Assembly: GCF_004010195.1 (NCBI RefSeq)
Contig: NC_057752.1
Coordinates: 6,690,811 to 6,754,810 of the forward strand
DNA length: 64,000 bases
Direction: 5' to 3'
Source: Chiloscyllium plagiosum
Lineage: Eukaryota
Shown: piece after piece, positions 1 to 64,000 of the stretch
Numbering within the stretch: the first letter of the stretch is position 1
Layout of the letters: each line of letters begins with the position of its first letter
Notes under the pieces: generated by a model
Seen by the model: only the letters and a program-made list of their open reading frames with translations
Databases searched by the model: none
Told to the model about the DNA's origin: nothing
Position numbers and translations under genes: made by a program

Positions 1-1299
1 AATAGTCCATGCCTCTATTCTTCATACCAAAGTGCATGACAGACAACCAAACTTCTATCCAGGTTTGCACCTTGCCTCTGACATCATGGGCCCTTACCTT
101 ACTTAGTAGCCCCCTGTGCAGCACCTTGTCAAAGGCCTTCTTGAAGTCCAGATAGATAACATCCATTGATTCTCCTTGGTCTAACTTGCTCGTCACTTCC
201 TCAAAGAGTTCTAGCAGATTTGTCAGACATGACCTCTCCTTGATGAAATCATGCTGACTTTGCCCTATTTTACCATGCATTTCCAAGTAATCAGAAATCT
301 TATCCTTCACAATGGATTCTAGGATCTTGCCCACAACTGAGGTTGGATAATTAGTTTGTAATTTTCTGTTTCCTGCCTTGCTCCCTTTTTAAATAGGGAT
401 GTCATGTTATCGATTTTCCAGTCCTCTGGGACCCTCCCTGATTCTAGCGATTCCTGAAAGATCACCACTGATGCCTCCACTATCTCTTCAGCTATCTCCC
501 ATAGAACTGTGGGGTGTAGTCTATCTGGTTCAGGTGATTTATCCACCTTCAGGCCATTCAGTTTTTCTAGCACCTTCTCCTTGGTGATGGCTACTATACT
601 CACCTTTGCCCCCTCACACTCTCTTGAATTTTTGGGATATTACTCGTGTCTTCCACTGTGAAAACTAATGTGAAGTAATTGTTCACTTCCTCAGCCATTT
701 TTCTTGTTCCCCACTACTGTCTCTCCACTGTCATTTTCTTTCCAGCGGCCCAGTGTCCACTTTGCCTGTCTTTTGTCCTTTATGTATCTAACGAAATTCA
801 TGCAGTCTTCTTTTATATTACTGGCTAGCTTACCCTCCTCTTTAATCTTCTCCCTTCTTATTTCTTTTTTAGTTGTTGACCTCTGTTGGTCTTTGTAAGC
901 TTCCCAATGCTCTGGTTCTACACTGCCCTTCACCACATTATATGCTTTCTCTTTTGCTTTTATGCTATCCCTGACTTTCCTAGTCAGCCATGATTGCCTA
1001 ATCCTCCTGTAAATTGCTTCTTTTTCCTCGGGAAGAATCTCTGCTGTGTCTCCTGAATTACTCCCAGAAACTCCTGCCTTTGCTGTTTCACTGTCTTTCC
1101 TGCTAGGCTCCTCTCCCAGTCAATTCTACCTAGCTCCTCCCTTATGCCTCTGTAGTGGCCTTTATTCAGCTGCAATACCGTTACCTCCGATTCTATCGTT
1201 TCCCTCCCAAATTACAGAGTAAATTTGCTCATGTTATGTTCATTGCCTCCTCAGGGTTCCTTCACCTTAAGCTCCCTTATCATGTCTGTCTCATTACAG
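1..1299 (-). mobile_element. CR1 LINE ORF2 fragment (decayed)
   Basis: Minus-strand translations LKVDKSPEPDRLHP..EIAEEIVEA.VVIFQESLESGRVPEDWK and KGHYRGIREELGRIDWE match the CR1 pre-RT/RT region; multiple frameshifts. Confidence 0.9.
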
Positions 1300-2355
1300 A
1301 TTCTAGAAGAACACAGCAAGCCAGGCAGCACCAGGAGAGGGAGAAGTCGATGCTTCGGGTGTAACCCTTCCTCAGGACTGGGGATGGATGTGGGGGGAGC
1401 TGCAGATAAAGGGGGTCGTAGGAGTAGTGTGGTGAAGTGGGGAGGTTGGTCAATAGGAGGAATGGATCCGGTTGGTGGAAGGGAGGGGGTGTGCTCGGAA
1501 GGGAGAGGGTGTGCTCGGAAGGGAGTCGGGGGATGGGAAGGGAGGTTATTTGAAATTAGAGAACTCAGTATTGAGTCCTCCAGGCTGTAGGCTGCTCAGG
1601 CAGAAGATGAGGTGTCGTTCTACAATTTGCAGTTTGGTTCATTGTGACAATGGAGGAGGCCAAGGATGGTCATGTCGGAAAGGGAGTGGGAAGGGGAATT
1701 TAAATGCCGGCGACTGGGAGACCCGGTTGGCCCCTGCGGGCCCGGCTGAGATGCTCGGCGGGCTGTTCCTTAAGTTTACGTTAGTCTCCCCAGTGTAGTG
1801 AAGACCACATTGGGAGCACCTGATGCAGTATACTAGGTTTGAAGCATCTCAGCCGGGCCCGCAGGAGCTGACCGGACTGTCCACTCAGCGCCCATTTTAT
1901 TCCCCTTCCCACTCTCTTTCTGACATAATCATCCTTTGCCTCCTCTATTGCCACAATAAACCACATTGTAAATTGGAGGAGCAACACTTCATCTTCCGTC
2001 TGGGCAGACTACAGCCTGGAAGACTCAACATTGAATTCTCCAATTTCAAATAACCTCCCTTCCCATCCCTGGACTCCCTTCCCAGTCTCTTCCCCTCTGT
2101 TCCACTCCTTCCTGCCACCAACCAGATTCATTCCTCCCATTGGCCAACCAGGTTGTACCCTCTACCTGTCTTCACCTATCCCCACTTCACCACCCTGCCC
2201 CCCCCCGCCACCCCCTTTATCTGCAGCTCCCCCTTACACCCATCCCCAGTCCTGAAGAAGGGTTACACCTGAAATGTTGACTTCCCTACTTCCTGATGCT
2301 GCTTGGCTTGCTGTGGTCTTCCAGCGTCCAGATTCCAGCAACGCAGTTTTTTTTT
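1300..2355. mobile_element. Penelope-like element remnant arranged as an inverted pair of GIY-YIG/3' terminal arms
   Basis: The + arm encodes ...HCKLEEQHFIFRLGRLQPGRLNIEFS (PLE endonuclease C-terminus). ~1304-1750 is a diverged reverse complement of ~1841-2320. Flanked by TGTCTCATT(A/G)CAG at 1287-1299 and 2356-2368. Confidence 0.85.
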
Positions 2356-2871
2356 TGTCTCATTGCAGGTTCACCTGATTTTAATTTACCTTAAACATTT
2401 TCTAAAACTTTTAAGTCTAATTTAGTGAATCTGTGTTTTTAGCACAGAATAATTTTTGAATAAGTTGTATCAGATAATTGTCTTTGACATTTTGCAACCC
2501 TCGATCAATTCCATCATCCTGCCCTCCCCTTCTATACCATCTCCACCTCTCATGGTTCTCTTGCTGCCCCCACCCCATCCGTCACGGAAATTGTTTTGCC
2601 AGCCAGAGCAACTTTGTCATGGAATTCCCCTTCTGTTTTTGATTTTCTCCAGTTCTGTCACCACCACCAACTGTGAGTAGCCATATGTACATCATGCACT
2701 CCAATCAGCTTTTACTGAAGCAACTCATATCCAAATGCAGCACTACCTGGACAACATCCAGCCTTGGGCTGACAAAACGCAAGTAATGTTTGTGCCACGC
2801 AGAATGATATTCAATTACATTATTGAATTGGTTCCATAGAGGCCGGTATCCAGACACCAAGTTGCCCTTTT

Positions 2872-3186
2872 TTAGATTACTTACAGTGTGGAAACAGGCC
2901 CTTCGGCTCAACAAGTCCACACCGACCCACCGAAGCGCACCCACCCAGACCCATTCCCCTACATTTACCCCTGCACCTAACACTACAGGCAATTTAGCGT
3001 GGCCAATTCACCTAACCTGCACATTTTTGGACTGTGGGAGGAAACCGGAGCACCCGGAGGAAACCCACGCAGACACGGGGAGAATGTGCAAACTCCACGC
3101 AGTCAGTCGCCTGAGGCGGGAATTGAACTCTGGTCTCTGGGGCGTTGTGATGCAGCAGTGCTAACCACTGTGCCACCGTGCCACCC
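2872..3186 (-). mobile_element. HE1-like tRNA-derived V-SINE
   Basis: The reverse complement reads GGGTGGCACGGTGGCACAGTGGTTAGCACTGCTGC..., has the V-domain GTGGAGTTTGCACATTCTCCCCGTGTCTGCGTGGGTTTCCTCCGGGTGCTCC, and ends in a TAATCTAA tail. Confidence 0.9.
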
Positions 3187-3261
3187 GCAAACAGTCATTG
3201 ACTTTAGGACTGTCTCTTCAGAGTCTGCTCTGAGTGTCAGTATCTCTGACATTCCCCTTTT

Positions 3262-3502
3262 TTTCCTTTGCTTTTTTTTTTACCCCCACACTACTGCCTA
3301 ACTGCGGTAATGCTTATTTTTTCCCCAGCACCCATGTTGTGTGTGTGCAGGTGAAAGACACAAGGTGCATGAATCTTTATTCAGTTTCCACCACCAGGAA
3401 GAAAGGAAACACCCAAGTGGCCAGTGACTAGCAGTGCCCTTCACATCAAAGGGCAATGCTGTGTGATCAAACAGTGAAGGGAGGGTAGGGATTAAATCAA
3501 AA
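3262..3502 (-). mobile_element. 5'-truncated polyA-tailed non-LTR retroelement fragment inserted in a Gypsy LTR
   Basis: T-rich tail on the + strand, imperfect ~15-bp flanking duplication (3247-3261 / 3503-3517), and the same 3' sequence as 11743-11848. Confidence 0.75.
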
Positions 3503-3775
3503 TAACATTCCCTGTTTTATCTGTCAGCCAGGGCTTCCTGATTAGGCTGTTAATCTGGCCCAGGTCCCTCCAAGTCAGCATCAATACGGGCAGCAAGTAA
3601 TGCATGGGATCTTGCCTCGTGCGCTAGGAGCGTTTTGGTTGAATTTCTCTCTCCTGGTGGCAAAGGCATCGAGGCGGCTACATCTGTCATGTCCATCTTT
3701 GATTCTGAGGACTCACCAAGACTTGACGGAGGCATAGGTTCTGGCAGCCTTTCCAATTTCGCTCTGAGGGGCAGG

Positions 3776-4050
3776 GCATAGAATCCCTACAATGCAGAAG
3801 CAGGCCTTTTGGCCCATCGAGTCCACACTGACCCTCTGAAGAGCATCCCACTCAGAACCACTACCTTATCCCTGTAATCACTGCATTTCCATTGGCTAAT
3901 CCAGCTAGCCTGCACATTCATGTATACTATCGGTAATTTAGTATGGCCAATATACCTAACCCCCACATCTTTGAACTGTGGGAGGAAACTGGAGCACCTG
4001 CAGGTAATCCATGCAGACACTGGGAGAATGCACAACTCCACACAGACAGT
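3776..4050 (-). mobile_element. HE1-like V-SINE, degenerate
   Basis: TGTGGGAGGAAACTGGAGCACC...GCAGACACTGGGAGAATGCACAACTCCACACAGACAG is the reverse complement of the V-domain. Confidence 0.8.
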
Positions 4051-4795
4051 AACAATTCACCAGCCCAAGGAAAGACCTAAGCTCTGGTATAGACGTGGGA
4101 GAGCTGGGGACACCTTTGATCACCCTCATTTTATCTTCCAATGGGTGTAACCTGGTCTTGTCAACTCTATCGCCCAAGTAGGTCACTTGGGGTGCTTGGC
4201 GCACACATTTTTCCATTCTAAGGCGTACACCCTCCTTCTAGAAACGCCTTAGGACTATATCCAAATTCTTTAAGTGTTCTTTTAGTTTTCCCTGTACTAG
4301 AACATCATCTAGATAAGTGCCAACCTGAGGTAGATCTTGCATAATGTTCTCCATCGTCCGCTGAAAAATTGTACAGGCTGATGATACCCCAAATGGCAGT
4401 CTCGTATGTTGGTACAAACCTTCATAGGTATTAATTGTAGCATACTTCTGGAATCGTGGTCTAAATGCAATTGAAAGTACACACAGCTCATTTCCAGATT
4501 TGTGAAGGACAGACCCCTGCCAGCTTTGTGTATAAATTCGCTGTGTGGAGATTGGGTATTTATCCAGCTGGAAAAAATGGTTTACCGTTTGTTTAAAATC
4601 CCCACAAAGGCGAACTGGTGCTGCCCATTCTGCAAATTGGGCTGGTTTGGTGATTCCTTCACATTCCAGCCTTCTGATTTCAGTCTGTACTTTTACCTGT
4701 AAGGCAAATAGTACTGTGCAGGCCTTGCAGAATTGTGGAATTGCTTCCTGGTCAACATGCAAGAGGCCTCAGTCCCTCTGACAGTCCTAAGATCT

Positions 4796-5065
4796 GGGTG
4801 GCATGGTAGCTGAGTGGTTAGCACTGCTGCCTCACAGGGCCAGGGACCCGGGTTTGATTACCCCCTCTGACCACTGTCTGTGTGGAGGTTGCACATTCTC
4901 CCCATATCTGCGTGGGTTACTCTGGTTTCTCACCTCAGACCAAAAATGTGCAAAATTGACCAAATTTAGAGGGATTAGATGGGTCTGGGTGGGATACTTT
5001 TTGGAGGATCGGTCTGGACCCGATGGACTGAATGGCCTACTTCCACACTGTAGGGATTCTCTGAT
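4796..5065 (+). mobile_element. HE1-like V-SINE
   Basis: GGGTGGCATGGTAGCTGAGTGGTTAGCACTGCTGCCTCACAG head, V-domain and CACACTGTAGGGATTCT tail. Confidence 0.85.
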
Positions 5066-6605
5066 TCCTGGAAGACTTCACTCAGGCAGCCATTTTCAAA
5101 TTGAAAAATGTTGAGCCAATCTAGGTGAATCTCACGACCAATTTTGCCTCATCAAGCTTCGGTCTGAGCCTTTTATTACAATTTCACTTGTAACTCAGCC
5201 AACTGCTTTTCATAAGGGACCAGAACTGAAGTTGTACCCTTAATCTGTGAAATTCCCTGGTAAAGGTTCTCGGCCTCACTGAGGTCTTGCGCAAAGTTAA
5301 GGGCAGGAGTCCAGGCCGAATTTTGTTAAAGACTGATTCTTCGATTACTGATGTGACCGCATCAGTATTAACCTCCTTTAGAACTGGGTGACCATTTATC
5401 CAGGTGTTTTTCTTTTCTGATTTGAATGTTTTTGAGCAAATTAATTGTTCTAAACCAGATGTAGGTGGACTTTCTGGGGTGTACACTCTCCTGGATACCA
5501 GCCTATGAGTTCTGTAACTAAGTTCAGATCTAGGAGGATTCTTGAGCTGTTTCGAGTCCACATGCCGGCAGCGACTACAAAGGCTTGTCAGCCAGGGATC
5601 CTGAAGAAACTTTAACTGTTTGGCCGAGGCTTGGCATTGTTTTGAGGTTTGACTGTGGGCCGACCTAGAGTCTCTCGGTTCAGAATGTGTCCTGAGTGAG
5701 GCTATGCAATTGCCTTCACTCAAGTGGTGTTCCCCAAGCTCAGTTGGACTGGAGAGGGTGTCCACTTACTTCAGAATACCCTGAAACTCATAAGCGCTAC
5801 TTGCCATATTTTCCTATGATAAAGCCAGTTGTCGTGGTCTTTTGAAGTCTAGCTGGGCTTCACCTGGTAGGCATTTTTGCATTCTTACATGATTAATCTC
5901 ACATACCAAATGGTCTCGAAGCACCTTAAGGGTTAAACCAAAGTCACAGGCTTTTGTCAGTTGTCTTAACCTAGTCAAAAATCCCAAAACAAATCCCTCT
6001 TGTTCTTGAATTGCTGAGTAAAACCAATATCATCTCAGAATTAGAGGCGGCTTGGGATCATAATATTCTTTAACTATGTCCATCAGTTCTTGAAAGGTTT
6101 TCGTATCTGGAGTCTCAGGAGAGTCTGGCTCCTAATAACAGAAAAAGCTGCAGGTCCACGGGCTGTCAGGGGAATTACATGTTGCTTTTCATCTGCCCCA
6201 ATATCACTTACCTGGGGTGGGGGGGTGGAGAAAAAAATGCATTCTTTCCACATACTGGCCCAGTCTTTGGCAGGATCAAATGTGTCAAGCTTCCTAAATA
6301 ACAAATGCTTACTCCAACTCAAAGATGACTGTTGTGAGCAAGTTTCTTCAGGTTCATGCTTTAGTCTCGTTGCCACTGAAATAAGTGCACAGAGGACAGT
6401 ATCCTGTCACCAAGTCACCCTTAATTTACACAATGATCCATGAATTTAGTACTTATTCACAGTCAACTCTGAGAGTGTCAGTATCTCTGATAATGCCCTT
6501 CTTATCTGACAGCCAGGGCTCCCTGATTGGGTCTGTTAATCTGGTCTAATCAGGGAACTCCTATTCGATGAAGTCCAACTGGCTGACCTTGTTCCAGTTG
6601 TGACA

Positions 6606-7232
6606 ATTTACCATCACTGAATCCCCACTATCAACCCTCTATCAACGGGGGTTGCCATTGAACAGAAACTCAACTACACTAGCTATGTAAGTATTGTGGC
6701 TACAAAGGCAGGCCAACAACTAGAACTGCTGCACTGAGTAACTTGTCTCCTGTGTTGCCAAAGCATGTTCAGAATCCTAAAATATGATTGAATGCTCCCC
6801 ACTTGCCTGGATGAGTACAGCTCCAACACTTAGAGCTTGATATAGCAATCTGCTTGATTGGTGGTGGAGGGAGTAGATGTTTATAATGTGCTAATGTTCA
6901 GTAGCAGCTGTGTGTACTGTCTGCAAGTGGCATTGCAGAAGTTCTCATAGGCTCATTAGAGAGCATCTTCCAAACCTGCAACCACTTTTTCATCTAGGAG
7001 GACAAAGGTGGCAGATACAGAAGACCACCAACTGCAAATTCCCCTCCAAGCGACTCACCATTCCTGACTTTGGAAACTTACACTGTTCACTCAGTGTTGT
7101 TGTGTCAACGTCCGGGAACTCCTTCCTGATATTGTGGGTCTACCTACACGAGATGCACTGGAGCATTTCAAGTGCCGCTGGAGATGGACAATAAGTGCTG
7201 GCCCAGTCGAAGAAACTCCCATGAATGAATAT
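6606..7232 (+). mobile_element. 3' fragment of CR1-superfamily LINE (same family as 20110-22686)
   Basis: Similar to the reverse complement of 20110-20700 (CCCACTTGCCTGGATGAGTACAGCTCCAACA ... GATGGACAATAAGTGCTGGCCCAG, ATGAATGAAT tail). Confidence 0.7.
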
Positions 7233-7874
7233 TTTAGAAAAAACCTCCTGCACACCAGGCACCACCCATCTTAATGGGAACGCACGCTCAAATTCTTCAG
7301 ACAGTTTGTAAATAAACTGCACCCCTTAAACTGATCAAAACAATCTGGACTGACAAACACTTATTACAGATTGGTAAAAGACAAGTTGCCAGAATAAATT
7401 TTAATAAACAGGATACAAATTGCTTAGCATCTGAACTCTGAGCAGCATTGTTGATAATTGTAAAGCAAACATAGGAAAAATGGGAACGCCCATTAATATG
7501 GTGTTAATATTGTTTGCTTTAAACTCCAAACTGTTGAGTTTTCTAAGCTACAAAAATATCTTTTGAAGTGTTCAAATGAAAAGAGGGAGATGAAATCAGG
7601 AAAAATTGCAAAATTGAAATACCAAATTATGCTGGAAATTTGCAGCTAATCAGTGTATGCGTAGAAAGTCAAGTTAATGTTTTGTGTTCATATAAGTTAT
7701 CAGAACTAAATATAAATGAGCATTTTAGGAAAATCAAAGGGTAAAGGGGGGAATAATAGGTCCTTTAATTGCAGAGGACTGGTTACAAAGTTGAATGGTC
7801 TTCATACTACTGAATGATAATTTTAGAAAAAAGATCATTCACTGAAACAACAGAAGGGCATGAAAAAAAAACAT

Positions 7875-8180
7875 GGGTGGCACGGTGGCTCAGTGGTTAG
7901 CACTGCTGCCTCACAGAACAAGGGACCCGGGTTCGATTCCTACCTCGGGCGACTGTCTGTGTGGAGTTTGCACATTCTCCCCGTGTCTGCGTGGGTTTCC
8001 TTCCACAATTCAAAGATGTGCATGTCAGGTGACTTGGCTAAATTGCCATTGCGTTGGTGCATTAGTCAGGGGTAAATATCAGGTAGGGGAATGGGTCTGG
8101 GTAGGTTACTCTTTGGAGGGTTGATGTGGACTTGTTCGGCCAAATGGCCTGTTTCCATGCTGTAGGGAATCTAATCTAAA
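7875..8180 (+). mobile_element. HE1-like V-SINE
   Basis: tRNA head with A box (TGGCTCAGTGG) and B box (GGTTCGATTCC), V-domain and AATCTAATCTAAA tail. Confidence 0.9.
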
Positions 8181-9159
8181 CAATTTATGTGGAAACATTT
8201 GAGAAGAGACAAATACAAACTGAAAGAGGGGAAACTTGAGACCATGAAAAACTATTGATGCAAAAAATGTGCAATTTTATTTTAATTGATGTAAAAATAA
8301 TGGTCTTGAAAGTGGAGGGACGTGAGTGCAACCTCCTCCCCTTTTGCCGTAACAGTCGGGGGGGGGGGGGGGGGGGGGAAGGATCGACACGAGCAATGTT
8401 GATTTCCTTCTTTTTCCTGAGAGGCACAGCTTCGCTCCTCATCTAGAACACCCATTATTGTTTTTAATGAATGTGGAGGACATGGCTAATGTCAAAATCA
8501 TTTCTCAGAAGAACCTCCAAAGGGCCTGTACTGCGCTGTATTTTTCTATGTTCTAATAGCACTATAGCAAAGCAGTCACCAAATTGTATATGTTGGTCTC
8601 CTTCAAGACCACACAATGAATATTGAATAAAGTTGATGAGATTAAGGGAAGTACATGAAAGTTGCTGTTTTATACAGGAATTGGTTACTTTTGCTGAGCT
8701 GGCACTTCTTTTGTCAGACTTGCGAGGTGTAAGCATCTTGAAGCTGTGGATCTTTTGGCACTGTTTGATGGTATGGGTCACTATGTTCCAATCAATACAA
8801 CTATAGGCTGAGGGAAGGCTGGATTGCTTTCATTTCTTGGAAGAACTGCTTCTTGGAAGATCAGTTGATAACAACATAATATACCTAATAGTAATATTGC
8901 CTGTGTTTTTTTTAACTACTGGAAAACATGCCTTTGTAAGATAAACTAGGCCCCTGTGCTGCTGATCTTGGTTTCATTTTCAAATCCCTAGGGAATCAGA
9001 AGGAACAAAACCTCCAAAGCTTGCAGTAATGGTTTATGTCCCTCCCTCGCTTGGTTCAATAATTGGGAACTTGATAAAGTTTCCACATCTGAGTATTTTG
9101 CCTGCCTTGTCACCCTGAGGAGCCAAATTGTGACCACTTTCCAAATACTTGGAACCAAT

Positions 9160-11600
9160 TTAGACCATAAGATCACAAGAAATAGGAACAGGAGTCAGCC
9201 GTGCGACCCTTCAAGCCTGCTTTGCCGTTCAACAGGATCGTGGTTGATCCGCGATTCTTCACATCCACTTTCCTGCCATTTCTCCATAACCTTTGATTCA
9301 AGAATTCCTCTATTTCAGCCTTTAATATAAATAAGGACTCTTGGGATTCTTAAGGGCCTGACAGGAAATGTGCTGTATGTTTCAATGAGATTACTTCTCA
9401 TTATTCTAAATTCCAATGAGTAGAGTCCCAACCTGTTTAACCTTTGCTCATAAGAGAATCCCTCCATACCAGGGATCATCCTAGTGAGCCTTCTTTGAAC
9501 TGCCTCAAGGAAATTAAAGCTTTCTCCAAATAAGGGGACCAAAACTGCTCACAGTACTCCAGATGTGCTTTCATCAGCACCTTGTATAATTGCAGTAAGA
9601 CTTTCCTATCATAATATTCCAACCCTGTTGGAAAAAAGGGCCAACATTCCATTAACCTTCCTGATGACCTGCTGCACCCATGTGCTACCTTTGTTTTTCA
9701 TGCACAAGTTCTCCCAAGTCCCTTTGTGTTGCAGCTTTCAGCAGTTTATCTCCCATTTAAATCATTTGATGTTTTGTTCTCCCTTCCAAAATGAGCATTA
9801 CACTCCATTATTTGCCAATGTGTTGTCCACTTATTTAATCCATCAGTGTCTCTCTATAAACTATTTGTATCCCTCTTGCAACCTGCCTTTCCACCTATTT
9901 TTTTGTCATCCACAAACCTGGCTACAGTACATTAGTTTCCTTCGTCTAAGTCATTAAATTACATTGGAGACAATTGTGTTTCCAGCACTGATCCCTGTGG
10001 ATCCCCACTAGTCATGATTTACCAACCTGAAAAAGAATCCCTTCTCCTCACTTTTTTCCTGATTATTAGACAATTCTCTATCCGTGCCAGTATACTACAT
10101 TCAACACTATGGGCTCTTATCCAATGACTTAACCTCTCATGAGGTACCTTGTCGAATGCCATCTGGTCGTCCAGATACAACACATCTCCTGGTTCCCCTC
10201 TATTTACTCTGGTTGATTGACAATCAGTCAGACACCATTTCCCTTTCATGAAACCATGTTGACTCTGTTGCATTAGATTATGATTTCCCAAATGTTTTGC
10301 TGTTACTACCTTAATAATTGATTCCAATATATTTCAACAATAAACGTTAGGCTAATCAGCCTATAATTACCTGCTTTTTACCTCCCTACCTTTTTTTTGA
10401 ATAGTGGTCACATTAGCAATTTTCCAATCCTCTGGTACTTCTCCAGAATCCAAGGACTTTTGGAAAATTACAACTATTCCATCCATTATTTCTATACCTC
10501 TTTTAGGATCCTAGGATGCAAGCCCAGTATTAATAGGATGTTTAAAGTATCTTCCATTGTAAAGCCTGATGCGAAATATTTACTTAACTCCTCTGCCATT
10601 TCTTTGTTCCTCATAACTGTCTCACCAGATTCATTTTGTAAGGGGCATATGTTCATTTTGACATCTCTTTGTTTTTATATATTTAAAGAAGCTCTTATTG
10701 CCGTTCTTGTATTCCTCACTAGTCTGCCCTTGTAGTTTATTTAATAATCTTTTTAGTCCATCTTCGCTGCATTCTGAATTTATCCTGGTCTTCAGGCTAT
10801 CACTGACTTTGGCCTTTGTTTTTCCTTTCAACTTAATACTCTATTAAATAGCCATGGTTGGCTTATCCCCTTCTAACTTTTTCCTCCTTCCTGAGATGTA
10901 TTTTCACTGAGAGTCATGAATTACCTCCTTTAATGTCTGTCACTGCTTGCTTACTGTCATTCCTGCTAATCTGCCTGCCAGTCCACTTTAACCAACTCTA
11001 TCCACATTTCATTGTAATTACCTTTATTTAGGTTGAGCACAGTTGTTTCTGACACAGGTTTCTCATTCTCTTGCACTGAATATTAACTTTTATCACATTA
11101 TGATCACTACTTTCTGTGAGATCTTTTACTGTGAGGTCATTTATTAAGCCTGCTTCGTTACCCATTACCAGATCTGAGATAGCCTCCTCCCTGATGGGCT
11201 CCATGAGATATTGCTCGAGGAGATTATCTGTAATGCACTGTATGAATTCATTGTTACAACCAGTTTGATTAAACCAATCAACATGATCAAACTCACCCAT
11301 AATTATTGCTGTATTCTTTTTCATGCTCCTATTATTGGTTGATTTATAGCCTATCCCGCAGAGTAGCTTATGTTTGTTGGGGGGGGGGGGGGGGATGTCT
11401 GTGCACTACTCCTACCAAAGTCTTACCTTTGTTTTTTTTTTATCCTCCACCCAAATGGACTCTACATCACCTGACAGATCTTCTCTCTCAGCTGTCCTTA
11501 TTCCATCTCTTCCTAACAGTGCTACCCAACCACCCTTTCCATCCCTTTTTTCTCTCCAAGAGATGAAATATCCATGAATGTAAATTTCCTAATTTTAATC
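9160..11600 (-). mobile_element. CR1 LINE ORF2 (EN-RT-3' end), decayed
   Basis: Minus-strand LEAVQRRLTRMIPGMEGFSYEQRLNRLGLYSLEFR, SQHGFMKGK.CLT, AFDKVPH and SDHNVI motifs. Confidence 0.9.
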
Positions 11601-11742
11601 TCCTTGTAACAATACTCCATGAAGGCTGGTATTCCATCATCAAGTCACCCTTTATTTACACATTCATAACACATGACACTGATTCCACTTAGCTCCAAGC
11701 TGGCTCCTAGAGTGTACAGAACCCCCTGACACTCCTGTTTAT

Positions 11743-11848
11743 TTTTTCTTTTTTTTTCTTTTTTCTTTTTCTTTTTTTTTCTTTTTCCCACACTACCGCC
11801 TAACTGCGGTAGTGCTTATTTTTTTCCCCAGCACCCATGTTGTGTGTG
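11743..11848 (-). mobile_element. Short 5'-truncated polyA-tailed retroelement fragment inserted in a Gypsy LTR
   Basis: Exact 16-bp TSD TGACACTCCTGTTTAT (11727-11742, 11849-11864), long T-rich tail and a 3' stem-loop CACTACCGC/GCGGTAGTG. Confidence 0.8.
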
Positions 11849-13134
11849 TGACACTCCTGTTTATATCTGTCAGCCAGGACTCCCTGATTGGACCAGTTTA
11901 GCAGCCCCAGTTTTGCATGCAAGTCCTCTTTAGAAAGAATTAGGTATTTAAAATCCAGCTGTGAAAAGCGGTTAACCACTTGTTTGAAATTCCACAAAGG
12001 TGAAACTCCCTGTTGGGCTTCACAGTCCGTACGACCAGTGCAGCCCGTTCTGCAAACCATACTGGTTTGATGATTCTTTGGCTTTCCAGCCTCCTGATTT
12101 CTGTCTCTACTTTTGCATGCAAGGCAAATGGCACTGAGCAGGCCTTGCAGAATCTTGGAATTACTTGGTCAATATTTAAGGTGGCTTTGGCTCCTTTGAT
12201 AGTCCCCTAGCCTTTCCTGAAAAATGTCCGGGTATTTAATTAGGACTTCACTCAGGCAGCCATGTTCTAATTGGAAAATGTTGAGCCAATCAAGTGAAAT
12301 CTTTCTCAACCAATTCTGCCCCATCAAGCTTTGGGTCTGAGCCTTTTACTACAATCAGTGGGAACTGAACCAGCTGCTGCTTCTGAGAGACCAGAACCGA
12401 AGTTGTACCCTTAATCTGTAAATGTTCCTTGGTATAGGTTCTCTGCCTTTTAACCAGACATTTATTTTGATTGGTTCTGATTTGAATGTCACTAAGCAAT
12501 TTAACTGTTCCAAACCAGGTATAGGTGGACTTTGCAGGGTATGCACCCTCCTGGATGACGGCCTATGAGTTTTCTTACTCAGTTTAGGCCTAGTGGGACT
12601 CTGTTGCTGTCTCAAGTCCGTGTACCGGCAACAACTACAATGGCCCAGTTCCTCAAGAGAATCTTAACCATTTGGTTGATGTTTGACTTTGTTTTGGGGT
12701 TTTGCTGTGGACTGATCCAGAGTCCCTCTGTTCAGGATATGTCCTGAGTGCGGCTATGCAATTGCCTTTATTCAAGTGGTGTTCCCCAAGCTCAGTTGGA
12801 CTGGCAAGGGAGTCCACTTCCGTCAGAATACCCTATAATTCATATGCTCTACTTGCCACATTTACGAATGACAAAGTCAGTTGTGGTGCCTGTTTGAAGT
12901 CTAGTTGGGCTTCAGCGAGTAGGTGCTTTTGCATAGTCGCATCATTAATCCCAAATATCAAACTGCCTGTCAGCATCTCACTTAAAGTTAAACCAAAATC
13001 ACATGTGTTTGCCAGTCGTCTTAACCTGGCCAAGAATCCTGACGTGGATTTCCCGGTTCTCAAATGGCCGAGTGAAGCCAATAGCTTCTCAGAATTAGAG
13101 GCGGCTTGGGGTTGTATTGTTGTTTAACTATGTC

Positions 13135-16100
13135 TGTCATCCCGTTCCCCCTCCCCTCAGTCGAAGCAAAATGCTCAGAGACACAGTATAGCTTTACCTC
13201 CTTTATCTTTATTCCAGGCCCTGGAGAGAGAGAGAGAATGATTGCCCATGTGCACAGAGACATGAGTTCTCTGTCTTCTCTGGAAGCGCAGTTTCTTAAT
13301 TAATTATCTAGTCATTTTACAGGGAGGAGAATCCAGATATGGCAACATACGTATTGATTGGGTGACCGTTATAATCAGCGAGCGTCAACAGTAAAGATGA
13401 AGCCATCTGCTGTTATATAATGAATGTTCTTAACCTTAATTGGCTTCATATAATGAATACTTTTTACCTTGTTAAACTGACCTTACATACTGAATGCTTC
13501 CAATATTGTTAATTAGCTCTACATAATGAATGCTTTTCCACTTTGTTAACCCATTACCCTTTTATCCAGCACTCCATTGTTAACTAAGTTCTAATCTGAT
13601 CTGAGTCATGCTCAGCTGAACCTATTGTTTCACATACTCAAAACGTAACTCTTTCCCTACCTGCTCTTACCCAATTAACATTCTCATTCCCTCCTTTTAT
13701 CATTTCATGATAACCACCTAGATGGCACTACCAGGTTTCATAAGACTCTGACAGCCAGTATTTAAGAAAGTTATTGATACACAACATGCAGTGATTATAA
13801 CAACAAAATTACGAGTCTGTTACAGTAAATAGAATTTGAAGAATTCTCCCATGTGGTAACAAAATTCACCAGTAAAATTCTTCAATTCACAGTCCTTAAT
13901 GACCACTCCATCCCCTCCAAGTCGAGTGGAAAAGAGCCAGTTCTGCCAAATCTCCTTCAGTAAAGTCCAACCTGAAAACAAAATTCAGTTTGTCCTTATT
14001 GTCACTCCATGGAGAAATCTGTTTTCATGGATAAGGGCAGTTAAATGCTTCAGAAAACTGAGACCTCCGTCCTTCTAGAGATGCTTCAGATGGAAGATAC
14101 CAGCACATCTGAGTGTGTAGTGCTGCAGCTGCAGCAGCAGGCTAGGTATACACAGCATTCTTTGCTGCTGCTGCTGCTCCCGCTCAGCTGTTAAATGTAA
14201 CAAAGCCAACTGACTGTTATGATGTTAGCTTGATCAGTGAACCTTCATATCCAATAAATGATCGAAAGACAAGGTAAAGCTCACGCGGTTTAATGTCTGT
14301 AGGAAGGCTACTGACAAAAAGCGTACTGACCTCCCCTTCACTGTTGTTAGCTGCTTCATTTTTCGTGCTCATGACTGGTAAGCTGATTGAATCCGTTGGA
14401 TCAGGCTGTGGAGGGGTGGGCGGTGGTCCGAAGGATTTCTTTACCTGTGAATTGAGAAACTCTAGAGAAGATGTTAGCTGCTATTTTGCATTTCCTCTCT
14501 CATTCCTTCCTTGCCAAGGTGATTATCAGTATGAAGACAGCTGCACACTTAACTGCACTAAATAGCATCTGCCTATTTCAACATTCTTTGAATTCTTGAA
14601 GTCTGTAACTCTGTTCACTATTTATGATATTATAAAGTTTTATACAATCCATAAACTTCTAAATTGTTCTGCCTAAACAATTCAGTCAATTATAAACAAC
14701 AATCAGTGGTCCTAAAATCAAACCCTTCGTGACCCATTCATGTTATTCAAAAATTATTTTCCTTTAACAAATTGATACTTGGCAAATGTGAAACCTATGA
14801 GGAAAAATATTTCAAAAATTTGGAATGGCAAGAATGAAACAAAATGTTTCCTGTGCTTTAGCAATTGAAGAGTCAGTTTCAGTTCAGATTTAAATCCCAA
14901 ATATTCATGGGAAATAAGTGCAGAACATTTTAAAGTATTTTTTCCAAAATGAAGCTTCCCAAATAAAACAGTCAGAATTTCAGTGGCAACTTTGGTAGAG
15001 ATCAGCATTCTTTGAATTTGCAGTATGAAGGAGGCCAATAAAGGCTTAACAATAATTAACAGAATTTAAACAGCTTAGCATCAAGTCCTGATATTCTCTC
15101 AAAAATCTTAACAAACCATCAAACTCAAAATGGACTCTTCTTCTTGTGTACACTCTGCAATAAAAACACAGAGGCAAAGATATTTTAATACAAGAATCTC
15201 ATCTGGCTAAAGCATGACCACTGACCCAACTTCTTTTTTTAAAAAAAGGCATTGTAAAGTTTCAAACAATTCCGGGGATCAAGGCACTCAATCAATTGGT
15301 TTTAAGGTTACAAGTTTGATGATTCTGAAATTGTACAACATTACGTCCTTTTTAATGTAAAAACAAAAATCTGCCCCATGACATAGCACACAAAACACAC
15401 TGAATTGAGATTCTGACTCAAACAAGGCAAAGCAGTTACTTAAAAGGGTTTTCTGAACCAGTATTTTAACAAACCAAAATGTTTAAACATCAAGCACTCA
15501 CACCATGGCACAATTTACATTGAAACTTTCCTTTTTCAACCCAAGTATTAGTACAACCTTAATTTCAATGTTTCTCGAGTTTTTTTTTTGCATCCTCTCG
15601 CTGAAGTTACACTCCTAAAAAGAGAGAGCCCTCACAGCGGACTACGTAGTACTACAATCTAAGCCGCCACACTACCACCACCACCATCATCAAACTCGCA
15701 GAGCCTCAAAATTCCCCACTAGGGAACATTAAGCCCTTTTTAACTTTACTCCTCATGGGGGCCTGAATCCCACTTAAACACAGAGCTTGAACCCTAGCAC
15801 AGCATGGAGGACTTGAACATCACTAAAACCCACCCAGTAGACTTGAAACCCAGTACCACGCAGAGGACTCTAACCTTAATCAAACCTACTCCAGTGGACT
15901 CTAACTTCAATCACACCCCCCAAGAGGACTCAACCCAGTACCGCGCATAGGACCCAACCTCAATTAACCCACCCAGGGGACTCTAGCCCCAGAACCATGA
16001 GCAGGACTCTATCCTCAATCACACCCCACTCCCCCCAATACAGTGCAGAGGACTTGAACCTCTGTCTGCCAGCACGCTTGCGAAACTGTCTCTCTCGACT

Positions 16101-16836
16101 GAAGTAATTACCGTTCGAGGAATCCGTAGAATGGAGAGCGATCGAACTAGAGGTCAGTCTCTGGAACATAGGAATATTGAGAGGGACCAAGGTTTAAAAT
16201 CTTGCCTCATGGGCCAGTCCGTCTCGAGACACCGATGTTCCAGGCGGCTGCTGACACTGTCTGATTGTAACTATTTGTTTGGATCCTGCTGACTGTGTGC
16301 CAATATCGTTGTCCCAGGTACCCCCTCAGTCGAAGCAAAATGCTCAGGGACACAGTATAGTTTTACCTCCTTCATCTTTATTCCGGGTCCTGGAGGGAGA
16401 GAAAACAATCGCCCATATGCATAGAGACATGAGTTCATGGTCTTCTCTGGAAGAGCAGTTTCTTAATGAATTATCTAGTCATTTTACAGGGAGAAGCATC
16501 CAGATAAGGCAATATATGTATTGATTGGGTGAGCATCAACAGTAAAAATTAAGCCATCTGTACACAATAAATGTTCTTAACTTTAACTGGCTTCACATAA
16601 TGAATGCTTTTCACCTTGTTAAACTGACCTTATATACTAAACGCTTCCAATATTGTTAAATGGCTCTACATAACGAATGCTTTTCCACCTTGTTAACCCA
16701 TTACCCTTGCCTCCAGCACCCCATTGTTAATTGCAAGTTCTTATCTGTTCTGAGTCATGCTCAGCTGAACTTCTTGTTTCACAAAACTCAAAACTTTACT
16801 CTTTCCCTACCTGCTCATACCCAATACACATTCTCA
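13135..16836 (-). mobile_element. Complete but apparently non-coding LTR (ERV-like) element nested in Gypsy gag
   Basis: Direct repeats at 13135-13686 and 16304-16836 (~540 bp, TG..CA outer ends). 4-bp TSD TGTC (13131-13134, 16837-16840); the empty site is seen at ~6072-6090. PPT AAAAGGAGGGAA on the minus strand (13698-13687) and tRNA-Ser-like PBS at 16302-16281. Confidence 0.88.
15740..16070. repeat. Degenerate tandem repeat (GAGGACT..AACC units) in the leader of the LTR element
   Basis: Repeated CAGAGGACT/GGACTTGAA(A)CC/GGACTCTAACC motifs at ~30-40 bp spacing. Confidence 0.7.
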
Positions 16837-17559
16837 TGTCCATCAATTCTTGGAAAGTTTTAGTATCTGGTGCCTCAGGGAAAGTTTGGCTCCTAATAAG
16901 CGAAAAAGCTGCTAGTCCATAAGCTGTTAAGGGAATTACTGGTTGCTTTTCATTTACCCCAGTGTCATTTGCCTGGGGAAAAAATAACACATTCTTTCCA
17001 CATACTGGGCCCAGTCTTTGACGGCAGGATCAAACGAGTCAAGCTTTCCAAATAGCAGCATGATGCCAGAAATGCTTACCCCAACTCAAAGATAACTGTT
17101 AAGAGCAAATCTCTTCAGGAGCATGTTTTTCTCTCATCGCCACTGAAATAGCTCTATGGAGGCAGGTATCCCGTCACACTTTATTCCTGCTTCCAATCGT
17201 ATGTGACACTGATCCAGCTCCTTCAAAGCGAGCTCTCAGTGAGCAGGATATCTGTCAGCGAAGGCTCCCTGATTAGACCAGATCAATGAACTCGTATTCT
17301 GTGAGGTCCACCTGGCTGACCTTGTTACAATTACTGCAGCAAGTAAGTTGCTGGAATGGCTATGAGATCGCATTCATTTACCTCATTTTGCGCCATCAGT
17401 TCATCTATTTTATTCCAAATGCATCTTGCATGAAGATACACAGCCTTTAAGTTTATTCTGTTGTCAAATTTCTCTACACTTTTATGGTTCTTTAGTATAG
17501 TGTGACATTCAAATGTTCAGTCCCTTCCTTTTGTTTTCTGGTAACGTTCAACTCCATCA

Positions 17560-18420
17560 TGAACCTGCAATCCCACCTTCTCCTTTACCTTTGATATAAG
17601 TTTTCATGCAATTGAACCCACTCCCCAACTATTTAGTTTAAAAGCTTACCTACAGCCCTAGTTATGCATTCACTTCTTCAGTCTTGTTGACTTTGTTCCA
17701 AATTTCTTGTTGCTCAGGCAGTAATCCGGTGATGATTACTTTGTCTCAGTTCTGCTTTTTAATTTAGCCCCCAACTACTCATATTCCCTCTGCAGAACTT
17801 CTTTCCTCTTTCTACTGACATCATTGGTACCTACGTGGACCACGGCAACTGAACCTTTCCCCTCCGCAAAGTCTCTCTGCAGGCTTTGGAATTCTCGATC
17901 TTAGCCAAAGAGAACAGTGTCTGTTCCCAACACTATACTATACTCAATGACAACTACATTGCTATTTCCCCCCCCCCCCCCCAAACCCCCTCTCGAATGA
18001 TTCCCTGTACCATGGTGCTATGGTCAGTTTGCTCATCCTCCCTACAGCTCCACTCTCATCCACACAGGGAACAAGAATCTCAAACTTGTTCGACAAGCTC
18101 AAGGGCAGAGGCTCCTGGAACACTACCTCCTGAATCCCTCTACCTGCCTCACTCGTAATCTCACCTTCCTGTCACTCACTACTGACCAAATGAGACGTAG
18201 TTAAGGTATGTGATTATCTGCTGAAACACAGCATGCAGGTAACTCTTCTCCTCCCTGATGTGTCACAGTGTTCGAAGCTCAGATTTCAGCTCATCGATTC
18301 TGAGCAGAGTTCCTAAAGCATGAAACGTTTACTATAGAACTGGTTACTATGAACCACAACAGGGTCCACCAGCTCCCACATCACACAGGTACAATACGTC
18401 GCCTGGCCCGGCATCACTTT
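17560..18420 (-). mobile_element. CR1 LINE ORF1 (esterase-like) region, decayed
   Basis: TCATTGGTACCTACGTGGACCACG is the reverse complement of VVHVGTND, the CR1 ORF1 SGNH-esterase motif. Confidence 0.7.
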
Positions 18421-19519
18421 TTTAAAAAAAAACTTCCTACTGGTATTGTAGTTTTTAATCCATAAATATTTCTCCTATTTACCTTTAATCTGAATATAAC
18501 CTATAATAGCCAAATTAGCAGCTATTATCAACAAATGAATTTGGTTTTCCTGTGATGTCACATTGCCATGTGCTGGGCCCTGATTCTGAACTTCAATTTA
18601 TCCTGTTTTAAAAAAATCCTTTACAAATTATGAACCCAGAAAGCACCTCTTTCCTCTGCTCCAAAATCCCCATTATGTATACTTGCTCAGGTTGTGCTTT
18701 ATTCCAGATATGATCTCTCCTTGCTGATCGTATCAAGCTTACTAGTGTCCATCTGAACTGGAACTTGGAAAAACCTTCCATCAGTTTACAGCAATTTGAT
18801 TCCATCAACAAGAAACATGATGGACTGTGAGAATTTAGTGAATTCTATCTTCTGTATTTCAGGCCATTGGCCAACAAGGGTGTTTTTCTGCTGTCACTTT
18901 CAAAATATAATTTCTGCAGTGTCTTAGTTATCTTTGAGAGTGTATTTGTATTTGGACTAATAGGGGATAATTCTGGATTTATAGTTTGGATGTTAGCCAG
19001 TTTTTCCATTTGATTTTGGAAATGACTTTTTGTTTCACACTAAATTGATTATTTTTGAGTTCATTGAAAAAGTTTGGCAAAAGCCTCTTTAATTCTGGGT
19101 AGTAGCCCACAAGGAAAGCAATTAGCTGTAGATAGTGGTTGAATCAAAACGTTTACACTAAACGGTGAGACTTATGGAATAGTGAAGCTTGATTACCAGT
19201 GTATTCCTCCCAACATAGATGTAACAGTTGAATGTTTGCATTGCTAATGTTCATTTGAATTATGATGTTTATAGGCAATTATAAAATGCTTCTGATATGC
19301 AGCCCATGACTTCAAATTGTGGTTTTATAATTGTCTTTACAAACTGCTTTAATATTTTGAATTCTGGGGGCTCACCAACTAGGAGTCTGTGTTTGTGCTA
19401 TAAAGTAGCTTTCCATAGCTCTTTGTTAATATTGTGGTCATTATTAGACTCTTAATTCCAGATATTCGTTGAATTCAAATTCCATGATCCACTGTGGCGG
19501 GGTTTGAACCCAGGTCCCA

Positions 19520-19850
19520 GCCCCAGTCCCAATCCCATTAAGGTATAACACAACCAGCTTCTACAGGCCCCACTCGCTGCAATTCCCTCAATGTAACACC
19601 CACCCTCCTACACCAGTTCTCCAACCATGATTTCAATTGATCAATCCTTCTGTACTTAACATTCTCTAGCACGTGGCACTGTCAGTAATTCTGGGATTAA
19701 TGCTCTTGAGGGCCTGCTTTTTAATTTCCTTTCCTTTTTAATTTCCAGGACCTTGCCCTCCTTCTTACCCATGTCATTGGTACCAATGTGGACCACAACT
19801 TCTGGCTGATTTTCCCCCTCCCTCAGAGGATATCCTGCAGTCACTGTGTC
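19520..19850 (-). mobile_element. CR1 ORF1 esterase fragment
   Basis: ORF 19656-19844: EGENQPEVVVHIGTNDMGK...LKSRPSR..I..LL.VPRA. Confidence 0.8.
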
Positions 19851-20109
19851 ATCTTTGGCAAGCCCTTGTATTACTTGACTTTATTTTTAAAAAAAACTTA
19901 CTGCAGTAATCAAAACCTAGATCAGGCAAGTAATTTCAAGTGTTTGATAGGTAGCTGCCTGACCGTGGCAATTATCTGTTTGACTTGGCTAGTTTAACTT
20001 TCTTAAAATCTGGTTGAGCTGTGTCTTCGGGGGTTGCACAGACTTGCTGGGCTGAATGGCCTCTAACCACACTATAGGGATTGTATGATCATGTGGCTCT
20101 ACATCTGAT

Positions 20110-22686
20110 TTTTTTTATTTATTCATAAGCTGTGGGCATTTCTCACTGGGCCAGCAATTATTGCCAGTTCCTGCTTGCCCTTGAGAAGGTGACAGTGAGC
20201 TGCTTTCTTGAATTGCTGCAGTCCATTTGTTGTAGGTAGACCCACAATGCCATTAGGGAGGGAATTCTAGGATTTTGACCTGACAACAATGAAAGAATGG
20301 TGATAAATTGCCAAGTCAGGATGTATCTGCTGCCCTTGTCCTTTTAGGTAGAAGCGGTCATGGGTTTGGAAGGTGTTGTCTCAGGATCTTTGGTGAATGT
20401 CTGCAGTGCATCTTGCAGATGCTACACCCTGCTGCTACTGACCATTGATGATGGAGGAAGTGAATCATTGTGAATGTGCTGCCAATCATGTGGGCTGCTT
20501 TGTCCTGGATGCTGTAAAGCTTCTTGAATATTGTTGGAATTGCAATCATCTAGGCAAGTGTGGAGTATTCCATCTCACTCCTGACTTGTGGGCAGGCTTG
20601 TGGGAGTAAGGAGGTGAATTACTTAGTGCAGTATTCTTAGCCTTGACCTTCTCTTATTGCCACTGTATTTATGTGGTGAGTCCAGTTGAATTCTGGGTCC
20701 AAACTACACCCCCACCACCACCACCACACACTCTGATAGTGGGGAATTCAGTGATGGTGATGCCGTTTAGTGTAAGGAGCAATGGTTGGATTGTCTCTTG
20801 TCATTACTTGGCAGTTGTGCAGCTTGAATGTTATTCGTTATTTTCAGTCCATGCCTGCATATTGTGCAGGTCTTGTGCATTTGAACATGAACTGTTTTAG
20901 TATCTGAGGAGTCATGAATGGTGCTGAGCATTGTGTAATCATCAGCAAACATCCCCACTTCTGATCTTATGATGGAGGGAAGGTCATTGAAGGTAGTTGG
21001 GCCAAGTCCTGCTGAGATAACTGATCTCAACCATCTTCCTATGACTCCAACCAGTGGAACCAAGGCTGTAATGAGGTCAGGAGCTGAGTGGCTCTGGTAG
21101 AACCCAAACTGGGCGTCACTGAAAAGGTTATTGCTGAGCAGGTGCTGCTTGACAGCACGATTGATGACACCTTCCAGCACTTTGCTAATGATCAAGAGTA
21201 GCCTGGTGGGCCAGGTTAGATTTGTTCTAAAGTTTATGTATAGGATACAGGATGTACCAGCAATGTTCCACATCGTCAAGTAGATGCCAGTGTTGTAACT
21301 GTACTGGAATAGATGGCAAGGGAAACAGCAAGTTCTGGAGCTCAAGTCTTCAGTATTATTGCCAGAAATGTTGTCAGGGCCTGTAGCCTTTGCAATATCC
21401 AATGTCTCCAACCATTTTTTGATATCGCGTGAATCAAATTGCCTGAAGACTGGATCTGTGATGCTGGAGACCACTGGAGGAGGCCAAGATGGATCATCCA
21501 CTTGTCTTTTCTGGCAGAGGATTGCTACAAACATTTCAGCCTTATCTTTTGCACTGAGTTGTTGGGCTTTTCAATCGTGGAAGATGGAGCTATTTGTGGA
21601 GCCACCTCCTCCAGTGAATTGTTTAATTGTCCACCACCATTCATGACTGGATATGGCAGGACTGCAGAGCTGAGATCAGATCTGATGATTGTGGGATCAC
21701 TTTGCTCTGTCTATCAATTGCTAATGCTGTTTGACACGTAAGTAATCCTGTTTGGTAGCTTCACCAGGTTGACCCCTCATTTTTAGGCATGTCTGTTGCT
21801 GCTCCTGGCATGCCCTCTTCCACTCTTTGTTGAACCAGAGTTGGTCCCTGGCTTGATGGTAATGGTAGAGTGGTGGACATGCTGGGCCATGAGGTTGCAA
21901 ATCATCTTGGAGTGCAATTTAGCTGCTGCTGTTGGCCTACAGTGCCTCATGGATGCGCAGTCTTGAGTTGTTAATCTGTTCTCATTTAGCACAGTAATAA
22001 CACCACACAACATGATGGAGGGTAATTTCAATGTGAAGATGGGACTTCGTTTCCACAAGGATTCTGCGGTGGTTGTTTTTACAGATGCTGTCATTGACAG
22101 ATACATCTGTGGTAGGCATATTGGTGAGGATGAGGTCAAGTATAGTTTTATCTCTTGGTCTCCGCTCTATTTGCCACAGACTCAATCTAGCAGCAGCACC
22201 CAACCAGATTGATCAGTAATATTGTTGATGAGCCACTCTTGGTGGTGGACATGGAAATCCCCCCACCCAAAGTACATTCTGCGCTCTTGCCACCCTCCGA
22301 GCTTCCTCCAAGTGGTTCTCAACATGGAGGAGTATTTATTTATCGACCATGGGATAATGGTATATGGTAATCAGTCGTGTCTCATGGCATCAGGTGAAAC
22401 ATGGGCTTCATGGGGTCCAGAGTCAATGTTGAGTACCCCAAGGGTAACTCTCTCCTGACTGTGTATACCACTGTGCCACCACCTCTGCTGGGTTTGTCCT
22501 GTCGGTGGGACAGGATATAATTGAGGGATAGTGATGATAGTGTCTGTGAAGTATGATTCTGAGAGTATGACTTTGTCAGGCTGCTGTTTCACTAGTCTGT
22601 AAGGCAGTGCTCCCAAGTTTGGCACTAGCCCCTAGATATTAGTAAGGCGGACTCTGCAGGGTTAACAGGGCTGCTTTTGCAGTTGC
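20110..22686 (-). mobile_element. CR1-superfamily LINE (EN-RT), decayed; 5' part continues at 26398-26776
   Basis: Minus-strand QQPD.VILSESY (APE), ILDLILTN, KATGPDNI, QFGF.Q.HSAPDLITALV and NDLPSIIRSEVGMFADD (RT) motifs. Confidence 0.85.
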
Positions 22687-22794
22687 CATAGTAAGAGCTG
22701 TACAGCACAGAAACAGACTCTTCAGTCCAACCTGTCCGTGCCAACCGGATTTCCTCAACTGACGTAGTCCCATTTGCCAGCGTTTGATTGATAT

Positions 22795-23104
22795 TATGAT
22801 GATGCTGCTCCTTTACTGAGGTTGTGTTGTCCTTGGTTTTTTGTTCAGGAGGTCATAAAGATGCAGGCTTTGAAATGTTGAGGTTTGAAGGGTTTCAGGG
22901 CCAGTTTGATTATAGATAACAGGTACTGCCTCAGACAAAAGGCTTTCAAGTTTAAAAAAAACACTTGTACAAATGAAAGGGGAGTGGCCAGTTCTCCCAG
23001 GTTTTACTTTGGTTTGATTTGGTTTTTAGCATTCTGGCTGTTGTGAAAAGCAGTCGTTGTGAAGCTGCCGGACTCGAAGCAGGTCCATGCTGGTCCTTCC
23101 TCTC
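22795..23104 (+). mobile_element. Partial LTR-like sequence related to solo LTR 45405-46063
   Basis: The start resembles the reverse complement of the end of 45405-46063 (…GGTT.T.TTGTCCT…GAGGT.ATAA…GGCCAG.TCTC.CAG). Confidence 0.45.
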
Positions 23105-25805
23105 TCATAGAGTCATAGAGATGTACAGCATGGAAACAGACCCTTTGGTCCAACTTCTGCATGCCGACCAGATATCCCAACATAATCTAGTCCAATTTTC
23201 CAGCATTTCGCCCATATCCCCCTCAACCTTTCCTATTCTTCCACCCATCCAGATGCCTTTTAATTGTTGTAATTGTACAAACCTCCAACACTTCCTCTGA
23301 CAGATCATTCCAAGCACGCACCACCCTCTGTGTAAAAAGGTTGCCCCTTGGAGGCCTTTTATATTTTTCCCCCCTCACCTTAAACCTATGCCTTCTAGTT
23401 CTGGGCTCCCCCACCCCAGGAAGATGACCTTGTCGATTTATCCGATCCATGCCCCTCATGATTTTATAAACCTCCGACGCTCCAGGGAAAACAGCTCCTG
23501 CCAATTCAGCCTCTCCCTATAGCTAACACTTCAACCCTGGCAACATCCTTGTAAATCTTTTCTGAACCCTTTCAAGTTTCACAACATCCTTCTGATAGGA
23601 AGGAGACCAGAATTGCACGCAATATTCCAACAGTGGCCTAACCAATGTCCTGTACTGCCGCAACATGACCTCCCAACTCCTGTACTCAATACTCTGACCG
23701 ATAAAGGAAAGCAAACCAAATGCCTCCTTCGCTATCCCATCGACCTGCAACTCTACTTTCAAGGAACTATGAACCTGCACTCCAAGGTCTCTTTGTTCAG
23801 CAACACTCCCCAGGAGGTTATCATTAAGTGTCCAGGTCCTGCTGTGATTTGCTTTCCCAAAATGTGCATCTTGCATTTATCTAAATTAAACTCCATCTGC
23901 AACTCCTCACCCCATCTGATTGGCCCATCTGATCAAGATCCCATTGTACTCTGAGGTAACCTTTGCTGTCCACTACACCTCCAATTTTGCAAACGTACTA
24001 ACTATACTTCCTACGTTCACATCCAAATCATTTATATAATTGATGAAAAGCAGTGGAACCAGCACCGATCCTTGTGGCACACCGCTGGTCACAAGCCTCC
24101 AGTCTGAAAAGCAGCCCTCCACCACCACCCTCTGTCTTCTACCTTTGAGTCAGTTTTGTATCCAAATGGCTAGTTGTCCTTGTATTCCATGAGATCTAAC
24201 CTTGCTAAATAGGCTAGCATGAGGATCTTTGTCAAATGTCTTATTGAAGTCCATATAGATCACGTCCACTGCTCTGCCCTCATCAATCCTCTTTGTTACT
24301 TCTTCAAAAAATTCAATCAAGTTTGTGAGACATGATTTCCCATGCACAAAGCCATGTTGACTATCCCTAATCAGTCCTTGCCTTTCCAAACATATGTAAA
24401 TCTTGTTTCTTGGAATTCCCTCCAACAACTTGCCTACCGCTGATGTCAGGCTCACCGGCCTATACTTCCCTGGCTTGTCCTTACCACCTTTCTTTAATGG
24501 TGGCACCACATTAGCCAACCTCCAGTCTTCTGGCACCTCACCCGTGACTATCAATGATACAAATATCTCAGTGAGGGGCCCAGCACTCACTTCCCTAGCT
24601 TCCCACAGAGTTCTATGGTATACCTGATCAGGTCCTGGGGATTTATCTACTTTGATGCATTTCAAGACATCCAACACCACCATCTCTGCAATATGGACAT
24701 TCAAGATGTCACCATCTATTTCCCCACAGTCTGTATCTTCCATGTCCTCCTTTGCAGTAAACACTGATGCCAAATACTCTCCCATCTCCTGCGATTCCGC
24801 ACATTGGCGGATCTTTGAGGGACCCTATTCTCTTCCTAGTTACCCTTTTGTCCTTCATGTTTTTATAAATACCCTTTGGATTATCCTTAGCCTTATTTTC
24901 AAAGCTAGCTCATGTTCCCTTTTTCCCCTTCCTGATTTCCCTCTGAAGTATATTCCTACTGCCTTTATACTCTTCTAAGGATTCACTCGATCTCTCCTGT
25001 CTATACCTGACATATGCTTCTTTCTTTTTCTGAACCAAAACTTCAATTTCTCTAGTCATCCAGCATTTCCTGCACCTACCAGGAATATAGTGTCTCTGGA
25101 CTCCCATTTTCCAGCCGTCCCTTTACCTGTGAACATCTGCCCCCAATCAGCTTTTGAAAGTTCTTGCCGAAGACCGTCAAAACTCGCCTTCCTCCAGTTT
25201 AGAACTTCAACTTTTAGATTTGGTCTATGCTTTTCCATCACTATTTTAAAACTAATAGAATTATGGTCGCTGGCCCCAAAGTGCTCCCCCACTGACACCT
25301 CAGTCACATGCCCTGCCTTATTTCCCCAAGAGTAGGTCAAGTTTTGCACCTTCTCTAGTAGGTATATCCACCTACTGATTCAGAAAATTTTCTTGTACAC
25401 ACCTAACAAATTCCTCTCCATCCAAACCCTTAACATTATTGCAGTCCCAGTCTATGTTTGGAAATTAAAAATCCTCTACCATAAGCACCCTATTATTCTT
25501 GGAGGTAACTGAAATCTCCTTACAAATTTGTTTCTTAATTTCCTGCTGACTATTGGGGGTTTATAATACAATTCCAAAAAAGTGATTATCCCTTTCTTAT
25601 TTCTCTGTTCCACCCAAAAAACCTCCATGGATGTATTCCAAGGATTATCCTCCCCAAGTACAGCTGTAATGCTATTCCTTATCAAAAATGCCACTCCCCC
25701 TCCTCTTTTGCGCTCCCATCAATCCTTCCTATAGCATGTGTATCCTGGAACATTAAGCTGCCAGTCCTGTCCATCCCTGAGACACGTCTCTGTAATTGCT
25801 ATGCC
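23105..25805 (-). mobile_element. CR1 (HER1-like) LINE, near-complete ORF2 with internal deletions
   Basis: ORFs 24150-24785 (KSPGPDQ..VPEDWRLANVVP..YRPVSLTS..QHGF..GKSCLTNLIEFF..VDVIYMDF.K.FDK) and 23523-23876 ([15 protein letters not shown]); CATAGAGTCATAGA 3' tail at ~23105. Confidence 0.92.
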
Positions 25806-26397
25806 GTGTGTATTCAATTTAAATTTGGGTCAGTACTGATCACAAAATCAAGAAATTTTCTTGCTTGCTAAAACTAACCCAGTCTCATCAAAACAAACTG
25901 TTGAAAAAATTTAACTTTATGGTATGTTAAAACAATTCTTCTTCTCGCTCCTGCAAGAAGAAAACCAGTATTTCACTGGATAGAAGTGGTGATGGAAAAC
26001 AGACAAATTCACTCACTTTCTGACCTGACTGACAAACTCAGAGTAAAGGAAAACACTCCCTAGTTTCTGCACTTTGCAAGAAAATAAATGTTCATTACAG
26101 ACAAACAATCTTTAACTAATGGTGATTAGGAAATATGAATTACTAATTTCTATCATCTCTATAGTTTAAACTATTTCTTAAATTCCCCCTTCACAAACAA
26201 ACAAAATCAGATGCACAAAAAAAGATAAGGCATGAATACAAGTGACGGTAGTTACCCTAGTCCCAGAGGACTATAAAGCTGCTCCCTCATTCAAGAAAGG
26301 GACAACTAGTGATGGTTTCACCCGAAGGTCACCATTCCTCAGGCCTCACCAGTGTCCTGTACAGCCACAACATAACATTCTAACTCCTGTACTCAAT

Positions 26398-26776
26398 GTT
26401 GTTTTTGGTTCCTGGTTTGATGCCGGTTGGCCCATCCAGTTTAATTTCTTTGTTTAGACTTTGTAGCAGTTGTTAGAACTGAGTGACTTGCTAAGTCATT
26501 TGAGGGCAGTTGAGTGTCATTGCTGTGGATCTGTATTCACCTGTAGGTCAGACCAGGTAGGAATGGAAGATTCCTTCCCTGAAGAACATAAGTGAACCAG
26601 ATGGGTTTTTCCAACAATCAGCAATTGTTTTGTCGTCATCATTACAATCCTAATTCCGGTTTTGAATTCAAATTCTGCTGCCTCCCATGACTGGATTCAA
26701 ACCCAAGGCTCCCAAACATTATTTGCGTTTCTGGATTACTAGTCTACTGATTATTCTACTAGGCCAGCTCCTCCCC
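26398..26776 (-). mobile_element. 5' segment with tRNA-like head, probably of the LINE at 20110-22686
   Basis: The reverse complement starts GGGGAGGAGCTGGCCTAGTAG (A-box-like) ... GGTTTGAATCC (B-box-like). Similar fragments occur at ~19435-19520 and ~38310-38410. Confidence 0.6.
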
Positions 26777-28109
26777 GTGCTGACTTTTACTCTATCATTA
26801 AACTGGCAAAAGATTTACCAGTTGAATTCCCACTTTGACTCAAATTCACTCTCTCTCTGTTTCATTCTCGCAAAGATTCCCTCACTCTGACCATGCAGCT
26901 TACTCTGGACAAAGTGTTTTCAAAAAGAGGAAGAAGGAAATTCAACCAATTCAGTCCTTGTTTGCAAGTAAATCGCAAATTTTGCAGAGTGAAAATAACA
27001 CTTCTGTTGAGATGAAATTGGCCTGAGTCTTTTAAACATAAAGCTGTGAGTGTAACAGATAAAATCTGGCAGGGTGCAACTGACAAATGTACTGTGGTGC
27101 AAATACTTGACACCCCCCACCCTACTTGGCTGCTGTCATCTTGCAGTTGTCTTGATTTGATTGCCATGGCTTTCCTAGGAATCACTTTGGCTTCTGCTTC
27201 TACTCCTGCTCTGATCAGCTTTAATTTAGAAATAAGGAAGAAAGTGGAATCAGTTCAATAAATGTATTTTTACACTGCGTATGTACAGAATTATGTTCCC
27301 AGTTTAAAATGATGTTGCGAGAATGCACATTCGATTCCCTGCTTGCCTCAGCACCCATTTGAGTGATATTACATTCAGAATTATTGGGCTTCAGGCAACT
27401 GAGTTGGGTGTTGGGAGACAAATGGGAGGATCAGGCAATTGCTGCACACCACCTTGAAGTTGATTTTGATTGTGGTGCAGCAAAGTGCCGCCACCCGCCT
27501 TTCCATGGCTGAGTTATGTGGATTGCAAAGAAGGTGTGGGTTGTGAATTTGCCAGCAGCAAGGTGCCTGATGTGACGATGCTTATGTTATCGCCAGTAAC
27601 ATGAATTGGATGTGGATGTTGTGGTATTGACAAGTCCAATAGACATTTATTACATTTTAGTGTATCAACATGAGTGTCAGGGCTCCCATTAAGCTATTAA
27701 ATTGTAACAGAGGAGCATGCTTCAAGTGATCAGTTAAAATGGAGTGAGATCTTTATACCCTCATCTCATATGCTATGATGCAGTGATTATATCATGAGCA
27801 TGTGTCTGAGGTATACTGACCATGAAACATAAAACATCACTTTTTTTTTCCTCCAAAGATTACAAACTTCTCGCAAGCGGATATATATGGTTGTACATGA
27901 GCGTGTGTACAATAATCAAACAAACAGGTAAATCAGAGTTGACAAGACCAACATTTGAAACTTCAATGAAATGTTTTGAAGGGTTGACAGTCTGGCATGA
28001 TCTGATGATTTTTGTATACCAATCTGGAGAGGCATGCGTTGTTCAGTTACATTATTTGACAACTCCATGGGCTTGCTGCTGATTGCTTTCACTGCCAGCT
28101 TCGAAACGG

Positions 28110-28470
28110 CAGGTGAGCCCCAGGTGGACAGAGGAAGCACTTCAGTAAGACCCTCAAGGCCTCACTGGCGCAGTGCGGCATTCCCACAGACACCTTGGAA
28201 TCACTGGTCCAAGACAGGCTACAGGGGAGGAGCAGCATCTGGGAAGCCGTCAAGCACCTCAAGACTTGCCGTTGGGGAAAAAGCAGAAGCTGGGAGAAAG
28301 GAGCACACTGCCACATCAACGTCTCACCACTCCTTCCTGTGACCACCTTCTGTCCCAGTTGTAACAGAGCTTGCGATAGCCATATTGGGTTGTACAGCCA
28401 CCTACAGACTCATCATGAGTGTGGAAAGAGAATCATCCTCATCTGTGGGAGACTGCCAATGATGCTGTCA
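28110..28470 (+). mobile_element. RTE-clade LINE 3' fragment
   Basis: TLKASL..CGIPTDT.ESLVQDR..RSSIWE and C-terminal CPSCNRACDSHIGLYSHLQTH zinc-knuckle, followed by a GATGATG-like tail. Confidence 0.75.
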
Positions 28471-28714
28471 ATCAACATAATTGTGCAACCATCGTCACCA
28501 GAATGTGCTTGCTCTCTCTTCATGTACGATCGTGCTGTACATTGGTTTGAGCTGGTTTCTATTACTTGGCAATGTGACACCATAGTCATTAATGAATTTA
28601 TGTGATCTGGGCTGGTTGCATATTTGGAAACCTTTGCTGTTATTTGTATTTCTGACTCATGCTTTCTGCCCAATGTACGGTTTTGGTAGTTCTCTACCTA
28701 CTCACTTGTCCCTA

Positions 28715-30777
28715 AGACGTAAGAGCAGAAATCAGCCCATTTAGCCCATCAAGTCTGCTCTGCCATTCAATCATGGCTGAAACGTTTCTCAACCCCATTC
28801 TCCCACTTTCTCCCTGTACCCCTTGATACTCAAGAACTTATCTATCTCAGTCTTAAATATACTCGGTGACCTAGCCTCCACAGCCTTCTGTGGCAATGAA
28901 TTCCATAGATTCACCACTCTTTGGCTGAAGAGGTTTCTCTTTATCTCCGTTCTAAAAGGTCATCCCTTTTATTCGAAGGCTCTGCCCTCTGTTCCTAGTC
29001 TGTCCTACCAATGGAAACGTCTTCCCAACATCTATTCTGTCCAGGCCATTCAGTATTCTGTATATTTCATTTCGATCCCCCTATATCCTTCTAAACTCCA
29101 AGTATAGACCAGAGTCCTCAAACATTCCTCTTATGTTAAGCTTTTCATTCCTGGGACCATTCTCGTGAACCTCCTCTGAACAAGCTCCAGGGCCAATATA
29201 TCCTTCCTGAGACATGGGGCCCAAAACTGCACACAATACTCCAAATGTGGTCTGGTATTATAGAGCCTCCAAAGTGAGATCTGCTTTTATATTCAAGTCC
29301 TCTCAAAATAACTGCTATCATTGCATTTGCCTTCCTAACTACTGACTCAACCTGCAAGTTTACCTTGAGAGAATCCTGGACTAGAACTCCCAAGTTGCTT
29401 TGCACTTCAGACTTGTGAATTTTCTCCCCATTTGGAAAATAGTCCATGCCTCTATTCTTCTTACCAAAGTGCATGACCTCTCACTTCCCCACGTTGTACT
29501 TCATCTGCCAATTCTCTGCCCACTCTCCTAATCTGTCTAAATGCTTCTGCAACTTCCCTACCTCCTGAATGCTATCTGCCCCTCTACCTATCTTTGTCTC
29601 GTCTGCAAACCTACCCAGAATGCCCTTCGTTCCTTCATCCAAATCATTAATATATAAAGTGAAAAGTTGTGGTCACAACACTGAGCTTTGCTTCACTGGC
29701 TGCCATCCTGAGAAGGACCCTTTTATCCCCACTCTCTGCTTTCTGCCAGACAGCCAAACTTCTATCCATGCTAGCACCTTGCCTCTGACACCATTGGCCC
29801 TTACCTTACTCAGTAGCCTCCTGTGCAGCACATTGTCAAAGGCCTTCTTGAAGTCCAGGTAGATAACCTCCATTGGCTCTCCTTGGTCTAACCTGCTTGT
29901 TACTTCTTCAAAGAGTTCTAGCAGATTTGTCAGGCATGACCTTCCCTTGATGAAACCATGCTGTCTTTGCCCTATTTTACCATGCATTTCCAAGTAGTCA
30001 GAAATCTCATCCTTCACAATGGGTTCCAGGATCTTGCCCACACCCGAGGTTAGGTGAATTGGTTTGTAATTTTCCGTGTCCTGCCTTGCTCCCTTTTTAA
30101 ACAGGGTATCATGTTAGTGATTTTCCAGTCCTCTGGGGCCCTCCCTGATTCTAGCGATTCCTGAAAGATCACCACGGACGCCTCCACTATCTCTTCAGCT
30201 ATCTCCCATAGAACTGTGGGGTGTAGTCTATCTGGTTCAGGTGATTTATCCACCTTCAGGCCGTTCAGATTTTCTAGCATCTTCTCCTTGGTGATGGTCA
30301 CCATACTCACCTCTGCCCCCTCACTCTCTCAAATATTTGGGATATTACTCAGGTCTTCCACTGTGAAGACTAACGCAAAGTAATTGTTCAGTTCCTCAGC
30401 CATTTTTCTTGTTCCCCACTACTGTCTCTCCAGCGTCATTTTTCAGCGGCCCAGTGTCTACCTTTGCCTGTCTTTTGCCCTTTATATGTCTAAAGAAATT
30501 CATACAGACTTCTTTTATATTACTGGCTAGCTTACCCTCCTAGTTAATGTCCTCTGTTGGTCTTTGTAAGCTTCCCAATCCTCTGGTTCTACACTGCCCT
30601 TCACCACATTATATGCTTTTTCTTTTGCTTTTATGCTATCCCTGACTTTCCTAATCAGCCATGATTGCCTCATCCTCCTGTACATTGCTTCTTTTTCCTC
30701 AGGAAGGATCTCTGCTGTGTCTCCTGAATTACTCCCAGAAACTCCTGCCATTGCTGTTCCATTGTCTTTCCTGCTAG
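28715..30777 (-). mobile_element. CR1 LINE ORF2 3' half, decayed
   Basis: QHGFIKGRSCLTNLLELFEEVTSRLDQGEPMEVIYLDFKKAFDNVLHRRLLSKV; MHFGKKNRG...LGVLVQDSLKV. Confidence 0.92.
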
Positions 30778-30899
30778 ATGATGTCTGTCTTTGTTTTTTC
30801 TCTGTCTTTAAAGAATGTCTCATGCCTCAGAATGGTTAAATAGTTGGTTTATGTGCAAGGACATTCACTCTTCCAAGCTTAAGTTGTGCTGGTAATGGA

Positions 30900-32280
30900 A
30901 ATCTCTTCTCTATTCACGTTGCACAAAAATGTTGCAATGTGGTGTGAAAATTGCTTTGTTGCTTGACATTTAATGGACATTGATTTGATAGTACATATCA
31001 TAGATTCTGCGGAACCACTTGAGCAGAGATAGGGGATAACAATGCGACGTGGGTCACTCCCACTTAGCGTGCAAGTCTTTAATCAGTTTGTCATTGTGCT
31101 GTGGTTCGTTGTCGGACACTATCCATTTTGGGACACCAACTAAACTGAATATAGTGCTAGTTGTGTTAGTAATGGTCATGCTTGTTGTGTTGCCAAGTCA
31201 TTGAATAATTTAGAGGAATTTAGAGAAATAGTCTGTCATTAGAATATAATCTTCCCTGTGCACTGTGAATTCATCTGTTGCTACTTTTGTACAAGGAGTA
31301 GAGGGAACATTGTGAATGTAGAGGCACCCTTCGCTGCTGGAATTGATACATTTGGTGATTGTTCACACGCATTCATGAGTTGATGAATGTCTTGAGTCAT
31401 CCCTGGACTGTACAGAGATTCATGTGCCAATTGTGTGTTCAATACCATGTGTTCTTGGTTTAACATGGACATGATATCTTGATGTAATGCTTTTAGCATT
31501 AGAACTTGTTTCCCTTTGAAAATGACTTGTTGCACTATGCCAAGTTTGTCTCTGGCCAGAATGAACAAATCTGCCCAAGTTGTTCTTTAATGCTGTCAGA
31601 TCATCAGATTATCTGTGGATCATGACTTTTTGCAACTCCTGTAATTGCTGTTTGCAACTGTTTGCATTGTTTCTGGACAAATGGTAATAGGTCAACCTTC
31701 AGAGCATCAACTTCATAGTCAGGACCATCAGCGTGTGGGTTGAGAGGAATATTTTGGTTCTCATGTAGGTTGGGTAATCTACTTGACATGCCCAATGTAA
31801 TCAATCTGATACCTGTCTCTTGTCTCACTTCAAAGCCATATCCTTGCTGATTTGATTGTGTCACATATGGGTCTGTTCTGTCACAGTGGGTGTGGTTTGA
31901 ATCTCCATGAATTGTGTGTGTACTGGTCGTACTGCTGGACCGTAGGTATTTACCAAGTAAAATATTTTGGGAAGCCAAGATGAGCTTACTTCTTGACATT
32001 GCAGTGTGATTCTACAAATGCACTGACTTGGTGATTCATTTTATGCTTTGAGACGGTCTCCCATTGGCTAGATCATGGAGTGCCGTTTATTGAGGTACAT
32101 AACTTTTAGAATGCATAGTGCTATAATGTTAACACCAGCACCTGTGTTGATTTTAGTTTTTAGTATGTATCGCCTTGCCTTTTCAGGACATGTGATATTA
32201 ATAATTATAAAAGCTTTAGATCACCTTATAACATTGACGTGGTGGATGAGGTTAACAATGTGGAAAGTTTAGTCATCTTC
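30900..32280 (-). mobile_element. Highly decayed Gypsy-like pol (protease + integrase remnants)
   Basis: Minus strand gives TKINTGAGVNII (aspartic protease KIDTGA-like, ~32120-32158), ESLYSPGMTQDI..LMNAC (integrase Zn region) and GVPKWIVSDNEPQ (integrase core, ~31100-31138). Confidence 0.7.
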
Positions 32281-33245
32281 TGAAATTGTCTTTTGCTTAG
32301 TTGACTCTAAACCTTATTGATTGATTTGTATTTGTGCACCTTTTATATCAGCCTTTATTTCAGATTTCTAGCATCCACCATATTCTGTTTTTATTTTTCC
32401 CCTACACATGTTGGAGTCTGTTAATCATGAAGTTAATTCTTATCTTGAGCCAGTCTTCAACAACTTTCCCGATCTTTTCTTGATCCGTCTGATTGTTCAT
32501 GAAAAGACCGTACACATTAATTCTGCGAAATCTCCCTTGCTGGCAGTAAGTTTTCGAGCTCTTTTCTCGAGATTTGTAGAATAGAGCTGCATACGATGTT
32601 GCTTTTGAACAGTTGTCATTCAGTATGGGTGTCACTTGGTGTCCAGTCCATAATGAGGTTTCTGCTGCCCATGCCTTTAAAAATGTTGTACTGGACAACC
32701 TTAAGCCATGTGTTTCTGACTGTGTCAGTGTTGATTTTAAAAATTGCTCCTTTCTTCAGAACTTTGCTGCTGTCCTGATAAACTCTTACATTCCCAGCGG
32801 TCGATACAGAAGTAATATACTAGCTTCCAGCTTCTACATATTGCTGCCCAGAATTTGTTACAACTCAAACGTGTGTTTTTTTTTCCCTTGCTTTTAATTC
32901 TGTCAATCTTGGAAATGTCGCTTGTCTGAAAATAACTGGTATTCTAATTCGTAAAAGAAAGCTCTATTTTCTTGGTGGCTAATGCACTATCTATGGATTT
33001 ATACAACTTTCTGTACTCTCAGAAACTGATGTTGCTGAAGGGTAAGAAATCCTCCCTTTCTTTTGAGGGTTTTGTTAACTGAAGCTGGTGTCTGGTTGAT
33101 CTTCGATTACTTTTCCAAGATCTGCAAGCTCTGTAAATAGATTATCACGAATGACAGCAAGCAGTAGCAGACATTTAAGGCATATCAGCAAAAATACCTC
33201 CCAGAAAGAGGAAAAATTCTGAGGGCTAACCAAGGAAGTTAGGGA

Positions 33246-33385
33246 GGGTTCTGAGGAAAGGTTACGGGACCTGAAATGTTAACTCTGATTTCTCTTTACA
33301 GATGCTGCCAGACCTGCTGAGCATTTCCAGCAATTCTGCTTTTGTTTCTGATTTACAGCAGCTGCAGTTCTTTTGGTTTTTATTA
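33246..33385 (+). mobile_element. PLE terminal fragment with hammerhead-like motif
   Basis: GGGTT-CTGAGGA-A-AGGT TACGGG ACCT-GAAA-TGTT-AACTC, followed by the PLE-terminal GATGCTGCCAGACCTGCTGAG..TTTCCAGCA. Confidence 0.65.
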
Positions 33386-33389
33386 AATT

Positions 33390-33719
33390 AAGGAGAGTAT
33401 TAAGTTAAAAGAGCATACAAGGAGACCAAAGTCAGTGATAACCTGAAGACTGGAATAAACTCAGAATCCAGCAAAGGAGGACTAAAAAGATGAGGAAAGA
33501 GAAAATAACTTAGCGAGGAACATAACAACTGACAATAAGAACTCCTTTAAATATATATATAAAAAAGGAAGCTTGGGGTCGAGATGAACACAGGCCCCTT
33601 AGAAAATGAATCTGGCAAGAGAGTTATGGGGAACCAGGAAATGCAGGGGAGTTAAACAGGTATTTTGCATCAGTCTTTATGGTGGAAGATATTTTGAGCA
33701 TTGCATTAATACTCAAAGA
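33390..33719 (+). mobile_element. CR1 fragment (host of the PLE insertion; resumes at ~35992-36165)
   Basis: KAYK....SDNLKTG / ELN.YFASVF.VED-like CR1 sequence that continues after the PLE with TITRVVLDKLMG and DALVVIFQKSLDSGEVPKDWK. Confidence 0.75.
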
Positions 33720-35991
33720 TTTTACCCTACTGCGAATCCTCTTACAAGGATGCCTTCCTTGAAGAAGCTCTCTTCCTCCCTATTCAAGGATTTCAGTGAG
33801 TCCCTCTCTCACTGCACCCCCCAGGTCATCTCCTCTGCACAGAAGCTCTTCAGCCACATTCTCAAACAGACTCGCTACCACAGCCATATCTCCTTCCTCA
33901 GCACCTGCCTACAGAACCGACTGATCCCGCACGGACTCCGGACTACGGTCCAACCAACAAAATTTGGACCCAACCAGGACAACCAGTACCTACAACAAAT
34001 CCGAAGCCTCCAGCAACAGACCTCCCTCCGGATCCTCCACTCCACGCTTGCAGCCATGTGCCGCTACCTATATTCCCTGCAACTCGACTTACCCCAGCTC
34101 AGGACAACACTCTCACAGACCTGCAAAGGACCTCGACTGTTCTTCATCCACAGAAGGATCCATAAACTAAACAAACAGTTCTTCCTAGCCATATCGGAAA
34201 TTAAAGACAGTAAGTACCAAAAACTTTCATGTACTTACCCCCACACTCCGGATTCCTCAACTGTTCCAGAATCTTCCATCGGCCTCCGAAATCAGTCTGG
34301 CGCCATTACACACGCGCCCGCTACATTGCCCACGGCAATAGCCGCCGCTGACGATGACGTCACTTCCGCCCCCACCGACCTCGCAGCCTCCGCGATCGCC
34401 GCTCAGACAACCGCCTCCACGATTGCCATGAAGACAATCGCCGACAGATTCGCGACCTCTGCGGTTATGGGGAATAACTCTGTCTCTGTGGTCGCCGCAG
34501 CCACTTCCGCCCTCAGTGACGTTACTAACCTACACGACCACAACGCCGCATGTGTCTCCGCCCCCACGCCGATCTCCGTCACCACGCCTAACCCTGCCCC
34601 CCCGCCGAGTTCCGTCACCACGCCTAACCCCGCCCCCCNNNNNNNNNNNNNNNNNNNNNNNNNNNNNNNNNNNNNNNNNNNNNNNNNNNNNNNNNNNNNN
34701 NNNNNNNNNNNNNNNNNNNNNNNNNNNNNNNNNNNNNNNNNNNNNNNNNNNNNNNNNNNNNNNNNNNNNNNNNNNNNNNNNNNNNNNNNNNNNNNNNNNN
34801 NNNNNNNNNNNNNNNNNNNNNNNNNNNNNNNNNNNNNNNNNNNNNNNNNNNNNNNNNNNNNNNNNNNNNNNNNNNNNNNNNNNNNNNNNNNNNNNNNNNN
34901 NNNNNNNNNNNNNNNNNNNNNNNNNNNNNNNNNNNNNNNNNNNNNNNNNNNNNNNNNNNNNNNNNNNNNNNNNNNNNNNNNNNNNNNNNNNNNNNNNNNN
35001 NNNNNNNNNNNNNNNNNNNNNNNNNNNNNNNNNNNNNNNNNNNNNNNNNNNNNNNNNNNNNNNNNNNNNNNNNNNNNNNNNNNNNNNNNNNNNNNNNNNN
35101 NNNNNNNNNNNNNNNNNNNNNNNNNNNNNNNNNNNNNNNNNNNNNNNNNNNNNNNNNNNNNNNNNNNNNNNNNNNNNNNNNNNNNNNNNNNNNNNNNNNN
35201 NNNNNNNNNNNNNNNNNNNNNNNNNNNNNNNNNNNNNNNNNNNNNNNNNNNNNNNNNNNNNNNNNNNNNNNNNNGCACCTTCCCCTGCCACCGCCGGAGG
35301 TGCAAGACTTGCGCCCACACCTCCTCCTTCCCCTCCCTCCAAGGCCCCAAAGGAAACTTCCATATCCGCCACAGATTCACCTGTACCTCCACACATATCA
35401 TCTATTGCATCCTCTGCACCCGATGTGGCCTCCTCTATATTGGGGAGACAGGCCGGCTACTTGCGGAGCGTTTCAGAGAACACCTCTGGGACACACGGAC
35501 CAACCAAGCCAACCACCCTGTGGCTCAACACTTCAACTTCCCCCTCCCACTCCACCAAGGATATGCAGGTCTTTGGACTCCTCCATCGCCAGACCACAAC
35601 AACACGGTTGGAGGAAGAATGCCTCATCTTCCGCCTAGGAACCCTCCAATTACAAGGGATGAACTCGGATTTCACTAGTTTCCTCATTTCCCCTCCCCCC
35701 ATCTTGTCTCAGTCAAATCCATCGAACTCAGCATCGCCTTCCTAACCTGCAATCTTCTTCCTGACCTCTCCGCCCCCACCCCAGTCTGACCTATCACCCT
35801 CACCTTGACCTCTTTCCACCTATCACATTTCCGACGCCCCTCCCACAAGTCCCTCCTCCCTACCTTTTATCTTAGCCTGCTGGACACACTTTCCTCATTC
35901 CTGAAGAAGGGCTTCTGCCCGAAATGTCGATTCTCCTATTCCCTGGATGCTGCCTGACCTGCTGCGCTTTTCCAGCAACACATTTTCAGCC
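33720..35991 (+). mobile_element. Penelope-like retroelement (Neptune-like), relatively young, spanning an assembly gap
   Basis: Open N-terminal frame from ATG 33750 with HISFLSTCLQNRLIPHGL. After the gap come a C.RRRCKTC zinc linker and GIY-YIG endonuclease (IIYCILCTRCGLLYIGETGR.L.ERFREH), with one frameshift near 35540. Hammerhead-like motif at 35901-35928; imperfect flanking duplication TTAATACT.AA(A)GA. Confidence 0.9.
34639..35274. other. Assembly gap (636 N)
   Basis: Run of N. Confidence 1.
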
Positions 35992-36699
35992 TTAATACTG
36001 AAGAGTAAGGGGGAGGAATTAACTATCAACACCATTACTAGAGTAGTATTAGACAAACTAATGGGGCAGAAGGCCCTAAAGAGGATGTTTAGATGGTGGA
36101 TGCATTGGTTGTAATTTTCCAAAAGTCCTTGGATTCTGGAGAAGTACCAAAGGATTGGAAAACTCTCTGGTTTGGGAAAGCGGCCTGTGACTAGCATTCC
36201 ACATGGCAAGGTCGAAGAGAAAGGAATGGCGAGGGCTCCAGAGGGGGAAACGTCTGAGAAGCGGCGGAGGGAGCGGAACCATGCTCTGGGAAGGAGAGTA
36301 CCTGGAGCAGTTGGCATTGAGGGGCCAAACCCAGGAGGCAGAGGGACTGGCACACTGTCACTCCGAGCCAGAGAGAGCTCAGTGAGTGCTGAGATTCGCT
36401 GCTCGATAGTAGAGCCGAGGATGAGGTAATTTTGTTTACAAGTCTGATCAGCAAGAATTTGCAAGTGTTGAGAGTTAAGGTAAATGTTGGAATTTAAGAG
36501 TATAAATCTTTATTTTTTGCATTGTTAAAACCTAAAATTGTGTTTAGGGAAGAGTAGATATTTTAAGTGGTGAAATTGGAGTTGGTTCTTGCAGGCATCA
36601 TAATATAAAAGATAGGCATTAGGTTCTCCCAGCAGAGAGTGTGAACAGCAAGAGTGTGTAAATGCTGGGATTTGAAGGCAAGTCTAAGTTCGCTAATTA

Positions 36700-37300
36700 T
36701 GGAGTCAGCGATGTACAGCAGGGAAAGGGATCCTTCAATCCAACTCATCTATGCCGACCAGATATCCTAAATAAATCTAGTCCCATTTGTCAGCATTTGG
36801 CCCATTTCCTTCTAAACCCTTCCTATTCATTTACCCATCCAGATGCCTTGTAAATGGTCCAATTGTACCATCCTCCACTACTTTCTCCAGCAGCTCATTC
36901 CATACATGCACCACCCTCCGTGTGAAAAATATTGCCCCTAAGGTCCCTTTTAAATCTTTCTCCTCTCACCTTAAACCTATGCCCTCTAGTTCTGGACTCC
37001 CCTACCTTAGAAAAAAGACCTTGTCTGTTTACCCTATCCATGCTCTCATGATTTTATAAACCTCTATAAGGTCACCTCTCAGCCTCTGACGCTTCAGGGA
37101 AGACAGCCCTACCTTATTCAGCCTCTCCGTATAGCTCAAGCTGTCCAACCCTGGCAACATCCTTGTAAATCTTTTTTGAACCCTTTCAAATTTCACAACA
37201 TCCTTCCTATAGCAGGCAGACCAGTATTACATGCAGTATGCCAAAATTGGTCTAACCAATGACCTGTACAGCTGCAACATGATCTCTCAACTCCTATATT
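36700..37300 (-). mobile_element. CR1 3' fragment
   Basis: Same 3' end as 23105-23700 (CCTGGCAACATCCTTGTAAATCTTTT, CATGATTTTATAAACCTCT). Confidence 0.85.
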
Positions 37301-37339
37301 AAAGCTGCTATGGGAAGGGTGCAAAAAAAAACCTACAAA

Positions 37340-38300
37340 AATAGAGGCTGGATAGGCTGGGACTTTACTCACTGGAACGCAGGAGGTTGAGCAATGACCT
37401 TACAGAATTTTATAAAATCATGAGGGGCATAGATAAAGTGAATAGCCAAGGTCTTTTTCCTAGGGTAGGGCAGTCCAAAACTAGAGAGCATAGTTTTAAG
37501 GTGAGAGAGGAAAGACTTAAAAGGAACCTGAGGGACAACTTTCTCATATACACAGGGTGGTGCATATATGAAACAAGCTGCTGGAGGAAGTGGTGGAGGC
37601 AGGTACAATTACAACATTTAAAAGGCATTTGGACAGGTGCATGAATAGAAAAGGTTTAGAGGGATATGGGCCAAATGTAGGCAAGTGGCACTAGTTTAGT
37701 TTGAGAAAGCTGGTCAGCATGGATGAGTTGGAACGAAGGGTCTATTTCCATGTTTTATGACTGAGTCTATAACTGCTAATATGACACCTCTATTCAAAAG
37801 GGGAGGGCGACAAAAAGCAAGAAACTGTAGACTGATTGCCATACATCTACTATTGGAATCAATTATTAAGGAAGTGCCAGCAGACCATTTGCGAGATCAT
37901 AATCTAATCAAGCAGTCAGCATGGCTCCATGAAAGGGAAATTATGTCTGAGTAATTTATTCGTGTTTATCGAGCAATCTGAACCAAAGTGGATAGAGAGG
38001 AGCCAGTCAATGTGTTGTACTGGGACTTTAAGAAGGCATTCGATAAGGTATCACTCGGTACCTCTGCAGTGTTGGCAGTAATATTTTGACATGGATAGAG
38101 AATTGGCTTATGGACAGGAAACAAAGTGGAGATGAGAGGTTCCTTTCCAGGTTAGTGATCTGTGACTAGTGGGTTCCACAGGGATCAGTGCTGGGACTGC
38201 AATTCTTTACAAAATATATTAATGATGGGAGGAGGAAGTGTATATACTCAAGCCAAGTTTACAGATGACAAACAATAGGTGGAAAGGCAGGTTACAAGAG
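37340..38300 (+). mobile_element. CR1 fragments (3' end, then RT segment)
   Basis: DLTEFYKIMRGIDKVNSQGLFPRVG; ANMTPLFKRGGRQK; DFKKAFDKV; PQGSVLG. Confidence 0.85.
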
Positions 38301-40225
38301 CGATAGTGAACCAGGTGAGTTTTTATAACAATCGATAATGGTTACACGTTTGACATTCAGCCAGCTTTTAATTCCAAATTTTTTGATGGAATTCAAATTT
38401 CACCATCTGCCAGTTCTACCACCAGGAACAGTGCACTATGGTTAAAATTGTGTCCCAAGTGTGCACCAGGCACTCTGGAAGTACATTGGAAAACAAATTG
38501 AGATAGACTTGTGTAGTTATTGACAGAATATGCTTCATCAACAGTTATTTCCAGGGTTGTTTTTGTGTTCTCATAAACTCAGTCTTTTTTGTGTAGAATT
38601 AAGAACTGAGATTTTATTTAGATTTCCCAATCCACATGACACCACTGCTGGATGGTTTTTATAGAGATTCTAATAAAGCAAGCTTGTCCTTTATTGACAC
38701 CTCTGCTCAAAATCAACATGCCCAATGAAGCAAAATTCAAATAATGTCAACTTGTGAATATGTTAATCTCCGTTCAAGGAAGCTTTGTTTGAGCCCCAGA
38801 TTTTTGCATTGAGTTGAAATGCTTGCAGGATTTGGTTTATGGTTGAAGGAGAACGTGATTTCTAATGCTGTTGTGCAAACAGAAAGCTGTTGTTGTATGG
38901 ATGTAGTAAGTAGAACAAATCTTTGGGCTGAAAGACCTTTTTGCGAACAATATTTTGGACCTTTCCTGGACTTGTCATGTTCTTGGCTGACCCCAGATGG
39001 CAATCCTATCTCGTTTCTGAATGTTCAACTTGTGATTGGTTACTTGTTTTAAAAAGTTCATTTCATCATTTATAGTTGAGCACAGTGAGGCTCAGGTGAA
39101 ATTGGTGGTTGCTATTTCAACTTGGCAGAGTTTCCAGAAGCTGGAGTTGATTTAACAAAAGTAGTTTTTGTAAAATTAGCGAAACAGAATTAACTGGACT
39201 TTGTTTAAAATTTAAATGAAAATTAACTTTGTTTAAAATAAAAAGCTATTGTGCCATGATATCAAGAATATTTAAAAATTTTAAAAATTGTAGAATGAAA
39301 TTCAGTCTCTGCATTGTAATTGTTGATCTTGTGGAGTGGCAAGTCTTGGCAATTTTGGGAATTATGGTAGAGGCAGCTAATTTATGATGAATGTAATCGC
39401 ATTCTCTTTCTTTCTTTCTCTTTTTGTTCTTCTGTTCCTCTACCCTCACAAATTTAACTGTCCCAAGTTGTCACAGTTTTTTTTAGGTAAACTTAATACA
39501 TGTTTCAGTATGCCATCCTACTTTCCAGGGCCACTGCATTGCCAATTGAGTGCAAATAAATTGTAATGAGCACGAGGTAAAGTTTGATTAATGCTACATG
39601 TATAGATCAGTATTTCTGTGTGGAACTGTGCAGAATGACTGATCATCTTCCTACATCCAGTATATCAGTGCAATCTAAATAAGAGGGAAACCTTTTGCAA
39701 GCAGCTATTAATGAATGCAAGATTAGTCATGTAACATACTACAGTGGAATTACCCACTGCATTTACTTTACATCAAGTGAACTGAGCATTAGGATCCTGA
39801 ATTATGTTAAGTCTTGATCAGTATTCTGTATCTGAGCCTTGAGCGTACATCAGATATTCTAAATTGGGACTGAAAATGAGAGTGGTTGAGAAATATTTGG
39901 GAAATGGATCAGCCATTATCTGAAATTACCTGACTTTTGCCAAGGATCTCATTGACCCTAAATACCAAGGACTGCTATTTAATTTTGAAAATGTATTGCA
40001 GTTGTACCTTATTTTACGTAACAATCTGAGATGTTGTTGAGTCCTCAGGATCTGATCCTAATTTGAACTAATTCTGAAAATTTAAGCTGTTGGTTCATGA
40101 TGCATATAGCTGTGAGAATACCAGTCATGTCCACCTTTGTGATTTTTTGAAAAAAAGTTGTTCCACAATCCAAAATGGAAAAAAAAATGAGCATGTTCCT
40201 AACAAATTATTAACTTTTCATACAG

Positions 40226-40330
40226 GGAGTGGTGACTCTTCAATGGACAAAGAGTTCTCTGGGGCAATGGTGGGCCCCACTGTGAGCACACCAAACAGCC
40301 AGCACTCTTCACCCAGCCGTTCTTTGAGTG
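40226..40330 (+). CDS. IKZF4: IKZF4 (Eos) internal coding exon, N-terminal region (105 nt)
   Basis: tttcatacag|GG AGT...AGT G|gtatgt. Translates (G)SGDSSMDKEFSGAMVGPTVSTPNSQHSSPSRSLS(A), matching Eos SGDSSLEKEFLGAPVGPSVSTPNSQHSSPSRSLSA; phase 1-1. Confidence 0.95.
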
Positions 40331-41684
40331 GTATGTCTCTTTCTTTTTTTAAAAAAAAATGCATTGGTTTGATGTTTAATACATTTTTTCAGGCCAATTA
40401 GCTGAATGTAAGCCAGAATTGATTTATTGAAAATTAATAGAGAAGTTGGCTCCAGTTTAGTTTTTCCTAACATTAAAAATGTTCTGCAATATTGATTTGG
40501 TCATCATGTTGTATAACTTGCAAATGCTGAAGAAGATTCTGCATTGAAATGTTGAATTCAAACAGGCAGTAAGTTTGCAATACTTTGTGTGCATGCATTC
40601 CTTGGTATTTCAATAATTGTGCCAAAATCTGCACGTCTGGATAAACATTTAGTGCTGTCTTCAAGTTTTATGGATCAGATTAAGATTTGTTTTGAGGTGG
40701 ACATGCTAATCTATTGATGATGCAACTTCTAATTGAATGAGCATTTAAGATTTGATGTTAAAAGTGTCCTGAAGCAAGACCTGTTGTTGGGTTAACATTT
40801 GGGGTTGAGGGGATGTGACCAAGGGCACTCATTTTTGGTGATTTAGCATGGAGAAAGGTTATATGTTATTTGGTGACTCCAGAGGGAGGCCAGTAATTGT
40901 CCTCCACAGAGAAATCCAGATAGCGATATCTTGTCTCTTCTTCCTCTCCATTTAATTAAAAGCTGTAAACAGTAACGGAGAGGGAAGGAAGAGTGGTTTC
41001 AAAGGAGTTAGAAAGAGACCAGGCAAATCAAGCAAATAGAACTAAAATTTTAAGAAAGTCTTTGAACAATTCATGACCTGAGATTCCATCATTTCAGTTA
41101 CTCCCTTTCTGGGCTAGAGAGGTTGAGTGAATTGGAGGAGCATCATGTTTTTCAAGAACACAAAACTCCTTGCGTTGTTGACTATTGGCCTAAACTTGCT
41201 GTCATGCATTTTGTTCATATTTACAGCGCAAAAGCAGCAGTTTTTTTTCCTGTGTGCAGTTAATGTATCATTAATGCTGTTTAACAAAAACATTGCATTT
41301 CTTGAAAATGACTAGATTGGAATAATTTGATTTATTTGTCCACTTGTGTTCTTCATAGCAATGCAAAGACTTCTGAAATTCAGCATGCAAGTTTGGCTGG
41401 CATGCAAGTTTGTGTCAAAGAATGGCTGAAGTAAAATCATTGTGTGTTTTCAGGAAAACTGGATAAATATTTGAAGTAAAAGAAGATATAAAACCATGGC
41501 CAAAGACTAGAGAAATGGGATTATAGTTGGATTGCTCTTGCAAAAAGCAAGCATACCCCTAATGGTCATCTTATGTGCTGTATGCATTTAGAATTTTGGG
41601 GACAAGTTGACTTACTTGTGATTCTAAATGCTGCAGGTTACTATCCAGCACAGTGTTTTCCCAATCTTACACTAATGGAGGCTT

Positions 41685-41953
41685 CTAGGAGAAAGTGAGG
41701 ACAGCAGATGCTGGAGATCAGAGCTGAAAATGTGTTGCTGATAAAGCGCAGCAGGTCAGGCAGTATCCAAGGAGCAGAAGAATCGACGTTTCGGGCATGA
41801 GCCCTTCTTCTTTCCTGAAGAAGGGCTCATGCCCGAAATGTCGATTCCCCTGCTCCTCATTCCTGAAGAAGGGCTCATGCCCGAAACGTCGATTCTCCTG
41901 CTCCTTGGATGCTGCCTGACCTGCTGCGCTTTTCCAGCAACACATTTTCAGCT
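41685..41953. mobile_element. Palindromic PLE-derived mini-element with tandem hammerhead-like motifs
   Basis: Inverted arms (~41720-41807 vs ~41866-41955); 13-bp TSD CTAATGGAGGCTT (41672-41684, 41954-41966); CTGAAGA cores at 41815 and 41863. Confidence 0.85.
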
Positions 41954-43259
41954 CTAATGGAGGCTTGTCTGATTTCCTATCAAAGCCACTAAACCTCTTG
42001 ATAACAAAACATGAGCAAATATGTTATTTATTTCAAAATCTTGTTGTCTGTAATTAAAAGATGCATCAGAGAGCTATATTTGACTCTTGGCCATATTTCC
42101 AAGCTATCTTTTGACTAACTATAAGTTAGACAAGGATAGGCTGCTTTCGACATGTGCATACATGAAGTATACTCCATGTGCTCAGTTTTGTTCAAGCAAT
42201 TTGTAAAGCTGCCTACTCAAGTCGTCAAGTGTGATATATTATTTCTATTAATAGGAGCATTAACACGCAATGGTCAAGCTTTGGGGAAAAAAAAATCTTG
42301 GTTTTGAGATTCTTGATTTTGAGAATCTTAGGTGATTGTCTCCTACATCCCATTTGTGTATTCCTAATTTGCGGCTGGCACTATCTTACATCTGCTCCAA
42401 GTTTACATAATATGCTTCATTTCTGCTCTTTGTATGGAAATGCTCTTGTGTGTCTTGGCTATAGTAGCTTATCTTCTGGCATTAGGTTTGCCATACTGCA
42501 TTAATCCAAACTATCAAAACGTTAAACAATGTGCAATATATTTTCGCTGCCAATAATTATTACAACTTCCATGGTTTTGGAGCAGTATTCTTGGTAACTG
42601 ATCTAACTGTGGATTTCACATTCAGTTCACAATCCCCACCGAGTTAACTTGTCTCAGCCAGTTTGCCAGTGAGTATCTGACAATTGGCCACCAAAGGCTC
42701 AAGTGAGCAGATGTTGGCCAGTGCTCTTACTTCCTATTGGCATCTAGTGACCTCTTTTGGGAGATGGTTGTGTGCGAATGGTCAATTGAAGACAGAATTA
42801 GGTAAATGAGGGTAGGGCAGTTGATGTAGAATCATTGAATCCATACCATGTAGATAGAGGTCATTTGGCCAATCAGGTCTGCACTGACTCTCCAAACAAC
42901 AGCCCACCCAGACCCACCCCATCTAATGAAGACAGAATTAGCCATGGCTGAGAATTAGTTGCTTGTCAACGGCCACTGTCCAGACGTGCCAGTTACCAAT
43001 TAGACAAATGGCAGAGAGCAACTGCCATACATATTAGGATATCTCACAGAAGTCAATGGCTTGGGGCAGGGAAGTTGATAAATAAAACAAGGAGTTACTT
43101 TTTTTTAAATGCTGGCCTGTGTGAAATGCTGAAATCACTGACTTTTTTTACATCTTTATGTCCTCAATGTATGTTTGGCTTTAGCCATATTATGTAGATA
43201 TTACAATATGAGGAAACAAATTGCAAAAGGAATCTGTTATAACTGTGTATCACAACACA

Positions 43260-44760
43260 GAGAAAATTAATTTCTATTTAAAGAGGAATGATTTGATCAG
43301 GGATTGTCAGCATGACTTTGTCAGAGGGCGGTCACGCCCTGGTCGAATTTTTTCAAGGAGGTGACTAAATGAGGGTAGGGCAGTTGATGTAGAATCATTG
43401 AATCCATACCATGTAGATAGAGGCCATTTGGCCAATCAGGTCTGCACTGACTCTCCAAACAACAGCCCACCCAGATCCACTCTATCTTGTAACCCTGCAT
43501 TTCCTATGGCTTATCCACCTAGCCTGCACATCCCTGGACACTATGGGCAATATAGCATGGCCAAGCCACCCTAACCTGCACATATTTGAACTGTGGGAGT
43601 AAACTGGAGCACCCAAAGGAAAAACACACACAGACAGTCACCCAAGGCTGGCTTCAAACCGAGGTCCCTGACTCTGTGAGGCAGTTTATATGGGTTTCAC
43701 AAAGGCTTTTGACATGACCCCATGTGGGGAAACTGATAAAGAAGGTAAAAGCTCATGGGATCCATGGTAATTTGGCAAGATTGATTAAAATTGGCTTGGT
43801 GACAGAGGGTGGTAGTAGAAGGCTGTTTGTGTGACTGAAGCCCAGTGTGCAGTGGCATAACTCTGGGATCACTGTTGGGTACCTTTATGGTTATGATATT
43901 CATAAATTATGTAGATGAGAATGTGGGAGTGATGATAATTAAGTTTGCAGGTGAAATAAAAATTGGCCAGGTTGTTGAGTGAGGAACAAAGTGTTGAGTT
44001 TCAGGAGGTTATAAATGGATTGGTCAGACGGGCAAATCACTGGCAGCTGGAATTTCACCCTGAAATGTGAGAGGTGATGCACCTTGGAAGAATGAACAAG
44101 ACAAAGGAGTACTCAATGAATGGCAAGAGACAGGGAAGCTCAATGGAACAGAGGATCTAGGGGTGCTTGTCCATAGACCCATGAAGTCAGCAGGACAGGT
44201 TACTTAGGGTAGTTAAGAAGACAGAAGGGATGCTTGCCTTTTATTAATCATGGCATAGACTATAAGAGCAGGAAGGTTATGTTGGAGCTGTACAAGACTT
44301 TGGCTAGGCCATAGCTGGAATACTGTGTACAGTTCTGTTCATCACACTATGGGAAGGATGTGATTACACTGCAGAGGGTGCAAAAGAGATTCATCAGGAT
44401 GTTGCTTGAGATGGAGCATTTCAGCTATGAAGAGAAGCTGGATAAGTTTGAGTTGTTCTCTTTGGAGCAGAGAAAGTTGAGAAGGGACTTGATTGAGGGG
44501 CATGGACAGGGTGGATAGGAAGCAGCTGAGTTGAAGAATCAGTGATAAGGAGTCATAGTTTAGAGTGAAAGTTAGGAGGTTTAGAGGGGATCTGAGGGAA
44601 AATATTTTCACCCAGAGGGTGGTGGAGGTCTGGAATGCACTGCCTGGGAGAGTAGTTAAGGCAGGAAACTTCATAACTGTTTAAAAATTACTTGGGTGAG
44701 CACTTGAAGTGGTGTAACATTTCAAGACTATGGGCCTAGTACTGGAAACTGTGGCTACTG
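43260..44760 (+). mobile_element. CR1 RT-3' fragment containing an HE1-like SINE (43392-43684, minus)
   Basis: GRAVDV/..YMGFTKAFD is split by the SINE; downstream LEYCVQF, RVQKRFIRML and FTQRVVEVWNALPG. Confidence 0.88.
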
Positions 44761-45309
44761 TAGGTAAAAGTACTTTTGGGCTGAAGGTCCTCTTGTGTAC
44801 TTTGTTTCTCTGAACACCAGAGCTGGCTTCAATTCCATGCATCAGATGTTTTGATACAGGTGTAAGCATCTATAGTCATATGGCTGCCAAATTAAAAGTT
44901 CGCTGATCCTTGGAAAGTTCCAGAGTAAAGTATTCTAGGTGTTTGTCATTTGTTTAACTGTTTCTGCTTCTGCCATTTTGTCTTTCGGATATTGACAGAA
45001 CTTCGAAAGGGAAGAGATGAATAGAAAACCGCTTGATTAAATGGAGTTCTGGTACTGAATGGTTGACTGCCATATGCTACTTTCAGCATTTATGCGCCAA
45101 CTTTGTACTAAAATGCTTACTTAGAAAAGAAATACCAGTCTTAAATACACTGAAGTCACCATCTTCCCATTGAGCTTTTCTGTCCACTGGGAGATTTGGG
45201 GTCCTTTCTGTTTACTTCTAATATTGCCATTTGCAAATATTTGTTCTTGCTGTTTTAATATGCACTGGGGTTTTTCATGTCTGTGGTGGCCCTTGAGAGT
45301 TTCAAGTCT

Positions 45310-48300
45310 CACAGTCATAGAGTTGTAAAGCACAGAAACACTCTTCAGTCCAACTCATCCATGCTGACCAGATATCCGAAATTAAGCTGGTCCCATTTTC
45401 CAGCTGTTATTGACCAGATCGGACCCATTCAAAATATTTTAAGAAGGTAGCCTAGACCCTAACTTTTTCTTACCTTAAAGGTAGATGTGAAGTGTGGTGT
45501 TCCAGATGCAATGTGACTGGTCAAACCAGTCAACATTAAGCAAACCTTGATCTATTAAATACTCTAGTTAAAATACAAACAAAAGAAGGAGGAATTTAGA
45601 ATAACTTGACTATTGGAAAACTTAACCAAATAATAGATACAGTACCCATTACTAATTAACTTTTCCATTATAGTAACATTCCATAAACATACCTCTTGAC
45701 AAAAAAAAGCAAATTCAGATACAGATTCTTACAGCAGTTCTCCAATCCAGGAGGAAGAAATATCAAGAGAAAATTCAGAGTGTGTAGCAGCCAAGAGACA
45801 TTTACTGAAGCTTCCAACTCTTTTGAGACCCCAAACAGATTTTGCTACTAAAGCTAAGAAAAAAAACTAGAAAGCCTGGTCTGAGAGAGCTGGCCCATAC
45901 CCAGGCTGCTTAAATTGTTCCAACTTTTTTTAAAAAAATCACCCCAAGGTCTCAAGTTGTTTACTGAAGTCATCTTCAATAGCCAGTTTGGCACCTCTGC
46001 CTTATAACCTCTCTTCCAACAAAACAGGACAAAATAACCTTTTGAAGGGATTGCATTGTCACACAGCATTTAGCCCATATCCCTCTAAACTCTTCCTATT
46101 TATGTACCCATCCAGGTACCTTCTAAATATTGTAATTGTACCAGCTTCCACCACTTCCTCTGGCAGCTCATTCCATACACACACCACCCTCTGTGTGAAA
46201 AGGTTGCCACTTAGGTCCCTTTTTAAATCTTCACCTCTCACCTTAAGCCTGTGTTCTCTAGTTTTGGGCTCCCCTACCCTGGGGAAAAGACCTTGGCAAT
46301 TCACCCTATCCATGCCCCTCATGATTTTATAAACCTCTATGAGGTCACCCCTCAGCCTCCGATGCTCCAGGGAAAACAGCCCCCTATTCAGCTTCTCCCG
46401 ATAGCTCAAATCCTCCAACCCTGGCAACATCCTTGTAAATATTTTCTGAACCCTTTCAAGTTTCACAACATCTTTCCGATAGGAAGAAGACCAGAATTGC
46501 ATGCAATATTCCAAAAGTGGCCTAACCAATGTCTTGTACAGCCACAACATGACCTCCCAACTCCTATACTCAATACTCTGACCAATAAAGGAAAGCATTC
46601 CAAACACTAGCCTATCTACTTGTGACTTCACTTTCAAGGAACTATGAACCTGTACTCCAAGGTCTCTTTGTTCAGCAACACTCCCTAGGACCTTACCATT
46701 AAATGTGTAAGTTCTGCTCTGATTTGTTTCTCCAAAATACAGCACCTTGCATTTATCTAAATTAAACTCCATCTGCCATTCCTCATTCCATTGGCCCATC
46801 TGATCAAGGTTGTAATTTGAGGTAACCTCCTTCACTGTCCACTCCAATTTTGGTGTCTTCTGCAAACTTACTAACTATGCCTCCTAAGTTCACATCCAAA
46901 CTATTTTTATAAATGACAAAAAGTAGTGAACCCAGCACCGATCCTTGTGGTACACCACTGGTCACAGGCCTCCATTCAGAAAAGCGACCATCCTCCACCA
47001 CCCTCTATCTTCTACCTTTTTGAGCCATTTCTGGATCCAAATGGCTAGTTCTCCCTGTATTCAATGAGATCTAACCTTGCTAACCAGTCTCCCATGAAGG
47101 AACATTGTCAAACGCCTTACTGAAGTCCATATAGATCATTCTGCCCTCATCAATCCTCTTTGTTACTTTTTCAAAAAACTCAAGCAAGTTTGTGAGACAT
47201 GATTTCCCACGCACAAAGCCATGTTAACTATCTCTAATCAGTCCTTGCCTTTCCAAATATATCTAAATCCTGTCCCTTAGAATTCCCTCCAATAACTTGT
47301 CCACCACTGATGTCAGGCTCACCAGTCTATAGTTCCCTGGCTTTTCCTTAACACATTTCTTAAATAGTGGCACCAGGTTAACCAACCTCCAGTCTTCCGG
47401 CATCTCACCTGTGACTATCAATGATGCAACTATCTCAGCAAAAGGCCCAGTAATCACTTGATGTCAGGTTCACTGGTTGTTGTTCCCTGGCTTTTTCTTG
47501 CAGCCTTTCTTAAATAACGACACCATATTAGCCATCCACTCTTTCAGCAACTCACCTGTGGCTGTCGATGATACAAATATCTCTGCTCGGGGCCCTGCAA
47601 TTCCTTCTCTAGCTTCCCACAATGTTCTCGGATACACCTGATTAGGTCCCTTTATGCATTTTAAGACCTACAGCACTTCCTCTTCTGTAATGTGGACTCT
47701 TTTCAAGATATCATTATTTATTTCACCAATTTCCAGAGCTTTCATGTCTTTCTCACAGTAAATACTGATGTGAAATACTCGTTTAGTATCTCTCCCATTT
47801 TCTGTGGTTCCACACATAGATAGTGTCTTTGATTCATAAGGGGCACTTATTCTCTCCGTAGTTACTGTTTTACTCTTAATGTACTTGTAGAATCTCTTTG
47901 GATTCTCTTTCATCTCATCTGCCAAAGCTATGTAAAAACAAGGACTGCAGATGTTGGAAACCAGAGTCTAGATTAAAATGGTGCTGGAAAAGCACAGCAG
48001 ATCAGCAGCATCTGAGGAGCAGATGTCATGGCCCCTTTTTGCCCTCCTAATTTCCCTCTTAAGTCTACATTACTCCATCCAGACTCTCCAAGGGATTCAC
48101 TTGATCCCAGTTGTCTGTAACTGACATATGCTGCCTCCTCTCGTCAGCCAGTGTTCCCTACTCCTGCCAGCCTTGCCCTTCACTATAACAGGAACATGTT
48201 GGCCTTGAAGTCTCATTATCTCACTTTTGAAAAACTCCCACTTGCCAGATGTCCCTTTACTTGCGAACAACATCTCCCAATCAACTTTTGAAAGTTGGCT

Positions 48301-48830
48301 TTGTCCCAGTTTAGAACTTTACCATGTGGATCAGGCCTATCCTTTTCCATAACTATTTTAAAACAAATAGAATTATGGTCACTGGTTCCAAAGTGCTCCT
48401 TGGCTCACACCTCAGTCACTTGCCCTCCCAAGAGAAGGTAGAGTTCATTAGTCTTACCTTGTTCTGTGCCATGCTTTTGCCTGCCTTGTCTATTTAACTT
48501 GTTCCCTTTTAATTTCTGCACTTCAACTTTCAGACTCCTACGCACCCTATTTTTAAATCCTGTCAAGTGGCTCTAGCAAATCTCTCCCGCCAGGGTATTG
48601 GTCCCAGTTCAGGTGCAACCTATCCCTCTTGTACAGCTCACTTCTGTTCCAGAAGAGATGCCAATGATCCAAAACTCTGAATCCTTGCCCCCTGCACCAG
48701 CTCCTTCGCCATGCATTCATCTGCCCCATCCTCCTATTCCTATTCCTGGTGCCAGTTACTAGTGAGTAATGCAGAGGTTACGACCCTTGAGGTCCTGCTC
48801 TTTAACCTCCTACCAAAGTCTCTGTATTCA
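45310..48830 (-). mobile_element. CR1 LINE(s), 3' end to ORF1 region, with nested solo LTR and PLE fragment
   Basis: ORF 46059-46865 (WQMEFNLDKCKVLYFG..LVRPLLEYC.QFW..RLRGDLIEVYKIM), [28 protein letters not shown] tail at ~45315. Confidence 0.9.
45405..46063. mobile_element. Solo LTR (659 bp)
   Basis: Begins TGTTAT, ends TGTCACA, with 4-bp TSD CAGC (45401-45404, 46064-46067). Removing it restores the CR1 3' sequence CCCATTTTCCAGCATTTAGCCCATATCC. Confidence 0.85.
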
Positions 48831-48964
48831 CTCTATATCATCCACACATGGGTTTTCACAAATGAAACCAGTCTTGTCCTCATCTGATTGCCAGTATATG
48901 TTTTCCAGACTCCATCGAAAAGCCTGCACATAACATTGCTGTTTGTAGTGGTTTTACTCCTGTC

Positions 48965-49053
48965 CTGAAGAAGGGCTAATGCCCGAAACGTCGATTCTCC
49001 TGTTCCCTAGATGCTGCCTGACCTGCTGTGCTTTTCCAGCAACACATTTCCAT
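48965..49053 (+). mobile_element. PLE terminal fragment with hammerhead-like motif
   Basis: CTGAAGA-A-GGGC TAAT GCCC-GAAA-CGTC; flanked by CTCCTGTCC (48957-48965, 49054-49062). Confidence 0.8.
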
Positions 49054-49964
49054 CTCCTGTCCAGAACAGGCCAGACTGAACCTGAGGACTTTTTCCAGTC
49101 TGCTTGACCTTCCAGTGCGAACACCCAGCAGCGCTGAGTGTTGCTCACAAATTAGCACATTTTGATCAGAAAAGAATAGCTTGAAAATCCAAGCCTCAAC
49201 AATTGGATGCGCAAAATGTGCTGTCTTATTGTAAGTCATTTTCAGTGTTGATAAATGTCTGATTGTAAGAAAGAAAATAACATGGTGAAGCTTTTCTACT
49301 TGGAGGCATTTACTGTACGGAGAGGTTGTTGCTGATTGTTGCACTTCTGGTTTCTATACACTTAACAGTACTTTATTGAATGAGTCTGAAAAGAGTATTT
49401 TATTCCTGAGTAAATACCAAAATGTTGTTATTCAGCACATCAAGGTGAAATGTTCTACTTATGGATGCAGTATTAAGGTAGCATTCATACAGGGCTGAAT
49501 GCAAGGAAGATGTGTGAAACCATCCATTATGATGGTGCTGGGAAGAGATCCACAAATTTGTACATCAGTGACTGCATGGAGTATAAATCACCAGGCTTCT
49601 TACTGTACTGTTTGCTTGCAAAGTTGAAAATTACTGACAGGGTAGAATGATAATGGAGGAAGTTTTCCAAGTTTGTTTAGAAAATTAAATTGAGAAAGTG
49701 AACTTTGAGCATGTTTTTTCCAACTAAAGTTCATCAAATCATTAAATTCACATTCTTGAGGACTAATATTTTTGAACTAACTATTGATGTTTATACCATT
49801 CAGCAATGTTCCTTGCTGCCATTTACGGAATTGCGTATGCAGCTTTTTATCCTGAAGTCCGTTTCTGTTTTGTCATTGTCTACTTTCGTAACATTATTCA
49901 ATTCTGTTCTTGCCTCAGTCCATCTGCTGCTGAAGCCCTCATCTGAGCATATGTCTCCTCCACA

Positions 49965-50430
49965 CTTGACCATTAGCCTCCCAAATTCCACCCTTCAAAT
50001 GCTCAAGCTTATCCAAAGCTCTGCTGCCTGAATCTTGTCCCACACCAAGTCTTCCTCATTTATCTTCCCAGTATGCAATAACCTAAATTGACTCCTGATC
50101 CACCAGTACCTCCAACTTAAAATTCTCTCCTCTTCCTCTTCAATGCCTTGTAGCTCTGTAACCATCTCAATCTGCATATTGACTGAGAACCCTGCAATTT
50201 TCCAACTCTGGCCTCTTGTGCATCCCGTATTCCCATTCTCCCACTGTCTGGCAATTGTGCCTCCTTCGGCCTCGACCCATGTTCTGTTGTACTCTCCTAA
50301 CGTCCTACCCTCCGCCTCATTCTTTTCAAGTTCTTGCAATCCCATCTCTCACTCAGTTTTGAGTCACTTGTCTTAATGTCTTGGTTCTGCAAATCACCTT
50401 GGGATATTTTTCTACATTAATGCCAAGTTG
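49965..50430 (+). mobile_element. Ancient L2-like LINE 3' fragment
   Basis: SLPNSTLQMLKLIQSSAA*ILSHTK...L.*LL...LKIL resembles the L2 C-terminal LQ.IQNSAARIL...LHWLP..FKIL. Confidence 0.6.
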
Positions 50431-50629
50431 TCTTTTTACATCACGGAATGAGGGAGGGGGCTACAAATCTATTTTTCACCTGGAATATTTTAATAACAAC
50501 TGTTGTGGTTTTTGACAATTGTCAAAGCCTCAATTGCAGTCACTGTAAAGGTGAAAGTGGGCTGATAATGTTGAGCTGCTGTCATAAAGTTTTTGCTTGG
50601 TACTCTGGACCACTACAAATAACAGTCAC

Positions 50630-53245
50630 AAGACCATAAGATATATAGGAGCAGAATTAGGCTATTTAGCCCATCAAGTCTATTCCCCCATTGAATCACA
50701 GCTCATGAGCTTCTCGCCCCCATTCTCCTGCCTTCTCCCCATTATCCTTGAGCTTTTTACTAATCAAGAATTTTTTACTATCTTGGTCTTAAAGCACTCA
50801 ATGACTTGGCCTCCATCGCCCTCTGCAGTAATAAGTTCCACAGATTAACCACCCTCTGGCTGAAGAAATTCCTCCTTATCTCCATGCTAAAGGGTCATCT
50901 CTTCAGTCTGAGGCTATGCCCTCAGGTTCTAGTCTCTTCTACTCATGGAAACATTTTTTCCATGTCCACTCCATCCAAGCGCCTCAGTATTCTGTAAGTT
51001 TCAATCAAAACTGTGTACACGCACACCCCCAATCCTTATAAACTGCATTGAATACAGACCCAGAGTCCTCAACCGCTCCTCGTGATAAGCCCTTCATCCC
51101 CAGGATCATTCTCGTAAATGTCCTCTGGACCCCCAGCACTGCCAGCACATCCTTCCTTTGATATGTAACCCAAAATTTCCCTCTATATTCCAAATGCAAT
51201 CTGACCAGAGCCTTATGCAGCCTCAGCAGTACATCCCTACTCTAGCCTCTTGAAATAAATGCTGACATTGCATTTGCCTTCCTAATTGTCAGTTGAACCT
51301 ACGTGTTAACTTTAAGGGAATCCTGAAGTAGGACTCTCAAGTCCCTTTGTGCTTCAGATTTCCAAAGCCCTTCTCCATTTAGAAAATAATCTATGCCTCT
51401 ATTCTTCCTATGTGAATAGTTGTGATTCCAGCATGGAACTCTGTGGAACTCCACTAGTCACCGGCTACCATCCCAAAAAAGACCCCTTTATCCCTATTCT
51501 CTGCCTTCTGCCAGTCAGCCAATGCTCTATCTATGCCAGTACCTTGCCCCTAACAGCATGGCCTCTTACCTTATTTAAAGCCCTCTGTGCGGTATCTCGT
51601 CAGAGGACTTCTGGAAATCTAGCTCTCCTTTGTCTAACCTGCTCAAAGAATTCTAACAGATTTTTCAGGCATAATCTTCTCTTGATGAAGCTGTGCTGAT
51701 TCGGCCCTATTTTACCATGCACTTCCATGTGCTCTGCAATCTCATCCTCAACGATGGACTCTAAAATCTTACTAATGAATGAGGTCAGGCTAACCAGCCT
51801 GTAATTCATGAAAGATCACCACCAATGCCTCTATAATCTCCTCAGCTGTCACCTTCAGAACCCAGCTGTAGTCCTTCTGGTCCGTGTGATTAATCTACCT
51901 TTGGACCTTCCAGCTTCCCCAGCACCTTCTCCTTAGTGATGACCGCTACATTCACCTCTGCCCCCAACCATGTTGACAGTCTGGTATGCTGTTGGTGGGT
52001 CTTCCACTATGAAAATTGATGCAAAGTACCTATTCAGTTCCTCTGCCATTTCTTTGTTCCCTATTACTACTTCTCCAACCCGTTTTCTCTTGGTACAATG
52101 TCTACTTTTGCCTCTCTCTTACCTTTTTAGATATCTTTCAAAACTCATGCAATCATCTTTTATATTACTGTCTAGGTTACTCTCAGAAGGGGTAAATGTA
52201 GGTGAATGGGTCTGGGTGGGTTACGCTTCGGCGGGTCGGTGTGGACTTGTTGGGCCGAAGGGCCTGTTTCCACACTGTAGGGAATCTAATCTAATCATAT
52301 CATCTTTCCCCCCTTTCCTTTTTTTAGTTGTCCTCTGCTGGTTTTTAAAGACTTCCCAATCCTCTGGCTTCACACTAATCTTCACCACATTGTATGCTTT
52401 TTCTTTGGCTTTTATGCTGTCCCCAATGTCCCTTGTCAGCCATGGTTGCCTCATCCTCCCCTTAATGTTTCTTCTTCCTTGGGATGAATTTCTGCTCTGC
52501 CTCCTGAATTAACCCCAGAAATTCCTGCCGTTATTGTTCCATTCTCTTCCCTGCTAGGCTCCCCTTCCAATCAACTCTGGCCAGTTCCTCCCTCATATCT
52601 TCATAGTTACTTGTACTCCATTATATCATCTGATTCCAACTTCTCCCTCTCAAACTGCAGAGTGAATTCCATCATATTATGGTCATGGCCCCATAGGGGT
52701 TGCTTCACTTTAAGCCCCCGATCAAGTCTACCTCATTACGCATCACTAAATCCAGAATTGCCTGTTCCCTAGTGGGCTCTCCCATAAGCAGATCCAAAAA
52801 AAACCTATCTCGTACTCATTCCACGAATTCCTTTCCTTGAGATCCACTATCAACTATATGTTTCCAGTCCACCTGCATACTGAAGTCTCCCTTAATTATT
52901 GTAATATTACCTTTTTTACATGCCTTTTCCATCTCCTGACATAATTTCTTCCCAACATCCTGACGACTGCTAGGGCGCCTGTCAGTCTTTCTTTGTGATT
53001 CCTCAACTCTACCCAAACAGATTCTATGCCTTCTGATTTGATATCACTTCTGGCTGTTGATTTAATTTCATTCCTTACTAACAAGACAACCCCACCCTCT
53101 CTGCTCATCTGCGCAATACGACGTGTAGCTTTGGATATTTAGTTTCCAGCCCTGATCCCCTTGTAGCCATGTCTCTGTGATACCCACAGCATTGTATCTG
53201 TCTATTTCAATCAGTGCTATAAGCTCATTTACCTTGTTTCGTAGC
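50630..53245 (-). mobile_element. CR1 LINE ORF2, decayed (3' SINE fragment at 52188-52296)
   Basis: VGITETWLQGDQGW.LNIQ.Y, GGVVLLV..EI, IIKGDF, NYRLVSLTS, VQRTFTRMILGMKGLS. Confidence 0.9.
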
Positions 53246-53369
53246 AGCAGTATAAAAGGCAAAACAAAAAACTTGCAATCATGTAATCTTGTCTTGTTTC
53301 TTGGAAATGTCTGAAATTGCTTCCCTTCTAACAAATGCCTTTAACATACAGAGCTTATATAGGCAACTG

Positions 53370-53706
53370 ACACAGGGAATTGTGCAAAGTAAGAGTTGAT
53401 GAGCTGCAATGAAACGGATGCCCAATAATCTGTTTTATGTTTTAGTGTTAACTGGGATACCTGCCAAATATCCTATTTTCAAGGATTAACATGGAACCCT
53501 TTGTGTCCACCTGAATAGCTAGAGCCAGCAGCACGTAGGGGGCTTCAGTTCAACATTTTAACCACAGGCTATCACCTCTGACAATGCGGCATCTTCTGAG
53601 TACTGCACTGAAATGTCAGCCTAGTTCATGTGCTCAAGTTTTTCCCTGGAACTAAATTCATACCCTTTGAATCAGATATAAAAGATCTTACTGAACCAAG
53701 CTGACA
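53370..53706 (-). mobile_element. DeuSINE (SacSINE1/AmnSINE1-like), old
   Basis: The reverse complement has TGTCAGCTTGGTTCAGT...CTTGAGCACATGAACTAGGCTGACATTTCAGTGCAGTACTCAG..GATGCCGCATTGTCAGAGGTG...CAGGTGGAC (Deu domain). Confidence 0.75.
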
Positions 53707-53862
53707 TAAGTTAGGGATCTCAATTTTTGGGGAAAGGAGTAAACCTAACACTTAGGAACTGCTAACATGGTGGAAGGCTTATTACTCCTTCTAACACTCT
53801 GTTGAATTGAAGCATACTAAGCCAAAGAATCTCTTCCACATATTGTGACCTTATACAAACCT

Positions 53863-53985
53863 AGCGAGTTTTGAAAACATTTGTAGCTCAGGTTGAAGTG
53901 ATGGATGTAAGTTTGCTCACTGAGCTGGAAGGTTCGTTTTCAGATGTTTTGTCACCATACTATAACCTCTTCAGTGAGCCTCCAA
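53863..53985 (-). mobile_element. Terminal fragment of a second PLE family (also 63357-63620)
   Basis: Shared GAGTTTTGA.AA.ATTTGTAGCTCAGGTTGA...GTTTGCTCACTGAGCTGG..GGTT; degenerate hammerhead-like motif on the minus strand. Confidence 0.65.
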
Positions 53986-56900
53986 TCTTTTTAGTTGGGA
54001 CAAAATATCTTCTGAAGACTTCACACACAGGTGTTGGGATCTGTTTTCGAGGGAATGCATTCAAATCTTATCTCCTAACTTGGAAAAGTGTGATATCTGA
54101 GTGTTTGGTCAGATTCCTCCCTGTGGATTCATCTGGGATTCAGTAATTGAATTCAGTCATAAAATTTGTAAATGTGCAATATCTATCCGAAAAGAAGGGT
54201 GAAGTGTGGGAATTTTGATCACTTGAAAGATTTTATGGGCAACCAAATGACATAGTTATACCTTACCATCATCAATTTTGTCTTAATGTGAAATAATGTG
54301 TACTGTACAATGAGACATAAAGCTGCCACAATTTGATGCAACTGATACAATCTGAACTGATCATGGGATTGTTCCTTTTCAAATTTACCTAAAAAGCCAC
54401 TGTCATCGGTAACTTGATTTCACTGTATTTGCTCTGTGTGTGTCAAGTTTGCTTTATTTCTCGCAACATTTTATTGGTTGATTGGAAGTGCTCCCATAAT
54501 TTAGCTAACTTGGGCAACTGATTTTCTTTTCATGTTAAATTTTGTTGCAACAGCTTTAGTTGCTTTTGCTTAGTTCTAAATTAACTCAACAAATATGAAG
54601 TATAATTTAATACCTCTCTTGTATGCTCCTGTATTTTTTTCTTTTTATTTCTCCTCTTTAGCCATCTTGTTTGAGGAAAAGCTGCAAGGCTGTAAAATAG
54701 TAGTGGTGTGGCTTGAGGAAAGAAATGAGAAACTTGGGCTTTTCAGCCTTGATAGGTAATTCAGGGGAGACAGAAAGGTGACCTTTATAGATATGAGTTA
54801 ATAAATAATGTGAAAATATTAAAGTGTCAACTAAGTTAAAATGACAAGGGAACACCGGTTCAAGCTATTACAGAGTGAGTTTAGGACTGAGATTAGGAAG
54901 TTCTTCATTGTGATCACAATGTAGGTGGAATCTCCGATACAGATATGGAGAAAAAAGTCACAGCATCATTTAAGATCCAATTGGATGCTAAATCAGAGAC
55001 ATTCAGCCATTCTGGATAGTTGAGCTGAAAGTTGTTCTTTACCAGTAATTACCTTAATTTAAAACTAACTTTCGAGTTTTTCCGTGCTTACCTCAGGAGC
55101 TGTGGTAGTATTTTGCCAGGTCAGAATTTTGACCATGTGTTCAGTACATCAACTTTCTGTACTAATTTATTGAATGCTGCCTTGATCTGTATGTTAAAAC
55201 AGTGAAACAAATGCACTGCACTGTGTAAACTTTCCAATAAGTCGGTATTGTATAAAACTAAGATTAGTTTCTTCAATCAGATAGTTCAAGTATAAGGTGC
55301 ATTTTGAAATACTGAACTTTTATGATTGCGTAAGAAACACAGAAACCCAAATTGATTTTTTCATGTTGAGTTTCTGTAATATTTTCCAAACTAGCAAGGT
55401 CTAACAAAAAACTTGCTCAACTTAGCGTAAATGGGCCTGTGTTTTCAGATATGGTATACAGAAGGGACGATGTTTGAAGTTCAAAAATGTATTGTACAGT
55501 GTGTTCTGTGCTCCTCCTTCAGAACCTCCCAATAGCAAAAGGGAAATAGGCAGCTGAGTTGCCGTAGGATCAACTTGGAGTACTTTCTGTCTTGAAAAAC
55601 ATTACTAAAGCTAACTTGCCACTTAGTTGCCTTTTAGCCCTCAAAACAGTGTGTGCCCAGTGGAAAGAACAAGATTTAACATTGGCATGGTCTTGCCCAG
55701 TGACTGCAGTACTGGGTCTATACACAGCTTGATGTAGCACAAAACCACACAAAACAGAAGGTTCCAGATTAGACACTCAGTCTATGCCACGTGGTGAAAT
55801 TGACAGTAGGTTTGCAAGCCTTTGTGCTGCTGGGCTGAGTGGGATAAAACCACCCATGACCCCTGCTCCAGGCACTCCTAGATGGTGCCTGAGCTCAGCT
55901 GTGGGATTCATTTTGTTTCATCCCCTTAATATCTTCCTTAATTGTCCCTTTGAATCTTTTTTTTGTCAAATAAAATCCAATTAACTTTGCATTTACCATC
56001 CAAGCTCTCACGTGAATAGCCACTTGAACAAGGCATAGCCCATGACTCTAAAACCATAACCCAGGAAATGCTGGCGCCTTCTCAAGACGAGCAAATTGAA
56101 AAGAAGCAAAAAGAGAGAAATAGATGGAGACAAGAAATATGACCTGCATTTTAAATGGCAATTTTTTTTTTGCTTGTTATCTTTGAGAGTTCCAGTTGGT
56201 TCTCAGTCGGCATTTACTGCAGTACCAGAGTGGTGTGCTACCATGGCAAATGCACACGTTGCCATGACAGTTTTTGAATTGGACATTTTAATGCGCAAAG
56301 TATAAAGTCTTTTTTCATTCAGACTGATTTTGCATTCATAGAACTGAAAGGCCAAGGATTGTGGGAATTGTACTGCAGGATTGGTTTGTTGATTTTCAGT
56401 TGGTATCCTGCTTGACTTGGACTCTGGTACAATGACAATTGCATGGCTACATTTCATCCACAATAATATAATTTTAATTTTAGAGTTGAATCTTCTGCAG
56501 TGTCATCTTTTCATTTAAACTGAATGAATATGTGAATTTAATCCCTGAATTTTAAATTGAAAAGCTCTCCTAGATAGCTGGAAAGATGTGTAAATTCTGA
56601 CAGCTTGCATTTTTGTTTCTCTGTTAGAAATTTAGTATTGTCATGCATGTAATTTTATTAACGGACTCACTGCTTGTAGTATTTGGCAGTGAACCTTCAA
56701 GTTTGAAGGAAAGATAAATTTCTCGTAGTAGGTAATATTTTAACTTGAAAACAGCTTCTATCTTAACTTTAAACCTTTTTTGTTAACTCATTGAATTTAA
56801 AGAAGCCTTTTTTTATATTATCAAATTTTGTTGGGGATGAGAATAAGGCTATTAATTGTATTGCTTGGTTACTCTTGAGATCTTAATCTCAGGAGTTTCT

Positions 56901-58421
56901 GGACTGCCATCCGAATGTTCTAAAGCCTTCAACAAGTGTCTCCAATGGCAGGTAGTGGGACTGAAAAGGGAATGGCGTTTTTCTGCAAGCCCATGTTTTT
57001 CCATGACTAGGTAGGAGTAGCCATGATAGCTACTGTAGAGAAGACAGTACTCCAAACTGGCCAGTTTCCTGGTTGAAAGAAAAATGTTGATGGTAAATGG
57101 CAACTCTAGGAAACAGAGTTCTTCTCAACAATTTGACCATTAATGGTTCATTTCCAAACCTTTGGGTTATTGCTAATGGTTCATGTCTCAAATTTCTCTT
57201 GGAGGTGAAGTGCTACTGTTCCTTCCAGGAACTAGCTTTCAGCAGAATCCAGATTGCAGGAGTGGAAGTCTCCAGTGTCCTCTTGTGTGACAGGATGTTT
57301 GAGCGGTTTTAACTATTTCTTAGGAGGGAGAAGTCCAGAGTATAAAAATATTCCAAACTTTTTTTTAAACAGCGATGGTTTTGTGGATAATTCACCCTGC
57401 TGCTTATTTGGGGTAGTATACAGGGAGTGTAAAGTTGCAAGTTTCTGTACTATAAATGTCATGAGTGCTGCAGCACGTTACAGGGCACCAGAGGTGGGGG
57501 GTGGGAGGGGGAGGGGGAGGTGGAATAAAAGGTCTAGTTTCCCAGCAGTGATGTACTTTTACCAGAACAAAAATAAAAATAGTACTGCACTAAAAATGTA
57601 GAAATTAAATCAAATGCTTAGATTGCTAAAAAGTAGCACACATCTTGTGTACATTTCCTCTTCTTTTTATTTACAGAGGAAAGAGTTCACTGGTAAGCTA
57701 TTTGGAAGAAGATGACATGGGAAAATAAGAGGGTTTTTTTTCAAAGTGGCTTTATTTAACTGTTGTGCATGTTTTTCTGTGTGTTTAGTTATCCTGAGTC
57801 TTCTCTTAATCACAGCGATTGCTCCCTTGTTTCTGTTATCGTAGCTGTGCTGCAGTTTGTCTGCTACTCCAGGTCGTTGTTATCCTATAATTTACCCTTG
57901 ACTGCTCTTCAAGAGCCCAATTCTGTCCATTACCAAATGTACTCTTTGAGTGGATCTTCTGTATATTTTATTCTAATTATTGCTTCATTCCAGGGAATGG
58001 TTTTCTACAACTGGTGTTATATCTAATGCTGTTATCAAATAACTTGAATGAGCAAAATGACTTGAGTGGTGTGTGTGTGTTTTGATGTATTTGTAATTTT
58101 ATTTATACATCTATGTACATTGTGTGCTCATAAGCTGAAGGACAACAGTGCTGTAGAATTGGATAGCTCCCCCCAGCCCCCAAAAAAAAACTGTATGCAA
58201 GTGACCTCCCAAATGAGGTTTGACATGGGTCATCTAAAATATTGAGTCACCTCTTGCTTCAACCTTACGAATGTTTCGCTAAGGATGCTCCGTGAGGGTT
58301 CATAAAATTTAGTTGCTGCACACCAGTTTGCCCCCTGGCCTGTCTTGAACAACGCCCCATACCTGGTGTCTAGCCCTGTCGTCTTATGGCTCCATCTGAC
58401 ATTTCTGATGTTCATTTGCAG

Positions 58422-58682
58422 CCAACTCCATCAAGGTTGAGATGTACAGCGATCAAGAGGCAGGGAGGCTTCTGACACAGGAGGATGGCGCTAGTGATAA
58501 AGATGAAGCAGTCATTGTGGATGTGTCTTTTTCGGACCCGCTAGGATTCTTTGAGGGCACGGGGCAGGGACCTCATTCTCCTGGAGGGATTCGCCTTCCT
58601 AATGGAAAACTGAAGTGTGATCTATGCGGAATGGTCTGCATCGGACCGAATGTTCTTATGGTACATAAGAGGAGCCATACTG
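58422..58682 (+). CDS. IKZF4: IKZF4 (Eos) coding exon with zinc finger 1 (261 nt)
   Basis: ttcatttgcag|CC AAC...ACT G|gtaagt. Translates (A)[17 protein letters not shown]...[38 protein letters not shown](G); [10 protein letters not shown] and PHSPGG are Eos-like. Confidence 0.97.
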
Positions 58683-59649
58683 GTAAGTATGCTTACACAA
58701 GTAAGGCAATGGAGTGGCATGTAGTGGGGCTTAAAGTCTCTGTCTGTGGTGGTAGTTGTTGAAATTCGTTTGTGATTGATTTGCCATGACGTTTGGCCAG
58801 TTATTTGTATTCCTTGGATCCTGTGGTTATAGGAGCAGACTAATGGAACTGTAGTGTCCACACCACTTTGAGGAATGTAGAACTCAGCTTGGATATATTT
58901 TAGGAGTCCTTCAGAAACTGTTCTTGGAGCTTATTCTGAAACTGTTCTTGGAACTTTTTGTTTGTTCTTTTACACTTCCATTTTCTCGTTTTCTCTCTCA
59001 ACCTAGCATAGCAACAACATATCTGCAAAGCCAAAAATGTAGCCAGTTTCAGCATATTATTATATAAAATCACACTAAGCTGGCACTGTATTTGCTAAAA
59101 CCCAGTGAACGTTTTGGGTGGAAAATGAAAGTATTGCACTGATGTATCAGGCTGATTCTTCTTTGCGGATTTAAAAGTGCGTTAAAGCAGTGAGCTTTGT
59201 CCTTCTTCAAACCTGCACTATATCAGACCAGTGTGTGCCAGGCGCACAATCCTTTTCCCAGTATTGATGTCTCTCAGCATGAGCACAACATTTACTCGTA
59301 AAAGTTGCATTTGTTTGTATGTTTAAGGCTAGAATGCTGTGTTTGCAGAATGTATGTTTACTGAAATTTGATTTTGATTCGTAATTTTTAATCTGTGTTG
59401 TGGCAAGAAAGCCGAAAGGGTCTTTCACTGCTTGGTTTCCAATTTACTTTTTAGCTGCTTCTTTTGGTCTTCTCATTTGCTTATTTTTCCTCTGGTTGTA
59501 TCTAACTGCAACATTAACTGGTTTTTGTAATCATATGTTTATAGATCTGAGTATCTGTTCTGATGATTAAATAGTAATTGATGCTTTTTAATCTGCCTTC
59601 TGTTGTCTTTAGTACATTCTGTAAACTGCTTGAGCTGAGCTATAACAGT

Positions 59650-61980
59650 TAACAAAGTGAGTGTTCGTCCTATAGAAAGTGAGTCTGGGGCATTAATAAG
59701 GAGATGACTGATGAATTAAAGAGGTATTTTGTATCAGCCTTCAGTATTGATGATACAAGTAATGTCCCAGACTTAGCTGTAAATTAAGACATGGGAGAGA
59801 CGAGCCTGAAAAAAATTAGAATCACCAAGGAAGTGATGCTGAGTAAATTGTTGAGGCTGTGTGCTGACAATCCCCTGGATCCTGACAGGTTTCATCCTAA
59901 GGTCACAAAAGAAGTGCTTAGTGACATTGTTGATGCATTGGTTTTAATTTTCCAAAAGTCCCTAGATTTGAGGAACGTTCCACTAGTTGGAAAATAGTGA
60001 CTGTAACTCTCTTTCTCTCTCCCTGATTTTGTTTTGAGCAAACGAGCTATAGGCCAGTTAGTTTAATATCGGTCATTGGGGAAAATGTTGGAAGCTATTA
60101 TTAAAGATATTGTAGCATCAAGGTAATCGGGGAGAGTCAATGTGATTTTGTGAAAGGGAAATAATGTTTAACCAGTTTATTGGAGTTCTTGAAATAACAT
60201 GCTGTGGGCAAAGGGGAAGACGTAATATACTTAGATTTTCAGAAGGCATTTGATAAAGTTCAACAACAAAGATTATTGTGGAAAATAAAAGCTCATGGTA
60301 TGTGGGGGAGTAACACATTGACCTGGATAGAAGATCAGCTAGCTAACTGGAAACAGAACATGTAAATGAATTTCTTTTTATTTAACAAATGGCGTGTCAC
60401 AGGGATCAGTGCTGGGGCAATCTATAGAAATGACTTGGATGAAGGGGTGAGAAGCATGGTTGTGAAATTTGCTGATGACACAATGATAGGTAGGCAGGTA
60501 AGTTGTGAAGAGGTCATGAAGCTGCAAAGGGATATAGATTGGTTAAGTGAGTAAGCAAAGATCTGGCAAGTTAAGTGTAATGTAAGAAATGTGAAATTAT
60601 CCATTTTGGCACGAAGAATAGAAAAGCATGTCTAAATGGTGGGATTTTGGAGAGGGAATCTGGATGTTCTTGTGTATGAATATCAAAAGGTTAATATATA
60701 GGTATCGCAAGTGATTACAGAAGCTAGTCACAGAATTATTATGGTGTAGAACAAGGCCATTTGGCCTATCATGTCTGTACCATCTCTCCAAATGAGCATC
60801 GTAACATTATGCGGTTCTCTTGCCCTTTCCCAAAAACCTTGCATATTAGTTCTCTTTGTACACCCCTCTCATGCCATATTGAATCCTTCGATTAAACCTG
60901 TCACCGTCACACTACCAGACAGGACATGCCAGACCAGAACCACAAGCTATGAAAGCGTTTTTGCTTACCTTGCATTTGACATCTTTACAAATCACTTTCA
61001 ATCTGTTGCCCTCTCTCCAAGGAAAACAGACCCAACTTCTCCAATTTATCTTGATAACTGAAGTATCTTATCCCCGGAACCATTCTCAAATCACTTCTGC
61101 CCTCTCTCCAATGCATTCATGCCCTTCTTAAACAGTGACTCCCGGAACTGTACGCTATACTTGAGCTGAGGTCTAACTCATGTCTTCACACAAATTCTGC
61201 ATAACCCCTATGCCCTTGTACTCTGCCCCTGTTAATAGTCATGGAATGTCATGGAACTGAATGCAAAAGTAGGAAGCTATGTTTTGATTCCACAGATCGT
61301 TGGTGAGACCACATCTGGAGTACTGTATACAGTATTAGTCTCCTTATTTAAGGGTAAATTTAGTTATAAATGTGTTGGAAGATTTACTAAACTAGTATCT
61401 GAAGTGGGGGTGGGGAGGTATAAGTTGCCTTCGGAACGGTTGGACAGGCTAGGCTTGTATCCATTGGAAGGAAAAGTGAGGACTGCAGATGCTGGAGAGT
61501 CAGTGTTGAAATATATGGCGCTGGAAAAGCACAGCAGGTCAGGCAGTATCTGAGGAGCAGGAGAGTCGACATTTTGGGGCATAATCTCTTCCTGATGAAG
61601 AGCTTATACCCCGAAATGTCGACTCTCCTGCTCCTCGGATGCTATCTGACCTGCTGTGCTTTTCCAGCACATACATTTTGACTCTTGTATCCATTGGAGT
61701 TTAGAAAACCGAGGAATGATTTCATTCAAAGATACAAGGTCCGAGGGGTCTTGGCAGGTTGCACACGAAAAGGATGTTTCCTTTTGTAGGAGAATCTAGA
61801 ATTAGGGGTCATTGTTTCAAAATAAAGAGTTGCTAATTTTAGAATGATTTGAGAATTTCTTTCTCTGAATCATGAGTCTTTGGCACTGTCTTCCTCAAAA
61901 GGTAGGAACATGGAGTAAACAGATCAGCCATGATCTCACTGAATCGTGGAACAGACTTGAGGGACTGAGTAGTCTACTCT
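59650..61980. mobile_element. Cluster of decayed CR1 fragments (+ 59650-60730, - 60730-61250, + 61250-61980)
   Basis: DPDRFHP.V.KEV..DIVDALVLIFQKSLD, DFQKAFDKV, VKFADDT, RLDRLGLYPLEFR. Confidence 0.85.
61469..61683. mobile_element. Palindromic PLE-derived mini-element
   Basis: Inverted arms around ~61585; 15-bp TSD CTTGTATCCATTGGA (61454-61468, 61684-61698); CTGATGA core at 61592. Confidence 0.85.
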
Positions 61981-62184
61981 TTATCATTCATATATTTTTC
62001 CAGTTTAAGCAGGACAGTCTGAGCAGTGTCATTAAACTGAATATACAGTTAATCATCTTGGTAATAGACAAGACTTATACTTTCAAAGTGATTTAAAAAT
62101 GATGATTTATATGATAGTCGATTTTGTTGATAAATTAGCTAAAGGTTGGAACTGGTTGTGTCTCGCACATTGTTTGGTCTAGTG

Positions 62185-62600
62185 ACGACCTGGCTCAGTG
62201 ACTTATGCAGAATTCTTGCCTCAAAAGTTCTGGATTTAACTTCGCTCCAAGACTTAAACGTGAAATCTTGGCTCCGGCACTTGAGAAACTGGCTGCATTG
62301 TCAGAGATGCCATTTGGATGAGACTAAACCAAGACTCCATCTGCATCTTCCATTGGTGCAGGAGGATGCTGAATCCATTATTCAAAGAAAAGTAGGGAAT
62401 TTACCAAGTATTCTGGCAAATTCTTGCTGTTCAACACCACTAAAACTATGAAATGGTCATCCATCTCCTCCGTTATGGCACAGTGCTGTTTATCAAATGG
62501 TAATGTTCATTGTATTTCAAAGCAAGTCATTGTACGTGAAACACTTTGGTATGCCAAGAAAAGCATGATAAAGCATTATATGAATACCAATTATTATTTC
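62185..62600 (+). mobile_element. DeuSINE (SacSINE1-like), old
   Basis: TGGCTCAGTG head, GCTGCATTGTCAGAGATGCCATTTGGATGAGACTAAACCAAG (Deu domain) and AAAGCATTATATGAATA-type tail. Confidence 0.65.
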
Positions 62601-62817
62601 TGTTTACAATCGTCACTTGTTTCAAAAAGTCAGTTTCATTGCAAATGTCATGTGCATCACCTAGAATTTCAGAAATTGGAAAATCTTGTGTTTTCCAGCA
62701 CACTCATCTTTGATTTTACTGAATACAAAGAATGCTATGTTGAAAGGCTAATATGTTTTTTAGTTGCTTGTTTTTTTTCTTGCTCTTTGACCTTTCTGTA
62801 TAATCTTTCCTCTTCAG

Positions 62818-62985
62818 GTGAACGCCCTTTTCATTGTAACCAGTGTGGCGCCTCATTCACACAGAAAGGAAATCTCCTGCGGCACATCAAATTACACTCT
62901 GGGGAGAAGCCTTTTAAATGTCCATTCTGCAATTATGCCTGTCGAAGAAGGGATGCACTCAGCGGACATCTCCGAACGCATGCAG
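62818..62985 (+). CDS. IKZF4: IKZF4 (Eos) coding exon with zinc fingers 2 and 3 (168 nt)
   Basis: ctttcctcttcag|GT GAA...GCA G|gttcgt. Translates (G)[55 protein letters not shown]. Confidence 0.97.
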
Positions 62986-63356
62986 GTTCGTGGGTGGAAT
63001 TTTGTCAAAAACATGGAGAGAAAAGTGAACTTTTGACACACAAAAAAATTTTAACCTTCCCTTGCACAACAGCTGTTTTAAAGATCTGGGAAGAAATTGA
63101 GTAACTAGAACAATGGAATTGGATTTAAGGGAGGAATAATTTGCGCAAAATCAGCTTTGTCTCAATTTTCATTCTGTGAGCAAAGCAAAGGTTTTGAATC
63201 AATTTAACCAGAACATGTATCCGATTTATTTACAATTAACAGCATTTCTTTAATTTTTAATATGCAACTTATTATTCTCCTAAAGGTTTCATGTTCTTAT
63301 TACGCTTCTGTGGATATGCTTATTGTTTCCTGCTTATCCAAAGAGATGAGAAAGAT

Positions 63357-63620
63357 AGCGAGTTTTGAGAAGATTTGTAGCTCAGGTTGAGGTTCTGGAT
63401 GTAGGTTTGCTCACTGAGCTGGGAGGTTTGTGTTCGGATGTTTCGTCACCATGCTAGGCAATATCATCAGTGAGTCTCCGCATGAAACACTTGTGGTGTG
63501 GCCTGCTTTTTATTTGTTTGTTTTGGTTTCCTTGGGTTGGTGATGTCATTTCCTGTTCTTTTTCTCAGGGGGTGGTAAATGGGATCCAAGTCAATGTGTT
63601 TGTTGATAGAGTTCCAGTTG
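63357..63620 (-). mobile_element. PLE 3' fragment (second family) with hammerhead-like motif
   Basis: Minus strand 63470-63437 reads CTGATGA-T-ATTGCC TAGCAT GGTGAC-GAAA-CATC, preceded by ..NSINKHIDLDPIY (GIY-YIG C-terminal-like). Confidence 0.7.
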
Positions 63621-63747
63621 AGTCCGACTTTTCAGAATGCAGCTGTGCTGGCTAGAACCTCACGAGATAAAATCAGCTAGGTTACAAATGATACATGCTT
63701 TTATTTAAAATTGTGTTGGACAAAAATGTGGTTAGCTTTAAATGTAA

Positions 63748-63951
63748 GAGACACAAATACTGCACATGCTGGAATCCAAAGTAGACAGGCAGGCGGCTGG
63801 AAGAATGCAACGAGCCAGTAAGCATCCGGAGGTAGCGAAGTCGACGTTTCAGATGTAACCCTTCTTGAAAGAAGGGTAACACCCAAAACATTGACTTCAT
63901 TACCTCCTGATGCTGCCTGGCTTGCTGTGTTCTTCCAACTTTATGCCTGTC
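63748..63951. mobile_element. Palindromic PLE-derived mini-element
   Basis: Inverted arms around ~63868; 14-bp TSD AGCTTTAAATGTAA (63734-63747, 63952-63965); same family as the ends of 1300-2355. Confidence 0.82.
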
Positions 63952-64000
63952 AGCTTTAAATGTAAATAATAAATTGTAGATGTGGAGAATAATGGGGAAG

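Follow-up and report, generated by a model that had tools for sequence, protein, structure and literature searches.

The 64,000-nucleotide stretch of DNA analyzed here (hereafter, the window) carries two decayed copies of Gypsy, both on the minus strand: copy 1 at about 2824–6605 and copy 2 at about 11615–17338. Four LTR copies were found in the window by BLAST and nhmmer; two of the four are filled by an insert, and both inserts are located in 3′ LTRs. The 3′ LTR of copy 1 (2824–3562, minus strand) is split by insert 1 and by an unrelated interspersed repeat at about 2870–3190, and that of copy 2 (11615–11910, minus strand) is split by insert 2, its start being deleted together with most of pol. 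The 5′ LTRs of copies 1 and 2, also on the minus strand, occupy 6377–6605 and 17143–17338, respectively. The host elements bear the marks of Gypsy (Ty3) retrotransposons, namely a Gypsy-type reverse transcriptase between direct LTRs and a primer-binding site: the reverse-transcriptase remnant of copy 1 (4238–4768, minus strand) matched Pfam RVT_1 (9e-09), its best PDB match was the Ty3 reverse transcriptase (5e-09), K02A2.6-like Gypsy pol proteins reached 42–47% in the best rows, and the 5′ LTR of copy 1 is followed by a TGG primer-binding-like site. Four internal blocks are 76–82% alike between the two copies. No clean flanking duplication was seen around either whole Gypsy copy, and the pairing of the LTRs thus rests on continuous internal sequence.

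Several further features of the host copies were observed. In both of them, pol has been lost on the side facing the 3′ LTR, where integrase would follow the reverse transcriptase. The first approximately 45 bp of the 3′ LTR are also gone in both copies, with pol losses of differing length, and the breakpoints (3562 and 11910) are close together within the LTR. Abundant short interspersed repeats (2870–3190, 3776–4050, and 4795–5065) break the 3′ LTR and pol of copy 1. In copy 2, a second LTR element (13136–16835) is nested in the gag region; its LTRs of about 550 bp are 85% alike, with TG...CA ends and a 5-bp duplication (ATGTC), and no ORF in its internal stretch reaches 120 aa.

Insert 1 (3263–3504, minus strand) is the 5′-truncated 3′ end of a poly(A)-tailed retroposon. 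It consists of a T-rich tail at 3263–3282 and a body at 3283–3504, the A-tail being on the left with the element on the minus strand. Insert 2 (11743–11848, minus strand) is a shorter 5′-truncated copy of the same family, with its tail, likewise on the left, at 11743–11786 and its body ending at 11848. In their common core, 61 of the 63 bases are identical, with two mismatches and one gap, and BLAST and nhmmer revealed no copies of the insert in the window other than these two. The sequence-only reading had described a T-tailed insert of about 240 bp in the LTR with a duplication of about 15 bp, and the same element, about 105 bp long, at the homologous position of the other copy; both descriptions hold, the duplication being 14 bp. 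The insertion marks of the L1 group, i.e., a poly(A) tail, a target-site duplication, and variable 5′ truncation, are present in the insert family. Directly before the tail of insert 1, a stem-loop with a 10-bp stem and a 6-nt loop is found at 3288–3313 (minus strand). This stem-loop carries two changes in insert 1, which are minority letters in most sequencing runs, and is perfect in insert 2. Its folding is better in insert 2 (z = −3.0, with none of 200 shuffles as good) than in insert 1 (z = −1.9). The whole of insert 1 folds no better than its shuffles (z = −0.62).

The two insertion sites were compared base by base. At site 1, the target-site duplication is ACATTCCCCTTTTT on the tail side (3249–3262) and ACATTCCCTGTTTT on the 5′ side (3505–3518); the former is 14 bp long with two mismatches against the other copy, and the latter overlaps a TATA-like box. 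At site 2, TGACACTCCTGTTTAT is found on both the tail side (11727–11742) and the 5′ side (11849–11864) as a perfect 16-bp duplication, whose first two bases are common to the element. As the TG that opens TGACACTCCTGTTTAT also fits the element as its following two bases (microhomology), the duplication at site 2 can be read as 14 bp starting from ACA. Both sites therefore show a 14-bp duplication that starts with ACA and ends directly before ATCTG, with the element on the strand of the LTR, and at both sites the cut falls within the TATA-like box of the LTR.

The LTR motifs involved were labeled by the textbook consensus sequences for the TATA box, CCAAT, and AATAAA. The 3′ LTR of copy 2 contains a predicted TATAAA box at 11860–11865, in which the tail-side cut comes after the first T, a predicted CCAAT motif upstream of it at 11887–11891, and a predicted AATAAA poly(A)-signal-like motif downstream of insert 2 at 11651–11656, all on the minus strand. 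At site 1, the TATA-like box is degenerate. The duplication puts the TATA-like box 15–17 bases ahead of the 5′ end of the element, which is in sense with the LTR. It was also noticed that at the 3′ junction of insert 2 (11738–11743) the A-tail and the duplicated target together make a new AATAAA.

The next point concerns whether the two inserts go back to one event or two. The LTR pieces are only 72–88% alike (eight local alignments), against the 61 of 63 identical bases of the insert core, and each duplication matches its own LTR and not the other one. These two facts mean that the insertions are younger than the divergence of the LTRs and separate from each other. A single old insertion in a Gypsy master copy, multiplied along with Gypsy or carried from LTR to LTR by gene conversion and later shortened by a deletion in one copy, would explain why both inserts are in the 3′ LTRs of related Gypsy copies, and element variants with an internal skip do occur (4 of the 15 joints listed among 135; see below). 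However, the partner LTR of copy 1 is empty, insert 2 runs straight into a perfect duplication that fits its own LTR, and the inserts are much more similar than the LTRs that house them. This explanation is largely refuted already, and we regard it as extremely improbable. The empty state of 6377–6605 had been noticed from the sequence alone; we found in addition that its target stretch is mutated. For the LTR at 17143–17338, the earlier statement stands only in part: no insert is present, but about 25 bp including the target stretch are missing, so that this LTR gives no information on occupancy and is not an informative empty site. The LTRs with a near-intact target are the two filled ones, and the two unfilled LTRs may have suffered their target damage after the insertions took place.

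The two inserts represent independent, site-directed insertions. In the window, sequences within three edits of the 19-bp target occur only at the two filled sites. Generic T-rich sites numbered 245–1233 by four definitions, and in a rough model the chance that two independent generic insertions would both hit this site in the four LTRs was 2e-4 to 8e-6. The dispersed TTTT/AA insertion that marks a generic L1 was not seen here, since both copies (n = 2) are at one homologous site among these 245–1233. The sequence-only reading had proposed two independent insertions at one fixed LTR site, and this proposal is supported by the window and by the contigs of three organisms described below.

To follow the family outside the window, we used contigs and RNA of other organisms. 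The insert was present in 20 of the 24 listed runs, which cover four organisms and nine studies; none of the listed runs containing it was recorded as RNA. DNA contigs of organisms A, B, and C (one set each) and an RNA run of organism B were mapped onto 3192–3620 at 80% likeness, a level at which repeats may mislead the joints. The element family runs on past 3504 in 106 RNA reads, which establishes the 5′ truncation of insert 1. Among the 15 joints listed out of 135, seven unite the LTR flanks without the insert, four skip within the element, two go back, and two link the element to the right flank of the LTR at new truncation points (3409 and 3470). Among the 12 listed out of a further 123, the element passes into the LTR from 3458 and from 3325, each time with a short duplication-like spacer. 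The four new joints between the element and the LTR (from 3409, 3470, 3458, and 3325) end at 3515–3518. Joints to this LTR were ascertained by the query and are the only non-tandem flanks that can be named, while the spacers of tandem copies are less ascertained. Six head-to-tail rows of the element were found among the same 12, and their spacers, as judged by eye, are target-like in four and not target-like in two. The rows with a target-like spacer come from contigs of organisms B and C, and none occurs in the window. The loose ends at the tail of the element showed only poly(T) in the 30 letters given.

The depth of the contigs gives a less direct view. The summed contig depth on the element was 6e5–9e5, against 2–22 for single contigs among those listed, and this summed depth is not a copy number. 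Five of the 16 bins on the element, among the deepest ones, exceeded the best LTR bin 11–41 fold in contig set X1, 53–74 fold in X8, and 111–156 fold in X9. Old LTR copies that differ by 15–28% often fail to map, and the LTRs are thus under-counted. The excess of 11–156 fold could reflect stacking of the element combined with an under-count of old LTRs, or else a large number of copies at other places, and it does not favor exclusive use of the LTR site.

With these data, we consider it probable that the two inserts are dead, 5′-truncated 3′ ends belonging to an abundant family of non-LTR retrotransposons with a preference for a single site in the LTRs of this Gypsy family. The Tx1 clade is its most likely affiliation. 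In favor of a site preference, two of the two copies in the window are at the site, in the same 14-bp frame. The main competing explanation takes the family for a general element of L1 type, or a loosely targeted one, that inserts at T-rich sites genome-wide and for which the LTR site is no more than a hot spot serving a minority of copies. The element depth far exceeding that of the LTR, the nick at site 1 (TTTT/A), which is also compatible with the generic L1 consensus, and the two of six tandem spacers that are not target-like all point in this direction. On the other hand, the chance that both copies in the window would lie at the site is at most 2e-4 under the generic model, the 14-bp frame is fixed, four of the six tandem spacers are target-like, and old LTR copies, which differ from each other by 15–28%, must be under-counted. 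The hot-spot explanation is rather unlikely, yet it keeps an appreciable share of our expectation.

Under the preferred explanation, a family with a site preference, the insertion would proceed by target-primed reverse transcription. A presumed endonuclease of the element would nick the T-rich strand directly before ATCTG, within the TATA-like box, and the T-rich end set free in this way would anneal to the poly(A) tail of the RNA and prime copying; a second cut would be made 14 bp off, and the copying would end early. The outcome would be a 14-bp duplication with the element co-oriented with the LTR, and the rebuilt target would be open to repeated insertion, from which head-to-tail stacks could arise.

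One reading of the cut position is that the site was chosen for promoter capture, i.e., that the family lives on the promoter of another retrotransposon across at least four organisms. The CCAAT and TATA-like boxes of the LTR would then stand in sense before the 5′ end of the element, with the AATAAA of the LTR behind its tail. The stolen LTR promoter would drive transcription of a full-length copy, starting about 15 bases into the element, and the LTR would be severed from its own transcript. In RNA run X21 (about 2% of the run), 1906 reads were obtained, and priming from the tail side accounts for nearly all of them. The same picture would result if oligo-dT primed on any A-tailed copy carried within host transcripts, so these reads are no evidence for autonomous transcription or for promoter capture. 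Some letters of the X21 RNA on 3296–3416 are rare in the DNA contigs of the same organism (for example, 356 of 698 reads have G at 3416, a letter that makes up about 2% of the X8 depth), which indicates that the transcripts derive predominantly from a few loci or from one subfamily. We hold promoter capture to be a doubtful reading, though the geometry fits; if proven, it would be the only thing raising the present case above the known habit of site preference.

The coding capacity and identity of the family were also searched for. Inserts 1 and 2 are non-coding 3′ ends, and neither an ORF that could be linked to the insert nor a longer copy was found in the protein and contig searches. The translated frames of the insert had no homologue; six matches in the representative protein library were dismissed as repeat proteins sharing only a WWWK-like word. 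The exact insert pattern was found in no viral, metagenome, or prokaryote contig, and the LTR pattern in no viral contig. A palindromic 21-mer of the insert gave seven metagenome matches and one viral match, none of which extends past 21–22 bases, and these were ascribed to chance. As for a small-RNA head, neither insert, both being without a 5′ end, matched Rfam at E up to 1; the four sub-threshold Rfam matches in 2700–18000 include none on an insert. The Tx1 clade is suggested as the most likely one by behavior and analogy. A different possibility accepts the targeting as real but takes the inserts for a non-autonomous SINE-like or composite element moved in trans, as SINEU is for Tx1-Mar, and not for the 3′ UTR of an autonomous LINE. 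The sequence reached is all non-coding, the family is very abundant, and SINEU itself provides a precedent (PMC4494074). Against this, the fragments show no Rfam RNA head, though both are truncated, and the many differing 5′ truncation points are a usual mark of long elements. We judge a SINE-like origin improbable.

Other elements and a gene fragment are present in the window. Decayed LINE reverse-transcriptase fragments at 20767–21570, 23100–24824, 29673–30113, and 46059–47500 belong to the direct repeat families D1–D11, and BLAST showed no relation of these to the insert. Long open frames at 33603–35745 surround an N gap (34639–35274) and are accompanied by a C-rich tandem repeat; their end resembles what we take to be the GIY-YIG endonuclease of a Penelope-like element, and the part before the gap has no Pfam match. 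Two C2H2 zinc fingers at about 62830–62990 on the plus strand are presumably encoded by an Ikaros-family exon (IKZF2/IKZF4-like). The inserts may be in or upstream of this zinc-finger gene, antisense to it.

If the preference holds genome-wide, the family would be a very abundant group of non-LTR elements with a site preference and a defined 19-bp target. It would also offer a natural case for how an APE endonuclease reads sequence and a marker for dating the decay of Gypsy in these genomes. In the literature searched, with Repbase Reports and most subscription papers outside its scope, no description of such an insertion in a shark was found.

Comparable systems have been described in other vertebrates. 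Tx1 families that prefer LTR retrotransposons, and tandem copies that sandwich a TSD, have been reported (Kojima 2015, PMC4494074), and target specificity was assigned there when more than 20% of the flanks were one target. The crocodilian families Tx1-8_Crp and Tx1-4_AMi prefer LTR retrotransposons, as is proposed for the insert family, a likeness that is drawn from their description (PMC4494074); their LTRs may be used at the same TATA-like position. The crocodilian report is repeated in PMC5753468. SINEU-3 and Tx1-Mar in Mariner-N4_AMi resemble the present case in having fixed sites in an old, abundant transposon and tandem copies around the TSD, which is 16 bp in length, with a preference ranging from 13% to 90% of copies (PMC4494074). 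They are unlike it in that their target is a DNA transposon and their direction is often the opposite one (PMC4494074). SINEU carries snRNA heads (PMC4494074), and none was seen in the truncated pieces here. Transcription from the flanking target has already been proposed by the author of that paper (PMC4494074).

Tx1L of Xenopus laevis, inserted in Tx1D, is likewise a site-specific non-LTR element that parasitizes a transposon, and its specificity is set by its endonuclease (PMC1950540, PMC4494074). In contrast to the present case, its target is a piggyBac-type DNA transposon, and AGTT follows the nick (PMC1950540, PMC4494074), where ATCT is found here. The stringency of the Tx1L endonuclease has been set against the TTTT/AA of L1 (Repanas 2007, PMC1950540). 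Human L1 shares with the insert family the poly(A) tail, the 5′ truncation, and a nick between a T-tract and A, but it is promiscuous (TTTT/AA; PMC1950540), whereas here both copies and several contigs show one 19-bp context. The insertion habit is already known from the crocodilian Tx1 families, and by analogy the insert family appears to behave like a target-preferring Tx1 element.
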